A stretch of DNA of 64,000 nt. Source: Candidatus Liptonbacteria bacterium (GTDB lineage Bacteria > Patescibacteriota > Minisyncoccia > UBA6257 > 2-01-FULL-56-20). Shown here piece after piece: positions 1-64,000 of this stretch. Numbering within the stretch: the stretch's first letter is position 1; the number at the start of each line of letters is the position of its first letter. A program made the position numbers and the translations under genes. The notes below the pieces were generated by a model. That model ran no database searches. It was not told where the DNA came from and saw only the letters and a list, made by a program, of their open reading frames with translations. The DNA lies in contig JACRFR010000018.1 of NCBI GenBank assembly GCA_016212635.1, forward strand, positions 4,080 through 68,079. The letters are read 5' to 3'.

Positions 1-3000
1 TTCTCCCCGGGAAAGATGACATCCGGGATGTCATGCGCTCGATTCAGGCGAAGGCGGAGCAGCTCAAGTGCGAAGGCAATGTCGAAGTTTTGTCTTGCCA
101 TGGGGAATCGACTCCCGAGGAGCAGGATCGTGTGCAGACACCACTCAAGCCCGGCACGCTGCGGTTTGTTTGCGGCACGGAAGTGCTTCGCTCGTCAGTG
201 ACGGTTCAAAATACCATTGGCATTATCGATTCGCTTCAGATCAAACGTCTGATAAGTGATGCAAAAGGCGTTGGCCACTTGGACAAGATTGCGGTTTCGA
301 AAGCCGAAGCCGATCAAGGAAAGGGACGCGCGGGCCGGACCCGCCCGGGATTCTATATGCCCGTGTCATTCGGATCGGAATATGAACGTCTGAACCCCTA
401 TCCGACTCCCGCTATATTACAGCAACCCATTACGAACGTAGTCCTTCAAGTTGCGGCCATTGACCGCTCGGCGCGGGATTTCGCATTCATTGATAAGCCA
501 CCGGCGGACAAACTTGAAACCGCGCTTACTCGCCTGAAGCGAATTGGTGCGCTGGACGCGGAAGAGAAAATAACCGAAGCCGGAGAAATGCTGGTGCAGT
601 TCCCGCTTGATCCGGAGCGGGCGAAGGTACTTCTCGTCGCGGAGAAACTCGGCGTGCTTTCCGAAGCGGTTATTGCGGCGGGAGTGCTCGAGGCAGAAAA
701 TGTTTTCTTCAGCCCAAACCGCGAACAGAAAACGTGCATGGTCGAAGAGACAGTGATGCGAAAAATTCTTTCGCATGTCGAAAAGGAGGAAAGGTATGGA
801 AGCGAATATTGGAAAAAGTTGTATGAACCACGCGATCCGGCAACTGTTGATATTGCCATCTTGCCAAAGTGGGCGAAGAAAAAAGGAGAGTATTGGGAAG
901 TCGACATTTCCGATTATGACTTTCCAATCGAAGATGGTGTCCGGGGAATTTCTAATGTGGTTCGCAAACAATGGGCAGGCAAAGATAAAAGCGACTTCGC
1001 AACCATTGTGCGGGCGTACCGTGCGTTTAAGGGCGAAGAGCGGCGGCTCCGCGATGCAGAACCTCCGCGCGAGCCTGGTCAGCAAAGAGAATCTCCCACA
1101 ACATGGAGGCGGAATATGCTTCAAGCGTGGTGCGAGCGCAATTTCATAAATCAGAAACGCATGCGCGAAGCCGAGCGAATCATGCATGAAATTCTTGATG
1201 AGCTTGATAACTCGCCGCTTCGTACGGAAAACCGCATTGCCTATAATCGCGACTTCAATGCCGAGTCATTAACCAAGGCGCTCGCTGCAGGACTTACGGA
1301 CAATGTCGCCCGAAAAAGCGGACGAGGTTTTACGGGCCCAATCGTCGAACGAGGACAGGATTTTCAGATCGGGCGGGAATCGGTGTGCCCAGATGGAAGC
1401 GAGCTTGTGATTGTGAGCGGCGTGCGTAAAATCCCGACACGGCGCCAAAGCTTCTTTTATCTCGCCGACCTCGCAGCGCCCATCAAGAAAGAATGGCTCA
1501 AGGAGGTCATGCCGCAACTTTGCACAAGCCGCCGAGAAGCAGATGCCGCGTACAGTCCCGACGCCGATGCAGTTCTTGAGACGGAAGCTTCGTTTTACGC
1601 CGATTTGGACCTTGGCCGCGAAAAAGTTCCCGCACCTTATACCGCCGAAAACGCACAGCGATTTGCCCGATGGCTCGCGGGATATAATGCAGCTCGGGAT
1701 ACAAAAAACGAGAAGCTTAAAGCTGTGCTTTTGGCCAACGATATGCAACAACAGCGTGCTACGAACCTGAACCTTCGTGTCGGAGAGGCGAAACTAAAAC
1801 AGTATTCAAACGAAGAAGTTTTTGCATTTTATTCTGAAAAATTGGCCGGTGCTTGGAAGCAGTCGGAGGTGGAAAACTCCGACGACTTACGCCTTCCGCC
1901 GCTCGAAGATGCTGAAGTCGAAAAGATACTTGCGCTTTACCCCGACAAGATATCCATTCTCGGGTCTGATGCTGAAGTTACGTACACTCAGCAGAGCAAA
2001 CGATCCGAAACTGGAGAATACGCGAATGTCATGGTTGCCCGAGTAAATCTCGGGGATCTTTCGGAGGGAAATAAATGGATGCAACTTCCGGAAGAAGGGG
2101 TAAAGCTGCCAAGCGGTTTCGTGGCAGAAATTCAGGTTTCTATAAAACGGGACGGATCCTATTGGAGCGAGAATTTCTCGAATACCGATATTGTCGCCTT
2201 GAAGGAAAAAATCACGGGGTACTTGAATCGTTCATTATGGGAGGAGTGGAAAGAACGTCCGGAAATTACAGCCCCTAATCCGGAAGATGATGATGCGGTT
2301 TTGCCCGCTATTACAACGGCTTCATATGGAACGTCTGTTGTGGATGGAACACCTCTAATGGCTTACGGCACGGTAGTCTTTAATTCCAATCGATACTATT
2401 CAACCGATCCTAGTTTCAAAACAGAATGGTTTTCGGTTCGTTTGGAGGCGGAAGAGTCCCACGCAAAAGCCGGAACGGAACTAGATAGCCTGAAAAAAGA
2501 GCGGCGCGATCAGAGAGAACTGAAAAGCGCGCAGGAAGCCGCGCAGCAATCCAAGGATCGGCTGAATAAGCTTTATGACCAGTACTACTACTCCGAAATA
2601 GATTCCGAGATGCGGAGTAAATTATACAACCGACGTTATGAATCGCTTCCATACCAAGCGTCGGAACTCAAGCAATGGAAAGCTGAGATCGACGCAACCA
2701 TCGCGGAGGTGGAAAGCGCGGTGGTCGAGGCGAATCGCAAAGGGGAGGAGGAAAACCAGCTACTTCTGAATTCTGCTCGTCCGATTGTCATGCCGGGAGA
2801 GACTACCAACGAGAACACCGTGTACGGGATGCCCTGCAACGAAGAAGGTCCCTGCGATGCGGATGTCGCCACCGAATGGCGGTTGTACTCTTACCAAGAC
2901 AGAAGATTACGGCCACACAAAGGATATCGTTCCAAATCATATGGCACCACCTTTGCGGAACTGATCCAAGATTATTTGCGCGACGATCCGAATTTGGATG

Positions 3001-4481
3001 CCGTACTGCGACAACTGACCCCGGAAGATTACCGGCGAGGCGAAAAGATCGGGGAAACATTGAAAGCGGTTCTGGACCAAGATTATGCCAGCTGCATAAT
3101 CTGCAAGGAATCTTGGCGCTGGGACGCGGAGGAGCTCAGTAATCCCCAGCGGGAGCCGCGCATTTCTTGTTCCTGTATGCACGAGGTGTCGAAATGGAGC
3201 CCGATTATCCAAGCGATCGAAAACGGCTTAGCGGGCGAAACCGTGGAGGTGGACGGGCGCACCGGCTCGGTCCTGCGGCGAACCACAGTGGACGGGAAGA
3301 CAGCCGTGGAAACCGCCGTGTATTTTAAGTACGGACACTGGAACTTGGCAGTGATCGTTAACCGCAGCGCGTTGGCCCACCCGGGAGTCCCGGAAACGCA
3401 AGACGTCTGGCACCAGCCGACCTCCGCGGAGATAGAGCTGGCCCATACCGAACGAGAAAAGGATGCTGTTTTGAGCAGGCTCCAGAGTGAATTGTCGAAC
3501 TACGAGTACGATCTGGAATCCGCTAACCGTTCTGCGGAAGAAGGATCAGTCCACAAAATTCAGTTTCGAAGAGGCAAGAACCCGAAAACCAACAAAGAGC
3601 AGTGGGAGGCCGATGTGAAAACGGCGGATGGTATAAGCTTGAAACTCATTTTGGACAGCAAGGATAAGACCGTCCCCAAGGACGGAGTAAATTATTTCTG
3701 TCGCGAATATCGCCGCCTTGTAGATAATCCCAAATTCAAGTTAATAATAGTTACTCCGTATTTGGAAGAGGGACGTAACATACAGGCAGAAATTGAAGAG
3801 ACGACCACAAAATTCGACTCGCAGATTGCCATGGCTAGGGTGCGGGTGGAAGAGGAGAAGAAACAAGCAACAGAAGCGAAGGCGGAAGCCGCAACCCCAG
3901 ATCTTGCAACTAAACTTCAGTCGGCCTTGGGATCACGGGTCGAACCAAAAAGGAATGGTACCGTTACCGGTCCTCCGCCTCTCCCGCCGAAAGAATCTTT
4001 CGAAAAAGCAAAATCAGTACCCGAGCCGGAGGTTATGACACCGGAACTCCAGAGAGAATTTATGGAGATGCTGGATGTTGCTGATGTATTGGTTAAAAGA
4101 ATGGTGGCAGAGGGACTCAAATTAAATGACCAACAGCGCGATTTGTTGCGAAGCACGCGCAAAGGACTGGAAGATCTGGTCGGCCGACCTGCGAGCATTC
4201 GTGGCCACATACGGACGGTTCTCGCGGCTATTGAATCGCAATACAAAAAGAAAGGCGTGGAAGCGGGATGGACAAAGAGAGTTTTGGAACTCTGGAATGC
4301 CGTGAATCAGGTAATTGCAGATAATCCCGACGCGCAAGAATATGTCCGTGAGGGTGTTGTAACCCAGGGGGCTCTCGCAGAAGAAGTGCGCAAGAAAATT
4401 CTTGCATCAACCCCGCTCATCCAGAGCGGAAGGGAAATAGATGTAAGCAATCTGCTTTTGGAGCAGATGCAGGAGTTATAA
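1..4481 (+). CDS. 5'-truncated giant protein. The N-terminal part matches the C-terminal region of a DEAH/HrpA-type RNA helicase (HA2 + OB-fold region), followed by a ~1000-aa coiled-coil/charged extension with a Cys cluster.
   Basis: The frame is open from the window edge. Motifs TNVVLQVAAID, LDAEEKITEAGEMLVQFPLDPERAKVLL (HA2) and WCERNFINQKRMREAERIMHEIL are typical of DEAH helicases downstream of the helicase core. The long C-terminal region includes CIICKESWRWD...SCSCMHE. Confidence 0.6.
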   Translation, partial: LPGKDDIRDVMRSIQAKAEQLKCEGNVEVLSCHGESTPEEQDRVQTPLKPGTLRFVCGTEVLRSSVTVQNTIGIIDSLQIKRLISDAKGVGHLDKIAVSKAEADQGKGRAGRTRPGFYMPVSFGSEYERLNPYPTPAILQQPITNVVLQVAAIDRSARDFAFIDKPPADKLETALTRLKRIGALDAEEKITEAGEMLVQFPLDPERAKVLLVAEKLGVLSEAVIAAGVLEAENVFFSPNREQKTCMVEETVMRKILSHVEKEERYGSEYWKKLYEPRDPATVDIAILPKWAKKKGEYWEVDISDYDFPIEDGVRGISNVVRKQWAGKDKSDFATIVRAYRAFKGEERRLRDAEPPREPGQQRESPTTWRRNMLQAWCERNFINQKRMREAERIMHEILDELDNSPLRTENRIAYNRDFNAESLTKALAAGLTDNVARKSGRGFTGPIVERGQDFQIGRESVCPDGSELVIVSGVRKIPTRRQSFFYLADLAAPIKKEWLKEVMPQLCTSRREADAAYSPDADAVLETEASFYADLDLGREKVPAPYTAENAQRFARWLAGYNAARDTKNEKLKAVLLANDMQQQRATNLNLRVGEAKLKQYSNEEVFAFYSEKLAGAWKQSEVENSDDLRLPPLEDAEVEKILALYPDKISILGSDAEVTYTQQSKRSETGEYANVMVARVNLGDLSEGNKWMQLPEEGVKLPSGFVAEIQVSIKRDGSYWSENFSNTDIVALKEKITGYLNRSLWEEWKERPEITAPNPEDDDAVLPAITTASYGTSVVDGTPLMAYGTVVFNSNRYYSTDPSFKTEWFSVRLEAEESHAKAGTELDSLKKERRDQRELKSAQEAAQQSKDRLNKLYDQYYYSEIDSEMRSKLYNRRYESLPYQASELKQWKAEIDATIAEVESAVVEANRKGEEENQLLLNSARPIVMPGETTNENTVYGMPCNEEGPCDADVATEWRLYSYQDRRLRPHKGYRSKSYGTTFAELIQDYLRDDPNLDAVLRQLTPEDYRRGEKIGETLKAVLDQDYASCIICKESWRWDAEELSNPQREPRISCSCMHEVSKWSPIIQAIENGLAGETVEVDGRTGSVLRRTTVDGKTAVETAVYFKYGHWNLAVIVNRSALAHPGVPETQDVWHQPTSAEIELAHTEREKDAVLSRLQSELSNYEYDLESANRSAEEGSVHKIQFRRGKNPKTNKEQWEADVKTADGISLKLILDSKDKTVPKDGVNYFCREYRRLVDNPKFKLIIVTPYLEEGRNIQAEIEETTTKFDSQIAMARVRVEEEKKQATEAKAEAATPDLATKLQSALGSRVEPKRNGTVTGPPPLPPKESFEKAKSVPEPEVMTPELQREFMEMLDVADVLVKRMVAEGLKLNDQQRDLLRSTRKGLEDLVGRPASIRGHIRTVLAAIESQYKKKGVEAGWTKRVLELWNAVNQVIADNPDAQEYVREGVVTQGALAEEVRKKILASTPLIQSGREIDVSNLLLEQMQEL

Positions 4482-4630
4482 TTTGTTTTATTTATTGGGC
4501 GTCTTGCCTTCTCCGGCTTTTAGTCGCCTTGTGGCTGTTCTCGGTTATCAACTACCCCGCCTGGACTCTCAAGAGGGTTGGCGTCATCCCTTGTGGTATG
4601 CCAAACCAAACACAAGCGCCAGTTGGGGCT

Positions 4631-5926
4631 ATGGCCAAAGAAATTCAAGCCCCCACAAAGGTCAGATACGTACTTTACGCAAGAAAAAGCATGGAATCGG
4701 AGGAGTAACAAATTTTGAGCATCGACAGCCAAATCAAAGAGATGCTCGCCATGGCGGAACGCGACCACCTTGAGATTGTGGAAATCAAAAAAGAGTCGCA
4801 CTCCGCCAAGGAGGCCGGACAGCGGCCGGTGTTCAATGAGATTGTAGAGGAAATAAAAAGTGGCAAGTTCAACGGCATCCTCACCTGGGCCGCTGATCGC
4901 ATCTCACGAAATGCTGGGGATCTCGGAAGGATTGTAGACCTCATGGATAGCGGGAAGCTCATCGAGATACGCGCCTACGGGCAGAAATTCACGAATAGTC
5001 CGAACGAGAAGTTTCTCCTCATGATCTTAGGCAGCCAGGCAAAGCTCGAGAACGACAACAAAGTAGTGAACGTGAAGCGAGGACTTAGAGCCAGATGCGA
5101 GATGGGATTATGGCCCTGCACCGCACCCACGGGATACCTAAACAGCACGAGTAAGGAGAAAAGCTGCGTGGTGGAGATTGATTCACACCGGGCATCCGTG
5201 GTTAAAAAGATGTTTGAAAAGGTGGCTTATGAAAATATGAGTGGCCGGCGTTTGCACGCATGGCTCAAGGATGAAGCTAAGTTCAGGGTAAGGAGTGGAA
5301 AGCCACTCACGATCGGTAATATCTACATCACCCTGCGGAATCCATTTTACTACGGATCATTTGAATATCCGAAAGGCGGAGGTCAGTGGTATACCGGCAA
5401 ACACACACCAATTATCACCAAGGAGCTTTTCGACATGGTGCAGGAAAAAATGGCGAACTATGCGGTACGGGGAGGAACAAAAGAATTCGCCTTCACGAAA
5501 CTCATGACCTGCGGATTATGCGGATCTGGTATCACGGCCGATGAAAAATTCAAGAAACAACAGAACGGCAACGTGCATCGGTATGTCTACTACGGCTGCT
5601 GCCGGTTCCAGGATAAGAATTGCAAATCAGGATACATGCGAGAGGAGGATTTGATCGAACAACTTGCAAACCTAATGGATGAAATCCATCTCGACGAGAT
5701 TGGTATGAAAGAACGAATCAAAACCGAAATCGAGCGGCACAAGAAATTCCAATCAGGACTACTTGGCATCAAAGAGAAAGCGGTCAAAGCCGGAGACATC
5801 GACGTGCGCAACTACGCCAAATACATCCTACGGGACGGAACAATGCTCGAAAAACGAGAGCTGCTATCCTGCCTGCGAAGTAAGATCACGATGGCGAAGA
5901 AAGAAGTGAAAATCGCGACTGCCTAA
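4631..5926 (+). pseudogene. Large serine recombinase (resolvase/invertase N-domain, recombinase domain and zinc ribbon) interrupted by an in-frame TAA at 4706-4708.
   Basis: ATG 4631 gives MAKEIQAPTKVRYVLYARKSMESEE*, which is the YARxS catalytic-serine motif. The same frame resumes as QILSIDSQ...DRISRNAGDLGRIVDLMDSGKL...CGLCGSGIT...YYGCCRF. The ORF track starts only at TTG 4715, after the stop. Confidence 0.7.
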
Positions 5927-5937
5927 ATAAAGCTGGG

Positions 5938-6492
5938 CTAGATGATTGACGGAGCAACTCGACTTGATTGAAAAGTCCAACCTCGCTCTGTAACTAATTC
6001 CCATAAGTTAAGACATTTAACGCCAAATAACGGATCATCGCAAACATTTGGCAGCTTATAGTTCTCAGGATCAGTGCTACCACTGTGAGTTTCTTCAGAA
6101 ATGATTTTAAGTTTGTGTAGTTTGGCCTGAGCAATAAGCCATGGATCCGCATAGACATCACTAGCTTTGTTTTTATTATTAACAAAAACTTTATACGTCA
6201 CGGACATGCTCCTGATAATCTTTCCCTCTATATCCTCATCGTGATTCTTGAAAATATGCTCATTGGCATGAGCCCAATTGTAGAGTTCCTCGCCCTTCTT
6301 CCCGTCTTTCTTTATTTCCGCCAATACCTCAGCGTGGGAGATGATCACTCCTTCGGCCATCAGTTCTTTGATCCTTTCCCAGAGGCCAGGATTAACACTC
6401 TTTGATATCCACGGCGTTTCGCTGAAAATTGACATCAAGGAGCAACTATCAATGGTATATTCTGCGGGTTTAGAAAAGAGATCACCTGGCAT
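5938..6492 (-). CDS. PIN-like (DUF4411-like) putative nuclease, co-operonic with the upstream XRE-ImmA gene.
   Basis: 184 aa with an 11-nt overlap with the upstream gene. N-terminal YTIDSCSLMSIF and later conserved acidic residues are consistent with a PIN-like fold. The DUF4411 assignment is from memory of that family's association with ImmA/IrrE genes. Confidence 0.4.
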   Translation of the reverse strand: MPGDLFSKPAEYTIDSCSLMSIFSETPWISKSVNPGLWERIKELMAEGVIISHAEVLAEIKKDGKKGEELYNWAHANEHIFKNHDEDIEGKIIRSMSVTYKVFVNNKNKASDVYADPWLIAQAKLHKLKIISEETHSGSTDPENYKLPNVCDDPLFGVKCLNLWELVTERGWTFQSSRVAPSII

Positions 6493-7675
6493 GAGAGTGT
6501 ATTAGTTTTTCCAACCCAGGCAAATGCTTCATCTTCAATCCAAGGTAATCTGAGATTCCCGAATACGGTATTTTTTTCTGCTTGTAAGCCTCAAAAACAA
6601 GAGAGCTAAAACCCACGCCATTTTTTGACAAGATAGTCTTCAGGGAAAATCTCCCACCCTTCTTCCCATTCGGCCGGGGTTCACCATCCCATTTTTTTGT
6701 TTTGGCTTCGTAAATTGCCGAAGTAACATAATTGAATGTTAGCAACCTCCTCAAAATTACCACTCGGCTCACTTTGAAATCAAAAGCTATCCGCTCAATT
6801 TTAGAATCGAGGTCCTCGGGGGATATTTTTGTCTTATCTTTCAAAGTTCTATGCTTTAAGAATTCCGCCTCCGGTACCAAGAAGCTGGCGGCGAACTGGT
6901 TGCAAAAAACCTCAAGCTTATTTATCCCATTCTTGTGACCGCTGAAAGATTTGAAGTTGTTGCAAATACCGGCTTCACGTAGAAGAACGTGCGCAAATTC
7001 ATGCGCCAAAGAAAAGTTCTTTGCTCCTTCAGTATCCTTATTGTTCACAAAAACCAGATATGGCTGTTGGTCAGCGAAAGAGAAAGCACGACAATCTGTT
7101 ATTGGAAAACTATCGTGAAGACCGCTTTTTAGGGTTATCACGCCCGCACTTTCGATTTTGTTCCGTAGGTACTCGAAGAAATCCTCGTACTTCTTGAAAC
7201 CAAATTGCTCATTTGCCGAAATCAAAAGGTCAGCTCTTATGTTTTCCGCTAATTCTGAAGCGTTCTCATCTAAGGAATGCCGTGCATATTTAAAAAAAGG
7301 TCTTTCGCCGAGTTCTTCATGGAGATCTGCGGATACCTCTTGAACTCTTCTCGCTTTTCTAATAGCCAAGAGTGCCGCCGGAGATAAGAGCTTATTATCT
7401 TCCGAGTTGATAGTTCTGAGATCTGGCGGATCCTTTTTTTCTTTCGGTGGACCATCGAGAAAGAATACGGCCAGGGGTCGTTTATATATTTCCGCGAGTT
7501 TTCTTACCTGTGCGAAGGTCGGCTGAGCAATTCCATTTTCCCACTCCTTAATGAGATCGGGGGTGACTTCTTTCCATGATTCAACCCAATTGGCCAGCAA
7601 AATTTCCATTTTTGGGCCAAATCTTTTTTCACGTGCCCATTTCAATACTACAGGTTCAAATCTCAAATCTGCCAT
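6482..7675 (-). CDS. Fusion of an XRE-family HTH domain and an ImmA/IrrE (COG2856, M78-like) zinc metallopeptidase.
   Basis: N-terminal HTH (QPTFAQVRKLAEIYKRPLAVFF) and an HEFAHVLL HExxH motif mid-protein. 397 aa. Confidence 0.8.
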   Translation of the reverse strand: MADLRFEPVVLKWAREKRFGPKMEILLANWVESWKEVTPDLIKEWENGIAQPTFAQVRKLAEIYKRPLAVFFLDGPPKEKKDPPDLRTINSEDNKLLSPAALLAIRKARRVQEVSADLHEELGERPFFKYARHSLDENASELAENIRADLLISANEQFGFKKYEDFFEYLRNKIESAGVITLKSGLHDSFPITDCRAFSFADQQPYLVFVNNKDTEGAKNFSLAHEFAHVLLREAGICNNFKSFSGHKNGINKLEVFCNQFAASFLVPEAEFLKHRTLKDKTKISPEDLDSKIERIAFDFKVSRVVILRRLLTFNYVTSAIYEAKTKKWDGEPRPNGKKGGRFSLKTILSKNGVGFSSLVFEAYKQKKIPYSGISDYLGLKMKHLPGLEKLIHSHAR

Positions 7676-7836
7676 AACTAAATTATAGCAATAAACAGCC
7701 CCGAAAAAACATCTGGTAAAAACTTATAACCGCCTTTCAAAGAGGTAATCTAGACAGCTTCTTAGCGGTTATTTACTCTTTCGTACTCGTTCTATTCGTC
7801 TTGACTGGTTAGAAGAAAGTCGGCATTTAAGCCTCA

Positions 7837-7880
7837 TGGTCGGTCTCACTGCGTTGTGCCCTCGAGAGGAATCGAACCCA
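7837..7880 (-). repeat. Degenerate copy of the 3' half of tRNA-Arg plus its 16-nt downstream flank (att-like direct repeat).
   Basis: GGTTCGATTCCTCTCGAGGGCACAA + CGCAGTGAGACCGACC aligns with the T-arm/acceptor/3' flank of the tRNA at 9084-9127. The flank is identical and the tRNA part has about 6 mismatches. The T-stem can no longer pair, so it is not a functional tRNA. Confidence 0.55.
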
Positions 7881-7956
7881 GTAAAACTCTCCCCTAGATG
7901 ACGGCGAATTGCCACGGGGCAGACACGTATTGTTGGTTACAGTACTGAAGTTTTAT

Positions 7957-9051
7957 TTAAAGAGTTGCAAACAACCCCAACTCTATACCGATGTCGTATG
8001 CCTCATCCACAGAACACGTCATGATTTTTCTATAGCTTTTCCGGCCAAACCTTTTTTCGACAGCTCTGGCCAGGGGCAATATTTTGCCATCAATCCTTGC
8101 CTGCTCTGCGAGATTTTGGAACTCCGGGATTTCTGCTCTTAGGCGTGAGACAAGAAGGAAAGCGGCGGCAGATTGGGAGCCAAAACTTACAGTACTACCG
8201 TCAAAATTAAATATCCTCCGAGATTCTTCCGGGAAGTTGTCTAGCCGCGGATCTTTTTCGGCCACATAGTTCAGTAACTTAGCGTACAAAGCTTTTCCTT
8301 TGGGAAATTGTGTTTGGAGTAAGTTGTCTGCGTCTTCTTCTGCGAGCATGGCTAGACCCTCTTCGACCGCCGGAGTTTGTAGACCTGCCTCGCATCTAAT
8401 ATATCCCAAACCTCTCCGCTCCAAAGGCTTTACGCTATCGAAAACATGTTCATTTTCTCCAGTCGCCTTGTTTCGCACGGTGCGAAACAGAAGAGAAAAC
8501 GGTGCGGCATCGTGGTATAGCTCATGTAGAACTTGGCGGGCCTCAATATATTCTCTTACTGCTTTTGCGGCACCCGGCCTAGTCATTCCGCCTAAACTTT
8601 TTTCATCTGTCATGGCAATTGGGTGAAAATGATCATCATCCCTTATTCTTTGATCGAGAGAACTGGGCACAAGTTTTTCTTTTGTTAAATTATGTAGGAC
8701 GATATATCCGAAGCTAGTGCCCGCCCGGAGGGCAGTTATGTTCCCCTCCTCCATAGAAGATGGGTTCCGCAATTTAAAGATGCGTTCTTGTTCTGTCCAT
8801 CGTATTGGACTCAACACACCAAATTTACAAAATCGCTTCTCGTGCCACCGTCTAGCCCGGGAACTGAAATTTCGCATCTCGACCGACAGTTCAATAGTTC
8901 CTTCTTTGGCCGTTCGTGCTACTTCGTTCATTGTCACTTTAACACCCATTCTAGTTCTGGAGATTCTTTGCCTCTCTTTCTTGTCTAGTAAGTCTGCAGA
9001 CCGTTCCTTGTTGAGAATAAAGTTTTCTCCTGGCCTGGTAAAGTTTCTCAT
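7957..9051 (-). CDS. Hypothetical protein (364 aa) lying between the tRNA-derived direct repeats.
   Basis: Long ORF with no motif I can assign. Bounded by the 7837-7880 and 9084-9127 repeats. Confidence 0.5.
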   Translation of the reverse strand: MRNFTRPGENFILNKERSADLLDKKERQRISRTRMGVKVTMNEVARTAKEGTIELSVEMRNFSSRARRWHEKRFCKFGVLSPIRWTEQERIFKLRNPSSMEEGNITALRAGTSFGYIVLHNLTKEKLVPSSLDQRIRDDDHFHPIAMTDEKSLGGMTRPGAAKAVREYIEARQVLHELYHDAAPFSLLFRTVRNKATGENEHVFDSVKPLERRGLGYIRCEAGLQTPAVEEGLAMLAEEDADNLLQTQFPKGKALYAKLLNYVAEKDPRLDNFPEESRRIFNFDGSTVSFGSQSAAAFLLVSRLRAEIPEFQNLAEQARIDGKILPLARAVEKRFGRKSYRKIMTCSVDEAYDIGIELGLFATL

Positions 9052-9100
9052 AATAATTGCTGCATGCTTGTATTATTGCGCCTCGGTCGGTCTCACTGCG

Positions 9101-9175
9101 TGGTGCCCCCGGCAGGAATCGAACCTGCATCACCTCCTTCGGAGGGAGATATCCTATCCGTTGAACGACGAGGGC
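9101..9175 (-). tRNA. tRNA-Arg (anticodon CCG), 75 nt with encoded CCA.
   Basis: Folded by hand. Acceptor GCCCTCG/CGGGGGC, D-arm, anticodon stem TCTCC/GGAGG with loop CTCCGAA (U33, A37), 4-nt variable loop, T-arm GCAGG-TTCGATT-CCTGC, discriminator A, CCA. Confidence 0.85.
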
Positions 9176-9180
9176 GGAAG

Positions 9181-9212
9181 ATGATCATTGATTATTAATC
9201 ATTGATTATTAA
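9181..9212. promoter_or_regulatory. Tandem palindromic motif (TGATTA-N-TAATCA x2) directly upstream of tRNA-Arg. The same motif recurs at 46088-46118.
   Basis: ATCATTGATTATTAATCATTGATTATTAA contains two overlapping 13-bp palindromes. A 20-nt core TATTAATCATTGATTATTAA is shared with the 46-kb locus. Confidence 0.45.
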
Positions 9213-9223
9213 GCGGCACGCTC

Positions 9224-10306
9224 TCACCCTAGCATGAAAAAGTAAAGTTCGCAAACTGCGGCTGCGGCGAAGGCGGCGGCGGCCAGGGTTAGCAGCCACG
9301 ACTTAAAGCCGCTGGGCCGCAGGACCGAGCGCACAACCAGAGCCAGTAAGACGTACTGGATGGCCAGGAACAGGCCGCCGACAAAACCGATGGTTCGGAT
9401 CACGTCCGCGGACCGGAATGCGATCGCGAGGAGAAGCGGCAGGAGCGCCACCGCGAGATCGGTCGCGAACTCCGGAATGCGCGCGCCCTCCCGCAGGGAA
9501 CGGAGCACTTCGCGGCCGACCGGCACATAAGAGGTCCAGATCGCCGTCAAGCCGCAAAACGCGATGGTCCGAACCAGCGAACTCGACTCGCTGCCGAAAC
9601 CCAGGATGGCGGCGGCAAAGATCGCATAGACTACGGCCACCACCGCGGCCGAGACGGCAAACATCCCCGGGGCGCCAAATGATGTTCTGGCATACTTCCG
9701 GCGCAGAACCGCCACCGGCTCCACCGCTGTCCAGCCGGTTAGGGCGAACAGGATGGCGCCGAACGGCAAAAAGGCCGCCGCGAGATTCACGCGCGGCTCG
9801 CCCCGAAAGGTCAGATCGGGCGCGAGCACCGCGAGGAGCAGCACGATGCCAACCAAAAGGAGGGTGCCCACGGCCTCGGCCCGGGCGAAGCGCCGGATCC
9901 CGATAAAAAGCGGTAGGGTGGAAACCACCCAAAGCAGCAGGAGCGCCGGCCAACCTAAGAGTCCCGGCAATAAAGTCTCCACGAAAGCGGAGCCGAGTTG
10001 CAAGTAAATGAAAAGGGTCAGGAGGTTGCCGCAGATGATCGCCAGAAGTCCGGCGGTTCCGGCCAGGGGTCCGAGTCGAGATCGGACCAGCTCCAGGAGG
10101 CCCATCTTGTTGCCGGTTCGCACGAGCGCCTGGTAGTAGGCGGCGTGAAGCGCGGCTAGCGCGATCGAGAGCCCGACTAACCACGCTAAGGCAATGAGCC
10201 AGCCGGACTGGTGGAAGGTAACCGGCAGGGCAAAAATACCGGCGCCGATGGTCGTGCCGCCGACGATACTGATCGACCACCAGAACAGTTTACGGGAGTC
10301 GGACAT
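9224..10306 (-). CDS. Polytopic membrane transporter, amino-acid permease-like (APC/Trp-Tyr permease-like).
   Basis: 360 aa with about 10 hydrophobic segments. N-terminal GAGIFALP motif. Confidence 0.55.
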   Translation of the reverse strand: MSDSRKLFWWSISIVGGTTIGAGIFALPVTFHQSGWLIALAWLVGLSIALAALHAAYYQALVRTGNKMGLLELVRSRLGPLAGTAGLLAIICGNLLTLFIYLQLGSAFVETLLPGLLGWPALLLLWVVSTLPLFIGIRRFARAEAVGTLLLVGIVLLLAVLAPDLTFRGEPRVNLAAAFLPFGAILFALTGWTAVEPVAVLRRKYARTSFGAPGMFAVSAAVVAVVYAIFAAAILGFGSESSSLVRTIAFCGLTAIWTSYVPVGREVLRSLREGARIPEFATDLAVALLPLLLAIAFRSADVIRTIGFVGGLFLAIQYVLLALVVRSVLRPSGFKSWLLTLAAAAFAAAAVCELYFFMLG

Positions 10307-10320
10307 GGGGAGTTAAGTGG

Positions 10321-10504
10321 AACCCATCTCCAAAGTAGGAAATTAATAAAGGTAGAGGAAGGGATTTTGCCCAAAATGGTTATTTTCGGCTGCAAAACCT
10401 GAAAACCTCCTAGAAATAGCTACGGCTATTCCTTCGTCAGTTTTCATGTTTTTCGCTCGAAAATTTCTCATTTTGGCCTAAAACCTACTTTGGAGATGGG
10501 TTCT
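10321..10504. repeat. 184-bp near-perfect long palindrome (foldback) with 20-bp perfect terminal arms GAACCCATCTCCAAAGTAGG / CCTACTTTGGAGATGGGTTC.
   Basis: The arms are at 10321-10340 and 10485-10504. The interior is itself largely self-complementary (TTTTGCCCAAAATGG...CATTTTGGCCTAAAA) with a central GAAATAGC-TACG-GCTATTCC stem. It overlaps the 3' end of the RNase gene. Confidence 0.6.
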
Positions 10505-11847
10505 AGCTCTATAGTTTCATTTTCCCGAGGCACACGGCTGGTCGCGCCCAGGTCGTGGTGAATTTTGCCGGCCAGGGTCTCGCTGGCTCCCGCCTCCCCC
10601 TGAACCACGAACACGCTTTGGAGCGCGGCGGCTCGGGGGCGGAGCCAAGACAAGAGGCGCGGCTGGTCGGCGTGCGCGGAATAAGCAGTGATCGAACGGC
10701 GCTCGCAGCGGATCGGCACTCGTTCCCCGAAGATGTGAACCTCCGGAGCGCCTTCCATTATTTGGCGGCCCAGGGAGGACACCGATTGATAACCCACAAA
10801 GAGAATCATACTTTGGGGATCGGGGAGGTAGCGCAGCTCGTGGTGGAGAATGCGGCCGCCTTGGGACATGCCGGAACCGGCAATAATGATCTTGGGCGGC
10901 GGCACATTATTGATGTCTTTGGACTGTTCCGTGGTCAGAGTCAGGCGCAACCCGGGAAAGTTTAAGATGTCGTCTCCGGAGCGAACCAGGCTGGAGGCTT
11001 CGCGATTGAAATAATTCTCGTATTTCTTGTAAACGGCGGTCATTTTGATCGCGAGCGGGCTGTCCAGAAACACCGGCACCCGAGGCACGCCGCGATGCTC
11101 AAAGGCCTCGTTCAAATGATACAAGATTTCTTGGGTCCGTTCGAGAGCGAAGGTGGGGATTAGGAGGGTGCCACGGCGAGCTATGGTGTCGCGCACGGCC
11201 TGCTCCAAGTCTTCTTGCCGGTTCGCTTCGCGCTCATGGACCCGGTCCCCATAGGCAGATTCAACCACGCAATGATCCGCCTCGGGCATGGGTTCGGTGG
11301 ATCGGACAATGGGCGCGGGACTGTTGCCCAGGTCGCCGGAGAAAACAATGGTGCGTTCGCGCGAGCGGATTTGGATAAAAGCAGAACCGAGAATGTGACC
11401 GGCATCGAAAAACTCCACATTGAACGGGCCGAGGGTAAGCGACTGGTGATACGGCAACGGCAACCACCGCTGCATAGTTCGATCCACGCTATCGATGGAG
11501 CATAAAGGGGAGCTGGCTTCGCGTTCCGCCTCTTTGCACAACACGTGCTCCGAGTCGATCAGGATAAGTTCCGCCAGGTCGCGGGTGGGCGGGGTGGAAT
11601 AGATCGAGCCGCGGAATCCCTCCCCGACCAGCTTGGGCAGGCGTCCCACATGATCCAGGTGCGCGTGAGTTACCAGCAGGGCGTTGATGTCCCGCGGCTG
11701 GAAGGCAAAAGGTTGGAAGTTTTCCCTCTCCGCAAAGTGACCGCCTTGGATCAGTCCGCAGTCGACCATCAGTCGAAAACCCCCCGATTCCAAGAGATAG
11801 TTGGCGCCGGTGACGCTCCCCGCTCCGCCGTAAAAAGTGATGCACAT
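10468..11847 (-). CDS. MBL-fold beta-CASP ribonuclease (RNase J / CPSF-like).
   Basis: HAHLDHVGRLP (HxHxDH) metallo-beta-lactamase motif and beta-CASP-like C-terminal region. 459 aa. Confidence 0.75.
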   Translation of the reverse strand: MCITFYGGAGSVTGANYLLESGGFRLMVDCGLIQGGHFAERENFQPFAFQPRDINALLVTHAHLDHVGRLPKLVGEGFRGSIYSTPPTRDLAELILIDSEHVLCKEAEREASSPLCSIDSVDRTMQRWLPLPYHQSLTLGPFNVEFFDAGHILGSAFIQIRSRERTIVFSGDLGNSPAPIVRSTEPMPEADHCVVESAYGDRVHEREANRQEDLEQAVRDTIARRGTLLIPTFALERTQEILYHLNEAFEHRGVPRVPVFLDSPLAIKMTAVYKKYENYFNREASSLVRSGDDILNFPGLRLTLTTEQSKDINNVPPPKIIIAGSGMSQGGRILHHELRYLPDPQSMILFVGYQSVSSLGRQIMEGAPEVHIFGERVPIRCERRSITAYSAHADQPRLLSWLRPRAAALQSVFVVQGEAGASETLAGKIHHDLGATSRVPRENETIELEPISKVGFRPK

Positions 11848-11857
11848 GAACGGTTAA

Positions 11858-11890
11858 CCCCACCTCACCTCCCCTAAGATAAGGGGAGGG
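11858..11890. repeat. Family-2 hairpin (CACCTCACCTCCCCT-AAGATA-AGGGGAGGG) between the co-directional Mur ligase and RNase genes.
   Basis: Read directly. Confidence 0.6.
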
Positions 11891-11928
11891 ACTAAGAACG
11901 GGTGTTTCTTAATTCAAGGTATTATAAG

Positions 11929-13281
11929 TCATGCTAACGGCTGGCGGAAGCCCATAGCTTTTAACGCCTCAGTCGCGACCGCGCGCTCATCCCAGCCAAC
12001 TTTGCGACCATTTATTTTCATCGCCGTTTCGCCGCCTTTGCCCGCCAGGAGCACCAGGTCTCCCGGCTCCGCCAGCGCCAGGGCTTTAGCTATCGCCTCC
12101 TTACGATCCACGATCTTAAAAATATTCTCGCCCAGTTTGCGCCGAGGATTTTGGAGCGCGCCTGCCGCCACCTGATCGATGATCAACGCCGGGTCTTCCT
12201 GGTAGGGATCGTCGGTGGTCACCACGATCACATCCGCGCCCCGGTCGGCGACCTCTCCCATGGCCGGCCGCTGCCAGCGGTCGCGGTGACCGGCGGCAAT
12301 ACCAGTCAAGACAATAGTCCGTCGGGGTTGGTAAATTCGGGTGGCGGCGAGCGCGGCCGCAAGACCGCTGGGATCGTAGGCGTAATCGATCAGGACCCGG
12401 AAGGGTTGCCCCAGCTTAAGTTCTTCCATGCGGCCCGCCACCGGCTCCGCCGCGGCCAGCGCCGCGCCGATCACGTTCCAAGACAAGCCGTGCGCCCGAG
12501 CGGCGGCCGCCGCGGCCAGCGAGTTTGCCGCGTTAAACTCCCCCACTAAACGAGTGGTTAGAACGATGCCATTTACAGAAAGACTGGTCCCGGCGGGGCC
12601 GAGTTCCAGGCGGTCGGCCAGTAATACCTCGGCCATTTGATCGCGGGCCGCGGCGCCTACGGCGGGGTTGCCGGTATCCAGGTAATAGCCGTACTTCGTG
12701 GCAACCGGAACCGCCAGAAAGTATTCGGCGTGGGCGTCGGCCAAGTTGTAAATTCCCACAGAACCCGGGCGGCGGGCGATAAGTTCGAACAGTTTGCGCT
12801 TGGCGGCGCGATAATTTTCCAGGCCGCCATGCTGATCCAGATGTTCCGGGTAAAGATTAGTGATCAGCGCGGCGTGATAGCGGATGAAACGGTGGCGATA
12901 CTGCCGGATGCCTTCCGAGGAGGTTTCGACTACGGCGTGGGTGCACCCGGCCCGGACCATGGCCCGGAGTAATTTCTGAAGCTGGAATCGTCCCAGCATG
13001 GTTTGGCGCGTGGTATTGCTCCACTCCCGATCTCGGATCCGGAAGTTGACCGTGGTTGCCAGACCGGTGGGCATCCCGGCCGCGTTTAAAATATGTGCGA
13101 TGAGATTGCAAGTGGTAGTCTTGCCTTTGGTGCCGGTCACCCCGATCACGGTCAAGCGGCGGGACGGAAAACCGTAAACCAGCGCGCCCAGAAAAGCCAG
13201 GGTCAGGTGATAAGCCGACAATAAAAACGGCAATCGGTACAGATACCGGACACCCGGAATTCGCTTTATTTTATCTAGCAT
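11929..13281 (-). CDS. Mur ligase family protein (MurE/MurF-like) with an N-terminal hydrophobic segment.
   Basis: VIGVTGTKGKTTT P-loop, DYAYDP (a DYAHNP-like motif). 450 aa. Confidence 0.7.
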   Translation of the reverse strand: MLDKIKRIPGVRYLYRLPFLLSAYHLTLAFLGALVYGFPSRRLTVIGVTGTKGKTTTCNLIAHILNAAGMPTGLATTVNFRIRDREWSNTTRQTMLGRFQLQKLLRAMVRAGCTHAVVETSSEGIRQYRHRFIRYHAALITNLYPEHLDQHGGLENYRAAKRKLFELIARRPGSVGIYNLADAHAEYFLAVPVATKYGYYLDTGNPAVGAAARDQMAEVLLADRLELGPAGTSLSVNGIVLTTRLVGEFNAANSLAAAAAARAHGLSWNVIGAALAAAEPVAGRMEELKLGQPFRVLIDYAYDPSGLAAALAATRIYQPRRTIVLTGIAAGHRDRWQRPAMGEVADRGADVIVVTTDDPYQEDPALIIDQVAAGALQNPRRKLGENIFKIVDRKEAIAKALALAEPGDLVLLAGKGGETAMKINGRKVGWDERAVATEALKAMGFRQPLA

Positions 13282-13397
13282 TTTTGGTTGATTGCGGCTG
13301 TGGATAACTTGGTGTATAATAGGTCTACCAACAGGTGAGTCCCTACTCGTGAGGTACCGGAGGGTTCCTCTATATAGCGGGTGGGGCTCTGTTGTTT

Positions 13398-14039
13398 TTA
13401 AGGAAATAGGGGATTTTCTTCCACGATTTTCTGGCGAATGAGATTGTAGTAAGTATCGTCTCCGTACTCATACTTACGAAAGATGGCCCAAGAAGCAAAA
13501 TCTACGATTTGCAGGCTTGCTTCTTCTCTGGTTGATTTTATCTCTGCGGTCAGGCGCAGGGCATGGTTGCGTTCGGTCTGTTGTGCGAGGTACCACTTAA
13601 AGTTCTCGTTTAAAAACTTATTTGTCTGCCGGCGCGACGCGACGAGTGTGATTGGCTCATTTACCGGTAAAAGTTTCTTTCGATATATTCGATCGAGAAG
13701 TATGTTGGTAACGTAGTTGTATAAGACATCTTGTTCCGCTTGCAGATTGGTATATACCCGACGCTTATTAAGATAAATGCAAAGTATGCTGACGTCTTTC
13801 TCGGCCAAAAGCGAGAGGGTTTGGGTGCGCACTTTGGGTGATTCGTAGTGTGCGTGCAGTACGCCGACGTGCCGCTTCCTCTCACGTCCCGCTAGTGCGC
13901 GCCTGACTTTGCGCACGATTTTCTCCACCGGACCCTTGTGCGCGACAAAAAGCGCAGTGATTAAAAAATACTTAGTGGTTCGCTTTTTGGCGAAGTTAAA
14001 GCCCGAATCCCCGCTTTCATCCAGAAAGATGTGGACCAT
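13398..14039 (-). CDS. DUF3800-family protein.
   Basis: N-terminal IFLDESGDSGF signature. Confidence 0.55.
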   Translation of the reverse strand: MVHIFLDESGDSGFNFAKKRTTKYFLITALFVAHKGPVEKIVRKVRRALAGRERKRHVGVLHAHYESPKVRTQTLSLLAEKDVSILCIYLNKRRVYTNLQAEQDVLYNYVTNILLDRIYRKKLLPVNEPITLVASRRQTNKFLNENFKWYLAQQTERNHALRLTAEIKSTREEASLQIVDFASWAIFRKYEYGDDTYYNLIRQKIVEENPLFP

Positions 14040-14212
14040 GTTTATCTTCCCGCAGATTGGTAGGCCGCGTCAATTTCTCTCTGCAATTCGAGAGTGCGCG
14101 TCAGGGCGGCGGCCGTGCGGCAGTAATGGGCGATATCTTCCGCCGTGAGCCCGCGCCCCGCCCGGCTTGGCGGTTTTGTAAACCTCGGCGCTGTAGTGGG
14201 ATAATGACATAT

Positions 14213-14797
14213 CTAACGCGGCGGGTTCAAAATTTTAAGCGCGGCGCGGAGACGATCTTCCAAGTTAACCAGGGATTGGTCCACCCGGCCCAGGGCGGAC
14301 TTGGCGTCCTCCCGACGATAACCCAATCCGGCCAAGGCCTCCACCAGGTCCGTATCCGTGCCCATGCGAGCGATAGTTTCCGCGCTTTCTGCCGCCGTCA
14401 CTTTGTTCCGCAGTTCCAGAATAATCCGCTCCGCGGTTTTACGGCCGACTCCCGCCGCGCGCGCCAGCGAGTCGGGACGATTCTCCTGGATCGCCGCCGC
14501 GAGTTCCTGCTGGGGCGCTACCTCTAAAATTGCCAGAGCGGACCGCGGGCCGACGCCGCTCACGGTGATCAGTAGCTCAAAAAAGGCGAGTTCCGGTTCC
14601 GATTCAAAACCGTATAAGGTAAAACCGTTGGCCTCGGTGAAGTGTTGATGGCACCAAACACGAAGCGAACCGCCCGGACTCGGAAACTTGAGAAGGTTGT
14701 GGGCCGGGGCGAAAACCTGGTAGCCCACTCCCTGGACGACAAGAACCAGGTAAGAGTCGGTTTTTTTGAGCACTTGGCCCTCTAGCGTGCAAATCAT
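14213..14797 (-). CDS. ruvA: Holliday junction DNA helicase RuvA.
   Basis: MICTLEGQVL...LITVSGVGPRSALAIL (HhH)...C-terminal domain III. The start was moved to the internal ATG at 14797, which matches the RuvA N-terminus. Confidence 0.9.
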   Translation of the reverse strand: MICTLEGQVLKKTDSYLVLVVQGVGYQVFAPAHNLLKFPSPGGSLRVWCHQHFTEANGFTLYGFESEPELAFFELLITVSGVGPRSALAILEVAPQQELAAAIQENRPDSLARAAGVGRKTAERIILELRNKVTAAESAETIARMGTDTDLVEALAGLGYRREDAKSALGRVDQSLVNLEDRLRAALKILNPPR

Positions 14798-14893
14798 GCG
14801 AGTAGCATAAAGTTCGGCGGGAGAATATGAAGCAGCGGGCAAGAAGTTAAAATTAAGAATAGGGGTGTAAATTAAATGTTTGGAGGGCGGGCC

Positions 14894-14926
14894 TCCACAA
14901 TCCGAGGCCCGACCTCGAAAATGTTG
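14894..14926. repeat. Family-1 palindromic repeat copy (GAGGGCGGGCCTCC...GAGGCCCGACCTC).
   Basis: Hairpin related to the GAGGTCGGGCC...GGCCCGACCTC family, sitting in the ruvA/rpsT divergent intergenic region. Confidence 0.5.
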
Positions 14927-15013
14927 CAAATTCTCGCTGGGCCGGTATACTGTTCTCGTCGTTTACCTCGGCCCCCTATATTCTATATCCTAACTTCTAA
15001 ATTCTCTATCGCC

Positions 15014-15301
15014 ATGCCCAACACTGCCTCCGCCCGTAAGGCTCTGCGACAAAGCGCCCGCCGGCACACGCGCAATACCGCCCGGCTGCGCACTTATCGG
15101 CAGCTGGCCAAAGACCTGCGGAAACTCACAACGGCTAAATCTTCCGAGGCGGCGGCCCTACTGCCTAAGGTATACCAAGCGATCGACAAGGCGGCCAAGG
15201 CACGGGCCATAAAAGCGAATAAGGCGAGTCGGCTCAAGTCTCGCTTGGCCCGTCTGGTCAACCCCGCCAGAAGTGAAACCTCTAGAGCCATCTCTAATTG
15301 A
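15014..15301 (+). CDS. rpsT: 30S ribosomal protein S20.
   Basis: MPNTASARKALRQSARRHTRNTARLRTYRQLAKDLRKL..., a basic 96-aa protein typical of S20. The start ATG was verified at 15014. Confidence 0.9.
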   Translation: MPNTASARKALRQSARRHTRNTARLRTYRQLAKDLRKLTTAKSSEAAALLPKVYQAIDKAAKARAIKANKASRLKSRLARLVNPARSETSRAISN

Positions 15302-15348
15302 CCGCTACTCGTGAATTAAAGCGAACGGGGAGCGCCACCCGAATTTCG

Positions 15349-15384
15349 GGAGGTCGGGCCTTGGGAATTCTTAAGGCCCGACCT
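15349..15384. repeat. Family-1 palindromic repeat (GAGGTCGGGCCTT-loop-AAGGCCCGACCTC) between the convergent rpsT and holA genes.
   Basis: Perfect 13-14-bp stems. The flanking GGATGCAATTC extends the palindrome. Confidence 0.7.
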
Positions 15385-15399
15385 CGGATGCAATTCCGT

Positions 15400-16188
15400 T
15401 CAACTCATTACTAGATCCACCAAGGCCTCCTCGTAGTCCAGCTTACCGGACTTGATGGCCAAGTCGTACGCCGCGAACCGCGGCGTTTTTTCGCCCCCCT
15501 TCGCCGAGGCGATATAAAACAAACGGGCGGCCGGTTCGTTCTGCGCGAACATTTGTTCCAGCGCGGCCAAGCGGACGCGGAGGGCGGGGGCGTGGAGGCC
15601 AGTTAGAAGCTGCCAGAAGTCCCCGGTTTCTTCCACGCCCATTTCTTGGAGATCCGCCACGGTTAAATTCTTACGTCCCAGGTTGGCTAATTTATCCAGC
15701 TCGGTTGCTAGACGCCAGGTATCGTTTTGATGGGTTCGCGCCAGGAGCTCCACCGCCGCGTCCGCCGGGTGCAGACCGCGAGCCAGAAGCTCGCTCCGCA
15801 CAAAGGCCCGCCAAGGTGAACCTTTCAAGAACTCGAAGTGATCGGATCGGACCGGCGGTTGGGACAAAAAGGCCCAAGGCTTGCCTTTGGGCAGGGCGGC
15901 TTCGGTTAGAACAATGTGGGTCTTGGTTTGCTCGGCCAGGATCTTAAGCTGGGCTGCGCCGCGCGCATCCAGGTCTGCCAAACAGTTCGCCGCGGCGGCG
16001 ATGCGCGGCGCAGCGAATAGCGATTGCCCCCGAATAAATCCGAGAAACTCTCCGGCTGCGACCGGATCCTCGCTGCCGTCGAAACTGACCGCGCTCGCGC
16101 TGGGGTGCCCGGCTTGCAAGTCGGTCAATATTCTATCTCGCGCCGCGGACCGGCGGTAAGCATCCGGTCCGGATAGAAAAATGATCAT
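15400..16188 (-). CDS. holA: DNA polymerase III delta subunit-like protein (HolA).
   Basis: 262 aa. N-terminal IIFLSGPDAYRRSAARDRIL is delta-like and the C-terminal region is helical. The assignment rests on weak similarity. Confidence 0.5.
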   Translation of the reverse strand: MIIFLSGPDAYRRSAARDRILTDLQAGHPSASAVSFDGSEDPVAAGEFLGFIRGQSLFAAPRIAAAANCLADLDARGAAQLKILAEQTKTHIVLTEAALPKGKPWAFLSQPPVRSDHFEFLKGSPWRAFVRSELLARGLHPADAAVELLARTHQNDTWRLATELDKLANLGRKNLTVADLQEMGVEETGDFWQLLTGLHAPALRVRLAALEQMFAQNEPAARLFYIASAKGGEKTPRFAAYDLAIKSGKLDYEEALVDLVMS

Positions 16189-16191
16189 GGA

Positions 16192-16380
16192 TTAATGGCC
16201 TTGGGCGTCGCCGGTTTCCGAGTCGTCATCAGTGTCGTCCCACCGCCCCCCCCGACTGCCCACCTCCAGCTGGAAAAGCATGCGTCGGAGACGATGAACC
16301 GCCCGGGAGAGTTGCGCGATCTTTAGAACTAGAGACAAAATCACCACCAAAAGGATCAAAACAACCCAAAAGAGAAACAT
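16192..16380 (-). CDS. Small hydrophobic protein (one transmembrane segment plus an acidic tail), possibly co-transcribed with holA.
   Basis: 62 aa: MFLFWVVLILLVVILSLVLKIA... It sits 3 nt from the holA start. Confidence 0.25.
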   Translation of the reverse strand: MFLFWVVLILLVVILSLVLKIAQLSRAVHRLRRMLFQLEVGSRGGRWDDTDDDSETGDAQGH

Positions 16381-16508
16381 GGTGATTAAAGCATACCGCC
16401 TCCCAGCAGGGCGGGCAACTGCGTTCGGGCCTTGTTTTACGGGCCTAGAATCACCCGGCGCAATTTGATGCCATTTCCAATTAGCCCGTACCCGGAAGAA
16501 TTGCAGCC

Positions 16509-16545
16509 GAGGTCGGGCCTTAAGGATTCCTCAAGGCCCGACCTC
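16509..16545. repeat. Family-1 palindromic repeat.
   Basis: GAGGTCGGGCCTTAAGGATTCCTCAAGGCCCGACCTC, preceded by the conserved CCCGGAAGAATTGCAGCC extension. Confidence 0.7.
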
Positions 16546-16565
16546 TTCCCGACCCCTCCCTAATT

Positions 16566-18263
16566 TCATCCGGCTCGCTTCTTGATACTGGCCTTAATAA
16601 ATTCCACAAACAGCGGGTGGGGCGATAAAGGCCGGCTCTTAAACTCCGGATGAAATTGAGTGCCGAGGAAGAAGGGATGTTTAGACCGGGGCAGTTCGAA
16701 GATTTCCATGAGTCGTCTGTCTGGCGAACGGCCGGAAAAAACGCCGCCGGCTTTTTCGATCTTCTCGATGTAGTCCGGATTCACCTCGTAGCGGTGACGG
16801 TGACGCTCGGAGATTAGCATGCCGCTTAGGGCAGATGGTTTATTGCCATGCTTTAGGGATTTAGACTGGGCGTCTTTCTTGTTCTTACTATACGCCATAT
16901 GCGCTATGCTCTTTGCTTGTAAGACCGCGGGGTAGGCGCCCAGGCGCATGGAGCCGCCATAGTCCTTGCGCGCCAGCTTCTCGCGCTGTTCCGGCAGGAT
17001 GTCGATCACGGGATGGGGTGTTTCAGAATCGATCTCGGTGGTATGGGCGGATTTCAACCCCGCCACGTGGCGCGCGAACTCCACCACCGCCAACTGCATG
17101 CCGTAGCACAGACCCAAATACGGAATTTTATGCTTGCGCGCGTATTCTACCACTCGGATTATGCCCTCTACTCCCCTACTACCAAATCCTCCGGGCACGA
17201 CTATGCCGCTATATCTCGCGAGCTCGCGAAGCTTCTTTGGGTCTTTTTCGAATTGCTCACTGTCAACCCAGCTAAATTTAGGAAGGGCTGCGTTGGCGTA
17301 ACACGCATGTTTGATCGCCTCCAAAACAGAGATGTATGAATCGGTCAAGACAAAATTTCCGGTCCCGAAGTATTTACCCACAATCGCGATATCCGCTGTT
17401 CGCGAGGCGGTTCGCACGGTTCGTTCCAACTTTCGCCACCCCGTAAGATCAGTGACGCGCGATCTTAGGCCCAGTTTCTTAAGTATTTTCGATCCCAATT
17501 CGTCTTTCTCAAAATTCAGGGGAATTTGATAGATGTTCTGGACGTCGGGCGCCGAGATCACAGAGCCTTTCTCGAGACCGCACATAAACTCCAGTTTTTC
17601 TTTCCGCTTCTCATCCAGGGGTACCGCCGCCCGACCAAAAACAAAATCGGGGCGCAGCCCCACGGAATTTAAACTTCGAACTGCGTGCTGAGTGGGCTTG
17701 GTTTTGAGCTCATTGCCTCCCGAACCGAGGGAGGGGATGTAGCTAACCAGGGCTAGGAGGACATCTTCGGGCTTCTTGAATTTTAATAAGCGGACTGCCT
17801 CCAGGAATAACACGTTTTGATAATCACCGATTGTGCCTCCAATTTCGATAATGACCACATCCGCCTGTTTTTTCTTTCCTGCCAAATTAATCTTTTTAAT
17901 AACTTCCAGGGGGATATCGGGTACCACGTGGACACATCGTCCTCCAAAACCCAGGTTGCGTTCCCGGGTAATGACTTCGAGGTAAACACTGCCGGTGGTC
18001 ATGTAGTTGGCGCGGCTAAAATCCAAATCCAAAAACCGCTCGTAATTACCCATATCCTGATCGCACTCCGTGCCATCATCCAAAACATAAACTTCCCCAT
18101 GTTCGGTGGGATTCATGGTACCCGCGTCCACGTTCACATAAGGGTCGATTTTTATTGCTGTCACCGCGAGGCCTCGCGCCTGCAACACCTTGCCGATGGA
18201 AGCCGCCGCAACTCCCTTGCCGACACTAGACATAACACCGCCGGCTACAAATATGTACTTCAT
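16566..18263 (-). CDS. pyrG: CTP synthase.
   Basis: MKYIFVAGGVMSSVGKGVAAASIG...GNYERFLD...glutamine amidotransferase C-terminal domain. 565 aa. Confidence 0.95.
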   Translation of the reverse strand: MKYIFVAGGVMSSVGKGVAAASIGKVLQARGLAVTAIKIDPYVNVDAGTMNPTEHGEVYVLDDGTECDQDMGNYERFLDLDFSRANYMTTGSVYLEVITRERNLGFGGRCVHVVPDIPLEVIKKINLAGKKKQADVVIIEIGGTIGDYQNVLFLEAVRLLKFKKPEDVLLALVSYIPSLGSGGNELKTKPTQHAVRSLNSVGLRPDFVFGRAAVPLDEKRKEKLEFMCGLEKGSVISAPDVQNIYQIPLNFEKDELGSKILKKLGLRSRVTDLTGWRKLERTVRTASRTADIAIVGKYFGTGNFVLTDSYISVLEAIKHACYANAALPKFSWVDSEQFEKDPKKLRELARYSGIVVPGGFGSRGVEGIIRVVEYARKHKIPYLGLCYGMQLAVVEFARHVAGLKSAHTTEIDSETPHPVIDILPEQREKLARKDYGGSMRLGAYPAVLQAKSIAHMAYSKNKKDAQSKSLKHGNKPSALSGMLISERHRHRYEVNPDYIEKIEKAGGVFSGRSPDRRLMEIFELPRSKHPFFLGTQFHPEFKSRPLSPHPLFVEFIKASIKKRAG

Positions 18264-18305
18264 GATGTAGATATGCTTGAAGAATAGCGCATGCGAACTA
18301 CCCCG

Positions 18306-18346
18306 CCTCGCCTCCCCTTAGCAAGGGGAGGAATCGAGGGGTCAAG
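18306..18346. repeat. Family-2 hairpin (CCTCGCCTCCCCT-TAGCA-AGGGGAGGAATCGAGGGGT) between the histidine kinase and pyrG genes.
   Basis: Read directly. Confidence 0.6.
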
Positions 18347-18385
18347 TTCGTATCATTAGTACCATTTGTATATTGGTATCGTTTC

Positions 18386-19711
18386 TCATAGATCCGCGGG
18401 GATCTCGTGGCTGGGCGCCAGCTTGGGATCGGTCGGCAGGGTAAAAGAGAAAATGCTGCCTCGGTTGACTTCGGATTGGATGCTAAACTCCCCGCCGTGC
18501 GCCTTGATGATACTCTGAACGATAAATAAACCCAAGCCCGAGCCTTTGGTTTCGTATTTCAGGGCGTTTTCCGCGCGGAAGAATTTTTGTCCGATCTTGT
18601 CCAGCTCCTGCGGCGGGATGCCGATCCCGGTGTCGCGCACGGACAGTTTTTGGTAGGGGCGATCGGGCAGCTGTTCCAGCTTAACGATGATTTCCCCGTC
18701 TTTGATGTTGTAACGCACCGCATTTTCCAGCAGATTATTGATCACAATGGAGAGTTTTTGGGAATCTGCGATTGCGGGCGGCAATGGATCTTTGGGCCGA
18801 TCGAAGTACAATTTGAGGCCGGCTTGTTGGACCAGGGGTAAAAGCTGGGTCATAAGCTTGTCCGCCAGGGCGGCGAGATCCAGCGGTTCTTTCTGGTAGC
18901 CAAAGTGGCCCTCTTCGATTTTGGCAATGGACAGCAGGTCTTCGGTAATTTTCGCCAATTCCCGGCTGGATCCCAGAGTGGCTTGAATAATGGTTTGCGC
19001 GCCGGGGTTCAGAGTAGAGTCGCTCGCGAGCGCCTCCAGGGCCCAAATAATTTCCGTGATGGGCGTACGCAGTTGATGCGAAGCTACGGTGATAAAGTCA
19101 TTTTTGGAGCGGATCGACGCCAATTCCCGAGTGCGGTCGTGGACGATCTTAACAAACCCAATCAGGTTGCCCGATTCGTCGCGGATCAGCGAGGTTGCCA
19201 CCCGGAGTTCCATCGCGGGCAACTCGAAAGACAGGTCGATTATCTCCGGATAGGTACCGGCCTCGGAGCGGGGCGCCATCACGGGCGCGAGCGCCGGGTA
19301 GATAACTTGGGTCAGGCGCTGCAGTTCCGGCTTTTGGGCATCCCGCGGTTCGATCTTTTGCCGCACAACTTGGTCCGCGGTCACGCGAAACAACTTCTCG
19401 GCCGCGGGATTAAAGAAAATGATCCGGAAACTTGGGTCATAAGCGATCAGGGCGTCGCTCAAGCCGAATATAATATGGCGCAATTCGTTTTGCTCCCGCG
19501 TCACCTCCGGGCCCAGCGCCGCGGCGCGGCCAGTCTGGATAAAAGCCAGTCCGCCCAAGACCAGGAGCACAATCATGCCCAAATATCGCCAGGGGGCGGG
19601 CAGCCAAGCCAGCCCAATTAGAACCATCGCCCAGAGCGGGAGGGAAAACCAAAACACCCGCATGGCAGGCAAACGGATCGCTTCTTGTATTTGTTGACGC
19701 AATTTATCCAT
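18386..19711 (-). CDS. Sensor histidine kinase (transmembrane N-terminus, PAS-like domain, HisKA, HATPase_c).
   Basis: HQLRTPITEI H-box, and a GSGLGL region in the ATPase domain. The start was set at ATG 19711 (MDKLRQQ) because the longer ORF extension runs into the inverted-repeat element. Confidence 0.8.
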   Translation of the reverse strand: MDKLRQQIQEAIRLPAMRVFWFSLPLWAMVLIGLAWLPAPWRYLGMIVLLVLGGLAFIQTGRAAALGPEVTREQNELRHIIFGLSDALIAYDPSFRIIFFNPAAEKLFRVTADQVVRQKIEPRDAQKPELQRLTQVIYPALAPVMAPRSEAGTYPEIIDLSFELPAMELRVATSLIRDESGNLIGFVKIVHDRTRELASIRSKNDFITVASHQLRTPITEIIWALEALASDSTLNPGAQTIIQATLGSSRELAKITEDLLSIAKIEEGHFGYQKEPLDLAALADKLMTQLLPLVQQAGLKLYFDRPKDPLPPAIADSQKLSIVINNLLENAVRYNIKDGEIIVKLEQLPDRPYQKLSVRDTGIGIPPQELDKIGQKFFRAENALKYETKGSGLGLFIVQSIIKAHGGEFSIQSEVNRGSIFSFTLPTDPKLAPSHEIPADL

Positions 19712-19765
19712 AACCAGATCAACCGTGCAGCTCGAGATGGCCCCAGTCCTTCCCGGTACAGACCT

Positions 19766-19897
19766 GGCGCTGTTCGAAAACCCCAGGTTTGTCATTCCGG
19801 CGAAAGCCGGAATCCAGGTTTTCTTAGTCACTGGATCCCGGGTCAAGCCCGGGATGACGCTCGGCAAGCGGGGGAATCAATGTTTTCGAACAGCGCC
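19766..19897. mobile_element. MITE-like element copy A: 132 bp with 16-bp perfect terminal inverted repeats GGCGCTGTTCGAAAAC and a 7-bp flanking duplication (CAGACCT). It is inserted in the 3' end of polA.
   Basis: It is identical (1 mismatch) to 60587-60718. The interior has two hairpin arms, GTCATTCCGGCGAAAGCCGGAATCCAG and CTGGATCCCGGGTCAAGCCCGGGATGAC. The original polA C-terminus (..VKVCTGKDWGHLELHG*) can be reconstructed across the insertion. Confidence 0.8.
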
Positions 19898-22367
19898 TGC
19901 AGACCTTGACTGATATCGGCACGCCAAGTTCTGGAGCGGCACGCTCCATCGCCTCGCGCAGCACGGGTATGGTTTCTTCTATCTTATCATCGCGTATCTG
20001 GAACAGCAATTCATCATGGATCGAGAGAAGCAGTTGGACCGTACCGTCCCAGGAGTTGCGGCGCACTAATTCCGCGCGCGCTCGAATCATGGCCAGTTTG
20101 ATCAGGTCGGCTCCGGAACCTTGCACGGGATGGTTGATCGCGGCCCGTCCCGCAGCCGCGACCAGGCGCGGGGAGTTGGAGATGAACTCCGGAAAGTAGC
20201 GCCGGCGGCCAGTCAAGGTTTGGGTATAACCCAGAGTACGGGCGGTTTGTTGGGTCGCTTCCTGCCAATCGCGGACGCCCCGAAAATGCTGGAAATACGC
20301 GGCGATAAACTGGCGGGCGGCGGCCCGGTCGATGCCTCCCGTCCGGGCAAAAGCGCTTTCACCCATGCCGTAGATCAAACCGAAGTTCAGGGTTTTGGCG
20401 ATCCGCCGATCCGCATCCGTTACGGCGGAGAGTGGTTTGCCCAAGATCTCGGCGGCAGTGGCACGATGCACGTCGCCACCCTGCCGAAAAACTTGGAGCA
20501 GCTGCGGGTCGCCGGAGAGCACTGCCAGGATGCGCAATTCCAATTGGGAATAGTCCAGAGTAACCAGGGTGTGCCCCGGGTCTGACTGGAAGACACTCCG
20601 CAGCGCCGGCGCCCAAGGCGAGTCGCGGGGAATGTTCTGTAAGTTTGGGTTTTGGGAACTTAAGCGTCCGGTGGCGGTGCCGGTCTGGATAAATTCGGTG
20701 TGAGCGCGGCCTATGGAACGAGCCAGTTCCAAAAGCGGCAGGATGTAGGTGGATCGAATCTTGAAGTGTTCTCGATAAGCCAAGATTGAGGATATGGCCG
20801 GATGTCGGTCCGAGAGTTCGGCCAAGCGCTCCGCGTCGGTGGAACGGCTGGCTCTGACCGCGCTGGGCGGCAGAAGTTTCAGCTCCTCGAAGAGCACGGT
20901 AGCCAGTTGCGCCGGGGAGTTCAGATTGAACTCGTGTCCTATTGATCTATAGATTTTTTGTTCCAGCTCTTGGATGGCCCGGCCTAGTTCGTGCTGGATG
21001 GTTACGAGTCGAGCCGCATCCAAACGAATGCCGCGTTGTTCCATCTCCGCCAAGATCCGGAGCACGGGCATTTCCACTTGTTCGAAAACAGCAAGTAGCT
21101 GATTGTGCTGCAGTTTAGTTCTTAGAGCGGCGTACAGCTCCGCCAAATCGCGCTCGTTTACCCTGTTAGAATCTTCGTTTCTAACGGGGTTTAGCCGGCC
21201 ATCGCGTCCCAAAATACGCGCCGCGACCGTGGCGGGTGCATAATCTTTAAGGTCGGGCTCGAGCAGCCAAAAGGCCACGCCTAAATCGGCGTAGGGCGGT
21301 ACCAAGTCTTGACCTTGTGCCCAGGCCCGTTTCAGGGCGGTTTTTAGATCAAAACCGATCTTGATCCGGCGAGGATCATTTTGCCCGGGCCAGGCCGCCG
21401 TTTGGCTGGAAATTACCCAGCAAGCCCGCGATTCGTCTCCGGCGTCCACGGGGGAAGAAGTTGGAGGGGCGAAAAGGCCGCCGAGAGTCCGGGGAGGCGG
21501 GGTGGGGGTGGTTGGTTTAGGAACCAGAGAATCGAAACCAAGCTGGCGGAAGGTGGCCGCGGGCTCGCCGGGCGCATGGTCTCGCACCCGGAGTTGTTCC
21601 AGGTTCTGGATCGGCAGTTCGGCATCGCGTTTTAAGGTGACTAGTTCGCGGGAAAGCAGTATTTGTTTCCGGAAAGGTTCCAGTTTAGCCCGCAGTTTGG
21701 CATCTTGGGACGATTGCTGAAGCAGCGCATCCAGGGTGTGATATTCGGCCAGCCAACCAGAGGCAGTTTTAGGCCCAACTCCGGGCACACCCGGAACATT
21801 GTCGGAGGCATCGCCCACTAACGCTTTATAATCCACCAGCTGATTCGGGGCCAGGCCATACCGTTCCCGAACGGCGGCGGAGTTGTACACAATGGTGTCG
21901 CTGATCCCTTTTTTAAACGTGCGGATGGCTATGTGGCCGTCGTCGACCAGCTGCAGAGAGTCTAGGTCGCCGGTCAGGACTATGATCTTTAAATCCTCTT
22001 CTCGCCGAAATTTTTCCGCCAGGGTCGCGATAATGTCATCCGCTTCCACGCCGGGACATTCCACGCTGGTGATGCCCAAGATTGCGAAGAGGTCCCGGGC
22101 GGCAATGATCTGGGTTACCAATTCTCCGGGAGTGGGTGGACGCTGGGCTTTATAGGCCGGAAATTGGAGTTTGCGGAAGGTAGGTTCGGGACGGTCGAAC
22201 GCGGCGGCGGCGAAATCCGGTTTGCCTTCGCGCCAAAGTTTCAAGAGGATGCGGGCCACGCCGTAGAGCGCTCCGGTGGGACGGCCATCCGGAGCCGAGA
22301 GCGGCGGCAGGGCGTGAAACATCCGGTGGATGAGCGAGTTGGCGTCTAAGAGGAGGAGGGTTTTCAT
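19824..22367 (-). CDS. polA: DNA polymerase I (5' nuclease + polymerase domains). The 3' end is remodeled by the MITE insertion.
   Basis: N-terminal 5'-3' exonuclease motifs, and polymerase motifs DYSQLELRILA, FGLIYGMG, LLSIHDELLF. The last 24 aa (CRRCSKTLIPPLAERHPGLDPGSSD) are encoded by the inserted element. Confidence 0.95.
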   Translation of the reverse strand: MKTLLLLDANSLIHRMFHALPPLSAPDGRPTGALYGVARILLKLWREGKPDFAAAAFDRPEPTFRKLQFPAYKAQRPPTPGELVTQIIAARDLFAILGITSVECPGVEADDIIATLAEKFRREEDLKIIVLTGDLDSLQLVDDGHIAIRTFKKGISDTIVYNSAAVRERYGLAPNQLVDYKALVGDASDNVPGVPGVGPKTASGWLAEYHTLDALLQQSSQDAKLRAKLEPFRKQILLSRELVTLKRDAELPIQNLEQLRVRDHAPGEPAATFRQLGFDSLVPKPTTPTPPPRTLGGLFAPPTSSPVDAGDESRACWVISSQTAAWPGQNDPRRIKIGFDLKTALKRAWAQGQDLVPPYADLGVAFWLLEPDLKDYAPATVAARILGRDGRLNPVRNEDSNRVNERDLAELYAALRTKLQHNQLLAVFEQVEMPVLRILAEMEQRGIRLDAARLVTIQHELGRAIQELEQKIYRSIGHEFNLNSPAQLATVLFEELKLLPPSAVRASRSTDAERLAELSDRHPAISSILAYREHFKIRSTYILPLLELARSIGRAHTEFIQTGTATGRLSSQNPNLQNIPRDSPWAPALRSVFQSDPGHTLVTLDYSQLELRILAVLSGDPQLLQVFRQGGDVHRATAAEILGKPLSAVTDADRRIAKTLNFGLIYGMGESAFARTGGIDRAAARQFIAAYFQHFRGVRDWQEATQQTARTLGYTQTLTGRRRYFPEFISNSPRLVAAAGRAAINHPVQGSGADLIKLAMIRARAELVRRNSWDGTVQLLLSIHDELLFQIRDDKIEETIPVLREAMERAAPELGVPISVKVCRRCSKTLIPPLAERHPGLDPGSSD

Positions 22368-22427
22368 AAGAGTAATCGCAAATAACGCTAATTGGAGAGG
22401 TAATAACGCGAATGAAACAAGGATTAA

Positions 22428-22919
22428 TTAATTACTAATTTCTAATTTAGATAGCCTCCGCCCGCCGATTTCGATGGCTCGCTCGTGTTCGCGCTGTCCG
22501 TGGTGGAAGCGTAGCCAAACTGTCTGGCGAGAGGGCAGTGCGCGGGGCAAACGATCCGCCCATTCTATTAATACTATATTTTGGGGATCGGCCAGGAGCG
22601 CCGCGAAGTCGAGCGGACCGAGTTGGGCGTGTTGTTGCAGACGGTAAAAATCCAAATGAAACGCCCGTTTCCAGTTTCGCTTTCGGAGGACATACTTTTT
22701 CATCAACACAAACGTGGGGCTGGTCAGGCGGCCGCGCACGCCCAGCGCGCGCAGGAACCCTTGAATAAAGGTGGTCTTGCCGCTGCCTAAATCCCCCGCC
22801 AGGGCGATCACCAGGGCGCGCTTGGGACCGTGATGGGACTTGTTATCCGAGAGGGTTTGCGCCCAGGCCGCTCCCAGTTTTACTGTCGCGCGGGAAGAAC
22901 AGGTTGTAAATTTGGTCAT
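22428..22919 (-). CDS. tsaE: tRNA t6A37 biosynthesis ATPase TsaE.
   Basis: ALAGDLGSGKTTFIQGFLRALGV P-loop. About 163 aa from ATG 22919. Confidence 0.7.
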   Translation of the reverse strand: MTKFTTCSSRATVKLGAAWAQTLSDNKSHHGPKRALVIALAGDLGSGKTTFIQGFLRALGVRGRLTSPTFVLMKKYVLRKRNWKRAFHLDFYRLQQHAQLGPLDFAALLADPQNIVLIEWADRLPRALPSRQTVWLRFHHGQREHERAIEIGGRRLSKLEISN

Positions 22920-23415
22920 ATTGCTTAAATAGGAACAGGCTAGCGCCAGCCAGCGCCAGGGCAACGCCCAGGGCCAACAGCATTATATCCCAAAAACTAC
23001 CCGCTGACCGAACCACTAGGCTGGAGGGATAGGTGTCTTGAGTTAGAACTGCCGCCAACTGGTTGGCTCGTCCCGGAGTCGGCTCCGAGAACCGGAAGTG
23101 GTTCCCAAATCGGCTGAAACTCCGCCCCTCCGACGCCGCACCCAGAAATGCCGCCTGGTCGGCCAACTGACCCCCGGCCGCATACAGACTGACTGCTCCG
23201 CCCTGATTCCCCAGGGTGAGTTTAGTTTCGGACCGAGCAAGCAGCGCATATCCATGGGGAGCGATAACTCCATCCAGGGCCACGCTTTTTTTATTCACCG
23301 CCAACTGCCAGTTTTGGAGATTGACCGGCGCGTCTCCGGTATTTACCAGCTCCACCCATTCGCCCCGGGCATCATTTCCTTTGGGGTTGGGCAGCCATTC
23401 GTTGATGAGAATCAT
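22843..23415 (-). CDS. Lamin-tail-domain (LTD) protein with a C-terminal transmembrane anchor.
   Basis: INEWLPNPKGNDARGEWVELVNTGDAPVNLQNWQL is the LTD signature. Confidence 0.6.
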   Translation of the reverse strand: MILINEWLPNPKGNDARGEWVELVNTGDAPVNLQNWQLAVNKKSVALDGVIAPHGYALLARSETKLTLGNQGGAVSLYAAGGQLADQAAFLGAASEGRSFSRFGNHFRFSEPTPGRANQLAAVLTQDTYPSSLVVRSAGSFWDIMLLALGVALALAGASLFLFKQYDQIYNLFFPRDSKTGSGLGANPLG

Positions 23416-23432
23416 ATTAAAGAGATTCGAAC

Positions 23433-25946
23433 TTACACTGAATTAAAAAGTGAATTAAATTTCCGCCTCCATTCGTTTTCGAAAATAACTTGGAAATTTA
23501 TATGGCTCTTTTGGAGTGCTAATCCCAAATCGCTCATTTTCTTTTCGTCCGCCATTTTATTGCACACTTCGAAAAGCGACTTTTTGTAATCGGTATCCTC
23601 GTTTTTTAGGTGCACCCCTTTTGTTTCGATTATAAACACCGACCCGCCGACCTTTCCGTTGGCTACGGAGAAAATAAAGTCGGGGTACACTTTTTGTTTT
23701 TTCCACCCTTGAATGGCATAATCGCTACGCGCGACATTCCGGAACCAGAAAAACAACTTGTCCTGGTCCTCTAGATACCATGCCACCGCTTTTTCTGTTT
23801 TGTTAAACTCGTCCTCTGCTACGAATTCAAACAAGCTTCTCTGAAGCGGCTGCCCATCATTTCGTAAGAGTGGGCGTGATAAAGTTTTTGCCTTGATTTG
23901 CTTAGGGAATTTGAAGCCGAGATCGTTTCCGATCACCAGAAACTTCAGTCGTCCCGCGTCAAGAAGTTTTTGAAACACTTGTTTCGAAAGGCGATTTTTC
24001 TCGCTTGAAAGAAGTTTGCGCAATTCCTCGATAACAAAAACAAAATTATTGGCCACCAATTTAATATTGTGCCGGGCAATTAATTCTTTAAGCACCAAGG
24101 CACCGATTTTATAGGAAAGCCATGGATTGGGTACAATATCGAGCAGGTGCCGAGCGAGAAAAACTTCATCTAACTTTAAAGCGCCGCTTCTCAAATGTTT
24201 TACACCCTGTTGTTCGATAAGTTTGTGCGGGTTGGTAGCTAGCGACACGATCTGCTCGATGTCTTTTTCTTCGATGAGGGAGAGGGGAAGCGAATACATC
24301 GGCTCGATATTTATTTCATTCCAGTCAATGCGGCTTGCAATGTCGCGCTCATAATTTACGACCCAAGATTCCCGCCCGTCTTGCATGACGAATACGGGCA
24401 GGATAATCTGGCTCACCGCTTTTTTGAATTTTTCCCGAATCAAAACGTTTTTTTCTCTAACCGCTTCTGATCCTTCAAGGCCTTCGTCCGTTACCACTTG
24501 CCCCGCAAGATCGCCAAGCCCCTCCTGTTCGAATCCTGATCGAATGTTCGACAAAAGAGCGCTGGCTCGTTGTTGGTAGCAAAACACATAACTTTCATCA
24601 AGCTCTTTCACTTTTGTTTTCCTTGCGAACGGCTGACGAAGAATGCGTCCAACGAGCTGGGTTAAAGCATTCTGGGATGTCGGATTTGAAAGAATGGTTA
24701 GCACATACGCAAACGGGCAGTCCCAGCCCTCCTGAAGCGCTTGCTTGGTTATGATGTACCTGATCTGACAATCCCGCGACAAAAGTCCGCCCACGTCATC
24801 GACCTCTTTAAGTTCGTCCTTCTCGCTTGTTTTAGTGGCGATCTGCTCGGCCGGAATGCCCATGGTTTTTATGAGAAACTCGCGCACGTCTTCGGCGTGG
24901 ATACGCCCGCTATCCCTTTGGTCTTTTCCGGTTCGTTCAACTTGAATCAAAACAATCGGGCGGATATAGGCTCCTTTATTCGCCTCGTACTCTTGTGCTT
25001 TTTCTTCTAAAAAACCGCGATGGTTTACCGCCGCCAAAAGTGTATCTTTCCAATCCGTGCTCGCCTTATTGATGATGTGCAGGTCAAGCTTAATCATTCC
25101 CTCCTGATTAAGTTCCGCGCCGCGAATATCAACCAAAATATTGCTTTCTTCCGGCGGTGTTGCGGAAAGTTCAAGAATCATCAAGGGGTTGAAACTGCGA
25201 AGCGTGCTCTGCGCCGTTTCACTGTATGCTTTGTGTCCCTCGTCAAGAATGATTAAAGGATTTAAAAGCCGGAGCGTGTTTCCCAGTGATGTTTTGATCT
25301 GATATTCCCAAAAGTTTCCCGCCTCGCCATAAGTATTGAGGTTGGGAATTTGTTTTAGTAATTCTTGATTGGCCTTGATGTTGTCCTCTGGCGGGAAGAA
25401 GTCCTGAAAACCGCCATTGTCTTTAAACATCCGGAGTGTCTCTTTGTTTTGACGCGAAGCCGACGGCAACATCAGTATAAGGACTACTAGATTTTCGTTT
25501 ATATCGAGCGGGACAAACCGATCCGTTTTCTCCAAAATCGTAGTCCGACCACCACTCGCAATATCAAGGTGTTGCCGATAGGGATGTTCTCGATCTCGTA
25601 AACTTCTTATCGTTTGATTATAAATTTGCGTGGTGGGCACTATCCAAAGAATAAGCCCTGTGCGCTTTTTGAGATAAGTTGTATTGATGAGATCGATCGC
25701 CTTTACGGCAAGCAGTGTTTTGCCGCCGCCGGTTGGGATCTTGAGGCAGAAGTTAGGCAATGGATTACCAATGCCGTTTTTATGCGAGTGATACTTCTTG
25801 CCGACTTCTGCCTTTTCCCACGCCTTCGCCGGAAAATCTATCTCCAGCTCCGGGTTTTGCGCGGCTTTCGTGCGCCAACCATTAAGTTGCTCGAGGTAAT
25901 GCTTGAGCTGTTCCAGGGTCTTTATTTGATAATCCTTGAGTTCCAT
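23433..25946 (-). CDS. res: Type III restriction enzyme Res subunit (SF2 helicase plus C-terminal PD-(D/E)xK nuclease).
   Basis: PTGGGKTL (motif I), LIILDEGHKA (DEAH-like motif II), and a C-terminal VYPDFIF...IIETKG nuclease motif. Confidence 0.85.
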   Translation of the reverse strand: MELKDYQIKTLEQLKHYLEQLNGWRTKAAQNPELEIDFPAKAWEKAEVGKKYHSHKNGIGNPLPNFCLKIPTGGGKTLLAVKAIDLINTTYLKKRTGLILWIVPTTQIYNQTIRSLRDREHPYRQHLDIASGGRTTILEKTDRFVPLDINENLVVLILMLPSASRQNKETLRMFKDNGGFQDFFPPEDNIKANQELLKQIPNLNTYGEAGNFWEYQIKTSLGNTLRLLNPLIILDEGHKAYSETAQSTLRSFNPLMILELSATPPEESNILVDIRGAELNQEGMIKLDLHIINKASTDWKDTLLAAVNHRGFLEEKAQEYEANKGAYIRPIVLIQVERTGKDQRDSGRIHAEDVREFLIKTMGIPAEQIATKTSEKDELKEVDDVGGLLSRDCQIRYIITKQALQEGWDCPFAYVLTILSNPTSQNALTQLVGRILRQPFARKTKVKELDESYVFCYQQRASALLSNIRSGFEQEGLGDLAGQVVTDEGLEGSEAVREKNVLIREKFKKAVSQIILPVFVMQDGRESWVVNYERDIASRIDWNEINIEPMYSLPLSLIEEKDIEQIVSLATNPHKLIEQQGVKHLRSGALKLDEVFLARHLLDIVPNPWLSYKIGALVLKELIARHNIKLVANNFVFVIEELRKLLSSEKNRLSKQVFQKLLDAGRLKFLVIGNDLGFKFPKQIKAKTLSRPLLRNDGQPLQRSLFEFVAEDEFNKTEKAVAWYLEDQDKLFFWFRNVARSDYAIQGWKKQKVYPDFIFSVANGKVGGSVFIIETKGVHLKNEDTDYKKSLFEVCNKMADEKKMSDLGLALQKSHINFQVIFENEWRRKFNSLFNSV

Positions 25947-25955
25947 GGGTCGCCT

Positions 25956-25973
25956 GTGGATAACTGTGGATAA
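25956..25973. promoter_or_regulatory. Two tandem perfect DnaA-box-like 9-mers (TGTGGATAA x2; TTATCCACAG x2 on the res strand), 10-30 nt upstream of the res start codon.
   Basis: CTGTGGATAACTGTGGATAACT. The same 12-mer CTGTGGATAACT occurs at 13299-13310, 17 nt upstream of the Mur ligase start. Confidence 0.5.
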
Positions 25974-25975
25974 CT

Positions 25976-26068
25976 TTGACTTTCTACATTAATCTCTGCT
26001 ATACTGCAGGCGTAGGAGAAATCCTACTACTCACGCGGTCCCGCCAAAAGCGGGATTTTCGCTTTTTA
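25976..26068 (+). ncRNA. Candidate ~55-nt plus-strand transcription unit between res and the NYN gene: a sigma70-like promoter (TTGACT-18-TATACT), a GTAGGA-GAAA-TCCTAC hairpin, then an intrinsic terminator (CCCGC-CAAAA-GCGGG + ATTTTCGCTTTTTAT).
   Basis: All elements were read directly from the sequence. It is oriented antisense to the res/NYN operon. Confidence 0.35.
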
Positions 26069-26737
26069 TACGTAAAATCTTTTGCCGGTATAAAATTTGC
26101 CAAAGTCAATATATTTATCTTTGATGCCATGTAATTCTCCTGCCACTTTCCCCCGCACGCCAGCAATGCCGATTTTTTTGCCTTTTACTTTCAGTCGTTC
26201 TATTGGTTTTAATAAATCCGAATCGCCAGAGAATAAAATGATTGCTGTCGCTTTTTCGGCATCATCCAGCATATCCATTGCTATTTCCACATCAAAATTA
26301 CACTTCGGCTCTTCAATTATCGTGCCGAATTTATTAAGCTCACTCATTAGCTCCTGAATCTTTTTCCTAACGCCTTCATCAAACAAAGTCAGCGTCCGGC
26401 GCTGGAAGAATAAGCCCTCGTCAATATTTTTTGGAATAAACTTCATCGGTTTTGTTCTTAAAATAGCGCCGGCCGTCCTAATGCGATTATGGAAAGCTTC
26501 GGAGTTTTTCTCGTCTCGCTCATTCAAGCCGTAATAAACCTTAACTTCTTTTATGTTGGGAAAGTTAAACAGTTGCTCCACTATGTCCTCTATGCGGAAT
26601 TTCCACCCTAGAACATCTTGCCAATGGAACATATTCGTTAAATCTAAATAAGCAAAGATTGATGTCTCTTTACTTATCCATTCCAAATAATCTTGTCTCA
26701 CAATAAACTTATTCAAAACGTCTCGTGGAATATCCAT
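26066..26737 (-). CDS. NYN-domain (LabA-like PIN-related) putative nuclease, encoded between the type III mod and res genes.
   Basis: ILFSGDSDLLKPIERLK and N-terminal acidic motifs. The start ATG 26737 lies 4 nt after the mod stop. Confidence 0.7.
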   Translation of the reverse strand: MDIPRDVLNKFIVRQDYLEWISKETSIFAYLDLTNMFHWQDVLGWKFRIEDIVEQLFNFPNIKEVKVYYGLNERDEKNSEAFHNRIRTAGAILRTKPMKFIPKNIDEGLFFQRRTLTLFDEGVRKKIQELMSELNKFGTIIEEPKCNFDVEIAMDMLDDAEKATAIILFSGDSDLLKPIERLKVKGKKIGIAGVRGKVAGELHGIKDKYIDFGKFYTGKRFYV

Positions 26738-26741
26738 AGCT

Positions 26742-28439
26742 TTATTTCGCCAGTTTATAAATCTCAAACGGCAATTGGGCAAAAACGATGCGGTATCCGT
26801 CCAGTTTTTCCTGGTCTAGATATTTTGTGGGCGCGAAAACCAAGCGCTTCTTTGTTTTCACTTTCCCAAGCTCTTTCGCTTTATCCAGAGTAAGAGCAGT
26901 ATTTTTTAGATAAGCGAGATCTGGCTTGTAGAAAAGATAAACCTCGTATTCTTTGCTTTCGCCGATAAAATTCTTCTTCTCGTTTATTTTCTTTTCGTTG
27001 AATTCCTCGCCGGTCGCGGTATAAAAAACATAGCGCGCGAGTTCGTTGTAGGAAGGCAGATTTTTGCCCGACAAAATGCTTTCCATTTCTATCGGTTTGC
27101 CGAGTTCAAAATAGCTAAATGTTCCACCTAGTCCTTTTTTGAGATTCTCGTCTTTGGCGGTTTTCACTCCCCTGATGACGCGCCGCACTCGCTCCGCGGT
27201 TATTGTGTCAGTGTAATCTTCCATCTCAACGAGGATAAATTTTCGATTGCCACCATCCTCTTTGTTGAGCGCCAAAACTGCGTGAGCAGTCGTGCCAGAA
27301 CCGGCAAAGGAGTCGAGAATTATGGAATCTTTATCTGTTGCAATTTCTACAATTCTTTTCAGTAAACCTAACGGCTTAGGATATTCAATTGTTTTTCTCT
27401 CGAGAATAAGTTTTAAAAGCTTGCCCCCTAATTCCGTATTGACCTCTGAATCCAACCACATTGAACGAGGTTTAGCGGTTTTTTGTTCGCCGTTTCGATT
27501 CAAATAATCTTTAATAAAAATGTCGAATTCATCTCGACCGCTTACTTTTCGGCCATATATTCGATTAATTTCATCCATCACTTTTTTCTTGCCCCACATC
27601 CATCTACCATCCCTTCCGTCAGATTTTCTTGGGAAAACTTCAACTGTGTGATCTTTAGTTTTCTCTAAACTTACAATCCCGTTTTTTGAATTAACATAAA
27701 TTGGAAAAAACATTTCTGGTCTTTCTTCGCGTAAAGAAGCGGCTCCGCGCTGGCGTAAACCAAGTTCTCTCCATTTCTTGCCGTCTTTATCTTGCTGATC
27801 GTATTCATCAATATTTTCTTGTGTCAGAGGCAAACCATTCAAAATTACTTCGTCTATGCCCCTGGTATAACAAAGACAATACTCATGCAACGTAGCAACG
27901 TTTTCATCAGATTGGCGACCGCGCGGATTAGCTTTGATCGAAAAGTTGGTAATGAAGTTTTCTTCGCCAAAAACTTCGTCCATTAAATCTCTTAGATGAT
28001 GTTGTTCATTGTCATCAATCGAAATAAAAATCGCGCCGTCGTCTCGCAATAATTCTCGTAATAACTTTAAGCGCGGTGTCATCATGCACAACCATTTATC
28101 GTGGCGGGTTAGATCGTCGCGATCCACCACCCTCCCCAGCCATTCCTGCATCATCGGAGAATTCACATTGTCGTTATACGCCCATCTTTCATTGCCGGTG
28201 TTGTATGGCGGATCGATGTAAATGCACTTTACCTTGCCCGCATAGGTAGGGAGTAGCGCTTTGAGGGCGACAAGGTTGTCGCCGTGGATAATAAGGCTAT
28301 CATCCAGCCGGACATTGCCTGCCCTTTTATCCTTCCCTTCGACCAAACTCAAGGCAGGTCGCGGAATAAGCTCGCGGTACTTCACCGCCAGATGATGATT
28401 CTGGACGAATTGCTTTCCTTTGAAATTCAGTTGGGCCAT
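26742..28439 (-). CDS. mod: Type III restriction-modification Mod subunit (N6-adenine/N4-cytosine DNA methyltransferase, beta class).
   Basis: IYIDPPYNTGNE (DPPY motif IV) before DSFAGSGTTAHAV (motif I). Confidence 0.85.
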   Translation of the reverse strand: MAQLNFKGKQFVQNHHLAVKYRELIPRPALSLVEGKDKRAGNVRLDDSLIIHGDNLVALKALLPTYAGKVKCIYIDPPYNTGNERWAYNDNVNSPMMQEWLGRVVDRDDLTRHDKWLCMMTPRLKLLRELLRDDGAIFISIDDNEQHHLRDLMDEVFGEENFITNFSIKANPRGRQSDENVATLHEYCLCYTRGIDEVILNGLPLTQENIDEYDQQDKDGKKWRELGLRQRGAASLREERPEMFFPIYVNSKNGIVSLEKTKDHTVEVFPRKSDGRDGRWMWGKKKVMDEINRIYGRKVSGRDEFDIFIKDYLNRNGEQKTAKPRSMWLDSEVNTELGGKLLKLILERKTIEYPKPLGLLKRIVEIATDKDSIILDSFAGSGTTAHAVLALNKEDGGNRKFILVEMEDYTDTITAERVRRVIRGVKTAKDENLKKGLGGTFSYFELGKPIEMESILSGKNLPSYNELARYVFYTATGEEFNEKKINEKKNFIGESKEYEVYLFYKPDLAYLKNTALTLDKAKELGKVKTKKRLVFAPTKYLDQEKLDGYRIVFAQLPFEIYKLAK

Positions 28440-28471
28440 TGTTTCGTGAATAAAATGTGTCTTGAATTAAC

Positions 28472-29533
28472 TTACAGCAGTGTTCCTGGCTGTTTTTTTC
28501 CCAAATGCTCATAGGCGGGCGCAAGCGCCACCCGGCCTCCCGGTTTGCGCTGGAGGAAGCCGAGGCTCATCAAAAAGGGCTCGTACACTTCGGCGATCAC
28601 ATCCTCGTCCTCATTCAGCGCCGCCGCCAGGGTGTTCAGGCCTACCGGTCCGCCGCCGAACTTGTCAATTATTGTTTCCAGCAGGCGGCGGTCGTGCGGC
28701 TCCAAGCCTCGCGCATCGATTTCTAGGAGTTCCAGCGCTTCCCGGGCGGCCGGCACGTCGATCGCGCCTTGTCGATGCACTTCGGCGTAGTCGCGCGCGC
28801 GGCGCAACAGCCGGTTAGCCACGCGCGGGGTGGCCCGGGCGGCGGCGGCCAGGATCGAGACCGCCTCCGCCGCGATTGCCGTACCCAAAATTTTCGCGGA
28901 GCGGGCTAGGATCTTTTCAATGTCATGGTCGTGATAGTAGGTTAGCCGGAACGTAGCCCCGAAGCGCGAGCGCAGGGGTTGGGATAAAAGATTCTCGCGA
29001 GTAGTTGCGGCGATCAGGGTGAAGGGGGGCAGGTCGATCATGAGCGCGCGAGCGCTGGGACCCTTACCCACCACTAGGTGGAGTTTGTAACTCTCCATGG
29101 CGGGATAGAGAACTTCCTCGATCATGCGGTTGATCCGGTGCGCCTCGTCGATGAAGAGCACGTCTCGGGGTTCTAGGTTGGTCAAAATGGCGGCCAGGTC
29201 TCCGGTTCGCTCCAGGGCCGGACCGGAAGTTACTTTAACCTGGCTGCCGAGTTCGCGCGCGGTCAGATAGGCCAGAGTGGTCTTGCCTAAGCCCGCCGGT
29301 CCGGAAAAAAGCAGGTGATCCGCCGCTTCCTTCCTTTGTTTGGCGGCCCGCAGTATGACCTGGAGGCTCTTCTTTATGTTCGCTTGACCCACAAAGTCAT
29401 CCCAGTTGGCGGGTCGCAGGGTTAGGTCCAGGGCCGCATCATCCGGTCCGGCATGCACGTTTAAATCCTTATTTTTACTGGCTTTTTTATCATTCATTAG
29501 AATAGGGGCGGGGTTGGCCAACTCTATTGACAA
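28472..29533 (-). CDS. ruvB: Holliday junction helicase RuvB.
   Basis: LFSGPAGLGKTTLA, VLFIDEAHRIN, sensor and arginine-finger regions. The start is either TTG 29533 or ATG 29497. Confidence 0.95.
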   Translation of the reverse strand: MSIELANPAPILMNDKKASKNKDLNVHAGPDDAALDLTLRPANWDDFVGQANIKKSLQVILRAAKQRKEAADHLLFSGPAGLGKTTLAYLTARELGSQVKVTSGPALERTGDLAAILTNLEPRDVLFIDEAHRINRMIEEVLYPAMESYKLHLVVGKGPSARALMIDLPPFTLIAATTRENLLSQPLRSRFGATFRLTYYHDHDIEKILARSAKILGTAIAAEAVSILAAAARATPRVANRLLRRARDYAEVHRQGAIDVPAAREALELLEIDARGLEPHDRRLLETIIDKFGGGPVGLNTLAAALNEDEDVIAEVYEPFLMSLGFLQRKPGGRVALAPAYEHLGKKQPGTLL

Positions 29534-29561
29534 CGAAAATGTTTTGTGCTAGTATCTGTGT

Positions 29562-29808
29562 CATTGAAAGCTGGTTGTTATTTGAGATCTGGGGGCTTTG
29601 CCCCTGCACTCAAGAGGACGGTTTTCAGTCTTTCTTCTTGAGTGTGGGGGCCGGAAACATCCTTAGCCTAGGACGGTTTGGCTCCGGCGAAACCCATCCT
29701 CGGGATTCTTCCAATCTCTTTTATTTTAAAGAGTTTAACCCTTTGGGGACACGCCCCTAGATCTCAGATAATCACTTTTTACTGCCGCCCGCAAGGCAGG
29801 TTATTTAT
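29562..29808 (+). ncRNA. Candidate ~245-nt structured small RNA (rod-like, 6S-RNA-like architecture) driven by a consensus promoter (TTGACA 29527-32, 17-nt spacer, TAGTAT 29550-55) and ended by a terminator hairpin (29782-29799) plus a T-tract.
   Basis: There is no plausible ORF. The 5' segment 29574-29596 (GTTGTTATTTGAGATCTGGGGGC) is complementary to the 3' segment 29753-29775 (GCCCCTAGATCTCAGATAATCAC), with internal hairpins. Confidence 0.35.
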
Positions 29809-29876
29809 CAGCGAATAACGAATTGGTTACGAATTTTCGAATTCGTAGATTCGAGACATATTCGTAATTCGTTGAC

Positions 29877-31559
29877 TTACCACTCGATCGGTCCGGTCAC
29901 GCTTTCCACTTCCGCCAGAGTAGTCAGGCCGGCTAAAAATTTCAGGATCCCGTCGGCTTGCATGCTGGTCATTTTTTGTTCTTGCGCCAACTTGCGCAGC
30001 GCCACGTGGGACGCAGACTGAAGGACCGCTTCCTGAAACTCCGGCTGGTCGGTTTCCAGGAATTCGAATATGCCGATCCGCCCCCGAAAACCAAATTGAT
30101 TGCAGGCCTCGCAACCCGTTTGGGTATTGACCGTGGCGGGACCATCGGCCAGAAAGGCCGCGTAGGGAGCTTGGTCTACTTGGGGCGGCAGGTGTTCCAG
30201 AAAGGCGCGGACCTTGGGACGAAGTTCGGCTGGTACCTCTTGGGGCTTGCGACACTTAGCGCATAGCCGCCGCACCAGACGCTGGGCGATAACCAAAGAA
30301 AGCGCCGGTCCGACCGTGGCTGTTTTGACCCCCAGGTCGACCAAACGGGGAATGGCTCCCACGGCGTCGTTGGTATGGAGGGTGGAAAAAACCAGGTGGC
30401 CGGTCAGTGCCGCTTGGAGGGCAATGTCCGCGGTTTCCTGGTCTCGAACCTCACCCACCAGAATAACATCCGGGTCTTGCCGTAAGATGGCTCGGAGGCC
30501 GCTCGCAAAAGTGTAGCCGGCCTCCGGGTCGATCTGGGTTTGCTCGATACCGGCGATGCGGTACTCGATCGGGTCTTCTACGGTGATGATCTTTATCTCG
30601 GGCGTGAGCACGTGGCGCAGAAATGCATACAAAGTGGTGGTTTTGCCCGAACCGGTGGGCCCGGTATTTAAGATTAAACCGTTGGGCTTGGCTAGTTGTT
30701 GCTCCACCAGTTTTAAGAGGTCGCTCCGGAGGCCCAGTTCGGGCAGGGTTACGGATATCCCGGCGGGGTCCAGGATGCGCATGACCACCGTCTCGCCGAA
30801 CTCGGAAGGGATGATCGAGACGCGGACCTCGATCTCTTTGCCCGCCACGGTGATCGTGAACCGGCCGTCTTGGGCCTCGTCTTTGACGTTCAGTTTCATC
30901 TCGGAAACCAGTTTGATCCGCGAGAGCAGGTGCTCATAGGGTTTTGGGGGGACGTCCCCCGCGGAGTGGAGCAGGCCGTCGATCCGGAGACGTATCTCCG
31001 CGCCGCCCTGGGTCGCCTCGAAGTGAATGTCGGAGGCTTTGTTCTGCAGCGCCCCAACTATGATTCGGCGGTACAGCTCCGCGGTACCCACCCGGCTGTA
31101 GTCCAAGGAGTCCAACTCGACTTTGAGCGCTTGAAAGGAATTTATTTTGGCGCCCAGCTCCGCGAGCTCCTCGGCGGTCACTCCCAGGGTGCCGGTGATG
31201 TCCGCTGTGGGTAGGGAGATGAAGCGGTAAAAGGCCCAGGCTTGGTCCAAGCTGGACTGAGAGCCCACGTAAATTTTGACTTTCAATTTTTTCTGGATCA
31301 AACCCGCGACTAATTTTTTGGCCGGCTCCAGGTGGGGGTCGAACATGACCAGCGCCAGTTCGTGCGCTCGAATTTGGATGGCGGCGGTTTGAGTCGCTTT
31401 GGCATCGGCTTCGGGCAGGAACTTCATGGCCTCGAGCGATATTGGTGTTTTACGCAGGTCCACATAGGGGAACCCCAGGGTCTTGGCCCGCCGCTCCGCG
31501 TCGCGTTCTTCCGCGTCGCGCTGGAGCGCCGCAAGCTGATGTTGGAGGTTGGAGGGCAT
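29877..31559 (-). CDS. pilB: Type IV pilus / type II secretion assembly ATPase (PilB/GspE family).
   Basis: LNTGPTGSGKTTTLYA Walker A, GEVRDQETADIALQAALTGHLVFSTLHTNDA. Confidence 0.9.
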   Translation of the reverse strand: MPSNLQHQLAALQRDAEERDAERRAKTLGFPYVDLRKTPISLEAMKFLPEADAKATQTAAIQIRAHELALVMFDPHLEPAKKLVAGLIQKKLKVKIYVGSQSSLDQAWAFYRFISLPTADITGTLGVTAEELAELGAKINSFQALKVELDSLDYSRVGTAELYRRIIVGALQNKASDIHFEATQGGAEIRLRIDGLLHSAGDVPPKPYEHLLSRIKLVSEMKLNVKDEAQDGRFTITVAGKEIEVRVSIIPSEFGETVVMRILDPAGISVTLPELGLRSDLLKLVEQQLAKPNGLILNTGPTGSGKTTTLYAFLRHVLTPEIKIITVEDPIEYRIAGIEQTQIDPEAGYTFASGLRAILRQDPDVILVGEVRDQETADIALQAALTGHLVFSTLHTNDAVGAIPRLVDLGVKTATVGPALSLVIAQRLVRRLCAKCRKPQEVPAELRPKVRAFLEHLPPQVDQAPYAAFLADGPATVNTQTGCEACNQFGFRGRIGIFEFLETDQPEFQEAVLQSASHVALRKLAQEQKMTSMQADGILKFLAGLTTLAEVESVTGPIEW

Positions 31560-31801
31560 GGAAGCGAGTTGTCGAGTTTATAAAATTTATAAAGTTCGTA
31601 AAGTTATAAAGTGGAGGGGCTGGAGGGAAGGAAACTTCTACGCCCCCGGACTCACACGGCGTAGAAGTTGCTTCTTCTCCGCCCTGGGGACGTGGTTAAT
31701 TGCTACGTGCTACATGATTCATGATCTATGCCATAAGTGTAAGGAAATTAAGACGAAGTCGCAAAGAAAGTTTCTGGTTTTGACCAACTAGGGCCCTTGT
31801 G

Positions 31802-31840
31802 TTGTAATTTTAGAGGTGGTGTGCTATAATCCCATCTATG
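31802..31840 (+). promoter_or_regulatory. Sigma70-like promoter (TTGTAA-17-TGcTATAAT) whose predicted start site coincides with the ATG at 31838, i.e. a leaderless mRNA.
   Basis: The -10 is at 31825-31830 and the ATG at 31838, with no room for an SD. Confidence 0.45.
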
Positions 31841-32557
31841 AAATCACCAGAGGGAACTCCAAGTCAGGGGCAGGATGGGCCGGAAAATCCAAAGCGGCGG
31901 AGGTTGCTGAAAGGTGTCCTTGGTTTGGTTGGATTTGGGGCCCTAACCGAGCGAAAGGCGGAGGCTTCAACTAAAATAGGATTTAGTAATCAAACTGGCG
32001 AAACTATCGTGATTATTGAGAATGGGCATGGGAAAATAGGCAGGACTACTTTGAGGCCCGGCCAGGTTTCAAGTAAAAGAATTTTTGCAACTCAACCACA
32101 GGGGAGATTTAACCGGATGGACTTTTTTGTTTTAGAACCAACGGGACGAAAACCAATCGAAAATCCTCCGCCCGAATTTACGGAATGGCTCCTAAAAAAT
32201 GACATACGTTTTGCTGGGAGATCAGAAAGAGAGATGCCAGAGATAATTAGAGGTATTATCAACATCTCTAAAGACGAGGAGGCAGCTCTTAGGGCGCTTG
32301 TGGAGCCATATAAAAAATCTTTAAAGGGGCGGAAGGTGTTGGGCCGCGATAGCGAGCGTAGCTCCGAGGGATTACTAGACCAAATTGATGGCTGGCAGAA
32401 AATTGTGAAGCGAGTCGGGGATCGGGAGGGCGCGCGCGAGATTCCTATTGGGAACTTGCAGGAATGGGTGCCAGGGGCAGGCCAGGAAAGCAGTATTAGT
32501 ATAGATTTCGTCCAGGAACCAGATGGCAGAATTAAGGTTGTTAGAAAGTGGAATTAG
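31838..32557 (+). CDS. Secreted hypothetical protein with a twin-arginine (Tat) signal peptide.
   Basis: KRRRLLKGVLGLVGFGALT near the N-terminus. Confidence 0.5.
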   Translation: MKSPEGTPSQGQDGPENPKRRRLLKGVLGLVGFGALTERKAEASTKIGFSNQTGETIVIIENGHGKIGRTTLRPGQVSSKRIFATQPQGRFNRMDFFVLEPTGRKPIENPPPEFTEWLLKNDIRFAGRSEREMPEIIRGIINISKDEEAALRALVEPYKKSLKGRKVLGRDSERSSEGLLDQIDGWQKIVKRVGDREGAREIPIGNLQEWVPGAGQESSISIDFVQEPDGRIKVVRKWN

Positions 32558-32676
32558 TTGGTGCGGTTAACGTGTGGGGTTGGTGAATATTTCTGCGCCT
32601 TCCCAAAGCTGCGCGGCTTTCTTATTTTTGTTCTATAATCTAGTAGATACGCTTAATATGTAGTGTATGTGAATTA

Positions 32677-32720
32677 CCCCACCTAACCTCCCCTTTCTAA
32701 GGGGAGGAGGGGAGGGGTCA
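32677..32720. repeat. Family-2 hairpin (CCCCACCTAACCTCCCCT-TTCTA-AGGGGAGGAGGGGAGGGGTCA) upstream of yebC.
   Basis: Read directly. Confidence 0.6.
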
Positions 32721-32860
32721 GATATTAGATGTGGGTACGCTTCCGCCGAAGACAGATCCTCCAGAGGAAACGACTCATGGCGAGTGAAGTCGAACCAATA
32801 GTGCATGTGAATAATTCGCGTCGTTTCGCGTAGATATTCGCGTAAATTCGCTTCTACCAC

Positions 32861-33406
32861 ATGTCTGGTCATTCTCATTGGGCTGGCATTAAACACAAAA
32901 AGGGCGTTACCGATCAAAAACGCGGGGTTTTGTTTTCCAAGCTTTTAGCCGCGGTTACTATCGCCGCCAAGGGCGAGCCCGACCCGGAGTTCAACCCTCG
33001 GCTTCGGACCGCGGTAGAAACGGCGCGCGAAGCCCAGGTGCCCAACGACAATATCACGCGAGCCATTAGGCGCGCCGCTGACACCTCTGCTGTTTTAGAA
33101 GAATTAATGTTCGAGGCCTACGGTCCCGGCGGGACGGCGATCTTGATCGAGGCGATCACCGACAGCCGCAACCGGACCGTTGCGGAGGTGAAGCATATTC
33201 TCTCTGAACGGGGAGGGAAGTGGGCGGATTCAGGCAGCGTCCAGTGGGCCTTTGAGCGTGTTTCTGGTTCGGATGGTTTGAAGTGGCAGGCAAAATTTCC
33301 CATGGAGTTATCCGCCGCCGATATGGAACAGTTAAAAAATCTCCTGGGGGCCATAGATGAGCATAACGATGTACAGGAGGTTTATACTAACGCTAAATTA
33401 GAATAA
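32861..33406 (+). CDS. yebC: YebC/PmpR-family transcriptional regulator (short form).
   Basis: MSGHSHWAGIKHKKGVTDQKRGVLFSKLL. 181 aa. Confidence 0.85.
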   Translation: MSGHSHWAGIKHKKGVTDQKRGVLFSKLLAAVTIAAKGEPDPEFNPRLRTAVETAREAQVPNDNITRAIRRAADTSAVLEELMFEAYGPGGTAILIEAITDSRNRTVAEVKHILSERGGKWADSGSVQWAFERVSGSDGLKWQAKFPMELSAADMEQLKNLLGAIDEHNDVQEVYTNAKLE

Positions 33407-33489
33407 AGAATGGAGAATTAAGAATTAGGGGGGGTTATGCTCTCGTTATTTTTGCTTAATTCTATATTCTAACTTCTAAATTCTACCCC

Positions 33490-34005
33490 ATGATTATCCT
33501 CGGCATCGACCCGGGCTCGCGGCGAATGGGATATGGTGTGGTGGAACAATCCGGCCCGCAACCGGTGTTTGTAGCCGCCGGCGTTTTACCGGTCACCGCC
33601 CGAACCGAGCCGGAGGCGCTCCAGGAGATCAAAACCGGTTTGGATGCGCTGCTGCGCAAGTATCGGCCGTCCGCGGTCGCGTTGGAGAAGCTGTTCTTCG
33701 TGCGCAATCAGAAAACAGGCATTGCCGTAGCCCAGGCGCGGGGAATCGCGCTACTCGCGGCCGCGCAAAAGGGTTTGCCGGTTTATGAATTCGCCCCCAA
33801 TGAGATCAAGGCGGGTATTACCGGCAATGGCGCGGCGGATAAGCGGGCGGTGCTTAAAATGGTCCGAATTATTCTAAACCAGCCAGCCCTAGTGGTGATT
33901 GATGACGCTTCCGACGCCCTGGCTTCCGCCCTGTTGGCCGCTCAAAAATTTAGAAATAATTTCAACATTAAACCGAAAAATTCTGGGAATAGCGGAGGGG
34001 GTTGA
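33490..34005 (+). CDS. ruvC: Crossover junction endodeoxyribonuclease RuvC.
   Basis: MIILGIDPGSRRMGYGVV... (RNase H-like). Confidence 0.9.
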   Translation: MIILGIDPGSRRMGYGVVEQSGPQPVFVAAGVLPVTARTEPEALQEIKTGLDALLRKYRPSAVALEKLFFVRNQKTGIAVAQARGIALLAAAQKGLPVYEFAPNEIKAGITGNGAADKRAVLKMVRIILNQPALVVIDDASDALASALLAAQKFRNNFNIKPKNSGNSGGG

Positions 34006-34593
34006 CAAACAACCTCCACAATCTATTCTGTATCCCAAGCTAGCGATTAATATTTTTAAAGGTTATTTTTTATCAAAGGTCGGCGGCTACCATTTTTGTG
34101 GAATGTCCACCGAGTTACTAAATATCCGAATGGCATTTCGAGGCTTGAGTGATGAAGACACTGGCGGTGAAGAGGAGGTGGGAGGTGGTTTTGGTGTCCC
34201 TAGTAAAGGCAATGGTGACGATGATGATGGCGTGGAAGAACCAAAGGAAGAACTAGAGGAGGGCGCGGAAGCAGATGAAGATGACGATGATTTGGAGGGA
34301 GGGGATTCTGAAATCTAGGCTGGTTGGTTCGATGTAGTTCTGGGGCGGCGGAGTAGGCAAGGCGGGAATCCAGAATTTCCGGGCCTAGATTCCCTGCCGG
34401 CCGTCAGGCGGGCGGATATGGCCTGCTGACCATTCCGGAATGACAGACAAATACATAGTTTCGTAATTCAAGGTCAGATGGCGCGGCCTGGCGCTATTCG
34501 GAAACGTCAAAAAGTTATTCCCTGAGCCCGTCGAAGGGTAGCTTTTGGGCGGGTACATGGCATGGCCCTCGACAAGCTCGGGCAATAAAATCG

Positions 34594-37182
34594 GTGGTTT
34601 CCGAACAGCGCCACGCGGCCTCGACAGTTGAGGTGGTTTTTCCGATAATGCATGATATGCGGTTGACCAGAGAACGTTCCCCCGAAGGGATAAGGCACAA
34701 GTTGCGTTTGTTTGGGCATCGTCTATCTACCCCACCAGAGAATACAAGTTCTCTAGTGGGGTCTGCCGCTCCCAAAAGAGAACGTCCCAGGAAACCCGGA
34801 CGGCGGGCCCGCCGAATTTGGTTGTGGTTGGTTTTGGTGGTGGGGGTGATTGCGGTGCTCGCCCTTATTTGGGTGGCCTTATTGCTCCAAGACCTGCCGT
34901 CTACGGAACAAATTTTGAGCCGCCGGGTAAGTCAGTCGACCAAGATCTACGACCGCACCGGACAGGTGGTTTTATATGAGATTGGGGGGGATCAAAAACG
35001 AACCGTTATTTCCGGGGAGGAAATACCCCAGTCGCTCAAAAACGCGACTATCGCTGCAGAGGATGAGCGGTTCTACTCTGATTCCGCCATCGACTACCGC
35101 GGTTTGTTGCGCGCGCTATGGACAAACTTGAGGAGTGGCCGGGTGGTTCAGGGCGGGTCCACCATCACCCAGCAGTTGGCCAAAAACGCCTTCTTGACTT
35201 CGGATCAGACCCTAACCCGGAAGATCCGGGAGGTTTTCCTGGCGATCCGTTTGGCGCGCAACTACACCAAAGACCAGATCTTGGCCATGTACTTAAATGA
35301 GATACCTTACGGACCAACGATCTATGGAGTGGAGGGTGCGGGTCAGTTGTACTTTGGCAAACCCGCTCGTGATTTGAGTCTGGCCGAGAGCGCGGTTCTA
35401 GCCGCCCTGCCTAAGGCCCCGAGCCGTTTAGCGCCCGGCGGCAGCCACCAGGACGAACTTATTGCCAGACAGCGGACTATTTTGCGGAAAATGAACAGAT
35501 TGGGAATGATCTCGGCCGAGGAACTGGAGGTGGCGTTGAATGCCAAGCTTAGTTTTGTTCCGCCTACTCATGGGATCAAGGCGCCCCATTTTGTTTTCTG
35601 GGTGCAAGATTATTTGATCGAACGTTACGGGGAGGAGTTGGTTAGAAGCGGCGGCTTGCGAGTGATCACCACCCTGGACTGGGAGATGCAGCAGGCGGCG
35701 GAAAAGGCGGTGCGAGAGGGCGCGGAACGCAATCAAAAGTTGTACCAGGGACGGAATGCGGCCTTGGTCGCGGAAGATCCCCGCACCGGGCAGGTCTTAG
35801 CCCTGGTCGGCTCCCGAGATTACTTTGACCTGGAACATAACGGCAACTTTAATGTGGCCGCTCAAGGACTGCGCCAGCCCGGATCGACCCTTAAACCATT
35901 CGTCTACTTGACCGCTTTCCAAAAAGGCTATTCTCCAGACTCGGTGGTTTTCGATGTCCCGACTGAATTTGTGGCGCGCGACCCAGACTGTCCGCCGGAA
36001 CCGGTTTTTGAGATAGAGAGTCCCACTTGTTTCCATCCCCAAAATTTTGATGATTCTTTTCTGGGTCCGGTTCCCTTCCGCCGCGCCTTGGCCCAATCCC
36101 GTAATATTCCAGCGGTGAAGGTTTTGTACTTGGTGGGATTCAAGGACGCCCTAACCAACGCCACTCGTTTTGGATTGACCACCCTAACTAACCCGGCCGA
36201 GTATGGCTTGTCTTTGGTCTTGGGCGGTGGCGCGGTCCGTTTAGTAAATTTAGTGGAGGCCTATTCAGTTTTAGCGGGAGACGGCGTGCGTCATGCCCAA
36301 GGATCTATTTTGGAAGTTAAGGATAGTTCGGGCGCAATCTTAGAGACTTATCGCGACAGCGCGGAGCGAGTGGCAGAAGCGCAACCGGTGCGGCTGGTGA
36401 ATAACATATTAACCGACCTGGACGCGCGATCTGGCTTGTTCCACAGCAGTCTGGCGCTCACTACTATACCCGGACATGATATTGCCATTAAAACCGGAAC
36501 TTCCAATGACTACCGCGACGCTTGGGTGGTTGGTTACTCTTCCGCCTTGGTGGTGGGGGTTTGGGCGGGTAATAATAACAATCAGCCCATGCAGCGCCAG
36601 GGCTCCAGCCTTTTGGCGGCGGTTCCGATCTGGCACAGCTTCGCAGTCGAGGCCTTCCCTCGGGTCCCACCGGAAAAATTTCCCGCGCCGGAACCGGTCG
36701 CGCGCTCCGACAAACCGATGTTCAGTGGTCAAGTGGTCAGTAATAATCAGATCCATTCGCTTTTGTATTACGTCAACCGAACCGATCCCACCGGGCCGGC
36801 CCCGGAGCGCCCGGAGCGTGATCCCCAGTTCTATAATTGGGAAATGGGTGTTTTGCTTTGGGCCCAAAAGAATGTTCCGGCTTTAGTAGCCGGCAATAAT
36901 GCCACCTCGTCCCCGCAAATTAGTTTCGCTTCTCCCGCCAATGGCAGTTCTTTTGTTGATTCCATCAACTTAACCGCGTCGGTGGCTTCCGCCACGCCCT
37001 TGAAGCGAATCAGTATTTCTTTTAACGGGGTCTTGATTCAAGAGGTGGCTCCGGAGTCACCCGGACCATACCAGATCAACTGGTCTTTTGTTCCCGCCAA
37101 CCCCCAGCCTCAAAACATTTTAGAAATTGAGGCGCGAAACGCGAGTAGCACCAGTCGGGAGGGAATAATTTTATACCACTAG
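34594..37182 (+). CDS. Class A penicillin-binding protein (glycosyltransferase + transpeptidase) with a C-terminal Ig-like extension.
   Basis: IAAEDERFY, GGSTITQQLAKN (GT51 motifs), transmembrane anchor, transpeptidase region. The start may be at internal ATGs 34651/34657. Confidence 0.88.
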   Translation: MVSEQRHAASTVEVVFPIMHDMRLTRERSPEGIRHKLRLFGHRLSTPPENTSSLVGSAAPKRERPRKPGRRARRIWLWLVLVVGVIAVLALIWVALLLQDLPSTEQILSRRVSQSTKIYDRTGQVVLYEIGGDQKRTVISGEEIPQSLKNATIAAEDERFYSDSAIDYRGLLRALWTNLRSGRVVQGGSTITQQLAKNAFLTSDQTLTRKIREVFLAIRLARNYTKDQILAMYLNEIPYGPTIYGVEGAGQLYFGKPARDLSLAESAVLAALPKAPSRLAPGGSHQDELIARQRTILRKMNRLGMISAEELEVALNAKLSFVPPTHGIKAPHFVFWVQDYLIERYGEELVRSGGLRVITTLDWEMQQAAEKAVREGAERNQKLYQGRNAALVAEDPRTGQVLALVGSRDYFDLEHNGNFNVAAQGLRQPGSTLKPFVYLTAFQKGYSPDSVVFDVPTEFVARDPDCPPEPVFEIESPTCFHPQNFDDSFLGPVPFRRALAQSRNIPAVKVLYLVGFKDALTNATRFGLTTLTNPAEYGLSLVLGGGAVRLVNLVEAYSVLAGDGVRHAQGSILEVKDSSGAILETYRDSAERVAEAQPVRLVNNILTDLDARSGLFHSSLALTTIPGHDIAIKTGTSNDYRDAWVVGYSSALVVGVWAGNNNNQPMQRQGSSLLAAVPIWHSFAVEAFPRVPPEKFPAPEPVARSDKPMFSGQVVSNNQIHSLLYYVNRTDPTGPAPERPERDPQFYNWEMGVLLWAQKNVPALVAGNNATSSPQISFASPANGSSFVDSINLTASVASATPLKRISISFNGVLIQEVAPESPGPYQINWSFVPANPQPQNILEIEARNASSTSREGIILYH

Positions 37183-37191
37183 TCAGGTATA

Positions 37192-38301
37192 TCAGGAAGT
37201 CAGGATGGGGGCGATAATGTAGAAAAAGGAGGGGTCTTTGGGGTTTTTAAGCAGGGCGGGTTTGTCTTCGTTAATTCCCCAAAAAACATCTTCCCCGATT
37301 AAAGACCTAAGTCCATCCAAAAGGTAGCGGGCGTTGAAGGTTACGCGGTTGAACCCATTGGTGAGTTTTACCGGGAGGAGATACTGGTTCTCTCCGGCCA
37401 CCGTGTCGCCGGAAGAAAGTTTTATGCCGTTTAGTGTTTTTTCCGGCTCGACGCGAACTTCGTTGTTGCGCCCGCCCAAAACACTGACTAGCTTCAGGGC
37501 GTCAATCAACTCTTGTTTTTTTAAAGTAACTTCAGCGGTAAAAGCGGAGGGGATAATGGTTTGGTAGTCGGGGAAAACTCCTTCCACAAACCGGGTAATG
37601 CACTCGAAGTTTTTTGTTCGCACTAAAAGTTGGGATTGGTCGGGTAGGAGCTCAACTTCGTCGGTGTCTTTAATGGTTCGTAACAGCTCTTGAATGGTGC
37701 GCAGGGGGATCAGTTTTCGTAGGGGTTGCGGGTAGCCGCCTTGGTATTGTCCGCCGGTGACGGTTTTTTCCGCCAAGCGATAAGTGTCGGTCGCAACCAA
37801 CCGTATATTATCGATGGAATAGTCCCACAGAACAGAGGATAGTTCCGGTCGCAGGTCGGTAATTTGCGCCGCGCCGGCCACCGGACCCAGCGCTCCCCGG
37901 AAAACGCTTCCGGTCATAGAAATTTTTTCGGTTTGGTTGCTTATTTTGGGAATAATTGGAAAGTCCTCCGCGGGCATCCCGTTGATACTGCCTTCGTAAT
38001 TCTCGGTTTTAATCAGTAGGGCTTGTTGTTTCTGTTCGAGATTAATCCGCTCGCTGGTTAGATTGCCGACAATATTAGAAAGTAGTCCCAGTGGTGTCGT
38101 TAGGCTGCCGCCTTCCAGAACTTTGCCCGGAACTGAATATCGGAGGGCGATCTCCAGGTTGGTGGCGGTTAGGGTTATGTCCTCGCCCCTAGCTTCCAGA
38201 AGAACGTTTTTTAGAATCGGCAAACTTGCACCCTCGCCTAGCGCGCGCTCCACCACCACCAACCCTTCTTTAAGATGAGCCCGAAGCACTATAATCTTCA
38301 T
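37192..38301 (-). CDS. dnaN: DNA polymerase III beta sliding clamp.
   Basis: Three-domain beta clamp. N-terminus MKIIVLRAHLKEGLVVVERAL. Confidence 0.9.
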   Translation of the reverse strand: MKIIVLRAHLKEGLVVVERALGEGASLPILKNVLLEARGEDITLTATNLEIALRYSVPGKVLEGGSLTTPLGLLSNIVGNLTSERINLEQKQQALLIKTENYEGSINGMPAEDFPIIPKISNQTEKISMTGSVFRGALGPVAGAAQITDLRPELSSVLWDYSIDNIRLVATDTYRLAEKTVTGGQYQGGYPQPLRKLIPLRTIQELLRTIKDTDEVELLPDQSQLLVRTKNFECITRFVEGVFPDYQTIIPSAFTAEVTLKKQELIDALKLVSVLGGRNNEVRVEPEKTLNGIKLSSGDTVAGENQYLLPVKLTNGFNRVTFNARYLLDGLRSLIGEDVFWGINEDKPALLKNPKDPSFFYIIAPILTS

Positions 38302-38412
38302 TTTTATAAATAATAATACTAGTAGTAGTTAATAGTGGCTGGGGATGTGGGGATAAGAGGGATAAACCAAAGTAAATAATACCAAAAAAAAGGAAAGAAA
38401 TCCCCACAAATT
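38302..38412. promoter_or_regulatory. Candidate oriC/DUE region (AT-rich with imperfect DnaA boxes) between dnaA and dnaN.
   Basis: TGTGGGGATAAG and TCCCCACAAA are box-like sequences, and there are long A/T runs. Confidence 0.4.
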
Positions 38413-39783
38413 TCAGCTCTTGTTGATAAGTTCTCGGATTTGGAACATTTTTTGGTTTAAATTGGAGTTTTTAGTCAACTCTACGGTTATTTTTTCGAAA
38501 GAATGGATGGCGGTGGTGTGGTCCCTACCCATCTTTTCCCCAATATATGGATAAGATAGTCCCAAAATATCCCGAAGCAGGAACATGGTTACTTGGCGCG
38601 GCTCCACAATTTCTTTGCGGCGGCACCGCCCGATCAAATCAGTGGTGGGGATATTATAGAAGTCAGCTACTGCGCCAATAACCTGCGCGTCACTGACCGG
38701 CCGGGAGAAGGCTTGAATGGACTTATCAATGATCTCCTCCGCCACCTTACGGCTGATATCAGTTTGTTTTTTATCCTGATAAAAAACAATCTTATTCAAA
38801 ATTCCTTCCAGCTCGCGGATATTCTTTTTAACTCGGCGGGCGATCAAATCCACCACCTCATCCGAAAGCAAACGCCCGCCCTGTTGCAGTTTGCTTTTAA
38901 TAATCGCCACCCGGGTCTCATACTCCGGATAACTAATATCCACAATTAAACCACCCTCAAAACGCGAGCGCAGACGTTCTTCTAAGGTTGGAATAGATTG
39001 CGGAGGCCGATCGGAAGAAATGATTATTTGTTTATTGTGTTCATATAAAGCATTGAATGTGTGGAAAAACTCCTCCTCGGTTTTTTCCTTACCCCCAATA
39101 AACTGAATATCGTCGATGATCAACACATCCACATCCCGATACTTCTTTTTAATGTCCTCCATGCGTTTATTGCGGATCGCCCAAACCACATCGTTAGTGA
39201 ACCTTTCCGAAGTTACATATTTAGGCCTAACTGTGCCATGATAACGCAGTAAGATCTCATTACCCACAGCCTGGATTAAATGGGTCTTGCCTAAACCCAC
39301 TCCCCCGTATACAAAAAACGGGTTGTACTTGGTGCCGACATCCTGCACAACCGCGCTGGCCGCGGCGTGAGCCAGCTCATTAGAGGAACCTACGACAAAA
39401 CTGTTAAGGGTGTATCGGGAGTTAAGGTTGGTTTCGGGATCAACCCTAAACTCCAAACTAATTTGACTCTGGTTGGGGCTGGTTCGCTCCCCGGCCGCCG
39501 CCGCCCGTTTATGGGCTTCCTCGGCGGCTTCGCTGATAACCACAAACTCCAGTTTTTTTACCGAGTCGTCAAAGATCCGAATGATCCCCAAAAGATCTTT
39601 GTGATATTTGTTTTGCACCCACTCTTTGGCGAAATTGTTTGGCAGGCCGACACAACCAACCCCATCCCGCCGATCCAAAAAACAACTGCCTTTTAACCAA
39701 GTAGCGAAATTAGCCCGAGAAGTTTTTTGCTCCATCTCACCCAAAACCAATCTCCACAAATTTTCCAAATCCATAAAAGCCAA
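38413..39783 (-). CDS. dnaA: Chromosomal replication initiator DnaA.
   Basis: GGVGLGKTHL, the AAA+ domain, and a C-terminal DNA-binding domain. Confidence 0.95.
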   Translation of the reverse strand: MAFMDLENLWRLVLGEMEQKTSRANFATWLKGSCFLDRRDGVGCVGLPNNFAKEWVQNKYHKDLLGIIRIFDDSVKKLEFVVISEAAEEAHKRAAAAGERTSPNQSQISLEFRVDPETNLNSRYTLNSFVVGSSNELAHAAASAVVQDVGTKYNPFFVYGGVGLGKTHLIQAVGNEILLRYHGTVRPKYVTSERFTNDVVWAIRNKRMEDIKKKYRDVDVLIIDDIQFIGGKEKTEEEFFHTFNALYEHNKQIIISSDRPPQSIPTLEERLRSRFEGGLIVDISYPEYETRVAIIKSKLQQGGRLLSDEVVDLIARRVKKNIRELEGILNKIVFYQDKKQTDISRKVAEEIIDKSIQAFSRPVSDAQVIGAVADFYNIPTTDLIGRCRRKEIVEPRQVTMFLLRDILGLSYPYIGEKMGRDHTTAIHSFEKITVELTKNSNLNQKMFQIRELINKS

Positions 39784-39934
39784 AAGTTAGAGGGTATTTT
39801 TCAGGTGCAATCATTCTACTCCCACCCAAACACAAGTCAAAACCAATTCCGAAGATATGGGGATTACTTGTTAAGAAGTGCCTACCCCCCAACCCCCTTA
39901 AATTTTGTATCAGTCTATGCTAGAGTAGCCTTAC

Positions 39935-40069
39935 ATGTCCACCACCTATCAACCCAAAAAGCGGAAAAGGGCCAAAACCCACGGGTTCCGGGCCAGGCGA
40001 CTTACCCCAACCGGACGACGGGTACTTACCCGCCGGCGCCAAAAGGGCCGCCGGAAGCTTAGTGTTTAA
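39935..40069 (+). CDS. rpmH: 50S ribosomal protein L34.
   Basis: [44 protein letters not shown]. Found by eye (44 aa, below the ORF-track cutoff). Confidence 0.85.
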
Positions 40070-40085
40070 AACACAGCTGGATTCT

Positions 40086-40409
40086 ATGTTGCCCCGGAAA
40101 CAGCGGCTTAGTCGTCTGGAAATCGCCCGGTTTTTCCCCCTGCGCACCCCCCCGCGCTTTACCTGCGCCTGGTTTGATCTTTGGGCGCAACCCAATTCCA
40201 CCAACCACAACCGATACGCCATTGTTATCCCCAATAAAACCCTAACCCGGGCAGTTGACCGGGCTTATTCCCGTCGGCGAATATACGCCCTGGTGAGAAA
40301 CTGGCCGAATTACAGAGAAGACAGACTGATCCGGCTCAAGCCACACATCCGAAGCCGCCAGCAAGTCAAGAACTTTCTAACCGGCTTTGTCGCTGCCCCA
40401 AAACTATAA
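40086..40409 (+). CDS. rnpA: RNase P protein component.
   Basis: It sits immediately after rpmH. Basic, 107 aa, with LPRKQRLSRLEIARFF. Confidence 0.7.
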   Translation: MLPRKQRLSRLEIARFFPLRTPPRFTCAWFDLWAQPNSTNHNRYAIVIPNKTLTRAVDRAYSRRRIYALVRNWPNYREDRLIRLKPHIRSRQQVKNFLTGFVAAPKL

Positions 40410-40418
40410 TATCCCAAT

Positions 40419-41162
40419 ATGGCCAATTTATACCACCTCGTCTTATATCAACCCCTACTAAATCTATTAGTGATCCTCTACCAAACTACGGCCGGGGGCG
40501 ATTTGGGGGTGGCCATTATAGAACTTACGGTGCTGATTCAGCTAATCCTTTTCCCCATTGTCCGGCGCAACCTCCGAACCCAAATGGTTATGCAAAAAAT
40601 TCAGCCGGAACTGCGCCGCACCCAAGAACTTTATAAAAAAGATCCGGCCAAACAGTACCAGGCCATGATGGCCACCTACCGCGAACACCACATATCGCCT
40701 TTCGGGGGTTTTGCCCTGACTTTTGTGCAACTGCTCCTGATCATTCCTCTGTACCAAATATTCCTGCACATTTTTGCCGCCGAGACCTTAACCCAACTAT
40801 ACTCCTTCGTGTCCCAGCCCGCCGCCCTAGCCAACATCTCTTTGGGCTTGATAAATCTGCCGCAGCCCAGTATTCTCTTGGTAGTTCTTACCGCTGCCAT
40901 GCAGCTACTTCAAGGCTGGCTAATGTTCCAACCACTGGCGGGATCTGGTCCTGGTCCAGCCTCCTCAAAAATGATGATCTTGATGGGGCCGGTGATCACG
41001 GTGGTAATTTTTTCGCGCTTGCCCGCCGCCGTTGGTCTATATTGGTTAGCCTCCACTATCGCTTCCATTGGTCAAACCGTTATCATTCGCCGGCAGTTAA
41101 CAACCAGCCATGATCAACCTCGAAGCCTTTGTTCAAAAACTGATAGCCCTGATGGGGTTTGA
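40419..41162 (+). CDS. yidC: Membrane protein insertase YidC (short form).
   Basis: Multi-transmembrane protein with YidC/Oxa1 conserved helices. Confidence 0.85.
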   Translation: MANLYHLVLYQPLLNLLVILYQTTAGGDLGVAIIELTVLIQLILFPIVRRNLRTQMVMQKIQPELRRTQELYKKDPAKQYQAMMATYREHHISPFGGFALTFVQLLLIIPLYQIFLHIFAAETLTQLYSFVSQPAALANISLGLINLPQPSILLVVLTAAMQLLQGWLMFQPLAGSGPGPASSKMMILMGPVITVVIFSRLPAAVGLYWLASTIASIGQTVIIRRQLTTSHDQPRSLCSKTDSPDGV

Positions 41163-41583
41163 GGACTGCAAAATAGAAGTCGACGCCGAGCACCGGCACG
41201 GCTCGATCTTTATTTACAGCCACGAGAACCTGATCCAAGAGAACCTGCCCGACTTAGTGGAAAGCATCAACCATTTGGTGCAAATGGCGGCCAAACAACA
41301 AAATGCCGAGACCATCTTCTTCGATCTAAATAATTACCGCCGCGAGCGCGAGCGGCTGATCGCCGAACTGGCTCGAACCGCGGCCCGCAAGGTGCTCGCG
41401 ACCCAACAAGAACTAACCTTGCCCAGCATGAACTCTTACGAGCGGCGGCTGGTCCACGTGGAGCTCGCCACCCATCCGGGAGTAGTTACCGAGAGCAACG
41501 GAGTGGGACGAGAACGCTGCGTGGTGATCAAACCCCTCACGGATGAACCGAAAGGGTCCCTAGTCCAAAGTCAGACCGTATAA
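41155..41583 (+). CDS. jag: Jag/KhpB-like R3H RNA-binding protein.
   Basis: NSYERRLVHVELATHPGVVTESNGVGRERCVVIKP (R3H). Confidence 0.8.
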   Translation, partial: GFEDCKIEVDAEHRHGSIFIYSHENLIQENLPDLVESINHLVQMAAKQQNAETIFFDLNNYRRERERLIAELARTAARKVLATQQELTLPSMNSYERRLVHVELATHPGVVTESNGVGRERCVVIKPLTDEPKGSLVQSQTV

Positions 41584-42786
41584 CCGCCGGTCGTATCGGT
41601 TGATGAAGAACAGCCGGTTTTGGTACACCCGAAGTTCATCTGCGTCCAGGCTCAACCCCTCTAAATTAAGCAAGCTGGACACGTCGCCGGTGGTTAAGTT
41701 GATCGAGAGAAAATCATCCACCGTGTAAAGACGGCGCTTGAAGTAATCATCCGGCAGCTCCGCCGCCGCGAAAGCCCGGGCGTCCCGAGGCACGGCGCAG
41801 ATCAAACCAGCCCCCTCCGTAGAAGTGGCCTGACCCGAGCTCGTCGAATGAGCCTGCCCCAACTCTTCGCTCTTCGCGCTTCGCTCTTCGCTTATCAAGG
41901 TGCATTTATTGGGCAGGGTGAGAAAGTTCAGATCGTGCAGGACGGTGCCGCCTCGCCCCAAAAGGGACAAGGTGCCGCCCCGGCGGTTCTTGTTGGCCGC
42001 AAAAGCGACCCCATAACCCGCCGCCCCGTTCCAATTAATAACTAATCCCACCCGACCCGCCAGGGCGGGCTGGGATGTTTGTTTGGCCAAATCAACCCAC
42101 CACGCCGCCCCTTCGGTTTCCGCAGAACTCCGAGCGACCAAAAGGATCTTCTCCGGACTGGAAGCGATAATATCCACATCGCTAACGTTCACGCCTAAAA
42201 GCGGCCGGGGTGGAGCTTGGGGGCGGGCTGGGTCCAGTTCGGCTAAAACGTTAGTCTTATCACCCCGAGCCAAAAACAAAACAACTCGGCTGTCGGCGGA
42301 CCAAGCGGCGTCGGTTACCGCGACCGGCAGGCCTTGCCAAGTACTGGAGGCGGTCGAAAAAAGAGAAGCGCCCGACTTACCCTCGGCTAGGACGAAACGG
42401 CCATTGGGCGAAAAACGGGCACGGGTGAGGTTGGGCAAGGTGCTGGCGCTGGCCGTGCCGGTGCGCCCTCCCGCCACCCGAACCACTTGCCCGTCGGGAC
42501 GGATCAACCAAACGACACTTTGTTTGTCCACGAAATAATCCAACACCGGATCGGGGGCGACCACGCCGAACTTCTGACTCATTGCAGTGACGCCGGGACT
42601 GGAACTGGTGGCGCCCGGAACAACCACCGTGCCCGGTCGAGAAACTATGCCGGGAGATATGACGCCGCCGACGCCGCTCGGATTGGGGTGGCTGGGGGCT
42701 GGAACGGATCGAAAAACTTGCCACAAACCATAGCCCGCCAGTGCGCCGACAACCAACACTATTAAAACCAGGATCAATTTACGCAT
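41560..42786 (-). CDS. Signal-anchored hypothetical protein (408 aa) carrying an SEER-repeat insertion.
   Basis: N-terminal transmembrane segment, Ser/Gly-rich region, and SEERSAKSEEL encoded by a 14-mer x2 tandem repeat. Confidence 0.5.
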   Translation of the reverse strand: MRKLILVLIVLVVGALAGYGLWQVFRSVPAPSHPNPSGVGGVISPGIVSRPGTVVVPGATSSSPGVTAMSQKFGVVAPDPVLDYFVDKQSVVWLIRPDGQVVRVAGGRTGTASASTLPNLTRARFSPNGRFVLAEGKSGASLFSTASSTWQGLPVAVTDAAWSADSRVVLFLARGDKTNVLAELDPARPQAPPRPLLGVNVSDVDIIASSPEKILLVARSSAETEGAAWWVDLAKQTSQPALAGRVGLVINWNGAAGYGVAFAANKNRRGGTLSLLGRGGTVLHDLNFLTLPNKCTLISEERSAKSEELGQAHSTSSGQATSTEGAGLICAVPRDARAFAAAELPDDYFKRRLYTVDDFLSINLTTGDVSSLLNLEGLSLDADELRVYQNRLFFINRYDRRLYGLTLD

Positions 42787-42788
42787 GC

Positions 42789-43469
42789 TTATTTTTGAAA
42801 AATCAACCGCGCGGCGCTTTGGGCGGATTCGAATAAACCGCGCGGATTTTGCGCGGCGAGGGAAATATCAACCGCGGTTCCGTCGGGAGTGTTGGGATCA
42901 ATTTCCATTCGGAGTGATTCCGGGTGCTCCGCGTTTTGGACCAACTCGCCATTGACCCGCCAAGTCAAACCCAAATCACCCAACCTGGCGATCTTAAAGA
43001 AGAACGGCCGAGCCCACACCTCCGCCGCCGTAGTTCCGAAACGGTTGCTGGGATAAGGAGCGTCGATAACTATGTCCGGGGCGGCTACGGGCAGCCGCAG
43101 GGTTTGGATCGCATCCCCGTTTTTCAACCCCCCCACCCGCGCGCGCAACTTGAGATTACGACTGGCGTCCTCGGGCACCAAGAAAACAATCTTCTGCTTG
43201 CCGTTGCCGCCCTCCAAAAGACGATCGTTTAGGTACCAGTAGATCGGCAGTTTGGATAGATCCACCAGCTGGCCGGTAGTTTCAGTGACAAACACCGTGG
43301 CTTCCATGAACGACCCCGCCACGGGCAACACCTTGCCCGCGTAACCCGACGGCGCATAAGTATCCGCCCGCCAATCCACCCAAATCCAGTAATTTGTTTC
43401 TTGCGCGCCGGCAGTCAGTCCTATAGCTGCCGCGAGGGCCACGCCGAATATCAACAAAACTTTAGGCAT
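42789..43469 (-). CDS. Secreted hypothetical protein (signal peptide).
   Basis: MPKVLLIFGVALAAAIGLTAGAQE. Confidence 0.5.
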   Translation of the reverse strand: MPKVLLIFGVALAAAIGLTAGAQETNYWIWVDWRADTYAPSGYAGKVLPVAGSFMEATVFVTETTGQLVDLSKLPIYWYLNDRLLEGGNGKQKIVFLVPEDASRNLKLRARVGGLKNGDAIQTLRLPVAAPDIVIDAPYPSNRFGTTAAEVWARPFFFKIARLGDLGLTWRVNGELVQNAEHPESLRMEIDPNTPDGTAVDISLAAQNPRGLFESAQSAARLIFQK

Positions 43470-44304
43470 AAGATTCTTGGAATTTCTTGGATCTGCCGGC
43501 TGGCCGTCTCTGATTCCAAGCGCGTTCCGCCCGGAGGCGTTTCGCGGCTGCGGGGTCGCTCAAATCAACCACCGAGCCGTCGATCCGAACCCGACCCCCA
43601 CCCAGAAGTTCCCAACCGACGTCTTCCGGCGCAACCCCCGTCTCCATACTTTCTTTAAGTGTATCAAGTGAGGTTCGAGAAAGGTAGTCGGCGGATAAGA
43701 CACCTCGGTCGCTAATCATCGGCGCCACCCCTAAGCCTTCTGGTCTTTGAGAGGGTAAGTACTGTCCCGCCGCGAGCGCGGGTTGTTCTCCAAAGGCCGT
43801 GGTGGTAGTTGCGCCGGCTGCTTGGCCCGATCTAGCTTCGGCCATCGACTCCTGCACGGTTCCATAGAATTGGCGTCCTTCCCGGCTGACATTCTTGACC
43901 CGTTCCCAAGCAGCCCCATCCTTGCTCCGCGCGGCCGCCCCTAGGCTTCTCGCCGAGGCTTGAACTTTTGGGTCGAACCCAACCTTGAGCGCGGTGGCGG
44001 CCAGAGCGGACTTAGGGTGACGATCCACGTAAATCGTGACCAAGAAGGCAGCTGTTCGAAGCGGCAAGACGTCGCCCACGACCGGGATCAATTCTAAAAG
44101 ATTGCCAATCAGCGCATAATTGCCCTTGACCCCTTTCGTACGCATATAAATTTGTTCCGACGGGAAGGCGATGGCGTCGGTGACGCCCAGGCCCACGCCC
44201 GGGATGTAGTCCAAAATATCCGCCAACAAAATCAAGGCGCCGACAAGCAAGGCCTCGGCGGAAGGTATCTTTGGACCCGAGCTGCTCCTTTGATCATCGC
44301 CCAT
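43462..44304 (-). CDS. Hypothetical membrane-associated protein.
   Basis: Co-directional with its neighbours, with tight spacing. Confidence 0.45.
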   Translation of the reverse strand: MGDDQRSSSGPKIPSAEALLVGALILLADILDYIPGVGLGVTDAIAFPSEQIYMRTKGVKGNYALIGNLLELIPVVGDVLPLRTAAFLVTIYVDRHPKSALAATALKVGFDPKVQASARSLGAAARSKDGAAWERVKNVSREGRQFYGTVQESMAEARSGQAAGATTTTAFGEQPALAAGQYLPSQRPEGLGVAPMISDRGVLSADYLSRTSLDTLKESMETGVAPEDVGWELLGGGRVRIDGSVVDLSDPAAAKRLRAERAWNQRRPAGRSKKFQESYA

Positions 44305-44311
44305 GGTTGTG

Positions 44312-46084
44312 TTACTTGCCCTCCCCGGCCTCTTCTAAGAGTTGTTTGGGGTCAGTGGTAATAATCTTACCTTCAAAGTAGGAAGGAATGATCTGGATTG
44401 CCACATGCCGCTGGCCGGCGATGAACAAACCAGTGCCCACCTCCGCGGTCAACAACAGATCTTTTTCCGCTTGGGTTAGATTAAAGGCCTTACCTACCAC
44501 ATCAATGGTGGCCGGGGCTTGTTTCAGGAGTAATTGAACTGAAGAGTTGGTGATGACCGGCCGGCCATATGGGGAGCGCAGGAAATCCTCCACGTCCTGG
44601 GTGATGGTAGTGGTACCCAAGTAGTACTTGCGGCAGCGTTTGACCAGGCCGAACAAGAAGGCGGCACTGGTTTCATCTTTCATCATCCACCAAGCCTCAT
44701 CCACGATCAAGATCCGCCGCTTAAGATGGGCGCGGATCAGATTCCAAATAAAGTTTAAAATAAGATACATGGCGATCGGGCGCAGTCCGTCTTCCAGGTC
44801 CCGGATCGAAAAGACAATCAATCGATTCTTAAGATCAATGTTGCTGGCTTGATTCAGGAAGCCGGAGAAGCTGCCCTTGGTGAACTTATAAAGCCGCTCG
44901 GCCATGCCCCGGCCGCCCTCTAGGTTGCGCAACACCGTTTCCAGATCCTCCAATAGGGGCGGCTGGGCCTCCGAGAAGTCTTCCCCGATCACGATCTCGC
45001 GCGAGGCGTATGTTTCCGTGATGGCTCGGTCCAGAATGGCATCTTCCTCGGTAGAAACTTCGCCCAAGAGAAGCTTGATCAAACCGGCAATATTTACAAT
45101 ATGCGAACGCAAAACATCCGAGGCAGTCTCTCCGTCGGGGATAATAGGCAGATCGAAAGGGTTAATGTGCTCTTCGGAGGATAGGGAAATGTTGAAGAAG
45201 CTCCCGCCGAACGCCTCGGCTAAGCGTTGGTACTCGTTCTCTGGGTCGATGACAATAACCTCCGTGCCCAACATTAAAGAACGGATAATTTCCAACTTAG
45301 TGGCGTAGGATTTGCCGCTGCCCGCCTTAGCGAAGACCACCTGATTCGCGTTTTCCATGGAGAACCGGTCGAAGATGACCAAACTGTTATTGTGACGATT
45401 GATGCCGTACATCACCCCATCTTCGGAGGTTATATCTTCGGAAACAAAAGGAAAAAAGGACGACACCGGACCCGAATTCATGGGGGTCATGACCAGGAGA
45501 TGATCCTGCCGCAAAGGCAGAACCGACTGATAGCCTTGCAGTTGCTGGAACAGAGCGGGCTTGGCGAAGACCAATTTAGCTTCCAAGATCGAGGTCAGCC
45601 GACTTTCGATCCGAGTCAGTGCGTCCAAGTTATCCGCGTAAATAGTCAGGTACACCGCCACACTAAACAATCTTTCCTGGCCCTGCATCAGCCCGTCGCG
45701 CAGATTCTCAATGTCTTGCATCGCGGTCTCCAGCATGGGATCGCGGACCAACCCTTTTTCTTCCCGATCCGCGATTTGGGACTGTACTTGGGTGACTTTC
45801 TTGCGCAAATTTTTCAAGGCGTTACCGGTGTCCAAGGGCTCGGTGTAGATCGCGATATCCATCAATTCCGGCAGGTTGATAATCGGCTCGAACCAACCCG
45901 TGGACAGGAAGCGCGGGTAGGAAAAGAAGAAGAAGGACTTGGCGAGCTTATCCCCGATCTTGAGGTAGTTAGATTGCACCTCCAGGCCCGGTGGAGCGAT
46001 AACCTTTTTAACTTGTTGGAAATTGTCGGGCATGTTAGGAGTGTGAGACGCGGCGCCGTCTAAGCTAGAATTCGATGGTGCCAT
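44312..46084 (-). CDS. VirB4/TrbE/TraC-family type IV secretion ATPase (C-terminal AAA_10-like domain).
   Basis: VFAKAGSGKSY Walker A and ILIVDEAWWMMKD (the DEAW Walker B diagnostic of VirB4), then the conserved RK...TQ...D region. Confidence 0.8.
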   Translation of the reverse strand: MAPSNSSLDGAASHTPNMPDNFQQVKKVIAPPGLEVQSNYLKIGDKLAKSFFFFSYPRFLSTGWFEPIINLPELMDIAIYTEPLDTGNALKNLRKKVTQVQSQIADREEKGLVRDPMLETAMQDIENLRDGLMQGQERLFSVAVYLTIYADNLDALTRIESRLTSILEAKLVFAKPALFQQLQGYQSVLPLRQDHLLVMTPMNSGPVSSFFPFVSEDITSEDGVMYGINRHNNSLVIFDRFSMENANQVVFAKAGSGKSYATKLEIIRSLMLGTEVIVIDPENEYQRLAEAFGGSFFNISLSSEEHINPFDLPIIPDGETASDVLRSHIVNIAGLIKLLLGEVSTEEDAILDRAITETYASREIVIGEDFSEAQPPLLEDLETVLRNLEGGRGMAERLYKFTKGSFSGFLNQASNIDLKNRLIVFSIRDLEDGLRPIAMYLILNFIWNLIRAHLKRRILIVDEAWWMMKDETSAAFLFGLVKRCRKYYLGTTTITQDVEDFLRSPYGRPVITNSSVQLLLKQAPATIDVVGKAFNLTQAEKDLLLTAEVGTGLFIAGQRHVAIQIIPSYFEGKIITTDPKQLLEEAGEGK

Positions 46085-46087
46085 GGC

Positions 46088-46118
46088 GAGTTATTAATCA
46101 TTGATTATTAATCATTGA
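46088..46118. promoter_or_regulatory. Second copy of the TGATTA-N-TAATCA tandem palindrome, in the 34-nt gap directly upstream of the VirB4-like start.
   Basis: TTATTAATCATTGATTATTAATCATTGAT shares the 20-nt core with 9181-9212. Confidence 0.45.
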
Positions 46119-46802
46119 TCATTTCTGACCGGCCGCCTCCAAAGTTTCCACGCCCGGAACTCGTACCCCTTCCTTCTCGATAGTTTCGGGGTTATAGAAG
46201 TTATAAAACAATTCCACCAATTGTTCGTTGCCTAGCAGTTTAACTTCCAGCCCGACCGCCCGCAGGCCTTCCATTACTTGTTCTACTCGCTGTCCCAGCT
46301 GGGTCAGGTTTTTTTGGAACTCGGCTTCGTCCGCCGCGCTAGTTTGGGCCGCGGCCGCGCTCGTATCTTTGGACTTGAGAAAAGGTAAAAATTTACCCGC
46401 ACTCTCGCGGCTGGGCAGGGTTACGGTGTCGTAGGGAACAACCACCAAAAAAAGCTTCCGCATAATCGGGTTGTCGTGGACAAAACCCCGGATGAACGAC
46501 TGGTACTCCAGCATTTGGTTCTGCAGTAAACTGGATGGCTCGTCCACCCGGCGCTTCTCTAGTTTGGTCAGATACTTCTCGATATTGATCTTGCGCGAAT
46601 GGATCACGGTTTGAACGGTAAAATCCAATCCATTTAGAAATTCCTGGTAGCTCTGGGTAATTACGTTCTGTTCCACCTCGGATTTCAGGGCGAAATTCAT
46701 TCCCCCCACCAGCAAAATTTGCCGCAGGCCGCCGGACAAGATAATGGTGTTATCCCGGATCTCCTCGATCATTACTAGGTTTTGAGTGTTGGCTTCGGCC
46801 AT
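46119..46802 (-). CDS. Hypothetical protein (227 aa), possibly the detached N-terminal domain of the VirB4-like ATPase.
   Basis: It sits immediately upstream of, and co-directional with, the 590-aa VirB4-like gene. The combined length is about 817 aa, close to a full-length VirB4. Confidence 0.4.
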   Translation of the reverse strand: MAEANTQNLVMIEEIRDNTIILSGGLRQILLVGGMNFALKSEVEQNVITQSYQEFLNGLDFTVQTVIHSRKINIEKYLTKLEKRRVDEPSSLLQNQMLEYQSFIRGFVHDNPIMRKLFLVVVPYDTVTLPSRESAGKFLPFLKSKDTSAAAAQTSAADEAEFQKNLTQLGQRVEQVMEGLRAVGLEVKLLGNEQLVELFYNFYNPETIEKEGVRVPGVETLEAAGQK

Positions 46803-46867
46803 TGTTTTAAGTATACCTTGAATTACGAAATTCTGTACTTACACCCTTTGGGTTATTCACGTCCCCA

Positions 46868-46946
46868 TCTGTCATTCCCGCGCAGGCGGGAATCCAGGCC
46901 CCAGGGCAAGTTGCATACTGGATCCCCGCATTCGCGAGGATGACAG
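46868..46946. repeat. Imperfect 29-bp-arm inverted repeat related to the MITE interior (CTGTCATTCCCGCGCAGGCGGGAATCCAG ... CTGGATCCCCGCATTCGCGAGGATGACAG).
   Basis: It shares the GTCATTCC-G/CGC-GGGAATCCAGG core with the 19.8-kb and 60.6-kb elements but lacks their terminal inverted repeats. Confidence 0.5.
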
Positions 46947-46994
46947 AAAGAAGGCGAATATGTAAGTCCTAAACATAAACAAAATAAAATAAGG

Positions 46995-47516
46995 CTAGCG
47001 ATAATCGATTCGCCGGGCGGCGCGATGTTCCCCAGTGGGACGCTTAATGATCTGGAAACGCTCCCGAACCTCGGGGGTAGTATCGGTGGGGGTTTGGGGT
47101 GACTCCGGGGGCGCGCTGGGCCGGCCGGTTTGGACCTCCTGCCATATGGTCTTGAGCGCCAAACCAGCCAAGACTCGCTCCAAATCAAATCCCGGCGTCA
47201 CCGGCTTGGGCGGTTGCGAACCCTGGGGGAGCGCCTTTTCGGTGGATTGCCAGATATATCTTTGCGGCTCCCAAAAAAAACTGAAGGCCGCGGCGATGAT
47301 CTTGGGCAACGACTGGCCGTTGATGGTGATAAAACCCAAGCCCAAGCTTATTCCCACCACAGCTATCGAGCACAGCGCCCAGAGCCAAGTTTGAACCGTA
47401 AAGTAAAAAACAAAACTAACTACGCCGCTCCCGGCCAGGTATAAAAATTGGCGGATGGTGAAGGGTCCCGCTATCTTATCCTCAACCTCGATGAATTGGG
47501 GAACTTGGTATTGCAT
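46995..47516 (-). CDS. Small membrane protein (two transmembrane helices), possibly a VirB3/PrgI-like component.
   Basis: FIEVEDKIAGPFTIRQFLYLAGSGVVSFVFYF. The call is from position and topology only. Confidence 0.35.
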   Translation of the reverse strand: MQYQVPQFIEVEDKIAGPFTIRQFLYLAGSGVVSFVFYFTVQTWLWALCSIAVVGISLGLGFITINGQSLPKIIAAAFSFFWEPQRYIWQSTEKALPQGSQPPKPVTPGFDLERVLAGLALKTIWQEVQTGRPSAPPESPQTPTDTTPEVRERFQIIKRPTGEHRAARRIDYR

Positions 47517-47602
47517 AAAAACCTATATGTCCTATCTGACCTATCGGGCCCGTGAGTCTTGTATCGGTTCCAATTAACGTACACCCGGAAGAGTTGCATC
47601 CG

Positions 47603-47637
47603 AGGTCGGGCCTTAGGGAGCCCCAAGGCCCGACCTC
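47603..47637. repeat. Family-1 palindromic repeat.
   Basis: GAGGTCGGGCCTTAGGGAGCCCCAAGGCCCGACCTC with the conserved upstream CCCGGAAGAGTTGCATCC. Confidence 0.7.
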
Positions 47638-47757
47638 AATGAATCCGCCAAGTCATCCGACCTGGCGTCCGGTCGAATAACCGGACGGGGCGTACCCTAT
47701 TCGCATCGATTCGCGAGTGGTGATTAATTGGAGACAGTACAACATAACCCGCGCGAC

Positions 47758-49137
47758 CTAAACCTTCGGCGCGGGCGGCTCTTCGGAATAATTAACAACC
47801 TTGGGCGGGGGCGCGAGTTTCTTTTCTAAAGACGAGGGGGTCGGGGCAGGCTTTGACAACTTCTGCCACCAGCCGGACTTGTCGGGCGCCGCGGGAATAG
47901 TGGAAGGCAAGATGGAGCCGAACTTAACCGTCGGCTGGGACAGGTCTATGGTGGCCGGGGTAGGGGCGGACACAAACTCCTCTTTCTTGAAAGGCGCAGT
48001 GGCGGGCGTTGGCGCCGGAACCGAGGCGGCAGGCCTCTCCAGAGAACTCGCCGGGGGCGTTAAGCCCCGTGTTCGCATAGGGGTATTCTCTAACGGGGTA
48101 AATAACTCGCCCTTGTCTTTGCCGAGCGGTGGTAGGGGCGGCACTGGCGGCGCCCCGGGCTTCGTGGGCGCGGGCACACCGATCTCGATACGAGCAGTGG
48201 AGGGCGGCGCCTTAGGTGTGCTAGCGGGGCCTCGAAGCAGGTCGGTTTCACCAGAAGGAGAAAGGCCGGGGGTAGTAGTGCTCGAGGTTTGCTTCGGCAT
48301 CTGGACGGGGCGCATCTTTTCCTCCTGCCGGAGTACGATTGGTTGAGGTGTGATGGTTTCTGGTTTTTTTGGTTCGACTCGGCTTCCGCCGGAGGCGCCT
48401 GCCCGCCCGAAGCCGGGTGCAGGCGGGGATCCTCCTTCGGAGGACACCACGGGCGGTTTGATCGGATCCATCATGGGCGGTGCCGATATTGGTTGTTTGG
48501 GAACTATCGGGGTGGGAACGGCGGGGGGCAAGACTGCGCCTCGAGTAATATCAGGTCGTATCGGCGGGGGTAGAGGCGCGGGCACTCCGGGGAATTTCCC
48601 AGCCTGCAGATTTACGGCTGGTAAATCCCCCGGACTTCCCGATGTTTCCGGGCGATGCCGAGTCGTACCCATGGGCGTAACCGGCGGCAGAGCCGCCGGC
48701 GCGGGTCGGGTTATTTCCTCAATCCGAGCGAGCGGGGTGGTGGCGGGAGCGGACAGGGTTACCACTGGCTGGGCGGGGGCTGTAGCGGGTGTTTCTACCG
48801 ACGGGAGCTGGTATATTTTTTCCAGATCCGCCCGGTACTTGGAAAAAATCTCCCGGTCCAAATCGGTCGCCATCTTTGCCACTTCTAGAGATCCCAGGGT
48901 TAATAAAACATCCAGCTGTTCGCTCAACTCGGCCGGCTTAAGGAATCCCAGCAAAACCAAACCGGACAACTGCTGAACCAGTAGTACGTCATTGCCGTCG
49001 GCCAAGCCCTGCCGCAAGCAAATTTGGGCAACAGCTTGCAAAAGTTCTGTCGAACTGGCGGCATCCTGGATCGATTTCGGCAGGGAGTCGAACCGTTCCG
49101 CAACTTGTTGAGGAGTAATTTGATCAATATCAGTCAT
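47758..49137 (-). CDS. Proline-rich hypothetical protein.
   Basis: 459 aa with long low-complexity Pro/Ala/Thr tracts. Confidence 0.45.
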   Translation of the reverse strand: MTDIDQITPQQVAERFDSLPKSIQDAASSTELLQAVAQICLRQGLADGNDVLLVQQLSGLVLLGFLKPAELSEQLDVLLTLGSLEVAKMATDLDREIFSKYRADLEKIYQLPSVETPATAPAQPVVTLSAPATTPLARIEEITRPAPAALPPVTPMGTTRHRPETSGSPGDLPAVNLQAGKFPGVPAPLPPPIRPDITRGAVLPPAVPTPIVPKQPISAPPMMDPIKPPVVSSEGGSPPAPGFGRAGASGGSRVEPKKPETITPQPIVLRQEEKMRPVQMPKQTSSTTTPGLSPSGETDLLRGPASTPKAPPSTARIEIGVPAPTKPGAPPVPPLPPLGKDKGELFTPLENTPMRTRGLTPPASSLERPAASVPAPTPATAPFKKEEFVSAPTPATIDLSQPTVKFGSILPSTIPAAPDKSGWWQKLSKPAPTPSSLEKKLAPPPKVVNYSEEPPAPKV

Positions 49138-49148
49138 AGTGGTTTATT

Positions 49149-51815
49149 TTATGCGGTTGCGGCTAGCTCCTGTGGGCTTAGCGTGCCAGTAGTATAGAAG
49201 TTATCCTTCCGGCGCTCTTTCCACGCCGCGAACTCCGCCTGGTTTGGTCTAGGCGCCCGAGCCCGACCAAATTCACAGCTCCGGTTGGCACAGTAGACGG
49301 GTCGCTTGGGGCTGTAGGTTTCTTGGGGGCATTTCTGACAGCGCCAGATCTTCGGGGTGGTGGAATACTGTTGGTAACTTAACGCTCCCGTGACCGCCGC
49401 CCCCACAATGCCCTTGGTCAAGCCCCAGGCGGTTCTGGCCGCGCCCTTGGCTAGAACACCGCCGGCCGCCGCCGCACCGGCAGCCACTCCCGCTACGCCG
49501 GCAGTCAAACGAGCGGCTCTTTGCTTGGATTTACTCTCACTATTGTACCATCCCTCTGTCCAGCCAGCTACCCGATCGCGGGCCGCCCGATGGGCTTCCA
49601 CCGGATGAGAGCCAAGGTAGGCCACTCGACCGAGACCACTCCCGACCGCGACTGCTCGACCGCGACCACTTACCGCCGCCAGTTCTTCTCTGGTTTTGGC
49701 CAAACGAGCGGCCGCCAGCGCGTCCGCCGCGCGTTGCTCCTGGCGTTGTTTCACTTCCGCCTTTTCGCGAAGCAGCCGCGCTTCGGCCGCGGCGAGTGTC
49801 GCTTGGACACGCGCCACCTCTGCCTCGGCTCTCTGTAGGCGCCCCGCTTTCTGTTCCGCGCCGCCGAATCCAATACTCTTCTCTCCTCTTATCCGATCAC
49901 GCTTCGCGGCCGCCGCCTCCAGAGCGCTTTTCGCCGCACGCGCGCCCTTCATGGCTTCTTGGATCTCGGGGCTAATTGCCGCTTCTTCGGGTTCGGCAAC
50001 TGCCGGCGGTGTCCCGGCCGGAACCCCTTCCGCAAATCCGCGCTGGAATGGAGACGCTGATGTCTCCCCTCCCAGTCCCACCGGGGCCGTGCCCATTACC
50101 TGGGGCTGGCTGGCGGGGGCGTGTGCGGCTGGCTGTAGCTGCGGCAGGGATTCGGCGGCGATCCGAACGGGCTGGGCCGGGGCAATGGGAATCACTTTGG
50201 GTCGGGCGGCCGCTCCCGCCGGAGAAGCAGAAGGCGGCGGTGGGGAAGATGGTTGGGCGGCGGCCGCGGCGGGAGGCGGTTGGTCCTCTGGTTTTGGTCC
50301 GGCGGCAGGCACGGCTTCCACCCGGGCCTTTTGAGCCGCCATCGCCGCCTCGGTTTTGGTCCCGCCGCGAGCAGCAGTTTGAACTGCGGTGACTGCGGGC
50401 AAAGTAGTTAACCGTTGTTTAACTCTGGCGGCTTGAGCCGTGGCCTTGCCCCAATACTCCTTACCCTTGTCCGCCACTCCTTTTTTGGCCCAACTCTGCA
50501 CTCCGCGCCGCGCTCCTTGCACTGCCGCCACTGCACCCTGGGAGCCGTAAACACCCACTTTTTGGGCCGCGAATATCCCGGCGGCTATGATTGCCAGCGA
50601 AACTATCATTTGGAGGAAAAAGGAAGCGGTTGTAGCCAGCGCGCCCAGTGCTCCGGCCAACCCCGCCGCCGCCCCGGCCGGAGCCCAAATATTAGTGGTC
50701 GCGAGAGCCTCGATGACCTTAATGCCGAGCCAAAGGAAGAAGACGCACAGCGGCGCGAAGAAAGAGTACTTTAAGAACTTACTCCACCACTCCCCCCACT
50801 GGCTCCGGAACATGGGCAAAATGAAGCCGATCATGGCCAGCGGGAACAAGACCAGCAAGATGCCCAGGGCAACGTAACGGATTAAGAACAAGCAGTTGAT
50901 CGTGGCCAAAATGACGATAATAAGCAGGGAGCCAAGTATCGAGAAAACCAGCGATCCGGTGGATTGCAAGAGGCCAGCCACGGCGGATCCCCCTCCAGAA
51001 TCGTTTAACTCTGCGCCAACTGCGGTCGCGTTAGTAGTTCCCATCTGCTCGTCCGACAGGCTGGTAAGGTTCGCTTTCTGCGGCTGGAAAGATCCCGAGA
51101 GAGCCATCGCGAAGTTGTGAAAACTATTGCCCCCGGCCGGACTGATCTGATTTATAAAGTAAGACGCCAGAGTATCGTTGAACTTGATGATCTGTCCGGT
51201 CAAGGGCAGGCCGAAATTAACCAAGAGTATCGCCGCGAGAAACTTGGGCAGGAGCGCCTTGGCGCCATAGGGCGTGTACCGGACAATGGTCGCGATCGCG
51301 ATCATCACTAAAGCGATCAAAGAGAAGACATTGAACAGGGCGGAGGACATCTTGTAACCAAGCTGGACCACTGGTCCGTTAACTATGTCCGTGTTAAGTT
51401 CCAGAACAATGCCCAAAAGCCACGCCTGGAGGGAGACGATTATCCCGGCAATGAAACTAATGAAGTAGGCGGCCAAAAAGAAGATCTTGCCGATCACCCC
51501 GAAGGCCAGGTTGAACATATTGCCGAAAGTTTTATCCCAAGCCCAAGAAAAAATATTATTGGCAGTTTTGGCATTCTTTTCCACAATTGCTTTTTCGCAG
51601 TTTGCCCGCTGTTCCGGCGTGGTGGTGGCGCCCTGCGCCGGTATGCAACGTAAACTGGCGAAGGTCTCTACGCTCCCGTAGGCCAGGGCGATATTACCGC
51701 CGAAGTTCTTTTGCGCCGCCCCGAAAGGAACGGGCGACAAAACCACCCACAGCCCTACGGTTGTCGCGACAGCTATCAAAACTGATCGGGGAATATCTAA
51801 TCGCTTCATATTCAT
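49149..51815 (-). CDS. Polytopic membrane protein, VirB6/TrbL-like, with a long Ala/Pro-rich coiled-coil C-terminal extension.
   Basis: At least 8 hydrophobic helices in the first ~450 aa, then QPPPAAAAAQPSSPPPP and a charged coiled coil. It lies next to the VirB4-like gene. Confidence 0.5.
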   Translation of the reverse strand: MNMKRLDIPRSVLIAVATTVGLWVVLSPVPFGAAQKNFGGNIALAYGSVETFASLRCIPAQGATTTPEQRANCEKAIVEKNAKTANNIFSWAWDKTFGNMFNLAFGVIGKIFFLAAYFISFIAGIIVSLQAWLLGIVLELNTDIVNGPVVQLGYKMSSALFNVFSLIALVMIAIATIVRYTPYGAKALLPKFLAAILLVNFGLPLTGQIIKFNDTLASYFINQISPAGGNSFHNFAMALSGSFQPQKANLTSLSDEQMGTTNATAVGAELNDSGGGSAVAGLLQSTGSLVFSILGSLLIIVILATINCLFLIRYVALGILLVLFPLAMIGFILPMFRSQWGEWWSKFLKYSFFAPLCVFFLWLGIKVIEALATTNIWAPAGAAAGLAGALGALATTASFFLQMIVSLAIIAAGIFAAQKVGVYGSQGAVAAVQGARRGVQSWAKKGVADKGKEYWGKATAQAARVKQRLTTLPAVTAVQTAARGGTKTEAAMAAQKARVEAVPAAGPKPEDQPPPAAAAAQPSSPPPPSASPAGAAARPKVIPIAPAQPVRIAAESLPQLQPAAHAPASQPQVMGTAPVGLGGETSASPFQRGFAEGVPAGTPPAVAEPEEAAISPEIQEAMKGARAAKSALEAAAAKRDRIRGEKSIGFGGAEQKAGRLQRAEAEVARVQATLAAAEARLLREKAEVKQRQEQRAADALAAARLAKTREELAAVSGRGRAVAVGSGLGRVAYLGSHPVEAHRAARDRVAGWTEGWYNSESKSKQRAARLTAGVAGVAAGAAAAGGVLAKGAARTAWGLTKGIVGAAVTGALSYQQYSTTPKIWRCQKCPQETYSPKRPVYCANRSCEFGRARAPRPNQAEFAAWKERRKDNFYTTGTLSPQELAATA

Positions 51816-54355
51816 TACGGCGCGGGCAGGGTTTGGTTGCAGCTCGGCGGGCCGCTGGTGACAATAGGCGCTCCGGTCAAAGGATCGGTCTGGGTGATCG
51901 GGGCGGGCGCTAGGTTGGCGGCGATGGCCGCGTTCAGGTTTCGGAGGCGCTCCAAGCGGTTTTTGGATTCTGTCTCCAGGCCGGCGATGTACTCCGCGCT
52001 CCGTTCGCGGGCGGCGTTCATCCAGTCCACTACTGCCTGGATCTGGGTTGTGCTGGCGGCTTGATTCAACTCGTCGCGCTTGGCGCTGAACTCGGTGGAG
52101 TTGCGCAAGACGTTATCCAGCTCCACCTGCACGTTCCCGCCCAAACTTTGCAGCATCTGGATCTTGCCCTCACTGCCGGTGATCGCGCCGTTCGCGTCTT
52201 GGTTGGGGCACTTGTTCTTAAGATCGTTCAAGGCGGCCACCGCGGAGCTCGCGGAATCCAGCCAGTCATTATCGTTTCTGGCGGTGTCGGATAGTTTAGT
52301 GAGCAACTCGTTCATACTCTGCACTATTGCTTCCTTACCGCTGGGAATGGGGGGCGGATTGCTGGCGCGATCCACATTACTGTTCATCTGGCGGCAATCC
52401 TCTAACTCTTGGGGATCGACGATGCCGTCGCACGCATTAGGTGTCGGCCCGCCACCCCCAGGAGAAGCGCCCACCCGGTCCGCCGCGGTCGCGCCCTGGA
52501 ACATTCCGCGCATACCCTTGACGCCTGCCGCCATGAGCTTATTTAATCCCGAGTTGACCAAGGCGGAAACGAGCGCGGTAAAATCTTCCGCGTTCACGAT
52601 GCGGTGCACGGGCGAGCCGATGGCGCTATCCATCGCTCCGGCGATGGTTTTGCCCGGAGTGGTGGCTTCGTAACCATTCGGGTCGCAGTAGGTGAACCAG
52701 CACTGGTAATCTTCTTCTCCGGGCGTTCCTTCGCACTTATCCATTCGGACAAACCCCTCCTTTTGCTTGTTCGCATTGACTAGAATCTGGGCCCGGGCAG
52801 GGGTAGTGCCGCCGGCTTCGTAGATATTTACCGGCTCGGTAGTTGAGTCCACACACTCCTTGGTCGACAAGAATCCTTGGCCGGCGCTCGCATCCTTGGA
52901 AGCCGAGTCTTTACCTTGATCCACTTGAGCCTGAACCCGGTCGCTGACCTCGATCATCGCTCCGAAGATATTATTGGACGGCTTCAGGGATTCCCCGTAA
53001 GCGACAAAACCGCCGCTCTCGAAGCTGTCATAAAATTGGTCTACGTTCTGAACGACTCGGTCCAGGGTGCAACCGGGCGGGGTATCGTAAGCGGCTTGCT
53101 GTTCGATTTTGGCGATCTGCAGCAGGGGCACCAAGCCGGTACAAAAATTAGGCATGATCTCTTCGATCGCTTGGCCCACCTGGCGGTTCGCCTCGTCTTT
53201 CAAAAAGCCGGTGAAGTTGGTGACAAACTTAGGCTTGCCTTCCCCTTGGACCCACTTGATGGTTTGCATGACTAAGCGGTGAACCAGCTGGTCTTTGAGC
53301 GTCTCGGTGGCCAAGGTCTTGATGTAAGTCTTGATGTCTTTGAGCAAGTCGTGGATAAATTTTTTGATGTCCGTCACGATCCACTGCGCGTGTGCGGTCG
53401 GCAGGCCGAAGAGCCGCGCGGACATCGTGCGGAGGGTCGAGTGGTCGGAGCGCGACGCGGCGCGTTCAATCGCGGCCGCCCGGTCCAACTCGCGGCGGTA
53501 CTCTTCCAGGGCCAGCGTAACGGTCGGGTCGTTGGCTTGCATCACCAAGTTCATCCGCAAAGGGTCGTTCACCTCATCGGTCAAAGCAACCATGTCGCGC
53601 GCGTAGACCAGGAGCGCGATCAAGCTCCGGTGATAGTTCGCGAGCGGCTCCGGCACCTCCGATCGAAGGGTTTGCTGGAGAGCCCGGTCTAAATAGGGCG
53701 CCGCAAAACCGATCGGTTGCTTGGCTTGGGTTAGGCTCGCCAGCTCATTCAAATTGGTTTGGACGAGGTTTTTGTCCAAAATTCGCTCGATGGCAGCGGA
53801 GTAGATGCGGACATCCCCCGGGCCGTATGTTTTTTTTGTTTTAATTTGGGCGACCAAAGTTTTGGCTTCGACCGACCAGTCGGGCAGAGTGATATTTTGG
53901 CTTAGGGCGCGAGCCGCCACCCCAGTAGCCGCGTTATCGAAATCCGGAGGCACCAGGCCCACTTGGCCATCCGGCTGGGTAACCAGTCCACCGGGGTTGG
54001 CCACCGCTATTTCCTGAACCAGATTTGCGGCGAGCGCGTCGGTTAAGTTAGTAGAGGTGGCCGGGAGAAGGGAGTCCGCGATGGAAGCGGCGGTAGAAGT
54101 GGCAGGCAAGGAGAAAAGCAGCGGGTCCGGGATCGGCTCCACGAACGCATTCCGGGGCGTGTCAGTTGGAACCGAAGACGCGGGCAGGACGGCCGCGGGT
54201 TTAGCGGGCGCGGGGCGCTGGTAGATGGCGGCCATAAGGTAAGTGGACCCTCCCACCAGCGTGGCGAGCACCAAAAACCCGACGACCAGAGTTTTGAAAT
54301 CGCGGGGAGCCATTTGCTCCTTTATTATAGAGAATACTTGCGGCCAAAGGAACAA
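51815..54355 (-). CDS. Large secreted/signal-anchored hypothetical protein (846 aa).
   Basis: N-terminal transmembrane/signal segment. It is the first gene of the co-directional cluster. Confidence 0.5.
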   Translation of the reverse strand: MFLWPQVFSIIKEQMAPRDFKTLVVGFLVLATLVGGSTYLMAAIYQRPAPAKPAAVLPASSVPTDTPRNAFVEPIPDPLLFSLPATSTAASIADSLLPATSTNLTDALAANLVQEIAVANPGGLVTQPDGQVGLVPPDFDNAATGVAARALSQNITLPDWSVEAKTLVAQIKTKKTYGPGDVRIYSAAIERILDKNLVQTNLNELASLTQAKQPIGFAAPYLDRALQQTLRSEVPEPLANYHRSLIALLVYARDMVALTDEVNDPLRMNLVMQANDPTVTLALEEYRRELDRAAAIERAASRSDHSTLRTMSARLFGLPTAHAQWIVTDIKKFIHDLLKDIKTYIKTLATETLKDQLVHRLVMQTIKWVQGEGKPKFVTNFTGFLKDEANRQVGQAIEEIMPNFCTGLVPLLQIAKIEQQAAYDTPPGCTLDRVVQNVDQFYDSFESGGFVAYGESLKPSNNIFGAMIEVSDRVQAQVDQGKDSASKDASAGQGFLSTKECVDSTTEPVNIYEAGGTTPARAQILVNANKQKEGFVRMDKCEGTPGEEDYQCWFTYCDPNGYEATTPGKTIAGAMDSAIGSPVHRIVNAEDFTALVSALVNSGLNKLMAAGVKGMRGMFQGATAADRVGASPGGGGPTPNACDGIVDPQELEDCRQMNSNVDRASNPPPIPSGKEAIVQSMNELLTKLSDTARNDNDWLDSASSAVAALNDLKNKCPNQDANGAITGSEGKIQMLQSLGGNVQVELDNVLRNSTEFSAKRDELNQAASTTQIQAVVDWMNAARERSAEYIAGLETESKNRLERLRNLNAAIAANLAPAPITQTDPLTGAPIVTSGPPSCNQTLPAP

Positions 54356-54403
54356 GGGTTAGGCCCAAGCCCCATACCAGAGCAAAGCACGGTACGGGGT
54401 TTG

Positions 54404-54445
54404 CCTCCCCTATCCCCTCCTTAGAAAAGGAGGGGATAGGGGAGG
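54404..54445. repeat. Family-2 GC-rich hairpin (CCTCCCCTATCCCCTCC-TTAGAAA-AGGAGGGGATAGGGGAGG).
   Basis: Read directly from the sequence. It lies between rsmA and the cluster start. Confidence 0.6.
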
Positions 54446-54462
54446 TTCCGGGTTCTCATATC

Positions 54463-54499
54463 GAGGTCGGGCCTTAAGATTTCCCCAAGGCCCGACCTC
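54463..54499. repeat. Family-1 palindromic repeat.
   Basis: GAGGTCGGGCCTTAAGATTTCCCCAAGGCCCGACCTC + AGATGCAATTC. Confidence 0.7.
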
Positions 54500-54518
54500 A
54501 GATGCAATTCTTAAAAAA

Positions 54519-55319
54519 TTACTCAACCTCCTCAAGCACATGCGTCAATCGCTCCAAGTCATCAAGAGACAAGTTGCCCGGCCGAACTTGAGGGTCGAAA
54601 CCCAACTCTTGGAGCCAGAGCTTTGGTTCCAAGCGCCCCCCCGCTAATCCCGCAGCGGTTAGGTTATTAAGTAAGGTTTTACGCGGCTGTCGAAACAACA
54701 AGTTCACCAATTGAAAATACTGATCCCGGCGAGTAACACTAGGTGGTTGCCGGCGGCGCAGGACTACCAACACACCGTCCACCTGGGGCGGCGGCGAGAA
54801 TTCTTGGCGGGGTATCTTTAAAACCAGTTCCGGTTCCCAGTCCAGCTGGACGCTGGCCGAGAGTTTGTTCATGCCGGGCGGCTTGGCCGCGAGGCGTTCG
54901 CCCACCTCCTGCTGCATCAAAAAAACACAAGCATCCGGGAGGCGGGGTAAGTTGCTGATCAAGCGCAAGAGATAACCGGTCAGGTAGTAGGGCAGGTTGC
55001 CGACCAGGAGATAAGAACGGAGAGGGAGTAGGGGGTAGGGAGTAGAGAGTAGAGTACGGATGTCGCCGGGAATGATTTCCACCCGCGGATCGTTCTTGTA
55101 CTTCTCTTGAAGCGCCTCGGCCAGTGCCGCATCCTTCTCGACCGCAATTATTCTCCTCGCTCCTCGCTCCTCGCTCCTCGCGAGTATCCCAGTCAACTCT
55201 CCATGCCCGGGGCCGATCTCTACGATCGCTTCTCCGGGCAGGGATGTGATCACTTCGGCGATGCGTTCCAGGATCGCCGAGTTCTTTAGAAAATGTTGGC
55301 CTAATTTTTGCCGCGGCAT
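54519..55319 (-). CDS. rsmA: 16S rRNA dimethyladenosine transferase RsmA/KsgA, with an SEER-repeat insertion.
   Basis: MPRQKLGQHFLKNSAILERI...VEIGPGHGELT. CTCCTCG x4 (55149-55176) encodes ARSEERGARR. Confidence 0.9.
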   Translation of the reverse strand: MPRQKLGQHFLKNSAILERIAEVITSLPGEAIVEIGPGHGELTGILARSEERGARRIIAVEKDAALAEALQEKYKNDPRVEIIPGDIRTLLSTPYPLLPLRSYLLVGNLPYYLTGYLLRLISNLPRLPDACVFLMQQEVGERLAAKPPGMNKLSASVQLDWEPELVLKIPRQEFSPPPQVDGVLVVLRRRQPPSVTRRDQYFQLVNLLFRQPRKTLLNNLTAAGLAGGRLEPKLWLQELGFDPQVRPGNLSLDDLERLTHVLEEVE

Positions 55320-55438
55320 GTTTTGTTTCGTGTCATTCCCGCTCGCCTCGCTGAAGCCTCCGGCGAAGCGGGCGAAGGCGGGAATCTAGTGCCCCCTTGG
55401 CTATTATAAGTCAAAAGTTAATAGTCAATCGTCAACAA

Positions 55439-58366
55439 TCAATCGTCAATAGTTATGTAGTCCTCTTCCTCCGCGCGGGACTCAAAATTCAGCAGCTCGG
55501 GCGGCAGCTCGCCTAAAAACCGGGAGGGAATGTCGAAATAAGACAGGGTTAGAGAATGCCTGGCCCGGGTCATGCCGACATACAACAAACGGCGCTCCTC
55601 TTCCAGCTCCGCGTCACTGCCCAAAGACCAGACATGAGGCACTAGTTCTTCCTTGCAGCCCACGATAAAAACCCGGTCGAATTCCAAACCCTTGGCCGCA
55701 TGCAGGGTCATCAGTGCCACTGGCGCGACCCGATCTTCTTGCTTGTCGCTTGTCGCTTGTCGCTTGTCGCTATCTGCGTCCGTGTCCTGAACCAATGCTA
55801 CTTTTTCTAGGAAGTCGCTGATGGTCGGAAAGGATCGCGCAAAAGCGAGCAACTCCGCGATGTTCTCGCGGCGCTCCCGATGATCCGGGAAAGAATGTTC
55901 TAAATATGTCAGGTAGCGGGTGTGGCTCAAGAAATATCGGAACACTTGGCTGGGCGACTGGCTAGCCAACCCTTCTGAACCGGCTAGAAAGTTTTTGAAA
56001 CCCTGCTTGGTCAAAACCTTTTCCAATCGTTCAGTGCTCAATAGGTCTTTGGGGTTGGCAATAACTTTAAGCGCGGCCAGAATATCCTTAACCTCTCGGC
56101 GTTCATAAAACTTCAACCCTCCGAAGATCTGGTACGGTACATCCCGCTCCAAAAGCGCCTGTTCCAAAGCCCGCGACTGGGCATTGGTCCGGTAAAGTAT
56201 GGCCGTGGTTTGTCCGGTTCTCCTCGCTCTTCCCTCCTCGCTCTTCGCTATGTTTTCTGCCACCCATTTCGCCTCTTGGTCTTCATCTGTAAATTCCGCC
56301 AACCGGATCAATTCCCCTTGGGGATTTTCGGTCCACAAAGATTTGGCTTTCTGGCGGCGATTGTGCGCGATCAGGGCCGAGGCGGCCCGGATAATGTTGG
56401 CGGAGGAGCGGTAGCATTTTTCCAGGAGAACCACCTGCGCCTCCGGCCAGTCCTGTTCAAAATTGAGGAATATTTCGAAGTTAGATCCTCGCCAGCGGTA
56501 AATAGAATTGTGCACAACCAGCCGATTGGCCGTGTAATTATGAACCCCGGCCACTTCCAGGTCATAGACCCATCCGCGATACGATTCCCATTCCACCTTT
56601 TTTATCTCATCCTCGACCACGCGCCCGCCAATTTTTACCGCGACTTGCATGGAGGGACGAGCGTGAGCGGCCGGTTGCAGCAACATTCGCGGGCCGGCAG
56701 TTAATCGCGCCGTCCGGACCGTTTCTAGGCCGGGATCAAGGGGTTTTATCTTCCGCACCCAATTTTCCAAGACCGCACTGTCCATATTAGTCAGCTCCGT
56801 CCGCCAATCGGAATATTTGCCCCGCCTGGTAGTTAGGCCCAAGGCGGCCACTTTTTCCTTTAGCCGCTGATCGCGGGTATTGATGCTCAATCGGCTTAGG
56901 CCCCAAGGATGGAGTTTACTTTTGCGCTTGTCGTCGAACATGGTTAGGCGCAAGCGCAATCGGTGGCTAGCGAAACGAATTCCGCCCTGGGGCAGGTAGT
57001 GGGGCCAATTAAAATAAAGGTGGTGATCCGCCATCAGTTTTTTCACTCGCGCAACAGTGTCTATATTTTGGAACAATCGGTCAACTTGGTCTTGAGATAT
57101 AAGCATGGACCTGTTACCGGTGTCGAAAACCGTGGTGGGTATGCCGTACTGAAACGATAAATACGCCTCCCAATATTGGGCTTCCCCACGGCTAGCGCAT
57201 ACCCGCACGATCCACATCTTGTCTCCCCTTTCCTGGTTGCTCCTGACCCGTAGTCCTATTTGCGATACGCCTCCTTGGACCTTTCTTGCGCCTTTGGCCA
57301 AGCCGAGCCGGAAACCGCGATCGGAGCGGTACATAAGATATACATAATATATTTCTTCGCATAGTTTGAGGCGCAAGAAAATAATATGGTTGGGTGTCAG
57401 GCGTAGCGTTTGCCCGCGGGCGGTAGTGATTTTTACCAAAGAGCCGCGATAGAAAAACTTTTTAACTTTTTTCACTACACCCGAGCAAACGCCGCCGTTG
57501 CCGGAAGCTGACCAGATCCGGTTTCCCTGCCTTATCTCCCTTATCGGCCGCGGGCCGGCGGAGGTTAGAATTTCGGTGTCCGGCGGGACGCACTGATGAT
57601 CATCCCCCACGGCAGTTACCGAGCCAGTCGCCCCGGCCATAAGTCGCACCATCTCATACTGCATGTTATTCAGATCCTGATACTCATCGATCAACAAGTA
57701 GCGGGTTCTTTTTTGAACGCGCTGGCAGACCATTTTATCCGAGCTACATAGCTGGACAACTTGATAAACCAAGTCGTCCAAGTCAAAAGCGTTGTTTTCT
57801 TGCAGCGCCTGTTCGTAAGCCGCCCAAATTTGAGCTAACACTTGGTCCTTGGGATCTGCCGAGTCCGGGTCGGGCAGTATCGCGGTCCCTTCCTTGATCC
57901 GGCTCACGGCTTGGAGCAGGCCGGCGGGTGAAAAGCGCGTCGGGTTGATCTCCAGCCGCTTGAACAGTTTTTTCATGAGCTGCATCGCGTCGCCGTGATC
58001 GAAGATCGCGAAGTCGGCCGTTCGACCCAAGAGCCGCGCCTCGAATCGCAGCAGGCGAGCGCCGAACGCGTGAAAAGTTCCAATAAACGGAGTCCCCCGC
58101 TCTTCGCTGTTCGCTCTTCGCTCTTCGCTTCCCACTACGCGTTCGATCATCACCCGCGCGGCCTTATTGGTCAAAGTTAGCGCGCAGATCTGGTCTCCCG
58201 GAATGCCGCGCCGGAGCAAGTTCTGGAGCCGGCTCATTAAGGTGTGGGTTTTGCCCGTGCCCGCCCCCGCCACAATTAATAGAGGCCGATCCGAAGCCTC
58301 CACGGCTTGTTTCTGCTGGGGGTTTAGACCGGAAAAACGGCTGGGAGAATTTTCGGGGATGTCCAT
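55439..58366 (-). CDS. UvrD/PcrA/Rep-family SF1 helicase containing an intein in motif III and three heptamer-repeat insertions.
   Basis: AGAGTGKT (motif I), LIDEYQD (motif II), VGDDHQ|[intein]|SIYRWRGSNFE (motif III), then motifs IV-VI. Confidence 0.9.
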   Translation of the reverse strand: MDIPENSPSRFSGLNPQQKQAVEASDRPLLIVAGAGTGKTHTLMSRLQNLLRRGIPGDQICALTLTNKAARVMIERVVGSEERRANSEERGTPFIGTFHAFGARLLRFEARLLGRTADFAIFDHGDAMQLMKKLFKRLEINPTRFSPAGLLQAVSRIKEGTAILPDPDSADPKDQVLAQIWAAYEQALQENNAFDLDDLVYQVVQLCSSDKMVCQRVQKRTRYLLIDEYQDLNNMQYEMVRLMAGATGSVTAVGDDHQCVPPDTEILTSAGPRPIREIRQGNRIWSASGNGGVCSGVVKKVKKFFYRGSLVKITTARGQTLRLTPNHIIFLRLKLCEEIYYVYLMYRSDRGFRLGLAKGARKVQGGVSQIGLRVRSNQERGDKMWIVRVCASRGEAQYWEAYLSFQYGIPTTVFDTGNRSMLISQDQVDRLFQNIDTVARVKKLMADHHLYFNWPHYLPQGGIRFASHRLRLRLTMFDDKRKSKLHPWGLSRLSINTRDQRLKEKVAALGLTTRRGKYSDWRTELTNMDSAVLENWVRKIKPLDPGLETVRTARLTAGPRMLLQPAAHARPSMQVAVKIGGRVVEDEIKKVEWESYRGWVYDLEVAGVHNYTANRLVVHNSIYRWRGSNFEIFLNFEQDWPEAQVVLLEKCYRSSANIIRAASALIAHNRRQKAKSLWTENPQGELIRLAEFTDEDQEAKWVAENIAKSEEGRARRTGQTTAILYRTNAQSRALEQALLERDVPYQIFGGLKFYERREVKDILAALKVIANPKDLLSTERLEKVLTKQGFKNFLAGSEGLASQSPSQVFRYFLSHTRYLTYLEHSFPDHRERRENIAELLAFARSFPTISDFLEKVALVQDTDADSDKRQATSDKQEDRVAPVALMTLHAAKGLEFDRVFIVGCKEELVPHVWSLGSDAELEEERRLLYVGMTRARHSLTLSYFDIPSRFLGELPPELLNFESRAEEEDYITIDD
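56507..57592 (-). other. Intein, 362 codons (residues 259-620 of the helicase), inserted between Q and S of helicase motif III.
   Basis: It starts CVPPDTEIL (Cys1) and ends ...YDLEVAGVHNYTANRLVVHN, followed by Ser+1. Block B TPNHIIF is present. Boundary codons were verified on the nucleotide sequence: TGC at 57590-57592, AAT at 56507-56509, TCT at 56504-56506. Confidence 0.8.
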
Positions 58367-58481
58367 TTTTGTCCTGCAAAAACAAGGGTTTTTGGCAATT
58401 GCCTCGCCAGCGGTTGTGTGCTAGCCTGTATCTATTCCAAGGTTAGTCAGAAAATTATATCGGTTAGTATCGCCATCAGGA

Positions 58482-59477
58482 ATGGCGGTTTTTTTCGCGG
58501 TAGCCGCACTAGGGTTAGTGGCGGCCGGCGGTGCGGCCCAGAAGAATACAACTCCGCCCCCGCGCGGAATTTTAGGTGGTCCGGCCGGCGGCCACAACCC
58601 CTCTCTGCAAATAGCCCTGGCAGCCGTTGTGGCGGAGAATAGCGCCGCGCCCACCAATACCGAGGTTCATCCTTTGAGCCAGCTCGACGCCAGTTCCTTA
58701 AGCTCGAGTGCCGCGCTCATCACCGCGCCCGCCGGCCTGCGGCAGTTGTCTGATGCCGCAGCCGAATTAGCGATCTATCCGGCGCGTTCGGGCGACACCC
58801 TGCTTAACCTCGCGGATCGTTTTAGTCTGTCATTTCGCGAGCTTTCGGTTCTGAACCCCGAACTGCGCCGCCGCCCGCCCCAACCCGGAGCCGAAGTTAT
58901 TTTGCCGGTGGGCGGTTTAGTTTACCGCGCGCGCGCCGAAGATACCATTCCCAACATTGCCGCCGCCGCGCGGCTTTCATCCGCGGAACTGGCGGACCTG
59001 AATCAAATGTCCGAAGACGAAGCGGTGCGGGCCGGGACACCGATCATTGTTCCTCGTCTGGCCGCCGCCGGTACCGGCGAGACCGTGCCCAGTAAGCAGC
59101 CGCGCATCCGAACGTCCATGTTCCTACCGGCGGACGGTTTGAATTGGGGCCGCCTGCATGGTCATAACGCGGTGGACATTGCCGCCGCTTGCGGCACGCC
59201 GGTTTCCGCGGTGCTGGATGGTACGGTGGTGAGCGACCCCGAATACGGCAATAATACGGCGGATGAGTGGCATGGCGGCTATGGCCGATTTGTGATGATC
59301 GAGCACGCGAACGGGATTCGAACGCGCTACGCGCATCTCGAAAAAGCCATTGTATCCACTGGTGATTTCCTCAATCGCGGCCAGCCGATCGGCACGGTGG
59401 GCCGTTCCGGCGAGGCGACGGGCTGCCATGTCCATTTCGAAGTTTACGGTGCCGCCAATCCCTTTGTGAAAAGCTAG
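58482..59477 (+). CDS. Secreted M23-family peptidase with two LysM domains.
   Basis: Signal peptide, LysM repeats (YPARSGDTLLNLADRF...; YRARAEDTIPNIAAAA...), HNAVDIAA...HVHFEVY. Confidence 0.85.
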   Translation: MAVFFAVAALGLVAAGGAAQKNTTPPPRGILGGPAGGHNPSLQIALAAVVAENSAAPTNTEVHPLSQLDASSLSSSAALITAPAGLRQLSDAAAELAIYPARSGDTLLNLADRFSLSFRELSVLNPELRRRPPQPGAEVILPVGGLVYRARAEDTIPNIAAAARLSSAELADLNQMSEDEAVRAGTPIIVPRLAAAGTGETVPSKQPRIRTSMFLPADGLNWGRLHGHNAVDIAAACGTPVSAVLDGTVVSDPEYGNNTADEWHGGYGRFVMIEHANGIRTRYAHLEKAIVSTGDFLNRGQPIGTVGRSGEATGCHVHFEVYGAANPFVKS

Positions 59478-59489
59478 GTCGGGTTTATT

Positions 59490-59567
59490 CCCCTCCTCGT
59501 CGAGGAGGGGCCAGGGAAGGTTCGGATCCCCAATTTCCCCTCCTCATTAAGGAGGGGCAAGGGGAGG
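59490..59567. repeat. Two tandem family-2-like GC-rich hairpins (CCCCTCCTCGTCGAGGAGGGG; TTCCCCTCCTCATTAAGGAGGGGCAAGGGGAGG) between convergent genes.
   Basis: Read directly. Neither is followed by a T-tract. Confidence 0.55.
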
Positions 59568-59585
59568 TCGTTCCCTCGGTAGTTT

Positions 59586-60437
59586 TTAAGTCAAGGGCAA
59601 ACTACCCTCTGGCCTGGAAAAAGGAGAACTAGCCTGCCCGCGCGTCCGAATGTTTTCATCCAATCGTTTCGCCTCCGCCCAAGCCAACTCATAGATCTTC
59701 TTCATCGCGTCCGCGATCTCCGCGCTCTCAATAATAATGCCTAATTTTTCCCGCCAGGAAGCGATCATCACTTTATTGTCGTAGATGTCGATCTCCGGAG
59801 AAAAGTAATACTTATCCGGGGGCACGAACGCGACCTCCCGTTTTTCTTCTGCGTTGTGTGCGGTGCGTTCCAGAGCGATTGGGGTCTTGGGCACGATGCC
59901 CCGGATACTGATTCCCTTGGCCGCGCGCCGGGCGTAGTATTTAGGAAAATAATTTGGCAGGGCGCGGTGCATGTCGTCGATTGTGGCATAGGCCCGGATT
60001 GGTTCGTGCGAGGTCAGCGTGTCTTCGTAAACTTCGATTAAGCCCTCGCGGCCCTCGTAGAAACGCACCCGCGGTCTTTCTCCGGCGAGCTGCAGTGGTT
60101 TAAGTTGGGGGATTAATTGCTTGGCCAGTTTGGTTTGCTCCTGGGCCGCGTGCAGGCGCCGCTCTAAGACCTCGGTAATCTTATCCGGCGATTCGGTTAC
60201 GTACTCCTGCTTTGGTTCCCGGCCGGAGATGCGCACCATGCCGTATGCGACCAGGGTATCCAGTATGTCGTATCCAGTGGTCCGGTTTATACCCGCGGCG
60301 CGGGAGATCTGGGAAACCGTTCCCCGGCCCAGGGTCAGGAGGGCCAAGTAAGCCCCCGCCTCTTTCTCCGAGAACCCCAAACCCTCCAGGCCCCGCTGAA
60401 TTTCTGACTTTTCCTTTGCGATCTGTTTATTGGACAT
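59586..60437 (-). CDS. TrmB-family transcriptional regulator.
   Basis: LGFSEKEAGAYLALLTLGRGTVSQISRAAGINRTTGYDILDTLVAYGMV (winged HTH) plus a C-terminal effector-like domain. Confidence 0.7.
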   Translation of the reverse strand: MSNKQIAKEKSEIQRGLEGLGFSEKEAGAYLALLTLGRGTVSQISRAAGINRTTGYDILDTLVAYGMVRISGREPKQEYVTESPDKITEVLERRLHAAQEQTKLAKQLIPQLKPLQLAGERPRVRFYEGREGLIEVYEDTLTSHEPIRAYATIDDMHRALPNYFPKYYARRAAKGISIRGIVPKTPIALERTAHNAEEKREVAFVPPDKYYFSPEIDIYDNKVMIASWREKLGIIIESAEIADAMKKIYELAWAEAKRLDENIRTRGQASSPFSRPEGSLPLT

Positions 60438-60575
60438 GTGCCCAGATTATACCCACCCCCTAATTGTGTCAATAGTCATCCACAAAACACAAAATATCCT
60501 TATAAAGTAAGTATAAAACAGACACATGCTATTGACAATGTACTTATATATGATATAATCCCAGTAGGAGGTAGT

Positions 60576-61028
60576 ATGACCTACAGGGCGCTGTTCGAAA
60601 ACCCCAGGTTTGTCATTCCGGCGAAAGCCGGAATCCAGGTTTTCTTAGTCACTGGATCCCGGGTCAAGCCCGGGATGACACTCGGCAAGCGGGGGAATCA
60701 ATGTTTTCGAACAGCGCCGACCTACAAAGTTATCGATCGGTTGCCGCCGCGCGGTGGTGCATTTGACCCCGATGTCGCAAAGGCCGTGGCGGCCGGCTAC
60801 GATTTGACAATTCACTACACGTTTCAGGAGGGAGAAGGCTGGTCTTGTTTCGTTGCGGTTCGGGACCGACATGATAATCCGCCGAACTATACCAAGATTT
60901 TAGCGGACCCTCGCTTCGTGAACGCCCTGGAAGTTGCAGGGTTGGCCAACTTTCGGTACACAGGCGGCGCGGAAAGCGACGAGGAATTGATCAAGGCGCT
61001 GAAAGAGATATTCCCGACCCTGTACTGA
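60576..61028 (+). CDS. Small hypothetical protein whose codons 4-50 are supplied by an in-frame MITE insertion. It is preceded by consensus TTGACA-16-TATAAT and an AGGAGG SD.
   Basis: MTY[RALFENPRFVIPAKAGIQVFLVTGSRVKPGMTLGKRGNQCFRTAPTY]KVIDRLPPRGG... The bracketed 47 aa are the element plus its 8-bp TSD. Confidence 0.5.
   Translation: MTYRALFENPRFVIPAKAGIQVFLVTGSRVKPGMTLGKRGNQCFRTAPTYKVIDRLPPRGGAFDPDVAKAVAAGYDLTIHYTFQEGEGWSCFVAVRDRHDNPPNYTKILADPRFVNALEVAGLANFRYTGGAESDEELIKALKEIFPTLY
60587..60718. mobile_element. MITE-like element copy B (132 bp, 16-bp TIRs) with an 8-bp target-site duplication GACCTACA at 60578-60585 and 60719-60726.
   Basis: Near-identical to 19766-19897. The TSD was verified on both flanks. 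Confidence 0.85.
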
Positions 61029-61362
61029 CCCTCCTTTCGGTTTTATCAAGGGGAAGACCGCCGTTTCCCCGCTTGTCCCGCACCGTGTTTTACTCTGGTG
61101 CGGGACCTACCCGGCACCCCGATGCATACGGGCGCCAGGTAGAATTTTTCATCGGATGACCCCGGTCTTACGATGACCAAATATTATCGGTTCTGTGGTC
61201 ATCGTAAGACACAGAATTTAGTTTTGGTTTCTTGGCCGGATAAAATCAATATCTGGTTATCTGATGACCAGACACGCAGACAATATTGGGTCATCAGATA
61301 ACGAAGACGTCGGATAACAGGACGGTTAGTCGTCGGACGGCAAATGGCGTAGCATTAAACTT

Positions 61363-63219
61363 ATGAACTCCGAGGCTAAACAGTGTCAGAGTTGTAAGCA
61401 AGATTTCTCAATCGAGCCCGCCGATTTCGATTTCTACCGTAAGATCGACGTACCCCCTCCGACATTTTATTGGAAGTGCCGCCTGGCCCGACGCCTAGTT
61501 TGGCGGAACGAACGTTCTCTATATAAGAGAGCGTGCGATCTGTGCCACAAAAACGTCATCTCCATGTATCCGGCGGAGGCGCCCTTCCCGGTATACTGCC
61601 ATGATTGCTGGTGGGGTGACAGCTGGTCCCCTGTCGATTATGGCCGCGAGTACGATTTTCAAAAACCATTCTTTGAGCAGTTCGCGGACCTGCAGAAAGT
61701 TGTGCCCAAGCCCGCCGCTTATGCTACAGGCAACGTGAATAGCGACTACTGCAACTACACCGCCCACATGAAGGAAGGCTATCTGATGTTCGGTAGTTGG
61801 TTCTCGGAAAATTGTGGTTACGGGCAGACAGTTTTAGAGAGTAAGGATTGCTGGGATTGCATGTTCGTCAAAAACTGCGAGCTATGCCTATCCTCTGTGG
61901 ATTGCACTAAGTGCAACCAGACACACTTCAGTCAAAAATGTTCGGACTGCTTCGCCTCGGCGTTCCTGTATGATTGCAAGAACTGCCAGAACTGCTTGTT
62001 CTGCTTCAATCTGCGGGGCAAGAGCTACCACATTTTTAACCAGCCGGTGTCCCGGGAAGAGTTTGAAAAGACCAAGAAAGAAATAATGGGTTCGTTTACT
62101 GCGCTTCAAAAAGCCAGGGCTGATTTCCAAGAAATGGCGCGGGCCAAGGCGATACATAAATCCATGACCGGAGATCGCAACAATAACGCCTCGGGAGAGT
62201 TCATTTATAATTCCAAGAACGTCCAGCGCTCGTACTATATTCACGACGGGGAGAATGAAAAATATGCGGTGCGCGGGGGCAAGGGACAGAAGGACGCCAT
62301 GGATGTCTTCGGCGTGCATGCAGGTGAACTGGCCTACGAATGCAACAACATCGATTTTTCCTCGCGCTGCCTCTTCAGTATCAACGGCGAGAACAATATC
62401 AACTCGGATTACCTGGCAGACTCATTCAATGTTAAGAACTCTTTTGGGTGCATCTCCTTGCGCCAGAAGGAGTATTGCATCTTGAACAAGCAATATGACG
62501 AGAAAACAGTTAAAGAACTCCGGGAAAAGATAATCACCCACATGTCGGCGCAACCCTACGTGGATCAAAAAGGCAGAACTTATGCCTACGGTGAGCTTTT
62601 TCCGATCGAGATAGCCCCCTCTGCCTATAACGAAACCCTGGCCCAGGAATACCTTCCTCTCACTGCGGAGCGGGCAGTGGAACTGGGATATGCCTGGCAT
62701 GCGATAGAGGATAAAAGCTATACCGCGTCTAAGAATTGGAAAGACCTACCCGACACCATCGGCGAAGTCGACGATGCCATTCTCTCCGAAGTTGTCTTGT
62801 GCCAAGCCTGGGACAGCGATAAGAAGTTGGCCCAGGAACATAAGTGCAGTAAGGCTTTTAAGATTACGCCCAACGAACTGGCCATGTACCGAAAATGGAA
62901 CACTCCCCTGCCGCGCCAATGCCCCAACACCAGAAATTTCGAATTATTCCAACTGCGCAACCCGGTGGACTTCTGGCCCCGTCATTGCCAGTGCTCTGGC
63001 AATGCGCAGATCAACGCTGAACCGACGCGGATTAACGCGGAAACAGACAACCTCACCCAACCTCTCCTTTCTAAGGAGAGGAGCGGAGAGGTGTATCGGA
63101 ATACCGTGCAGCATTTCCACGGCGCCGAACCGTGCCCGAATGAGTTCGAAACATCTTACGCGCCAGAACGGCCAGAGATCATATATTGTGAATCATGCTA
63201 CAATGCGGAAGTAGTATGA
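61363..63219 (+). CDS. Cysteine-rich hypothetical protein (618 aa) with many CxxC/CxC pairs, containing an in-frame family-2 hairpin repeat.
   Basis: DCWDCMFVKNCELCLSSVDCTKCNQTHFSQKCSDCF..YDCKNCQNCLFCFN and C-terminal ..HCQCSG..EPCPNEF..IYCESCYNAEVV. Confidence 0.55.
   Translation: MNSEAKQCQSCKQDFSIEPADFDFYRKIDVPPPTFYWKCRLARRLVWRNERSLYKRACDLCHKNVISMYPAEAPFPVYCHDCWWGDSWSPVDYGREYDFQKPFFEQFADLQKVVPKPAAYATGNVNSDYCNYTAHMKEGYLMFGSWFSENCGYGQTVLESKDCWDCMFVKNCELCLSSVDCTKCNQTHFSQKCSDCFASAFLYDCKNCQNCLFCFNLRGKSYHIFNQPVSREEFEKTKKEIMGSFTALQKARADFQEMARAKAIHKSMTGDRNNNASGEFIYNSKNVQRSYYIHDGENEKYAVRGGKGQKDAMDVFGVHAGELAYECNNIDFSSRCLFSINGENNINSDYLADSFNVKNSFGCISLRQKEYCILNKQYDEKTVKELREKIITHMSAQPYVDQKGRTYAYGELFPIEIAPSAYNETLAQEYLPLTAERAVELGYAWHAIEDKSYTASKNWKDLPDTIGEVDDAILSEVVLCQAWDSDKKLAQEHKCSKAFKITPNELAMYRKWNTPLPRQCPNTRNFELFQLRNPVDFWPRHCQCSGNAQINAEPTRINAETDNLTQPLLSKERSGEVYRNTVQHFHGAEPCPNEFETSYAPERPEIIYCESCYNAEVV
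63051..63093. repeat. Family-2 hairpin copy inside the Cys-rich CDS (CCTCACCCAACCTCTCCTTTCTAAGGAGAGGAGCGGAGAGGTG), encoding NLTQPLLSKERSGEV in frame.
   Basis: It aligns with the intergenic copy at 32677-32720, with compensatory C-to-T / G-to-A changes that preserve the stem. Confidence 0.55.
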
Positions 63220-63754
63220 TTCTCTTTTTGTATAAGCCGACGCCCTGGTCGGCTCCCCGACAGAATCGTCGGGGTTGCGAACAGTGTTACCAGCAAGAAG
63301 TTGCGTAGCAATCCTCATTCTACTCGCCATTCTACTCGCCCCCTTCACGCATCGCCTCCCCACCCAAATCACACGATTGTCCGATCGTCCAATCGTGTGA
63401 TTTGGCAAACGGTTACAACTAATTTGCAACGAAAACGAATCCGTAACGAATATGTTTGGATAACTTACTCCATGCCCCGATACATATCGGATCTACGGGG
63501 TGTTACCAAGCGGAAGTGGTCCAATCTAAAATAATTCAGCCGCTGTCCTCCAGCGCCTTCCTAATCTGAAGATAGTGCTGGCCACAGTGGCTCCTGTCTC
63601 CCTGCAATGTGTCGATGGTTTCTGTTACGCACACGGTTGGACGATCATCCAACCGTGTGCGTAAGGAATAGCGGTGCAAACTAACACGAAGCGCTTGTCG
63701 CCGCTTGCCCGCTTCGAGTATTGTTTTCACCGTGAAAATGTATAAAATGAAAAT

Positions 63755-64000
63755 ATGACCCTAGAAGAAGTCAAACAAAAAGCAGGTCCGATCTTGGAGC
63801 GACACGGGGTTACTTATGCCGCTATTTTCGGCAGCTTGGCGCGCGGGGAGGATAGTCCCCAAAGCGACGTGGATATCCTCGTGCGCCTCGGTCGCCCCAC
63901 GGGCATGATCGGCTACATGCGGCTCATCGAGAACCTCGAGACAACTCTTCAGAAAAAAATTGATTTAGTCACGGAACAAGGTCTCAATAAGCGCGTGCGC
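63755..64000 (+). CDS. Nucleotidyltransferase (MNT/Pol-beta superfamily) protein, 3'-truncated at the window end.
   Basis: GSLARGEDSPQSDVDILV signature. Confidence 0.6.
   Translation, partial: MTLEEVKQKAGPILERHGVTYAAIFGSLARGEDSPQSDVDILVRLGRPTGMIGYMRLIENLETTLQKKIDLVTEQGLNKRVR

Follow-up and report, generated by a model that had tools for sequence, protein, structure and literature searches.

The window analysed here, a stretch of 64,000 nucleotides (64 kb) from a Candidatus Liptonbacteria genome, holds a type III restriction-modification (R-M) island in which mod (26742..28439, encoding 565 aa), an NYN/LabA-like gene (26066..26737) and res (23433..25946, encoding 837 aa) all lie on the minus strand. 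The predicted Mod protein carries DPPY at residue 76, ahead of FAGSG at 378 (motif IV before motif I), the DPPY-before-FxGxG order of a β-class N6-adenine methyltransferase, and matched PF01555 in Pfam (E 2.7e-36) and the PADLOC model MTase_III (5e-151). The predicted Res protein combines SF2 helicase motifs (GGGKT at 73, DEGH at 235) with a C-terminal PD-(D/E)xK nuclease (YPDF at 754, ETKG at 774) and matched ResIII (4e-16) and, over its full length (residues 49–829), the PADLOC model REase_III (8e-187); the profile searches thus bear out an earlier reading of these two co-directional genes as a type III pair, made from their motifs in a first-pass annotation of this DNA. In this operon res does not follow mod directly: 795 nt, taken up by the NYN cassette described below, lie between the two. 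The operon is otherwise intact and is a type III system carrying an insertion. The G+C content of the island is 38–46% against 57–60% in the flanking ruvB, LTD and polA genes, and the complete mod-res operon, which sits between ruvB and an LTD-domain gene, was probably itself acquired horizontally. Across 34 relatives of this res, 23 have mod and res side by side, so that empty sites exist, and the remaining 11 carry other genes between the two; the mod-res junction of this lineage is an insertion hotspot that has repeatedly hosted foreign genes.

The NYN gene begins four nucleotides past mod (stop codon TAA, then AGCT, then the NYN ATG at 26737), as had been noted at first pass, lacks a promoter of its own and encodes a putative nuclease of 223 aa. 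The protein matched PF01936 (8.2e-14; 52.8 bits, where the curated cutoff is 24.2), with only the C-terminal half of the model aligned, and contains an SGDSD motif at residue 170, while D32, D149, E151, D172 and D174 are invariant in 42 NYN sequences. Its AlphaFold model (pLDDT 80) had 2qip (6.6e-7) and the MARF1 NYN domain (3.5e-4) as best Foldseek matches. Judged by model and alignment, the protein appears to combine a PIN-like fold with conserved acidic metal-binding residues, and is an active-looking nuclease. NCBIfam contained no model for it, and our literature search returned no study of any member of this NYN subfamily. The subfamily is tight (671 matches, the best 120 of them at 74–83% identity) and is found mostly in Patescibacteria. 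A recent horizontal sweep was rejected as the cause of the 75–83% protein identity, because synonymous sites are saturated (pS 0.72–0.94, dN 0.12–0.25); with dN/dS below about 0.06, the purifying selection estimated for the protein is extreme.

Convergent with the NYN gene and overlapping its 3' end, the plus strand holds a predicted small RNA gene of ~57 nt (26011..26067, the start being placed from the −10 box). The RNA would consist of a 5' hairpin (hairpin 1, 26012–26027), a conserved linker and an intrinsic terminator hairpin (26035–26062) followed by a U-run; the best terminator match of the region lies on the plus strand at 26037–26057, with a T-run after it. The predicted sigma-70-type promoter (25976..26005, plus strand; TTGACT, 18 nt, TG-n-TATACT) is the best promoter match in 23300–28700 (10 of 12 positions matched, with an extended −10 in addition), and its TTGAC and TGnTATAnT elements are kept at the same position across 70 loci of the family. 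Promoter and terminator together account for the antisense mini transcription unit described previously. The small RNA is predicted to fold with a minimum free energy of −23.3 kcal/mol (z −3.8). On a wide alignment (A3), RNAalifold recovered the terminator helix alone because gaps disturbed hairpin 1, and a hand-written structure was therefore tested on a cleaner alignment (A4). In this alignment 99.6% of cells were paired, compensatory changes occurred in 8 of 16 pairs, and the observed covariation values were reached by none of 500 shuffles (slid controls, ~40%). The loops of hairpin 1 are GNRA or UUCG tetraloops, G-U wobbles fall on the strand antisense to NYN, and that strand folds more stably in 64 of the 70 loci. 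The DNA over the terminator is near-invariant, yet the protein tail that it encodes is frame-variable or absent, and the small RNA is nearly invariant while NYN synonymous sites are saturated. The alignments show a predicted small RNA constrained as RNA, on the strand antisense to NYN.

Rfam 15 contained no family for the small RNA, either in 25850–26300 at E ≤10 or across the whole window at the gathering score. A covariance model built for it (R1) had a single match in the window (80.3 bits, E 3.6e-17) and exactly one in each of the other NYN loci searched (58/58), in every case at the 3' end of NYN and antisense to it. No match came from the 34 NYN-less res loci, and none from the loci of NYN relatives only 30–39% identical. 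Part of this one-to-one linkage follows from the physical overlap of the two genes.

Two tandem perfect TTATCCACA matches to the DnaA-box consensus (25955..25973, minus strand; predicted sites) immediately precede the −35 box of the small RNA promoter and stand 9 nt upstream of the res start, the perfect TTATCCACA(G) copies being at 25955–25963 and 25965–25973. The two perfect TTATCCACAG repeats that had been reported before res are therefore real, and occupy these same positions. The window contains three perfect TTATCCACA matches against 0.23 expected. At or inside the small RNA promoter, TTATCCACA occurs in either orientation as a perfect match in 28 of the 70 loci and with no more than one mismatch in 42, where shuffled sequences give 1.5; the motif could instead be the site of another factor.

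The order of ORF end, hairpin, −10, −35 and TTATCCACA is common to the 70 loci. Self-contained and widely conserved, the cassette recurs as a fixed unit in numerous unrelated operons. Its neighbours are varied and mostly co-directional, with gaps of 3–5 nt in about ten loci, and the unit precedes hsdM, mod, hsdS, an aminoacyl-tRNA synthetase gene, many other genes or none at all. This range bears on the suggestion, made at first pass, that the repeats and the antisense unit exert unusual control over res. In its explicit form, this reading would have the antisense promoter and the DnaA boxes arise as a means of delaying or damping res expression relative to mod; the 9-nt distance to the res start, the strong antisense promoter facing the incoming mod transcript and a further locus (L116) with the same kind of unit ahead of res would fit such a role. 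We nevertheless consider it very improbable, given the variety of genes that the unit precedes and given that the L116 unit is part of a DUF3800 cassette. Because both the TTATCCACAG repeats and the antisense unit accompany NYN into every genomic context, they belong to the NYN cassette and not to res control; if res expression is affected at all, this would be a by-product of the insertion.

The same survey bears on whether the NYN protein is an effector or regulator tied to the type III system, as was also suggested at first pass. One could picture an accessory subunit, a PrrC-like RNase kept latent by Mod and Res and freed when a phage blocks restriction, with the antisense unit regulating res. 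The mod-NYN-res order recurs in two other loci (L017, L027), NYN lies directly upstream of a type III mod in others (L005-9, L018, L060, L078), the gene adjoins a methyltransferase gene above chance expectation, and PrrC itself provides a precedent. However, none of the 34 relatives of this res carries this NYN gene, which agrees with the earlier expectation that NYN is no frequent, already described type III accessory but speaks against a dedicated subunit. A type III mod is near the NYN gene in only 5 of 74 genome loci, whereas a type I hsdM, three times commoner, is near it in 15, and most of the loci are in unrelated operons. R-M genes lie within 2.5 kb of NYN in 20 of the 74 and at 5–8 kb in none, an association that decays with distance, and are absent from most loci. 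NYN is found on either side of the methyltransferase gene, its nearest relatives (83% identity) are in a type I operon or adjoin a 2'-5' RNA ligase gene, and the antisense unit, supposedly a res regulator, goes wherever NYN goes. An accessory subunit thus seems improbable, and the link to the type III system that had been proposed for the NYN gene was not upheld.

Whether the cassette mobilises itself was considered in its own right. A self-mobilising element, in which nuclease and RNA drive spread or retention of the cassette in a homing-like or OMEGA-like manner and R-M sites are merely tolerant, would account for the many different target operons, for the imperfect direct repeats of host DNA (21–87 nt) that flank the cassette in nine loci, and for two internal-deletion derivatives (L080, L084) that keep both ends; the host-DNA repeats in nine loci also speak for the independent cassette that we favour below. 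In the window itself, no direct repeats above background flank the cassette. We regard such an element as unlikely, since neither a recombinase nor a transposase is present, the RNA lacks a variable guide segment and stops short of the flank, no member of the family turned up in phage, plasmid or viral collections, and synonymous saturation speaks against recent spread. Three more specific origins were set aside: a phage or plasmid origin, as IMG/VR and the phage and plasmid collections contained no NYN homologue; an integron cassette, as no integrase gene adjoins the cassette in the listed loci; and an OMEGA-like guide RNA, for want of the variable guide segment.

We hold with moderate confidence that the island is a complete type III operon holding an independent NYN–small RNA cassette of addiction- or abortive-infection-like character; this undescribed cassette looks like a toxin-antitoxin-like module, and its most likely function, we infer, is that of a toxin-antitoxin or abortive-infection-like nuclease restrained by the small RNA. 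Two genes share the mod-res junction, a promoterless NYN gene, probably read from the host operon transcript, and a convergent gene for the predicted small RNA. The NYN protein would be a nuclease with the potential to do harm, and the small RNA would serve as its antidote, either through base-pairing at the 3' end of the mRNA, in the manner of type I systems, or through protein binding, in the manner of type III systems; as the RNA sequence is invariant, protein binding is favoured over mRNA pairing. DnaA occupancy would tune the small RNA promoter, and the module would stabilise or back up its R-M island, a part that PrrC plays within a type I system. Indirect hints toward a toxic protein restrained by RNA come from decayed NYN copies, which retain an intact small RNA, and from the sole copy without the small RNA gene, which also lacks the SGDSD motif. 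Against the toxin reading, the NYN protein is far more conserved than typical toxins, and the part of the mRNA covered by the small RNA is the 3' end and not the ribosome-binding site, so that a direct block of translation is impossible. A defence role is weakened by the ~70% of family loci that adjoin no recognised defence gene.

The conservation that is awkward for a toxin would suit a non-toxic ribonucleoprotein, in which NYN and the small RNA serve in RNA processing or surveillance and the RNA is a cofactor, scaffold or substrate. Extreme purifying selection on the protein, the invariant RNA core, tetraloops typical of structural RNAs in hairpin 1 and the analogous partner RNAs of DUF3800 genes are consistent with this role. 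It is nonetheless unlikely in our view, because the family is patchy (~80 species matches in 185,579 genomes, an undercount as the scan requires exact peptide words) and because two copies in one genome assembly (MAG), varied contexts, frequent decayed copies and insertion scars are traits of accessory or selfish genes.

The proposed toxin-antitoxin-like module was compared with known systems. In type I toxin-antitoxin systems such as txpA/RatA and bsrG/SR4 of Bacillus subtilis, the antitoxin is a 3'-overlapping antisense RNA, and in SymE/SymR and RalR/RalA the toxins are nucleases. The NYN cassette similarly has a predicted antisense RNA opposite the gene and complementary to its mRNA: the small RNA unit is convergent, carries both a promoter and a terminator, and overlaps the protein gene at its 3' end. 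The cassette is also a compact, horizontally scattered two-component module. It differs in that the putative toxin is a 223-aa NYN nuclease and not a small membrane peptide, that the RNA is invariant far beyond the needs of cis-complementarity, and that the RNA promoter is accompanied by DnaA-box sites. Type III toxin-antitoxin systems (ToxIN, CptIN, TenpIN) pair an endoribonuclease-like protein with a specific structured RNA, as may the cassette, whose context suggests abortive infection; however, in place of tandem RNA repeats it has a single RNA unit on the opposite strand, downstream of the gene, and its protein has an NYN fold, not a ToxN/Kid-like one.

R-M operons are already known to harbour embedded RNase genes, such as PrrC in the EcoprrI type Ic system and HEPN genes (Anantharaman 2013, PMC3710099). 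In addition, 'guilt by embedding' candidates, the NYN protein HEC-09 among them, have been reported from Hma, BREX, DISARM and type I systems, type III systems falling outside that scope (Payne 2024, bioRxiv 10.1101/2024.01.29.577857). HEC-09, the one defence-embedded NYN candidate to have been tested, gave no phage defence (Payne 2024, bioRxiv 10.1101/2024.01.29.577857), which also counts against the defence reading. The present gene resembles these as a predicted RNase gene lying co-directionally inside an R-M operon, and the idea of a second-line or accessory effector is applicable to it too. Unlike PrrC/RloC, in which an ABC ATPase is fused to a HEPN RNase, it gave NYN alone in the domain search, and it lacks the domain found at the N-terminus in HEC-09, the PADLOC HEC-09 model matching only residues 162–204 (~43) on positions 105–151 of 203 (E 2e-5) and not the full length. 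In further contrast to all of these, NYN brings its own antisense small RNA gene and is not confined to one host system. The 'composite defence module' proposed at first pass therefore stands insofar as such genes are embedded in defence operons (Payne 2024; Anantharaman 2013), and falls insofar as it made NYN a type III-specific partner. The three-gene operon alone is a modest addition; what is new is the fixed pairing of a very conserved predicted NYN nuclease with a putative antisense small RNA and DnaA-box sites. In literature searches that paired NYN with antisense RNA, with antitoxins or with Patescibacteria, nothing relevant came up and the small RNA went unmentioned.

The design is repeated in the same window by an unrelated nuclease family, DUF3800. 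Elsewhere in the window, a DUF3800 gene is arranged in the same way as the NYN cassette, and this layout, DnaA boxes included, is shared by DUF3800 cassettes at L116, L132 and L136-L137. Among the insertions at mod-res junctions, only the DUF3800 one (L116) has an antisense unit and DnaA boxes; neither was found beside the others (PDDEXK_3, a 255-aa protein, HTH-M78 with PIN, another NYN). DUF3800-associated RNA motifs have been described (DUF3800-I to XI, drum and skipping-rope; Weinberg 2017, PMC5737381) and, like the NYN cassette, link a nuclease-fold gene tightly to a structured small RNA ending in an intrinsic terminator. Here, in contrast, the partner is NYN and the RNA is a different one, absent from Rfam 15, and no NYN-linked motif is among those of Weinberg 2017 (PMC5737381). 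Tentatively, and as a possibility that we would put below an even chance, the NYN and DUF3800 subfamilies may form an unrecognised class of single-gene nuclease cassettes in host operons, each with a small RNA antidote or partner and a DnaA-box-controlled promoter. Such cassettes would ride in R-M operons too, across Patescibacteria and other uncultivated phyla.

For annotation, the locus illustrates that apparent regulators of a restriction gene can be parts of an inserted cassette. If the NYN/DUF3800 class is real, it would give a testable role to the DUF3800 RNA motifs, which have been without a functional hypothesis since 2017, and would be the first link of DnaA to a toxin-antitoxin or abortive-infection switch. 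If the small RNA is an antidote, a concrete hypothesis for those motifs would likewise follow, and the cassette would add a new toxin-antitoxin or abortive-infection family to the little-known defence repertoire of Patescibacteria.

The type III operon occupies an island (window 23416-28471) lying 32 nt past ruvB and 17 nt ahead of an LTD-domain gene, encoded on one strand throughout and with a G+C content of 38–46% against 57–60% in its flanks. The island is wedged in a row of co-directional host genes, with tsaE and polA downstream; low G+C (0.42–0.47 against a window average of 0.53) was also seen at 6001-9000, which adjoins a tRNA-Arg(CCG) gene (9101-9175), and at 38001-40000. The mod gene (28439..26742, minus strand, 565 aa; PF01555; PADLOC MTase_III, 5e-151) has DPPY at residue 76, ahead of FAGSG at residue 378, and res (25946..23433, minus strand, 837 aa) carries the motifs GGGKT, DEGH, YPDF and ETKG and matched PADLOC REase_III over its full length (8e-187). 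Between them lies the NYN gene (26737..26066, minus strand, 223 aa): AGCT stands between the mod stop codon TAA and the NYN ATG at 26737, and a spacer of 119 nt containing TTATCCACAGTTATCCACAG separates NYN from res. The genes, motifs, repeats and antisense unit listed in the first-pass annotation were all located in the window, and its assignment of the middle ORF was borne out by the NYN profile PF01936 (52.8 bits, cutoff 24.2). Database entries identical to the Mod and Res proteins come from a Candidatus Liptonbacteria genome assembly.

The AlphaFold model of the NYN protein (pLDDT 80) had as its top PDB matches a LabA-like protein (2qip, 6.6e-7) and the MARF1 NYN domain, and residues D32, D149, E151, D172 and D174 were invariant across 42 homologues. 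Taken together, the fold and the conserved acidic residues make the protein look like an active NYN nuclease, an activity predicted here from sequence and model. A large database yielded 671 homologues, the best 120 of which were all 74–83% identical and came mostly from Patescibacteria; a few clusters represented the subfamily in a library reduced at 50% identity, followed by generic LabA proteins at about 35% identity.

The same non-coding block was present 3′ of the NYN ORF in every locus. On the strand opposite NYN, its promoter (TTGAC, about 17 nt, TGnTATAnT) is followed by a hairpin of 6 bp whose loop is GNRA or UUCG, then by a linker that is also conserved, and then by a terminator, a hairpin rich in G+C that carries a U-run and overlaps the NYN 3′ end. 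In the window, the promoter (25976-26005, plus strand; TTGACT, 18 nt, TG-n-TATACT) and the terminator (26037-26057 plus a T-run, plus strand) were the top promoter and terminator matches of the 5.4-kb region. The predicted plus-strand small RNA spans 26011-26067, about 57 nt. In a 32-sequence alignment, 99.6% of cells in the predicted structure pair, with compensatory changes in 8 of 16 pairs; none of 500 shuffles matched these values and slid controls paired at about 40%. The G-U type wobble pairs place the RNA on the strand antisense to NYN, which also folds more stably in 64 of 70 loci. Over the terminator, the protein tail of NYN runs in differing frames or is missing, as it is in the window, and the DNA there is nearly invariant; the complement of the conserved linker, GTGATTAG, provides stop codons in two frames. 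The last 11 or so codons of most homologues read KSENPAFGGTA, KAKIPL... or are absent, over near-invariant DNA (window 26033-26068; columns 238-252 of alignment A2). NYN shows saturation at its synonymous sites (pS 0.72–0.94, dN 0.12–0.25); together with the variable tail frames over nearly invariant DNA, this places the conservation at the RNA level, and it also indicates an old NYN family and not one of recent spread.

A covariance model of the small RNA gave a single match in the window (26008-26064, 80 bits) and, across 58 other loci, exactly one match per locus, in every case at the 3′ end of NYN and antisense to it; 34 loci holding relatives of the window res gave no match, and neither did loci whose NYN relatives are more distant. 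The first-pass annotation had taken the antisense unit as a sign of unusual control of res, in front of which it lies in the window; given this distribution, a role as res regulator is very improbable. The small RNA had no match in Rfam, and a 2017 report of RNA motifs linked to DUF3800 genes does not mention an NYN-linked one (Weinberg 2017, PMC5737381). The cassette of nuclease gene, convergent small RNA and DnaA boxes appears to be undescribed so far.

The sequence TTATCCACA, which we take to be a DnaA box from the well-known consensus, occurs in either orientation just upstream of, overlapping or within the small RNA promoter. Of 70 loci, 28 have a perfect copy and 42 a copy with no more than one mismatch, against 1.5 in shuffled sequences; the site was absent from the most distant subgroup. 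The 64-kb window holds three perfect copies, two at the NYN cassette and one at 13299. By its match to the consensus, the site would be bound by DnaA.

The NYN cassette is independent of type III systems. Across 74 loci of the family, drawn from genomes of different species, a type III mod lay within 2.5 kb of NYN in 5, a type I hsdM in 15, and any restriction–modification (R-M) gene was close in 20; R-M genes had a density of 10 per 100 kb up to 1 kb away and of zero at 5–8 kb, and the other neighbours represented 150 Pfam families. The order mod-NYN-res recurred only in L017 and L027, NYN lay upstream of mod in L005-L009, L018, L060 and L078, and the closest relatives (83% identity) either followed hsdM in a type I operon or adjoined a 2′-5′ RNA ligase gene. 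None of the 34 metagenomic relatives of the window res carried a window-type NYN. That NYN is a dedicated type III partner is therefore quite unlikely. The first-pass annotation, which had suggested from its place in the operon that it could be an accessory effector or regulator, is partly supported: the type III operon itself stands, and the tie of NYN to it does not, the cassette being foreign and independent. One type I operon with several embedded genes (L128-L131) reads hsdM, 3 nt, NYN, a 48-aa ORF, a 241-aa ORF, hsdS, a 274-aa ORF and hsdR, the three ORFs having no Pfam match. In L005-L009, L018 and L060 the order is RadC, DUF4357, NYN, mod, DUF3644, res; DUF3644 overlaps a HEPN family reported as embedded in R-M operons (Anantharaman 2013, PMC3710099), so that these type III operons hold two predicted RNases.

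The mod-res junction is an insertion hotspot. Among the same 34 relatives (L091-L124), mod and res were adjacent in 23 and separated by other genes in 11, the inserts being PDDEXK_3 (three loci), a 255-aa protein with no Pfam match (three loci), an HTH-peptidase M78 with a DUF4411 PIN protein (two loci), a 200-aa protein with no Pfam match, DUF3800, and another, distinct NYN protein that BLASTP aligned with the window NYN over just one stretch of 45 residues (E 1e-4). In the window the embedding is nested, with the NYN cassette inside the R-M operon and the latter inside the host operon.

The DUF3800 insert, found in L116 (955-1830), is itself a cassette with tandem TTATCCAGTTATCCACA, an antisense promoter and a small RNA with terminator, so a second cassette type has used the same junction; the L116 res is 68% identical to the window res over 371 residues, the part of res that lies on that contig. 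The window carries a cassette of the same layout as the NYN cassette (13282-14039), in a region with G+C below its flanks: 3′ of a DUF3800 gene (14039..13398, minus strand) lies a convergent plus-strand unit comprising a promoter (-35 TTGATT, the third perfect DnaA box at 13299-13307 in the spacer, extended -10 TGTATAAT) followed by a structured RNA, about 75 nt long, whose terminator ends in a T-run. This unit had no match in Rfam. Homologous DUF3800 loci keep the layout and a covarying long stem, and adjoin genes for type III Mod, an EcoRI-type methylase, RadC and Fic. The DUF3800 fold is RNase H-like, and its linked RNA motifs were reported with no functional hypothesis (Weinberg 2017, PMC5737381).

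Neighbours of the NYN cassette were mostly co-directional (upstream 52/57, downstream 48/57), with gaps of 3–5 nt in about ten loci. Host sequence stood as imperfect direct repeats of 21–87 nt on both sides of it in nine loci (L012, L028, L032, L036, L038, L041, L044, L067 and L077), corresponding to a duplicated hsdS 5′ end in L044, the 3′ end of the upstream gene in L036 and a promoter in L028; none were seen around the cassette in the window. Such repeats speak for a reading of the cassette as a self-mobilising element, and the finding of no NYN homologues in phage, plasmid and viral-contig collections speaks against it; we regard that reading as quite unlikely. In seven loci (L059, L073, L076, L079, L080, L084 and L088) NYN is frameshifted or internally deleted and the small RNA still scores in full, L084 retaining just the first 50 and last 36 NYN codons plus the RNA; the single copy without the small RNA, L068, also lacks the catalytic SGDSD motif.

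We propose that NYN would be expressed from the host operon and counteracted by the small RNA, either through base-pairing at the 3′ end of the mRNA or through protein binding, the latter suggested by the invariant RNA core; DnaA may modulate the small RNA promoter, and the cassette would work as an addiction or abortive-infection module. This reading as a whole we hold to be somewhat probable. The invariant core would also suit an alternative in which NYN and the RNA form a non-toxic ribonucleoprotein, against which the decayed loci speak; this alternative seems unlikely. Embedded RNases are an established theme in R-M operons (Payne 2024, bioRxiv 10.1101/2024.01.29.577857; Anantharaman 2013, PMC3710099), and an NYN candidate assayed within the embedding framework gave no defence (Payne 2024). 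The operon is a type III system into which a foreign cassette has come at a known soft spot, and the NYN cassette, with its predicted toxin role, belongs as a new form among RNA-controlled toxin-like modules.

Follow-up and report, generated by a model that had tools for sequence, protein, structure and literature searches.

The plus-strand interval 29527-29808 of the window (the whole stretch of 64 kb of DNA that was analysed) is a real, strongly promoted non-coding RNA gene, with an RNA of about 220-250 nt. On balance, we favour a stand-alone structured RNA gene of a new Patescibacteria/CPR (Paceibacteria-type) family, whose product would probably be a protein-binding scaffold or decoy. The family is represented in more than a hundred genomes of these ultra-small bacteria.

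Results

A strongly promoted RNA gene between ruvB and a pilB-like gene

We, first, consider the signals that delimit the gene (Table 1). The TTGACA-17-TAGTAT promoter proposed at 29527-29555 is present, and points from ruvB into a gene-free stretch toward pilB. It presents 10 of the 12 consensus positions together with an extended -10 TG, and is the best promoter in its neighbourhood; the pattern TTGACA-N14-TGnTAnnnT occurs a single time in the 64-kb window, compared to 0.03 occurrences expected. The proposed terminator hairpin CTGCC/GGCAG is likewise found at 29782-29808, and where this downstream hairpin is used the predicted RNA has its alternative 3' end at about 29808. The window ORFs include no credible plus-strand gene before 31838, where the next plus-strand gene starts, in line with the lack of plus-strand genes before 31.8 kb described earlier, and a 77-aa TTG ORF at 29527-29760 (+) is without Pfam match. 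An own strong promoter, a long helix joining the 5' and 3' ends and a terminator together bear out the original prediction of an independent plus-strand small-RNA gene without ORF.

Fold of the window copy

The minimum free energy (MFE) of the plus strand is -114.4 kcal/mol (z = -8.18), a value that none of 200 shuffles reached, while the minus strand gives -91.3 kcal/mol (z = -5.13 versus shuffles). The closing stem of about 20 bp, drawn previously between 29574-29596 and 29753-29775, is recovered in the MFE fold as 20 contiguous base pairs, with the strand limits given in Table 1. The outermost 6-bp helix of the same fold (29570-29575 with 29807-29812) is without comparative support.

The rod around internal hairpins that had been predicted did not hold: the interior is a multi-helix junction, and the conserved fold is a four-way junction. 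The window copy looks rod-like because a 52-nt hairpin (29600-29651, P1a) is inserted in it. Among about 100 distinct sequences, an insert at the P1a site is present only in the window copy (about 50 extra nt) and in L145 (about 20 extra nt). From the sequence, the insert may stem from an old 55-nt duplication, as the blocks TGGGGGC and AGGACGGTTT repeat in register, 55 nt apart; these are only two short blocks, and Tandem Repeats Finder did not call the 55-nt duplication.

Table 1. Features of the RNA gene and of its two flanking genes in the window.
Feature	Coordinates	Strand	Remarks
ruvB, head-to-head	28472-29506	-	Pfam RuvB_N / AAA_lid_4 / RuvB_C; ATG about 20 nt from the -35 of the RNA
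-35 hexamer TTGACA of the RNA promoter	29527-29532	+	seen in the sequence
Extended -10 TG-C-TAGTAT	29547-29555 (TAGTAT 29550-29555)	+	17-nt spacer, ending TGC, from the -35
Predicted primary RNA	29562-29783	+	start placed about 7 nt past the -10; 3' end in the CUUUUUAC tract or at about 29808
P1 5' strand (closing helix), top CUGGGGGC	29577-29596	+	20 contiguous bp with 29753-29772 in the MFE fold
P1a, 21-bp hairpin (52 nt) inserted at the P1/P2 junction	29600-29651	+	MFE fold; lineage-specific
P2 5' strand GGAA-AC-AUCCU	29653-29663	+	pairs with 29702-29712
Asymmetric internal loop / 5'-side bulge UAGCCU	29664-29669	+	holds conserved UA and an extra covarying R-Y pair
P3-P4 arm: AGGACG, hairpin with UCCG loop, AUCCU	29670-29700	+	most conserved module
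P2 3' strand GGGAU-UC-UUCC	29702-29712	+	AUUCU nearly invariant across the family
P5 hairpin (variable)	29716-29733	+	fold; family covariation
P6 hairpin (variable; some members without P6)	29739-29748	+	fold; family covariation
P1 3' strand	29753-29772	+	MFE fold and family covariation
CUUUUUAC tract	29776-29783	+	directly 3' of the closing stem P1
Hairpin terminator CTGCC-N8-GGCAG, then GTTATTTAT	29782-29808 (hairpin 29782-29799)	+	local to the window copy
pilB-like T2SSE ATPase, convergent	29877-31559	-	Pfam T2SSE 4e-114

Homologues of the RNA

Homologues were searched with nhmmer upstream of ruvB, at loci retrieved through the RuvB protein (39 species), and were found in 7 genomes. As the loci were retrieved through RuvB, this set is not biased by the RNA motif. 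A covariance model, R1, was built without the window copy because MAFFT had placed the 5' strand of the window P1 inside the insert; it matches the window copy with 62.5 bits (E = 3e-14) and adds an eighth genome. R1 still aligned the 5' strand of P1 to the duplicated GGGGGC of the insert, and the true P1 was taken from the MFE fold. In 8 related CPR genomes a homologue stands head-to-head with ruvB. Of the 39 species retrieved via RuvB, 8 showed the RNA at their loci; the detection in 4 further species was weaker. Complete genomes with the RNA include OY970126.1 and OY970382.1. The RuvB proteins of the RNA-bearing lineages are only about 55-75% identical to that of the window.

A motif scan of metagenomes returned 120 contigs, 117 of which carry full-length members. 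Sets such as those of Hainich and JGI gave the loci L040-L159. The family comprises 105 distinct sequences of 143-212 nt, in single copy per contig; the motif had no match in viral contigs. The sequence conservation that appears in P3, P4 and the 3' strand of P2 is partly imposed by the search motif itself. The window copy matches the family model over its full length, with P1, the P2-P3-P4 arm and the plus-strand consensus promoter.

The near-consensus promoter, TTGACN-16..18-TAnnnT and mostly with TGCTA, is present in 80 of the 87 copies checked; the -10 consensus of the family is TGCTAnnAT, and its -35, TTGAC[A], occupies the corresponding position in 80 of 87 members. The 3' ends are more diverse: the consensus presents a U-rich tail after P1, a U tract directly follows P1 in 35 of 105 distinct members, a separate hairpin terminator is found in 25 of the 105, and a recognisable terminator is absent in about 40% of members. 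The AGGAC...AUCCU segments are kept even in the distant members L017 and L028, while P6 is missing in L028 and shortened in L008.

Some candidates were discarded. Matches of a second model, R2, in L010 (1177-1321) and L012 (1566-1650) are generic long hairpins and not family members, and those in L014 (E = 0.28) and L007 (E = 0.05) are sub-significant, which makes these two loci tentative syntenic relatives only. A reading of the region as a small ORF was also rejected, with no conserved frame and no Pfam match; the median longest stop-free stretch in the family is 43 codons, compared to 57 for the full length.

Covariation and coding strand

RNAalifold on the MAFFT alignment of the 7 homologues gave 58 pairs, 30 of them with compensatory changes. 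In the model-fitted alignment A5, 92.9% of pairings are canonical, compared to 77.3% in shuffles and 41-56% when the partners were slid, and double changes occur in 40 of the 58 pairs. A structure-blind MAFFT alignment of 42 sequences gave the same picture (93.1% paired versus 77.3% in shuffles and 39-53% slid). The conservation and covariation in related genomes, proposed originally as a check, are therefore strong.

In P1, double compensatory changes are present at 18-19 of the 22-23 pairs of the family, and its top, CUGgGGGC/GCCCcCAG, is nearly invariant. P2 is 91-95% paired, with double changes at 3-4 of 10 pairs, and P3-P4 is 94-96% paired, with inner P4 pairs that covary (e.g. AU 11 / CG 11 / UA 11). 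The extra R-Y pair of the bulge is G-C in 24 and A-U in 11 sequences of the MAFFT alignment. All 6 model pairs of P5 and all 5 pairs of P6 show double changes in alignment A5. Applied to the 42-sequence MAFFT alignment, RNAalifold drew P1 and P3-P4 correctly, but P2 incorrectly and P5 and P6 not at all. P2 holds when tested explicitly on this alignment, and P5 and P6 were lost because variable hairpins need a model to be aligned; their support comes from the 7-sequence MAFFT alignment and the model-fitted one. In a mutual-information screen for pseudoknots and loop-loop contacts, only one extra local pair emerged.

The conserved fold is thus a four-way junction of P1, a long, sequence-conserved P2-loop-P3-P4 arm, and the variable P5 and P6. 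Invariant positions are in the helices near the junction, while the loops, P5 and P6 vary and tolerate insertions. The conserved helical segments round the junction are CUGGGGGC/GCCCCCAG, GGAAU/AUUCU and AGGAC/UCCU; conserved single-stranded stretches that could serve as a 'seed' are nearly absent. P5 with a U tract was flagged as an internal terminator in the homologue L001, but this U tract is not conserved and the reading was rejected.

The strand could also be assigned. Covariance-model scores are 120-169 bits in sense and 24-52 bits in antisense orientation, i.e. 3-4 times higher in sense, and many G-U pairs on the plus strand correspond to A-C mismatches on the pilB/ruvB strand. The G-U pairs together with the model scores fix the plus strand as that of the RNA.

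Genomic neighbourhood

A divergent ruvB is no more than 400 nt away in 76 of 83 family loci, and a convergent pilB-like gene is downstream in 73 of 87, its last aligned codon being at most 10 nt from the end of the RNA model in 22. Loci without an adjacent ruvB or pilB have an LTD-domain protein, DUF5671, transketolase, DnaA or DUF5666 next to the RNA. The RNA and its promoter are kept where an LTD-domain gene replaces ruvB (L043, L044 and L083), and the RNA is also kept where DUF5671/transketolase or dnaA replaces pilB. L087, L093 and L099 are likewise without adjacent ruvB, their upstream gene being unannotated. Neither rsr nor rtcB is among the annotated neighbours.

The yebC-ruvC genes are in the same block as ruvB. 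In the window and in those CPR loci where ruvA was found, some 6-14 kb separate it from ruvB. The idea that the RNA sits in place of a missing ruvA was discarded, since the window does contain ruvA, at about 14402-14797 (-). On the strand of ruvB itself, neither the window nor L001 showed a promoter-like site for this gene. By geometry, an overlap of the RNA with any pilB-ruvB read-through or ruvB 5' UTR would be unavoidable.

Search for known RNA classes

The search with covariance models, 6S included, that had been suggested as a check matched no family. With Rfam 15 (4227 models), nothing in the whole window matched the RNA region at gathering score, and with permissive filters at E <= 10 the window interval 29400-29950 and L001 3780-3990 gave noise only: the best overlapping scores were 17.6 bits for mir-4659 (gathering 92) and 18.1 bits for PyrR (gathering 54), both with E > 1. 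The 6S models (RF00013 and lineage variants) had no match at E <= 10 in the window copy and L001. Those for SRP RNA and RNase P RNA (RF00169, RF01854, RF00010, RF00011) had none at E <= 10, and the SRP helix-8 GNRA/AGCA motif and RNase P P4 sequences were not found by eye. ARAGORN reported 0 tRNA or tmRNA genes in 29300-30000, the sole tRNA of the 64-kb window being at 9104-9175. By these Rfam and ARAGORN results the RNA is not RNase P RNA, tmRNA or SRP RNA, in agreement with the original reading, which could not match it to their signatures. Diverged as they are, CPR RNase P RNAs can still be found with RF00010 at lowered thresholds (PMC8172020).

Discussion

Proposed action of the RNA

The RNA, with its near-consensus sigma-70, extended -10 promoter, would be made abundantly, and it would be long-lived because P1 encloses both of its ends. 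It would act as a folded RNA and not by base-pairing, because the helices near the junction are conserved and there is hardly any single-stranded 'seed'. The most likely action would be protein binding, as an RNP scaffold or as a sequestering decoy, leaving the peripheral hairpins free to vary. This protein-binding role is probable from the conservation pattern, on which it is based entirely. An RNP-type action with variable peripheral hairpins is found in RNase P, SRP, 6S and Y RNAs. As a by-product or second function, the strong transcription would run head-on against pilB-to-ruvB read-through.

Such a function in cis could also be the main one. According to this explanation, which we consider unlikely, the gene is a convergent antisense unit between pilB and ruvB that blocks or tunes read-through from pilB to ruvB, through collision of polymerases and through RNA duplexes that are formed and cleaved, with a structure that serves mainly for stability; copies without terminator would send antisense RNA into the 3' end of pilB. 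A cis role keeps some probability because the RNA gene sits so tightly, and so constantly, between pilB and ruvB that a separate ruvB promoter would have no space. The gene fills the entire pilB-ruvB gap (ruvB in 76/83 loci; the pilB codon at most 10 nt away in 22/87), the -35 is inside the first ruvB codons in L001, a ruvB promoter-like site on its own strand is missing from both the window and L001, and the CPR loci with the pilB-gap-ruvB arrangement are exactly the ones that carry the RNA or its distant relatives. The terminator-less members (about 40%) fit as well. However, antisense action needs no compensatory evolution, yet 4-5 helices (58 pairs) covary, with strand-specific G-U pairs; the RNA and promoter are kept where an LTD-domain gene has replaced ruvB, and the RNA also with DUF5671/transketolase or dnaA in place of pilB; and the junction helices, being invariant in sequence, suggest that it is a folded RNA that is recognised. 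That there is no RNA gene at all, the region being the pilB 3'-UTR and the ruvB promoter or leader with chance structure, is scarcely conceivable. This fallback of the original prediction could appeal to the position between two co-directional minus-strand genes and to the minus-strand z of -5.1, but it is rejected by the covariation, the G-U strand asymmetry and the 3-4 times higher sense scores, besides the plus-strand promoter in 80/87 copies.

Among trans-acting roles, a functional 6S RNA (SsrS analogue) of CPR with a non-canonical fold, which would bind the sigma-70 holoenzyme and damp transcription, seems to us rather improbable. In its favour are the size (143-212 nt), the long helix joining the 5' and 3' ends (P1 of 20-23 bp), the very strong housekeeping-type promoter and the stand-alone single-copy gene; stacked on each other, P1 and the P2-P4 arm could form a rod of about 46 bp, in which P5/P6 would take the place of the 3' side of the central bubble. 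The 64-kb window has no canonical 6S RNA, a weak argument as most of the genome is outside it, and we found no report of a CPR 6S RNA in the literature searched. The 6S/SsrS assignment made originally is nevertheless not upheld: no Rfam 6S model matches the window copy or L001 at E <= 10, and the compact four-way junction, with 0-3 unpaired nt on its 5' side, is without a two-sided central bubble. This bubble is the defining open-promoter mimic of 6S RNA (PMC4064990). There is little to recommend an orphan riboswitch-like aptamer or ribozyme with the four-way junction as binding or catalytic pocket. Conserved nucleotides do cluster round the junction and the internal loop, and strong covariation is typical of both classes; but there is no same-strand downstream gene to control, the downstream gene being convergent and pilB-like in 73/87 loci and the next plus-strand gene of the window starting at 31838. 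Moreover, a P1 of 20-23 bp is far too stable for switching, no Rfam riboswitch or self-cleaving ribozyme model matches, the mutual-information screen gave no pseudoknot or long-range tertiary covariation, and the dedicated strong promoter contrasts with an element embedded in another transcript. Finally, we regard as very improbable a functional link to Holliday-junction processing, in which the RNA would serve RuvA/RuvB as a loading cofactor, a decoy or a mimic of the junction, much as 6S RNA imitates an open promoter for RNA polymerase. Of the four arms of the RNA junction, P1 and P2-P4 would be long, with about 23 bp each, and the other two short; the RNA would have been kept head-to-head with ruvB in a clade in which the usual ruvA-ruvB operon is broken up. 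The ruvB synteny (76/83 loci), yebC-ruvC in the same block and the displaced ruvA (about 6-14 kb) are compatible with this explanation but do not support it directly; the RNA junction has unpaired linkers, and A-form RNA is not known as a substrate of RuvAB.

Significance

The CPR/Patescibacteria, of which almost none are in culture, have very small genomes and account for a large part of bacterial diversity. In a genome of about 0.8 Mb, a single-copy RNA whose fold compensatory evolution has preserved across lineages probably matters to the cell. Metatranscriptomics, pull-downs and structure work can build on the models R1 and R2 and the alignments A2, A5 and A6, with which one can also ask whether these CPR organisms have any 6S-type regulator. 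If the partner is a core machine (RNA polymerase, ribosome or recombination motor), the complex would be a new RNP. If, on the other hand, the cis-antisense role is true, there would be a conserved uncoupling of pilus and recombination genes in streamlined genomes.

Comparison with known RNAs

In the literature searched, we found no report of a structured sRNA family or of 6S RNA in CPR, and no description of CPR non-coding RNAs beyond rRNA, tRNA and RNase P. Like 6S RNA, of about 150-220 nt, the CPR RNA has a stand-alone gene with a strong sigma-70 promoter and its 5' and 3' ends in a long closing helix, and it too probably acts as a folded RNA and not by base-pairing. Unlike 6S RNA, it has a four-way junction with 0-3 unpaired nt between P1 and P2, and its only large unpaired stretch is a one-sided bulge within an arm. 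With the Ro60/Rsr-associated Y RNA / YrlA it has in common a long 5'/3' stem with a sequence-conserved segment that closes a multi-helix module, and a likely role in protein tethering or scaffolding; however, there is no Rfam match, ARAGORN sees no tRNA-like T-arm or D-arm, and its arms are arranged and sized differently from those of the tRNA-like module of Y RNA / YrlA.

SRP (4.5S) RNA, RNase P RNA and tmRNA resemble it in the strong promoter, the conserved core with variable peripheral helices and the single copy, but the CPR RNA is without an Rfam or ARAGORN match. Cis-antisense or 'excludon' units are similar in geometry, since the gene is opposite to a co-directional pair, abuts both coding regions and would be complementary to any pilB-ruvB read-through. 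The CPR RNA differs from them in that it survives the change of either neighbour, and a 58-bp multi-helix fold with compensatory evolution is not normally seen in cis-encoded antisense RNAs. The raiA motif RNA and the phylum-named motifs are comparable in being independent units with a complex junction and a restricted range, found only by covariation; these are all in Rfam, where none matches, and the present RNA is from CPR/Patescibacteria. The RNA family is new with respect to Rfam 15 and the searchable literature, while its functional kind may be a familiar one.

Promoter, fold and ends of the RNA gene

The promoter, closing stem and terminator of the original prediction were all found in the window at 29527-29808. 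The promoter matches the consensus at 10 of 12 positions and carries in addition an extended -10 TG; the 64 kb contain the full pattern, TTGACA-N14-TGnTAnnnT, a single time, compared with 0.03 expected. As predicted, it points away from ruvB; ahead of it lies the 3' end of a gene for a pilB-like T2SSE ATPase. Folding of plus-strand 29562-29812 gives -114.4 kcal/mol (z = -8.18, with 0 of 200 shuffles as good), while the minus strand of the RNA region reaches only -91.3 kcal/mol (z = -5.13). The closing stem, P1, comprises 20 bp in the MFE fold and is followed by a CUUUUUAC tract and then by the hairpin terminator.

Coordinates of the RNA gene and of the neighbouring features in the window
Feature	Position	Strand	Remark
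ruvA	~14402-14797	-	match to an E. coli RuvA query; ~14 kb from ruvB
Type III restriction 'res' helicase	23433-25946	-	
NYN-domain protein	26066-26782	-	
N6/N4 DNA methylase	26742-28439	-	
ruvB	28472-29506	-	Pfam RuvB_N, AAA_lid_4, RuvB_C
-35 hexamer TTGACA	29527-29532	+	promoter of the RNA
-10 hexamer TAGTAT	29550-29555	+	17-nt spacer ending TGC (extended -10 TG)
P1	29577-29596 with 29753-29772	+	closing helix
P1a	29600-29651	+	extra hairpin, 21 bp, between P1 and P2
P2	29653-29663 with 29702-29712	+	helix
P3-P4	29670-29700	+	helix
P5	29716-29733	+	helix
P6	29739-29748	+	helix
Hairpin terminator	29782-29799	+	
Imperfect palindrome	29808-29875		68 nt; RNA terminator to pilB stop codon
pilB-like T2SSE ATPase gene	29877-31559	-	RNA promoter points to its 3' end
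239-aa ORF	31838-32557	+	upstream of yebC-ruvC
yebC-ruvC	32861-34005	+	other side of pilB
dnaN-dnaA	37192-39783	-	~8-10 kb from the RNA gene

The rod-like, 6S-like look that had been read from this copy is produced by the P1a hairpin. Among about 100 distinct sequences, an insert at this position was found only in the window (~50 extra nt) and at locus L145 (~20 extra nt). The TGGGGGC and AGGACGGTTT blocks recur in register, 55 nt apart (29577-29689), which suggests that P1a may stem from an old partial tandem duplication of the 5' part of the RNA; Tandem Repeats Finder did not call this 55-nt duplication.

Searches for known RNAs

Rfam 15 at gathering thresholds returned only a tRNA (9104-9175) in the whole window. 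A permissive scan (E <= 10) gave only microRNA and snoRNA noise in 29400-29950 and nothing in the homologue of locus L001, and ARAGORN found neither tRNA nor tmRNA at the RNA locus. Therefore, the RNA matches neither 6S, SRP RNA, RNase P RNA, tmRNA or Y RNA nor any other of the 4227 families, in agreement with the lack of RNase P, tmRNA and SRP signatures noted originally. A full-text search of the openly accessible literature gave no description of a 6S RNA or structured sRNA family in the Candidate Phyla Radiation (CPR); the sole relevant paper found reports CPR RNase P RNAs that are diverged yet recognisable (PMC8172020). We therefore regard the RNA as a new family, absent from Rfam 15 and from the CPR descriptions found in the searchable literature.

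Distribution of the family

The closest RuvB relatives (60-73% identity) are encoded in metagenome-assembled genomes of CPR/Patescibacteria; these bear labels such as Parcubacteria, Colwellbacteria and Wolfebacteria, and their chromosomes measure ~0.83-0.89 Mb. Since these loci were fetched through the protein, they carry no RNA-motif bias. Using nhmmer with the window RNA, 7 of them matched, all immediately upstream of ruvB on the opposite strand; each has TTGACA-17-TAnnAT and folds alone into the same architecture. RNAalifold on their plain MAFFT alignment gave 58 pairs, 30 with compensatory double changes. With the covariance model built from this alignment, R1, the window copy was recovered at 62.5 bits (E = 3e-14), and L008 was added as the eighth genome.

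Metagenome contigs were scanned with a motif from the P3-P4-P2 arm, which yielded at least 120 stretches; among the matches listed, 117 of 120 have a full-length R1 match (E <= 2.5e-13). Together with the genome loci, the matches listed amount to at least 105 distinct sequences, 143-212 nt long with a median of 172 nt. The same motif found no match in viral contigs, and no contig examined has a second strong sense-strand match. The only additional match is a weak one on L110 (3256-3408, minus strand, 24-26 bits). It is mostly long stem, is encoded on the strand opposite to the genuine RNA, 30 nt downstream from it, and may be either a degenerate inverted copy or a hairpin unrelated to the family.

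When a second model, R2, was applied with filters switched off, more distant CPR genomes also yielded relatives, lower in score but syntenic and again upstream of ruvB: L028 (31.9 bits, E = 2e-6) and L017 (E = 1.5e-3) and, tentatively, L007 (E = 0.05) and L014 (E = 0.28). Non-CPR loci yielded none. All four relatives have kept a long P1, the arm with AGGAC...AUCCU and the junction segment AUUGC, and have, as does the window copy, a hairpin between P1 and P2. At L011 the public record is masked by a run of N (~3709-3830) exactly at the expected syntenic position, and the 5' part left unmasked is similar to the L017/L028 subtype (AAATCTCTAAGCAA).

Consensus structure and covariation

In the consensus, P1 (22-23 bp; its top, CUGgGGGC/GCCCcCAG, is nearly invariant) leads into a compact four-way junction, from which one long arm and two variable hairpins, P5 and P6, emerge. 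Along the arm follow P2 (gGAAU.../...AUUCU), a bulge that is asymmetric, lies on the 5' side and carries a conserved UA, then P3 (AGGAC/UCCU) and finally the P4 hairpin. In the model-fitted alignment of 87 sequences, 92.9% of the cells are standard pairs, compared with 77.3% after shuffling (0 of 500 reach it) and 41-56% with partners slid by 1-3 columns, and 40 of 58 pairs show double changes. As this alignment was fitted to the model, the count was repeated with 42 diverse members aligned by MAFFT without regard to structure, giving 93.1% against 77.3% (shuffles) and 39-53% (slid partners), with double changes in 18 of 22 P1 pairs and 4 of 10 P2 pairs. P3 is lengthened by an additional R-Y pair (G-C 24, A-U 11). 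P5 and P6, unalignable without a model, are supported by the 7-genome MAFFT alignment and by the 87-sequence one; in the latter, every pair of the two hairpins shows double changes. Conservation in P3, P4 and the 3' strand of P2 is partly imposed by the search motif, although the top of P1 and the 5' strand of P2 are conserved outside it. The four-way-junction fold is supported by covariation; a mutual-information screen revealed no pseudoknot. At L001 (3855-3878, minus strand), P5 is followed by U6 and scores terminator-like inside the RNA; as the family at large does not conserve this U tract, regulated termination within the RNA is improbable.

Covariance-model scores are 120-169 bits for the sense strand and 24-52 for the reverse complement. 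Many pairs are mostly G-U (e.g. GU in 63 of 78, UG in 41 of 78), which become A-C mismatches on the pilB/ruvB strand. These scores and pairs, together with the plus-strand promoter, rule out a pilB 3'-UTR or ruvB leader, and with it the fallback originally allowed for, a pilB 3'-UTR plus the ruvB promoter. TTGACN-16..18-TAnnnT lies at most 84 nt upstream in 80 of 87 copies, mostly as TTGACA-17 with TGCTAnnAT. A U tract directly follows P1 in 35 of 105 members and a separate hairpin terminator is present in 25 of 105; because the many remaining members show neither, 3' ends may be formed by read-through and trimming back to P1.

Gene context

The RNA lies head-to-head with ruvB, at less than 400 nt, in 76 of the 83 loci having enough flank. 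In 73 of 87 loci a pilB-like gene converges on the RNA from downstream; for 22 of these, the last aligned codon comes to no more than 10 nt from the end of the RNA model. Among RuvB-retrieved CPR loci, those with the pilB-gap-ruvB arrangement and those with the RNA or a distant relative coincide exactly, and yebC and ruvC are part of this block. In non-CPR bacteria ruvA is directly upstream of ruvB; where the E. coli RuvA query gave a match, in the window and in CPR loci, ruvA is ~6-14 kb away. The ruv genes are scattered and dnaN-dnaA is close by, which makes the RNA gene origin-proximal; at L046 the RNA and dnaA share a strand, with the RNA immediately upstream.

Neither the window nor L001 shows a promoter-like site for ruvB on the ruvB strand, and transcription of ruvB probably must traverse the RNA gene head-on. 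Homology favours the ATG at 29506 as ruvB start; a mechanical ORF list instead begins ruvB with the TTG at 29533, an extension that would run into the RNA -35, and at L001 the -35 falls inside the first ruvB codons.

RNA and promoter are kept beside an LTD-domain gene at L043, L044 and L083, and elsewhere beside DUF5671 and transketolase, DnaA or DUF5666; adjacent ruvB is also absent at L087, L093 and L099, where the upstream gene has no annotation. This persistence beside differing neighbours argues for an autonomous gene. The RNA is an autonomous plus-strand gene with a conserved consensus promoter, in single copy per contig examined.

The palindrome beyond the terminator (34-nt arms, 76% complementary) is made of ACGAAT/ATTCGT units, not enriched elsewhere in the window; it may serve as a protein-binding site or as a bidirectional terminator, or may be a small insertion. 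Directly downstream of ruvB, 23433-28439 has low GC (0.40-0.47) and is probably an acquired restriction-modification island; its methylase and NYN genes, the two searched, had no tblastn match in related loci. The 239-aa ORF had no Pfam match and no tblastn match in 159 loci, and by eye shows a possible N-terminal twin-arginine-like signal (RRRLLKG).

Proposed function

Judging from its promoter, the RNA would be highly expressed, and it is expected to be stable since both ends are sealed in P1. We slightly favour an action as a folded molecule, most likely as a protein-binding scaffold or decoy, because conservation sits in the helical segments around the junction, a conserved single-stranded 'seed' is almost absent, and the peripheral helices vary and accept insertions, a pattern known from RNase P, SRP, 6S and Y RNAs. 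A primary role as cis-antisense or transcription-interference element for pilB-ruvB would suit the geometry of these genes but is unlikely, as the covariation of the fold and the persistence of the RNA in other gene contexts speak against it. The 6S/SsrS identity first proposed found no support, neither a covariance-model match nor the defining central bubble being found, and even a non-canonical 6S analogue is rather improbable. Still less probable is an aptamer or ribozyme, and a Holliday-junction-like RNA decoy or cofactor for RuvAB is very improbable; that there is no RNA gene at all can practically be discounted.

Follow-up and report, generated by a model that had tools for sequence, protein, structure and literature searches.

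A probable Patescibacteria-type type IV secretion locus beside dnaA in a Candidatus Liptonbacteria genome

The locus and its chromosomal setting

The window analysed here is a 64-kb stretch from a genome of Candidatus Liptonbacteria, class Paceibacteria. Within 41560–54355 lie nine co-directional ORFs, all on the minus strand, which a sequence-only reading of the DNA had taken for a tightly spaced cluster resembling a type IV secretion system (T4SS). Their coordinates were verified. The genes and the features that accompany them are as follows.

41560–42786, minus strand: 408-aa ORF, predicted membrane-anchored TolB-like beta-propeller
42789–43469, minus strand: 226-aa ORF, predicted secreted protein with tandem Ig-like domains
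43462–44304, minus strand: 280-aa ORF, small polytopic membrane protein
44312–46084, minus strand: 590-aa ORF, VirB4-family ATPase without its N-domain
46119–46802, minus strand: 227-aa ORF, TrsD-like, the VirB4 N-terminal domain as a gene of its own
46868–46947, no strand assigned: dispersed palindromic repeat, two copies in inverted orientation
46995–47516, minus strand: 173-aa ORF, PrgI/VirB3-like two-helix membrane protein
47602–47637, minus strand: near-perfect 17-bp hairpin between prgI and the 459-aa gene
47758–49137, minus strand: 459-aa ORF, helical N-domain and Pro-rich tail
49149–51815, minus strand: 888-aa ORF, VirB6/TrbL-like polytopic membrane protein
51815–54355, minus strand: 846-aa ORF, fusion of parts A and B
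53441–54355, minus strand: part A of the 846-aa ORF (residues 1–305)
51815–53440, minus strand: part B of the 846-aa ORF (residues 306–846)
58482–59477, plus strand: LysM and Peptidase_M23 cell-wall hydrolase, outside the cluster

The spacing is indeed tight. The 846- and 888-aa genes overlap by 1 nt and the 280- and 226-aa genes by 8 nt, with gaps of 11 nt (888/459), 34 nt (TrsD/VirB4), 7 nt (VirB4/280) and 2 nt (226/408). Only two gaps are wider. The first, 241 nt between the 459-aa gene and prgI, holds the hairpin, which is 94% complementary with a 2-nt loop; no T-run follows it and a terminator scan did not rise above chance, and it may mark a transcript end or a processing site. The second, 192 nt between prgI and the TrsD-like gene, is mostly occupied by the palindromic repeat, of which the window has four copies against 0.01 expected. 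The NCBI annotation starts two of the genes later, the ATPase at M18 (573 aa) and the 846-aa ORF at M15 (832 aa).

The cluster adjoins dnaA–dnaN and rnpA–yidC–jag. Its setting, UvrD–KsgA–cluster–Jag/YidC–DnaA–DnaN, is repeated in almost all sufficiently long loci among 80 Paceibacteria genomes spanning many candidate phyla. Each of the nine genes has syntenic orthologues in 46–80 of the 80 related loci, so all nine are real genes rather than chance ORFs. The conserved order also takes in unrelated housekeeping genes, and synteny alone is therefore no proof that the 846-, 280-, 226- and 408-aa proteins belong to a common machine. Three loci are instructive here. L011, L020 and L021 have a fused VirB4 with Jag directly after it, L011 being devoid of the three genes downstream of VirB4; in L020 and L021 KsgA is followed directly by the 888-aa gene, and the 846-, 280-, 226- and 408-aa genes are all missing.

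The VirB4 ATPase, its detached N-domain and the neighbouring genes

The 590-aa protein is firmly placed as VirB4 by homology. It scores 365.8 bits on NF045971, the VirB4-like conjugal transfer ATPase of the CD1110 family (cut-off 325 bits; profile positions 184–734 of 752), matches PF19044 and PF12846, and aligns with residues 225–772 of PrgJ from pCF10 at 25% identity (E 2e-38). The NF045971 score and the PrgJ alignment rule out an identity as FtsK or HerA, the outcome that would have counted against the earlier assignment. The Walker A motif GSGKS and the DEAW Walker B motif on which that assignment leaned are both present, at residues 255–259 (45308–45322) and 462–465 (44690–44701). Among 15 locus proteins compared, VirB4 is the most conserved, a result that is new here: across Paceibacteria its identity is 59–75%, against 46–69% for DnaA and 22–36% for the extracellular proteins in the same genomes.

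The 227-aa ORF upstream, already suspected of being the missing N-domain of the ATPase, is just that, a firm assignment by homology to a separate TrsD-like gene. It matches NF045975 VirB4_plasma (positions 101–191, E 3.8e-10) and NF041427 TrsD (E 7.9e-5) and is 61% identical to residues 6–217 of a fused, 793-aa VirB4 (P0028). TrsD and VirB4 are encoded separately in 73 of 78 loci and as a fusion of 768–790 aa in the other five.

Equally firm, by profile match, is the 173-aa protein as PrgI/VirB3, which had been proposed from its two helices. PF12666 (PrgI) is matched at 40.3 bits over residues 9–87 (cut-off 27 bits), with transmembrane-like segments at 36–65, and orthologues occur in 73 loci. 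For the 888-aa protein a simple hydropathy scan finds an N-terminal signal or anchor, about six transmembrane segments within residues 111–417 and one more at 770–788. From residue 440 its long helical tail is Ala/Pro-rich (24% Ala and 15% Pro at 440–620), then charged (Ala/Arg/Glu-rich). The window copy has no Pfam match and falls below every VirB6/TrbL threshold; five of its 46 syntenic orthologues match PF04610 TrbL (best E 2.1e-7) and one matches TrbL_4, and the family profile aligns by hhalign with TrwI of R388 (40% probability, E 3e-4) and PrgH of pCF10 (23.7%). The VirB6-like reading is thus supported through orthologues and weak profile matches (hhalign 24–40%). A C-terminal, Zn-ribbon-like CxxC..CxxxxC occurs in one of the 46 sequences, that of this genome.

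In the 459-aa protein a conserved helical N-domain (about 100 aa) precedes a variable Pro-rich tail (18% Pro). It shows no transmembrane segment, signal peptide, Pfam or PDB match and belongs to no known family. Its orthologues, in 55 loci, include those of L020 and L021, the minimal clusters without accessory genes.

The accessory proteins

Several large proteins of the cluster had been set aside as unannotatable and perhaps lineage-specific. They turn out to be conserved class-wide, and three of them can be assigned to a fold or given a lead. The 846-aa ORF joins two genes that in most relatives are separate and adjacent, an observation that is new here. Part A, its own gene in most Paceibacteria, is anchored in the membrane at its N-terminus; an extracellular, all-alpha helical bundle follows. 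Part B, a gene of 430–600 aa in most loci, begins with a signal-peptide-like stretch (..LFGLPTAHAQ/WIVTD) and comprises a conserved, Cys-containing extracellular domain (about residues 335–615) and a helical tail. Its family numbers 2883 representative clusters, with P70, C100, C124, N132, G143, C196 and C252 invariant in an alignment of 71 sequences; some orthologues have added PKD, fn3 or F5/8 type C domains. Neither Pfam nor PDB offers a match to the domain itself, and its AlphaFold2 model reached a pLDDT of 41.

There is one lead to its identity. Three of the 71 family members match Pfam DUF4141 (best E 2e-5), and the mature N-terminus of part B resembles those of Parabacteroides TraI and R388 TrwJ: after the signal, part B reads AQ-W-I-V-T-D, TraI AQFVVHDP and TrwJ AQGIPVFD. 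One member (P0250) shares 48% identity with Parabacteroides TraI across 31 residues; the likeness is limited to about 30 residues, with an hhalign probability of 6%. Like VirB5/TrbJ, the TraI of Bacteroidetes (CTnDOT-type traI–traJ) and trwJ of R388, part B is secreted and encoded directly upstream of a VirB6-like gene. Unlike VirB5 and TraI, its domain is much larger, contains cysteines and is often fused to a membrane-anchored helical protein. On this sequence evidence part B may be a VirB5/TraI(DUF4141)-like component, a candidacy that is new here.

The 280-aa protein belongs to no known family; its conserved core of about 110 aa has three to four hydrophobic helices, its C-terminal tail is variable, and orthologues occur in 50 loci. 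The 226-aa protein carries a signal peptide (MPKVLLIFGVALAAAIGLTAGA/QE), and its family profile finds the Ig-like domains of T4 Hoc (3shs, E 1.3e-6) as well as a cell-surface protein (7biz, E 2.9e-4), with a weak BiPBP_C match. Its orthologues come in two-domain (about 230 aa) and three-domain (about 330 aa) forms, and its prediction as a secreted protein of tandem Ig-like domains is new here. So is that of the 408-aa protein as a membrane-anchored TolB-like beta-propeller: the family profile matches TolB structures (4r40, E 2e-11, and 11 more), four orthologues show PD40 repeats, and a transmembrane segment lies at residues 4–22. K294, C295 and C330 are near-invariant in this family.

Components absent from the window

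A relaxase and a coupling protein (VirD4/T4CP), which the sequence-only reading had recommended looking for, are both absent from the 64-kb window. No VirB2-like pilin was found in the window, nor a VirB8-like gene, nor a VirB1-like gene within the cluster. T4CP, pilins or relaxase could lie elsewhere in the genome, beyond these 64 kb. A possible stand-in for VirB1, of uncertain membership, is the M23/LysM hydrolase (PF01551, 1.4e-26; PF01476). An M23 gene adjoins UvrD in several related loci and directly follows VirB4/280 in L024, and VirB1-like matches with M23/LysM domains have been reported among Patescibacteria T4SS (PMC12102498).

Comparison with known systems

T4SS-like clusters in CPR bacteria, to which the original reading pointed, are documented (PMC12102498, PMC10633639); its mention of Saccharibacteria did not fit the lineage, the genome being that of a Liptonbacteria/Paceibacteria member. 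Quinonero-Coronel et al. 2025 (PMC12102498), whose dataset includes Liptonbacteria genomes, described Paceibacteria VirB4, TrsD, VirB3 and VirB6 near dnaA/dnaN/ksgA with no relaxase. Our locus shows no essential difference: a Patescibacteria-clade VirB4, separate TrsD, PrgI/VirB3, VirB6 beside virB4, no relaxase, and dnaA, dnaN, ksgA and rnpA/rpmH adjoining. A VirB2-like pilin lies near virB4 in many assemblies of that survey, in contrast to the window; neighbours without profile matches were left unannotated there, whereas here three of them are given a fold and one a lead.

Wang et al. 2023 (PMC10633639) found a Saccharibacteria T4SS locus (SEML1_0006-0019) to be essential in Tn-seq, and recognised no coupling or relaxase protein in it. 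That system, of Southlakia epibionticum ML1 (SEML1_0004-0019), is like the window locus origin-proximal and on the minus strand, and shares the order VirB6 .. PrgI – TrsD-like – split VirB4 .. exported Ig/PEGA-domain protein. ML1 also encodes six VirB2-like pilins in an array, a VirB1 resembling lysozyme, an NTF2-like (VirB8-like) protein and another large VirB6-like protein. None of these occurs within the window's cluster, which has instead the TolB-like propeller, the small polytopic protein and the A/B fusion.

With the Prg/Pcf system of pCF10 (MPF_FATA) the window shares PrgI, the order VirB6–VirB3–VirB4 and a VirB4 above the NF045971 cut-off; PGAP gives pCF10 PrgJ the same name. A separate TrsD, homologue of the VirB4 N-domain, is a feature of pGO1 Trs. 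The order (VirB5-like)–VirB6–x–VirB3–VirB4 parallels prgH–prgI–prgJ (pCF10), trwJ–trwI (R388) and traI–traJ (Bacteroides). Unlike pCF10 and pGO1, the window locus is chromosomal and vertically inherited, and lacks PcfC/VirD4, relaxase, a PrgK-type hydrolase, PrgL/VirB8 and LPXTG adhesins; hhalign detects no similarity between its accessory proteins and pCF10 PrgC–PcfB. The parallels in gene order speak for a secretion system.

A probable secretion machine and its alternatives

Taken as a whole, the block at 41560–54355 is very probably a Patescibacteria/CPR-type T4SS locus, and VirB4, TrsD, PrgI/VirB3 and the VirB6-like protein all uphold what was first proposed. The system itself was described in 2023–2025; what is new is a partial description of its unnamed accessory genes. 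The energising core is the VirB4 ATPase with its separately made TrsD-like N-domain polypeptide; PrgI/VirB3 and the VirB6/TrbL-like polytopic protein are there too, the cytoplasmic Pro-rich 459-aa protein always alongside. The A/B fusion, small polytopic protein, tandem-Ig protein and TolB-like propeller form a second set, of envelope or extracellular proteins. By analogy with known T4SS, hexamers of VirB4 would sit on VirB3 and VirB6 at the cytoplasmic membrane, driving both the assembly of a channel or stalk and transport through it, and the extracellular proteins would extend this channel through the wall as far as the host-cell surface. Most likely the machine does not conjugate DNA, because a relaxase and coupling protein are missing from the window and the locus is a fixed part of the core genome. 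The Saccharibacteria T4SS is essential for epibiotic growth (PMC10633639), and by extension from the published related system this one probably transfers protein or other macromolecules between epibiont and host, and may build a pilus-like tube.

It is conceivable, if unlikely, that only the 888-aa, 459-aa, PrgI, TrsD and VirB4 proteins form the machine, and that the 846-, 280-, 226- and 408-aa proteins are general envelope proteins caught in a frozen origin-proximal gene order. KsgA, UvrD, YidC, DnaA and DnaN share that order with no relation to secretion, L020 and L021 leave no room for the four genes, L011 goes from its fused VirB4 to Jag, TolB-like propellers, like Ig domains, are frequent in cell envelopes, and by hhalign none of the four proteins matches a T4SS component of pCF10 or R388. 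Yet the accessory genes run in the same direction as the core and are coupled to it in translation, through their overlaps (1 and 8 nt) and short gaps (7 and 2 nt). Their losses, all four jointly in L020/L021 and the three downstream in L011, are those expected of one module. Part B, with its DUF4141/TraI-like N-terminus, sits directly upstream of VirB6 as virB5, trwJ and traI do, and in the essential Saccharibacteria locus, too, an exported Ig/PEGA protein is encoded downstream of VirB4.

The machine might also work inwards, taking up host DNA, RNA or nucleotides in the manner of archaeal Ced or Helicobacter ComB. Nucleotide synthesis is lacking in CPR bacteria, the 64-kb window has neither relaxase nor T4CP, and VirB4 shows a weak partial match to CedB (NF041017, E 1.6e-8). 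A 2026 preprint describes the acquisition of host RNA, tubular interface structures that may be T4SS pili, and, in this phylum, a monophyletic clade of VirB4. We consider uptake improbable: the CedB match is confined to 71 residues in the P-loop region, at 33.6 bits against a cut-off of 700, and no uptake-specific component was identified here. That the Saccharibacteria T4SS is essential and ComEC-dependent DNA uptake is not says nothing about direction. Least credible by far is a part or remnant of an integrated conjugative element, despite a VirB4 of the conjugal CD1110/MPF_FATA-like family and, in the window, low-GC islands and a serine recombinase at 4715–5926. The recombinase is about 36 kb distant, no relaxase, T4CP or integrase is adjacent, and none of 72,556 plasmids searched by tblastn matched the 888-aa or the part B protein. 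Cluster GC, at 0.53–0.62, is not below that of its surroundings, VirB4 is conserved more than DnaA, and the cluster keeps its ksgA-to-yidC/dnaA position in almost all of the sufficiently long loci from the 80 genomes.

The motor and its detached N-domain

A large part of bacterial diversity belongs to the CPR bacteria, or Patescibacteria, which live attached to other cells. The window holds a clean, complete Paceibacteria example of their type IV secretion system (T4SS). A T4SS-like cluster is what the sequence-only reading had proposed, and that interpretation is supported by VirB4 and PrgI proteins scoring above their cut-offs, by a separate TrsD gene and by a conserved gene order. All nine minus-strand ORFs it had placed in 41560-54355 are there; from one end to the other they encode proteins of 846, 888, 459, 173 (PrgI), 227 (TrsD), 590 (VirB4), 280, 226 and 408 aa. 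Jackhmmer searches seeded with each protein against the six-frame ORFs of 80 related Paceibacteria loci returned orthologues in 46 to 80 of them (short contigs account for many of those missing), so on comparative grounds we take the nine to be genes rather than chance reading frames. Their junctions are mostly tight, with overlaps of up to 8 nt and gaps of up to 34 nt; two are wide, at 241 nt between the 459-aa gene and prgI and 192 nt between prgI and the TrsD gene.

At the heart of the cluster is the 590-aa ATPase. It scores 365.8 bits against NF045971 (VirB4-like conjugal transfer ATPase, CD1110 family; cut-off 325) and 90.6 against PF19044 (cut-off 25.8), carries Walker motifs GSGKS at aa 255-259 and DEAW at aa 462-465, and scores far lower with HerA/DUF87 and FtsK-like models, so its first identification as VirB4 holds. 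Since the NF045971 match spans only profile positions 184-734 of 752, the N-terminal part is missing; the alignment to pCF10 PrgJ covers residues 225-772 of that protein (25% identity, E 2e-38). Homologues number at least 8000 at E <= 1e-20. Judged by identity, the nearest is an annotated protein of a Candidatus Liptonbacteria MAG, 100% identical, and the other 119 of the best 120 listed are 72-79% identical, their named sources being Parcubacteria, Liptonbacteria, Paceibacterota and Patescibacteria. Saccharibacteria, the lineage named in the sequence-only reading, was thus off by one class.

The missing part is next door. The 227-aa ORF just upstream matches the TrsD family and positions 101-191 of another VirB4 model, VirB4_plasma. 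A 793-aa VirB4 links the two ORFs: its first 217 residues share 61% identity with the 227-aa protein, and the remainder shares 75% with the window ATPase. The suspicion that this ORF is a detached VirB4 N-domain was therefore well placed. Of 78 loci, 73 encode TrsD and VirB4 separately and five as one fused gene (768-790 aa), and by this count the split is the normal state in Paceibacteria. The 34-nt spacer between the two window genes (46085-46118) contains a tandem duplication, TCAATGATTAATAA twice over.

A fixed chromosomal setting

The cluster is chromosomal, and its neighbours are housekeeping genes on either side:

37192-38301, DnaN, flank on the Jag side
38413-39783, DnaA, flank on the Jag side
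40419-41162, YidC, flank on the Jag side
41110-41583, Jag/R3H, flank on the side opposite KsgA
54519-55319, KsgA, flank on one side of the cluster
55439-58366, minus strand, intein-containing UvrD, flank on the KsgA side

The order UvrD-KsgA-[846 (often two genes)-888-459-PrgI-TrsD-VirB4-280-226-408]-Jag/YidC-DnaA-DnaN is kept in nearly all sufficiently long loci, from genomes labelled Harrison-, Jorgensen-, Taylor-, Nomura-, Kaiser-, Adler- and Zambryski-bacteria, among others. Across six reference loci VirB4 orthologues share 59-75% identity with the window protein; the figures are 46-69% for DnaA and 29-46% for DnaN. Among the 15 locus proteins compared it ranks first in conservation, above DnaA, DnaN, YidC and KsgA. 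The extracellular proteins, in the same six loci, are only 22-36% identical. Read from these identities, the constraint on the cytoplasmic motor is very strong, and a conserved motor with divergent outer parts is the pattern that would be expected of an important machine facing a changing partner.

GC skew is positive over 28-38 kb and negative over 38-44 kb; the sign switches near dnaN/dnaA (window ~36000-44000), which makes the switch a cumulative maximum. An origin is usually expected at the cumulative minimum. If we call the locus origin-proximal it is on the basis of gene content, not skew, because the switch is a maximum. Some relatives have room for more genes than the window does: in many loci, L001, L007 and L040 among them, the 226-aa and 408-aa orthologues stand 750-1070 nt apart, space for an extra gene that has no counterpart in the window, and L001 and L040 have ~1350-1460 nt between KsgA and the 846-aa orthologue, also absent from the window.

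The membrane components

Two genes upstream of VirB4 lies that for the 173-aa protein, which had been tentatively called VirB3/PrgI-like and scores 40.3 bits with PF12666 (PrgI; cut-off 27); PrgI/VirB3 it is. The 888-aa protein, proposed as VirB6/TrbL-like, is a less direct case. The window copy has no direct match in Pfam or NCBIfam, but five of its 46 syntenic orthologues match PF04610 TrbL/VirB6 (best 2.1e-7) and one matches TrbL_4. We also compared the profiles of seven families, in eight alignments, by hhalign with pCF10 PrgC-PcfB and R388 VirB2/3/5/6/8: the 888-aa family reached 40% with R388 TrwI/VirB6 and 24% with pCF10 PrgH, and no other pairing in this comparison exceeded 3%. By transitivity, and below a curated threshold, the 888-aa protein is likely VirB6-like.

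Its transmembrane region found no match by tblastn among 72,556 plasmids. Its C-terminal ~120 aa (window 49149-49500) have a hydrophobic segment followed by CQKC..(12)..CANRSC. We considered this Zn-ribbon-like tail as a feature of the family and rejected the idea, as it occurs in one of 46 orthologues, that of this genome alone.

Proteins beyond the membrane

In most relatives the 846-aa ORF is represented by two neighbouring genes, encoding part A (250-330 aa; residues 1-305 here) and part B (430-600 aa; residues 306-846), which are fused in the window and its nearer relatives. Part A is modelled by AlphaFold2 (pLDDT 78.7) as a membrane anchor with an all-alpha extracellular bundle, for which a structural search gave no specific relative. 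A weak TraH match had suggested a VirB8-like protein, an idea we rejected since the model has no such relative. Most part A orthologues carry TSP3 calcium-binding repeats; the window copy does not.

Part B begins with a signal-peptide-like stretch ending AHAQ, followed by WIVTD, and its conserved domain has four invariant cysteines. The family is large, ~2900 representative clusters, some with added PKD, fn3 or discoidin domains, as in surface proteins. Three of 71 members match DUF4141 (best 2e-5), which is the TraI protein encoded beside TraJ (VirB6-like) in Bacteroidetes conjugative transposons, and over the first 31 residues of its mature form one member shares 48% identity with a Parabacteroides TraI (pairwise E 2e-6). 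The mature start of R388 TrwJ/VirB5, AQGIPVFD, resembles that of part B too. Position is similar: in R388 and CTnDOT-type elements the VirB6 gene is closely preceded by the VirB5/TraI gene (in R388 with a small eex lipoprotein gene between), and the 888-aa gene is directly preceded by part B. The resemblance is confined to a short stretch, with an hhalign probability of 6%. A search of the PDB gave no match to TraC or TrwJ, tblastn of the part B core against the 72,556 plasmids gave none either, and comparison with the 160-aa 'TraI' of p5482 showed no similarity; the AlphaFold2 model, built from only two homologues, has a pLDDT of 41, too low to be of use. We treat part B as a candidate VirB5/TraI-like component, a lead that could equally well go either way.

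The remaining large proteins had been called unannotatable, and for two of the four that no longer applies. The profile of the 408-aa family matches 12 TolB chains (E 2e-11 to 5e-8), and four orthologues have PD40 repeats. We assign it, by homology, as a membrane-anchored TolB-like beta-propeller, in the sense of fold and not of Tol-Pal function. The 226-aa family matches T4 Hoc (E 1.3e-6), and the protein is predicted to be secreted with tandem Ig-like domains. For the other two the description still fits, neither family having a Pfam or PDB relative: the 280-aa protein, small and polytopic, sits in the membrane and conserves a core of ~110 aa, and in the 459-aa protein a helical N-domain of ~100 aa is conserved and the tail is Pro-rich, with no transmembrane segment and no signal peptide.

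What the cluster lacks, and what lies nearby

A relaxase or VirD4 elsewhere had been suggested as something to look for; a scan of window ORFs of at least 150 aa found neither a relaxase nor a coupling protein (VirD4/TcpA). No VirB2-type pilin was recognised, whether as a PF04956 or PF18895 match among the cluster proteins and 46 orthologues of the 280-aa protein or as a small two-TM ORF in unannotated parts of the window. The cluster has no recognised VirB8-like (NTF2-fold) bitopic protein, and 41560-54355 contains no VirB1-like peptidoglycan hydrolase. Two genes outside the cluster are relevant here:

29877-31559, minus strand, PilB/GspE-type ATPase (T2SSE, E 4e-114, MshEN domain)
58482-59477, plus strand, LysM + M23 peptidase, 4 kb upstream of the cluster and divergent from UvrD

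The peptidase recurs beside UvrD in several related loci and could be a candidate for the cell-wall hydrolase that the cluster itself is without. With the PilB/GspE-type ATPase the window encodes type IV pilus machinery ~10 kb away from the T4SS, and no pilin gene was recognised in its vicinity.

Core, accessory module and function

Fused TrsD-VirB4 genes occur in L009, L011, L020, L021 and L024, five loci that we count as one lineage. In L011, L020 and L021 Jag follows directly after the fused VirB4 gene. The sequence of L020 and L021 also covers the upstream end, where the 888-aa gene directly adjoins KsgA, giving a minimal KsgA-888-459-PrgI-VirB4-Jag; L024 has an M23 peptidase after VirB4/280. 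Because L020 and L021 have no space for the 846, 280, 226 or 408 genes yet keep the 459-aa gene, the comparison suggests two layers: a minimal core of VirB6-like protein, 459-aa protein, PrgI and VirB4, and an accessory extracellular module gained or lost as a unit.

What might such a module do? Following established T4SS biology, VirB4 with its detached N-domain would be the ATPase, docking at the membrane on VirB3 and VirB6 to power channel assembly and transport, and the secreted and anchored proteins would extend the apparatus across the wall. We tentatively picture 846 A/B, 280, 226 and 408 as a Paceibacteria-specific extracellular T4SS module, in which a VirB5/TraI-like tip or stalk anchored by the helical bundle, together with the tandem-Ig protein and TolB-like propeller, would take the channel across the wall as far as the host cell; the Pro-rich 459-aa protein, never lost, might replace the coupling protein. 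The picture as a whole is possible and we would not put it higher. To our knowledge, an architecture of tethered VirB5-like protein, tandem-Ig protein and propeller has no description for any monoderm T4SS, and if true it would be of moderate interest. The accessory genes might instead encode envelope proteins that merely share a frozen gene order; translational coupling, the joint loss of the genes and the TraI-like lead of part B all speak against this, and we find it doubtful.

Since there is no relaxase or coupling protein and the locus is fixed in the core genome, the system probably does not conjugate. An integrated conjugative element would be expected neither at one position class-wide nor with mobility genes absent nearby, and that reading is very improbable. 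Published work points to an epibiotic role (PMC12102498; PMC10633639; PMC12857230, a FEMS review; and a 2026 preprint reporting tubular structures at a host contact site): the machine would more probably move proteins or other macromolecules, or build a pilus-like tube. A role in uptake rather than export seems unlikely to us.

Relation to known systems

T4SS clusters in CPR genomes, mentioned in the sequence-only reading, have indeed been described (PMC12102498; PMC10633639). Quinonero-Coronel et al. 2025 (PMC12102498) report a Patescibacteria VirB4 clade with separate TrsD, PrgI/VirB3 and VirB6 near virB4 and no relaxase; their Paceibacteria T4SS genes lie close to dnaA, dnaN and ksgA, and their dataset includes Liptonbacteria genomes. 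The window system agrees feature by feature, in TrsD adjacent to virB4, in flanks and in the lack of a relaxase; a VirB2-like pilin near virB4, frequent in their set though not universal, was not found in the window. The layout also parallels the essential Saccharibacteria locus of Southlakia epibionticum ML1 (Wang et al. 2023, PMC10633639), the first T4SS shown to be essential for its own bacterium's growth. There an exported Ig/PEGA protein occupies the same relative position as our 226-aa protein, whereas the pilin array, lysozyme and NTF2-like protein of that locus have no counterpart in the window cluster. A comparably important role in Paceibacteria is consistent with the conservation seen here. 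From a conjugative MPF_FATA system such as that of pCF10 one would expect a coupling protein, a relaxase, a VirB8-like protein and an in-cluster VirB1-like protein, and none of the four was recognised here.

The system, then, is already known, described in 2025, and the window reveals no new kind. The additions are incremental: folds for two accessory proteins, the fusion of A and B, a part that may be VirB5/TraI-like, a minimal version with four genes, and a ranking by conservation. A fuller parts list for unannotated genes should aid structural and genetic studies.

Repeats and islands in the window

A palindromic repeat, TCATTCCCGCG-NRN-GCGGGAATC, occurs in four copies against 0.01 expected (19792-19814, 46872-46894, 46921-46943 and 60613-60635), and two inverted copies fill the PrgI-TrsD gap (46868-46947); it looks like a REP/MITE-like element. 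The wide gap between the 459-aa gene and prgI has a hairpin at 47602-47637. A promoter and terminator scan of the cluster gave the same counts as shuffles, and an Rfam search found a tRNA-Arg alone (9101-9175). The UvrD/PcrA-type helicase at 55439-58366 (minus strand, 975 aa) contains an intein (Intein_splicing + Hint, ~residues 255-620), and one of 32 related loci has a UvrD ORF of similar length. On the minus strand, 23433-28439 is a low-GC block (0.40-0.47) with genes for a ResIII-type helicase/restriction subunit, a protein with an NYN domain and an N6/N4 DNA methylase; it probably represents a restriction-modification island of a type III-like kind. In another low-GC stretch (0.42), 4715-7675, a serine recombinase (4715-5926, plus strand) adjoins a DUF4411 and M78/IrrE-like pair (5938-7675, minus strand), perhaps as a small island of mobile or toxin-antitoxin type.
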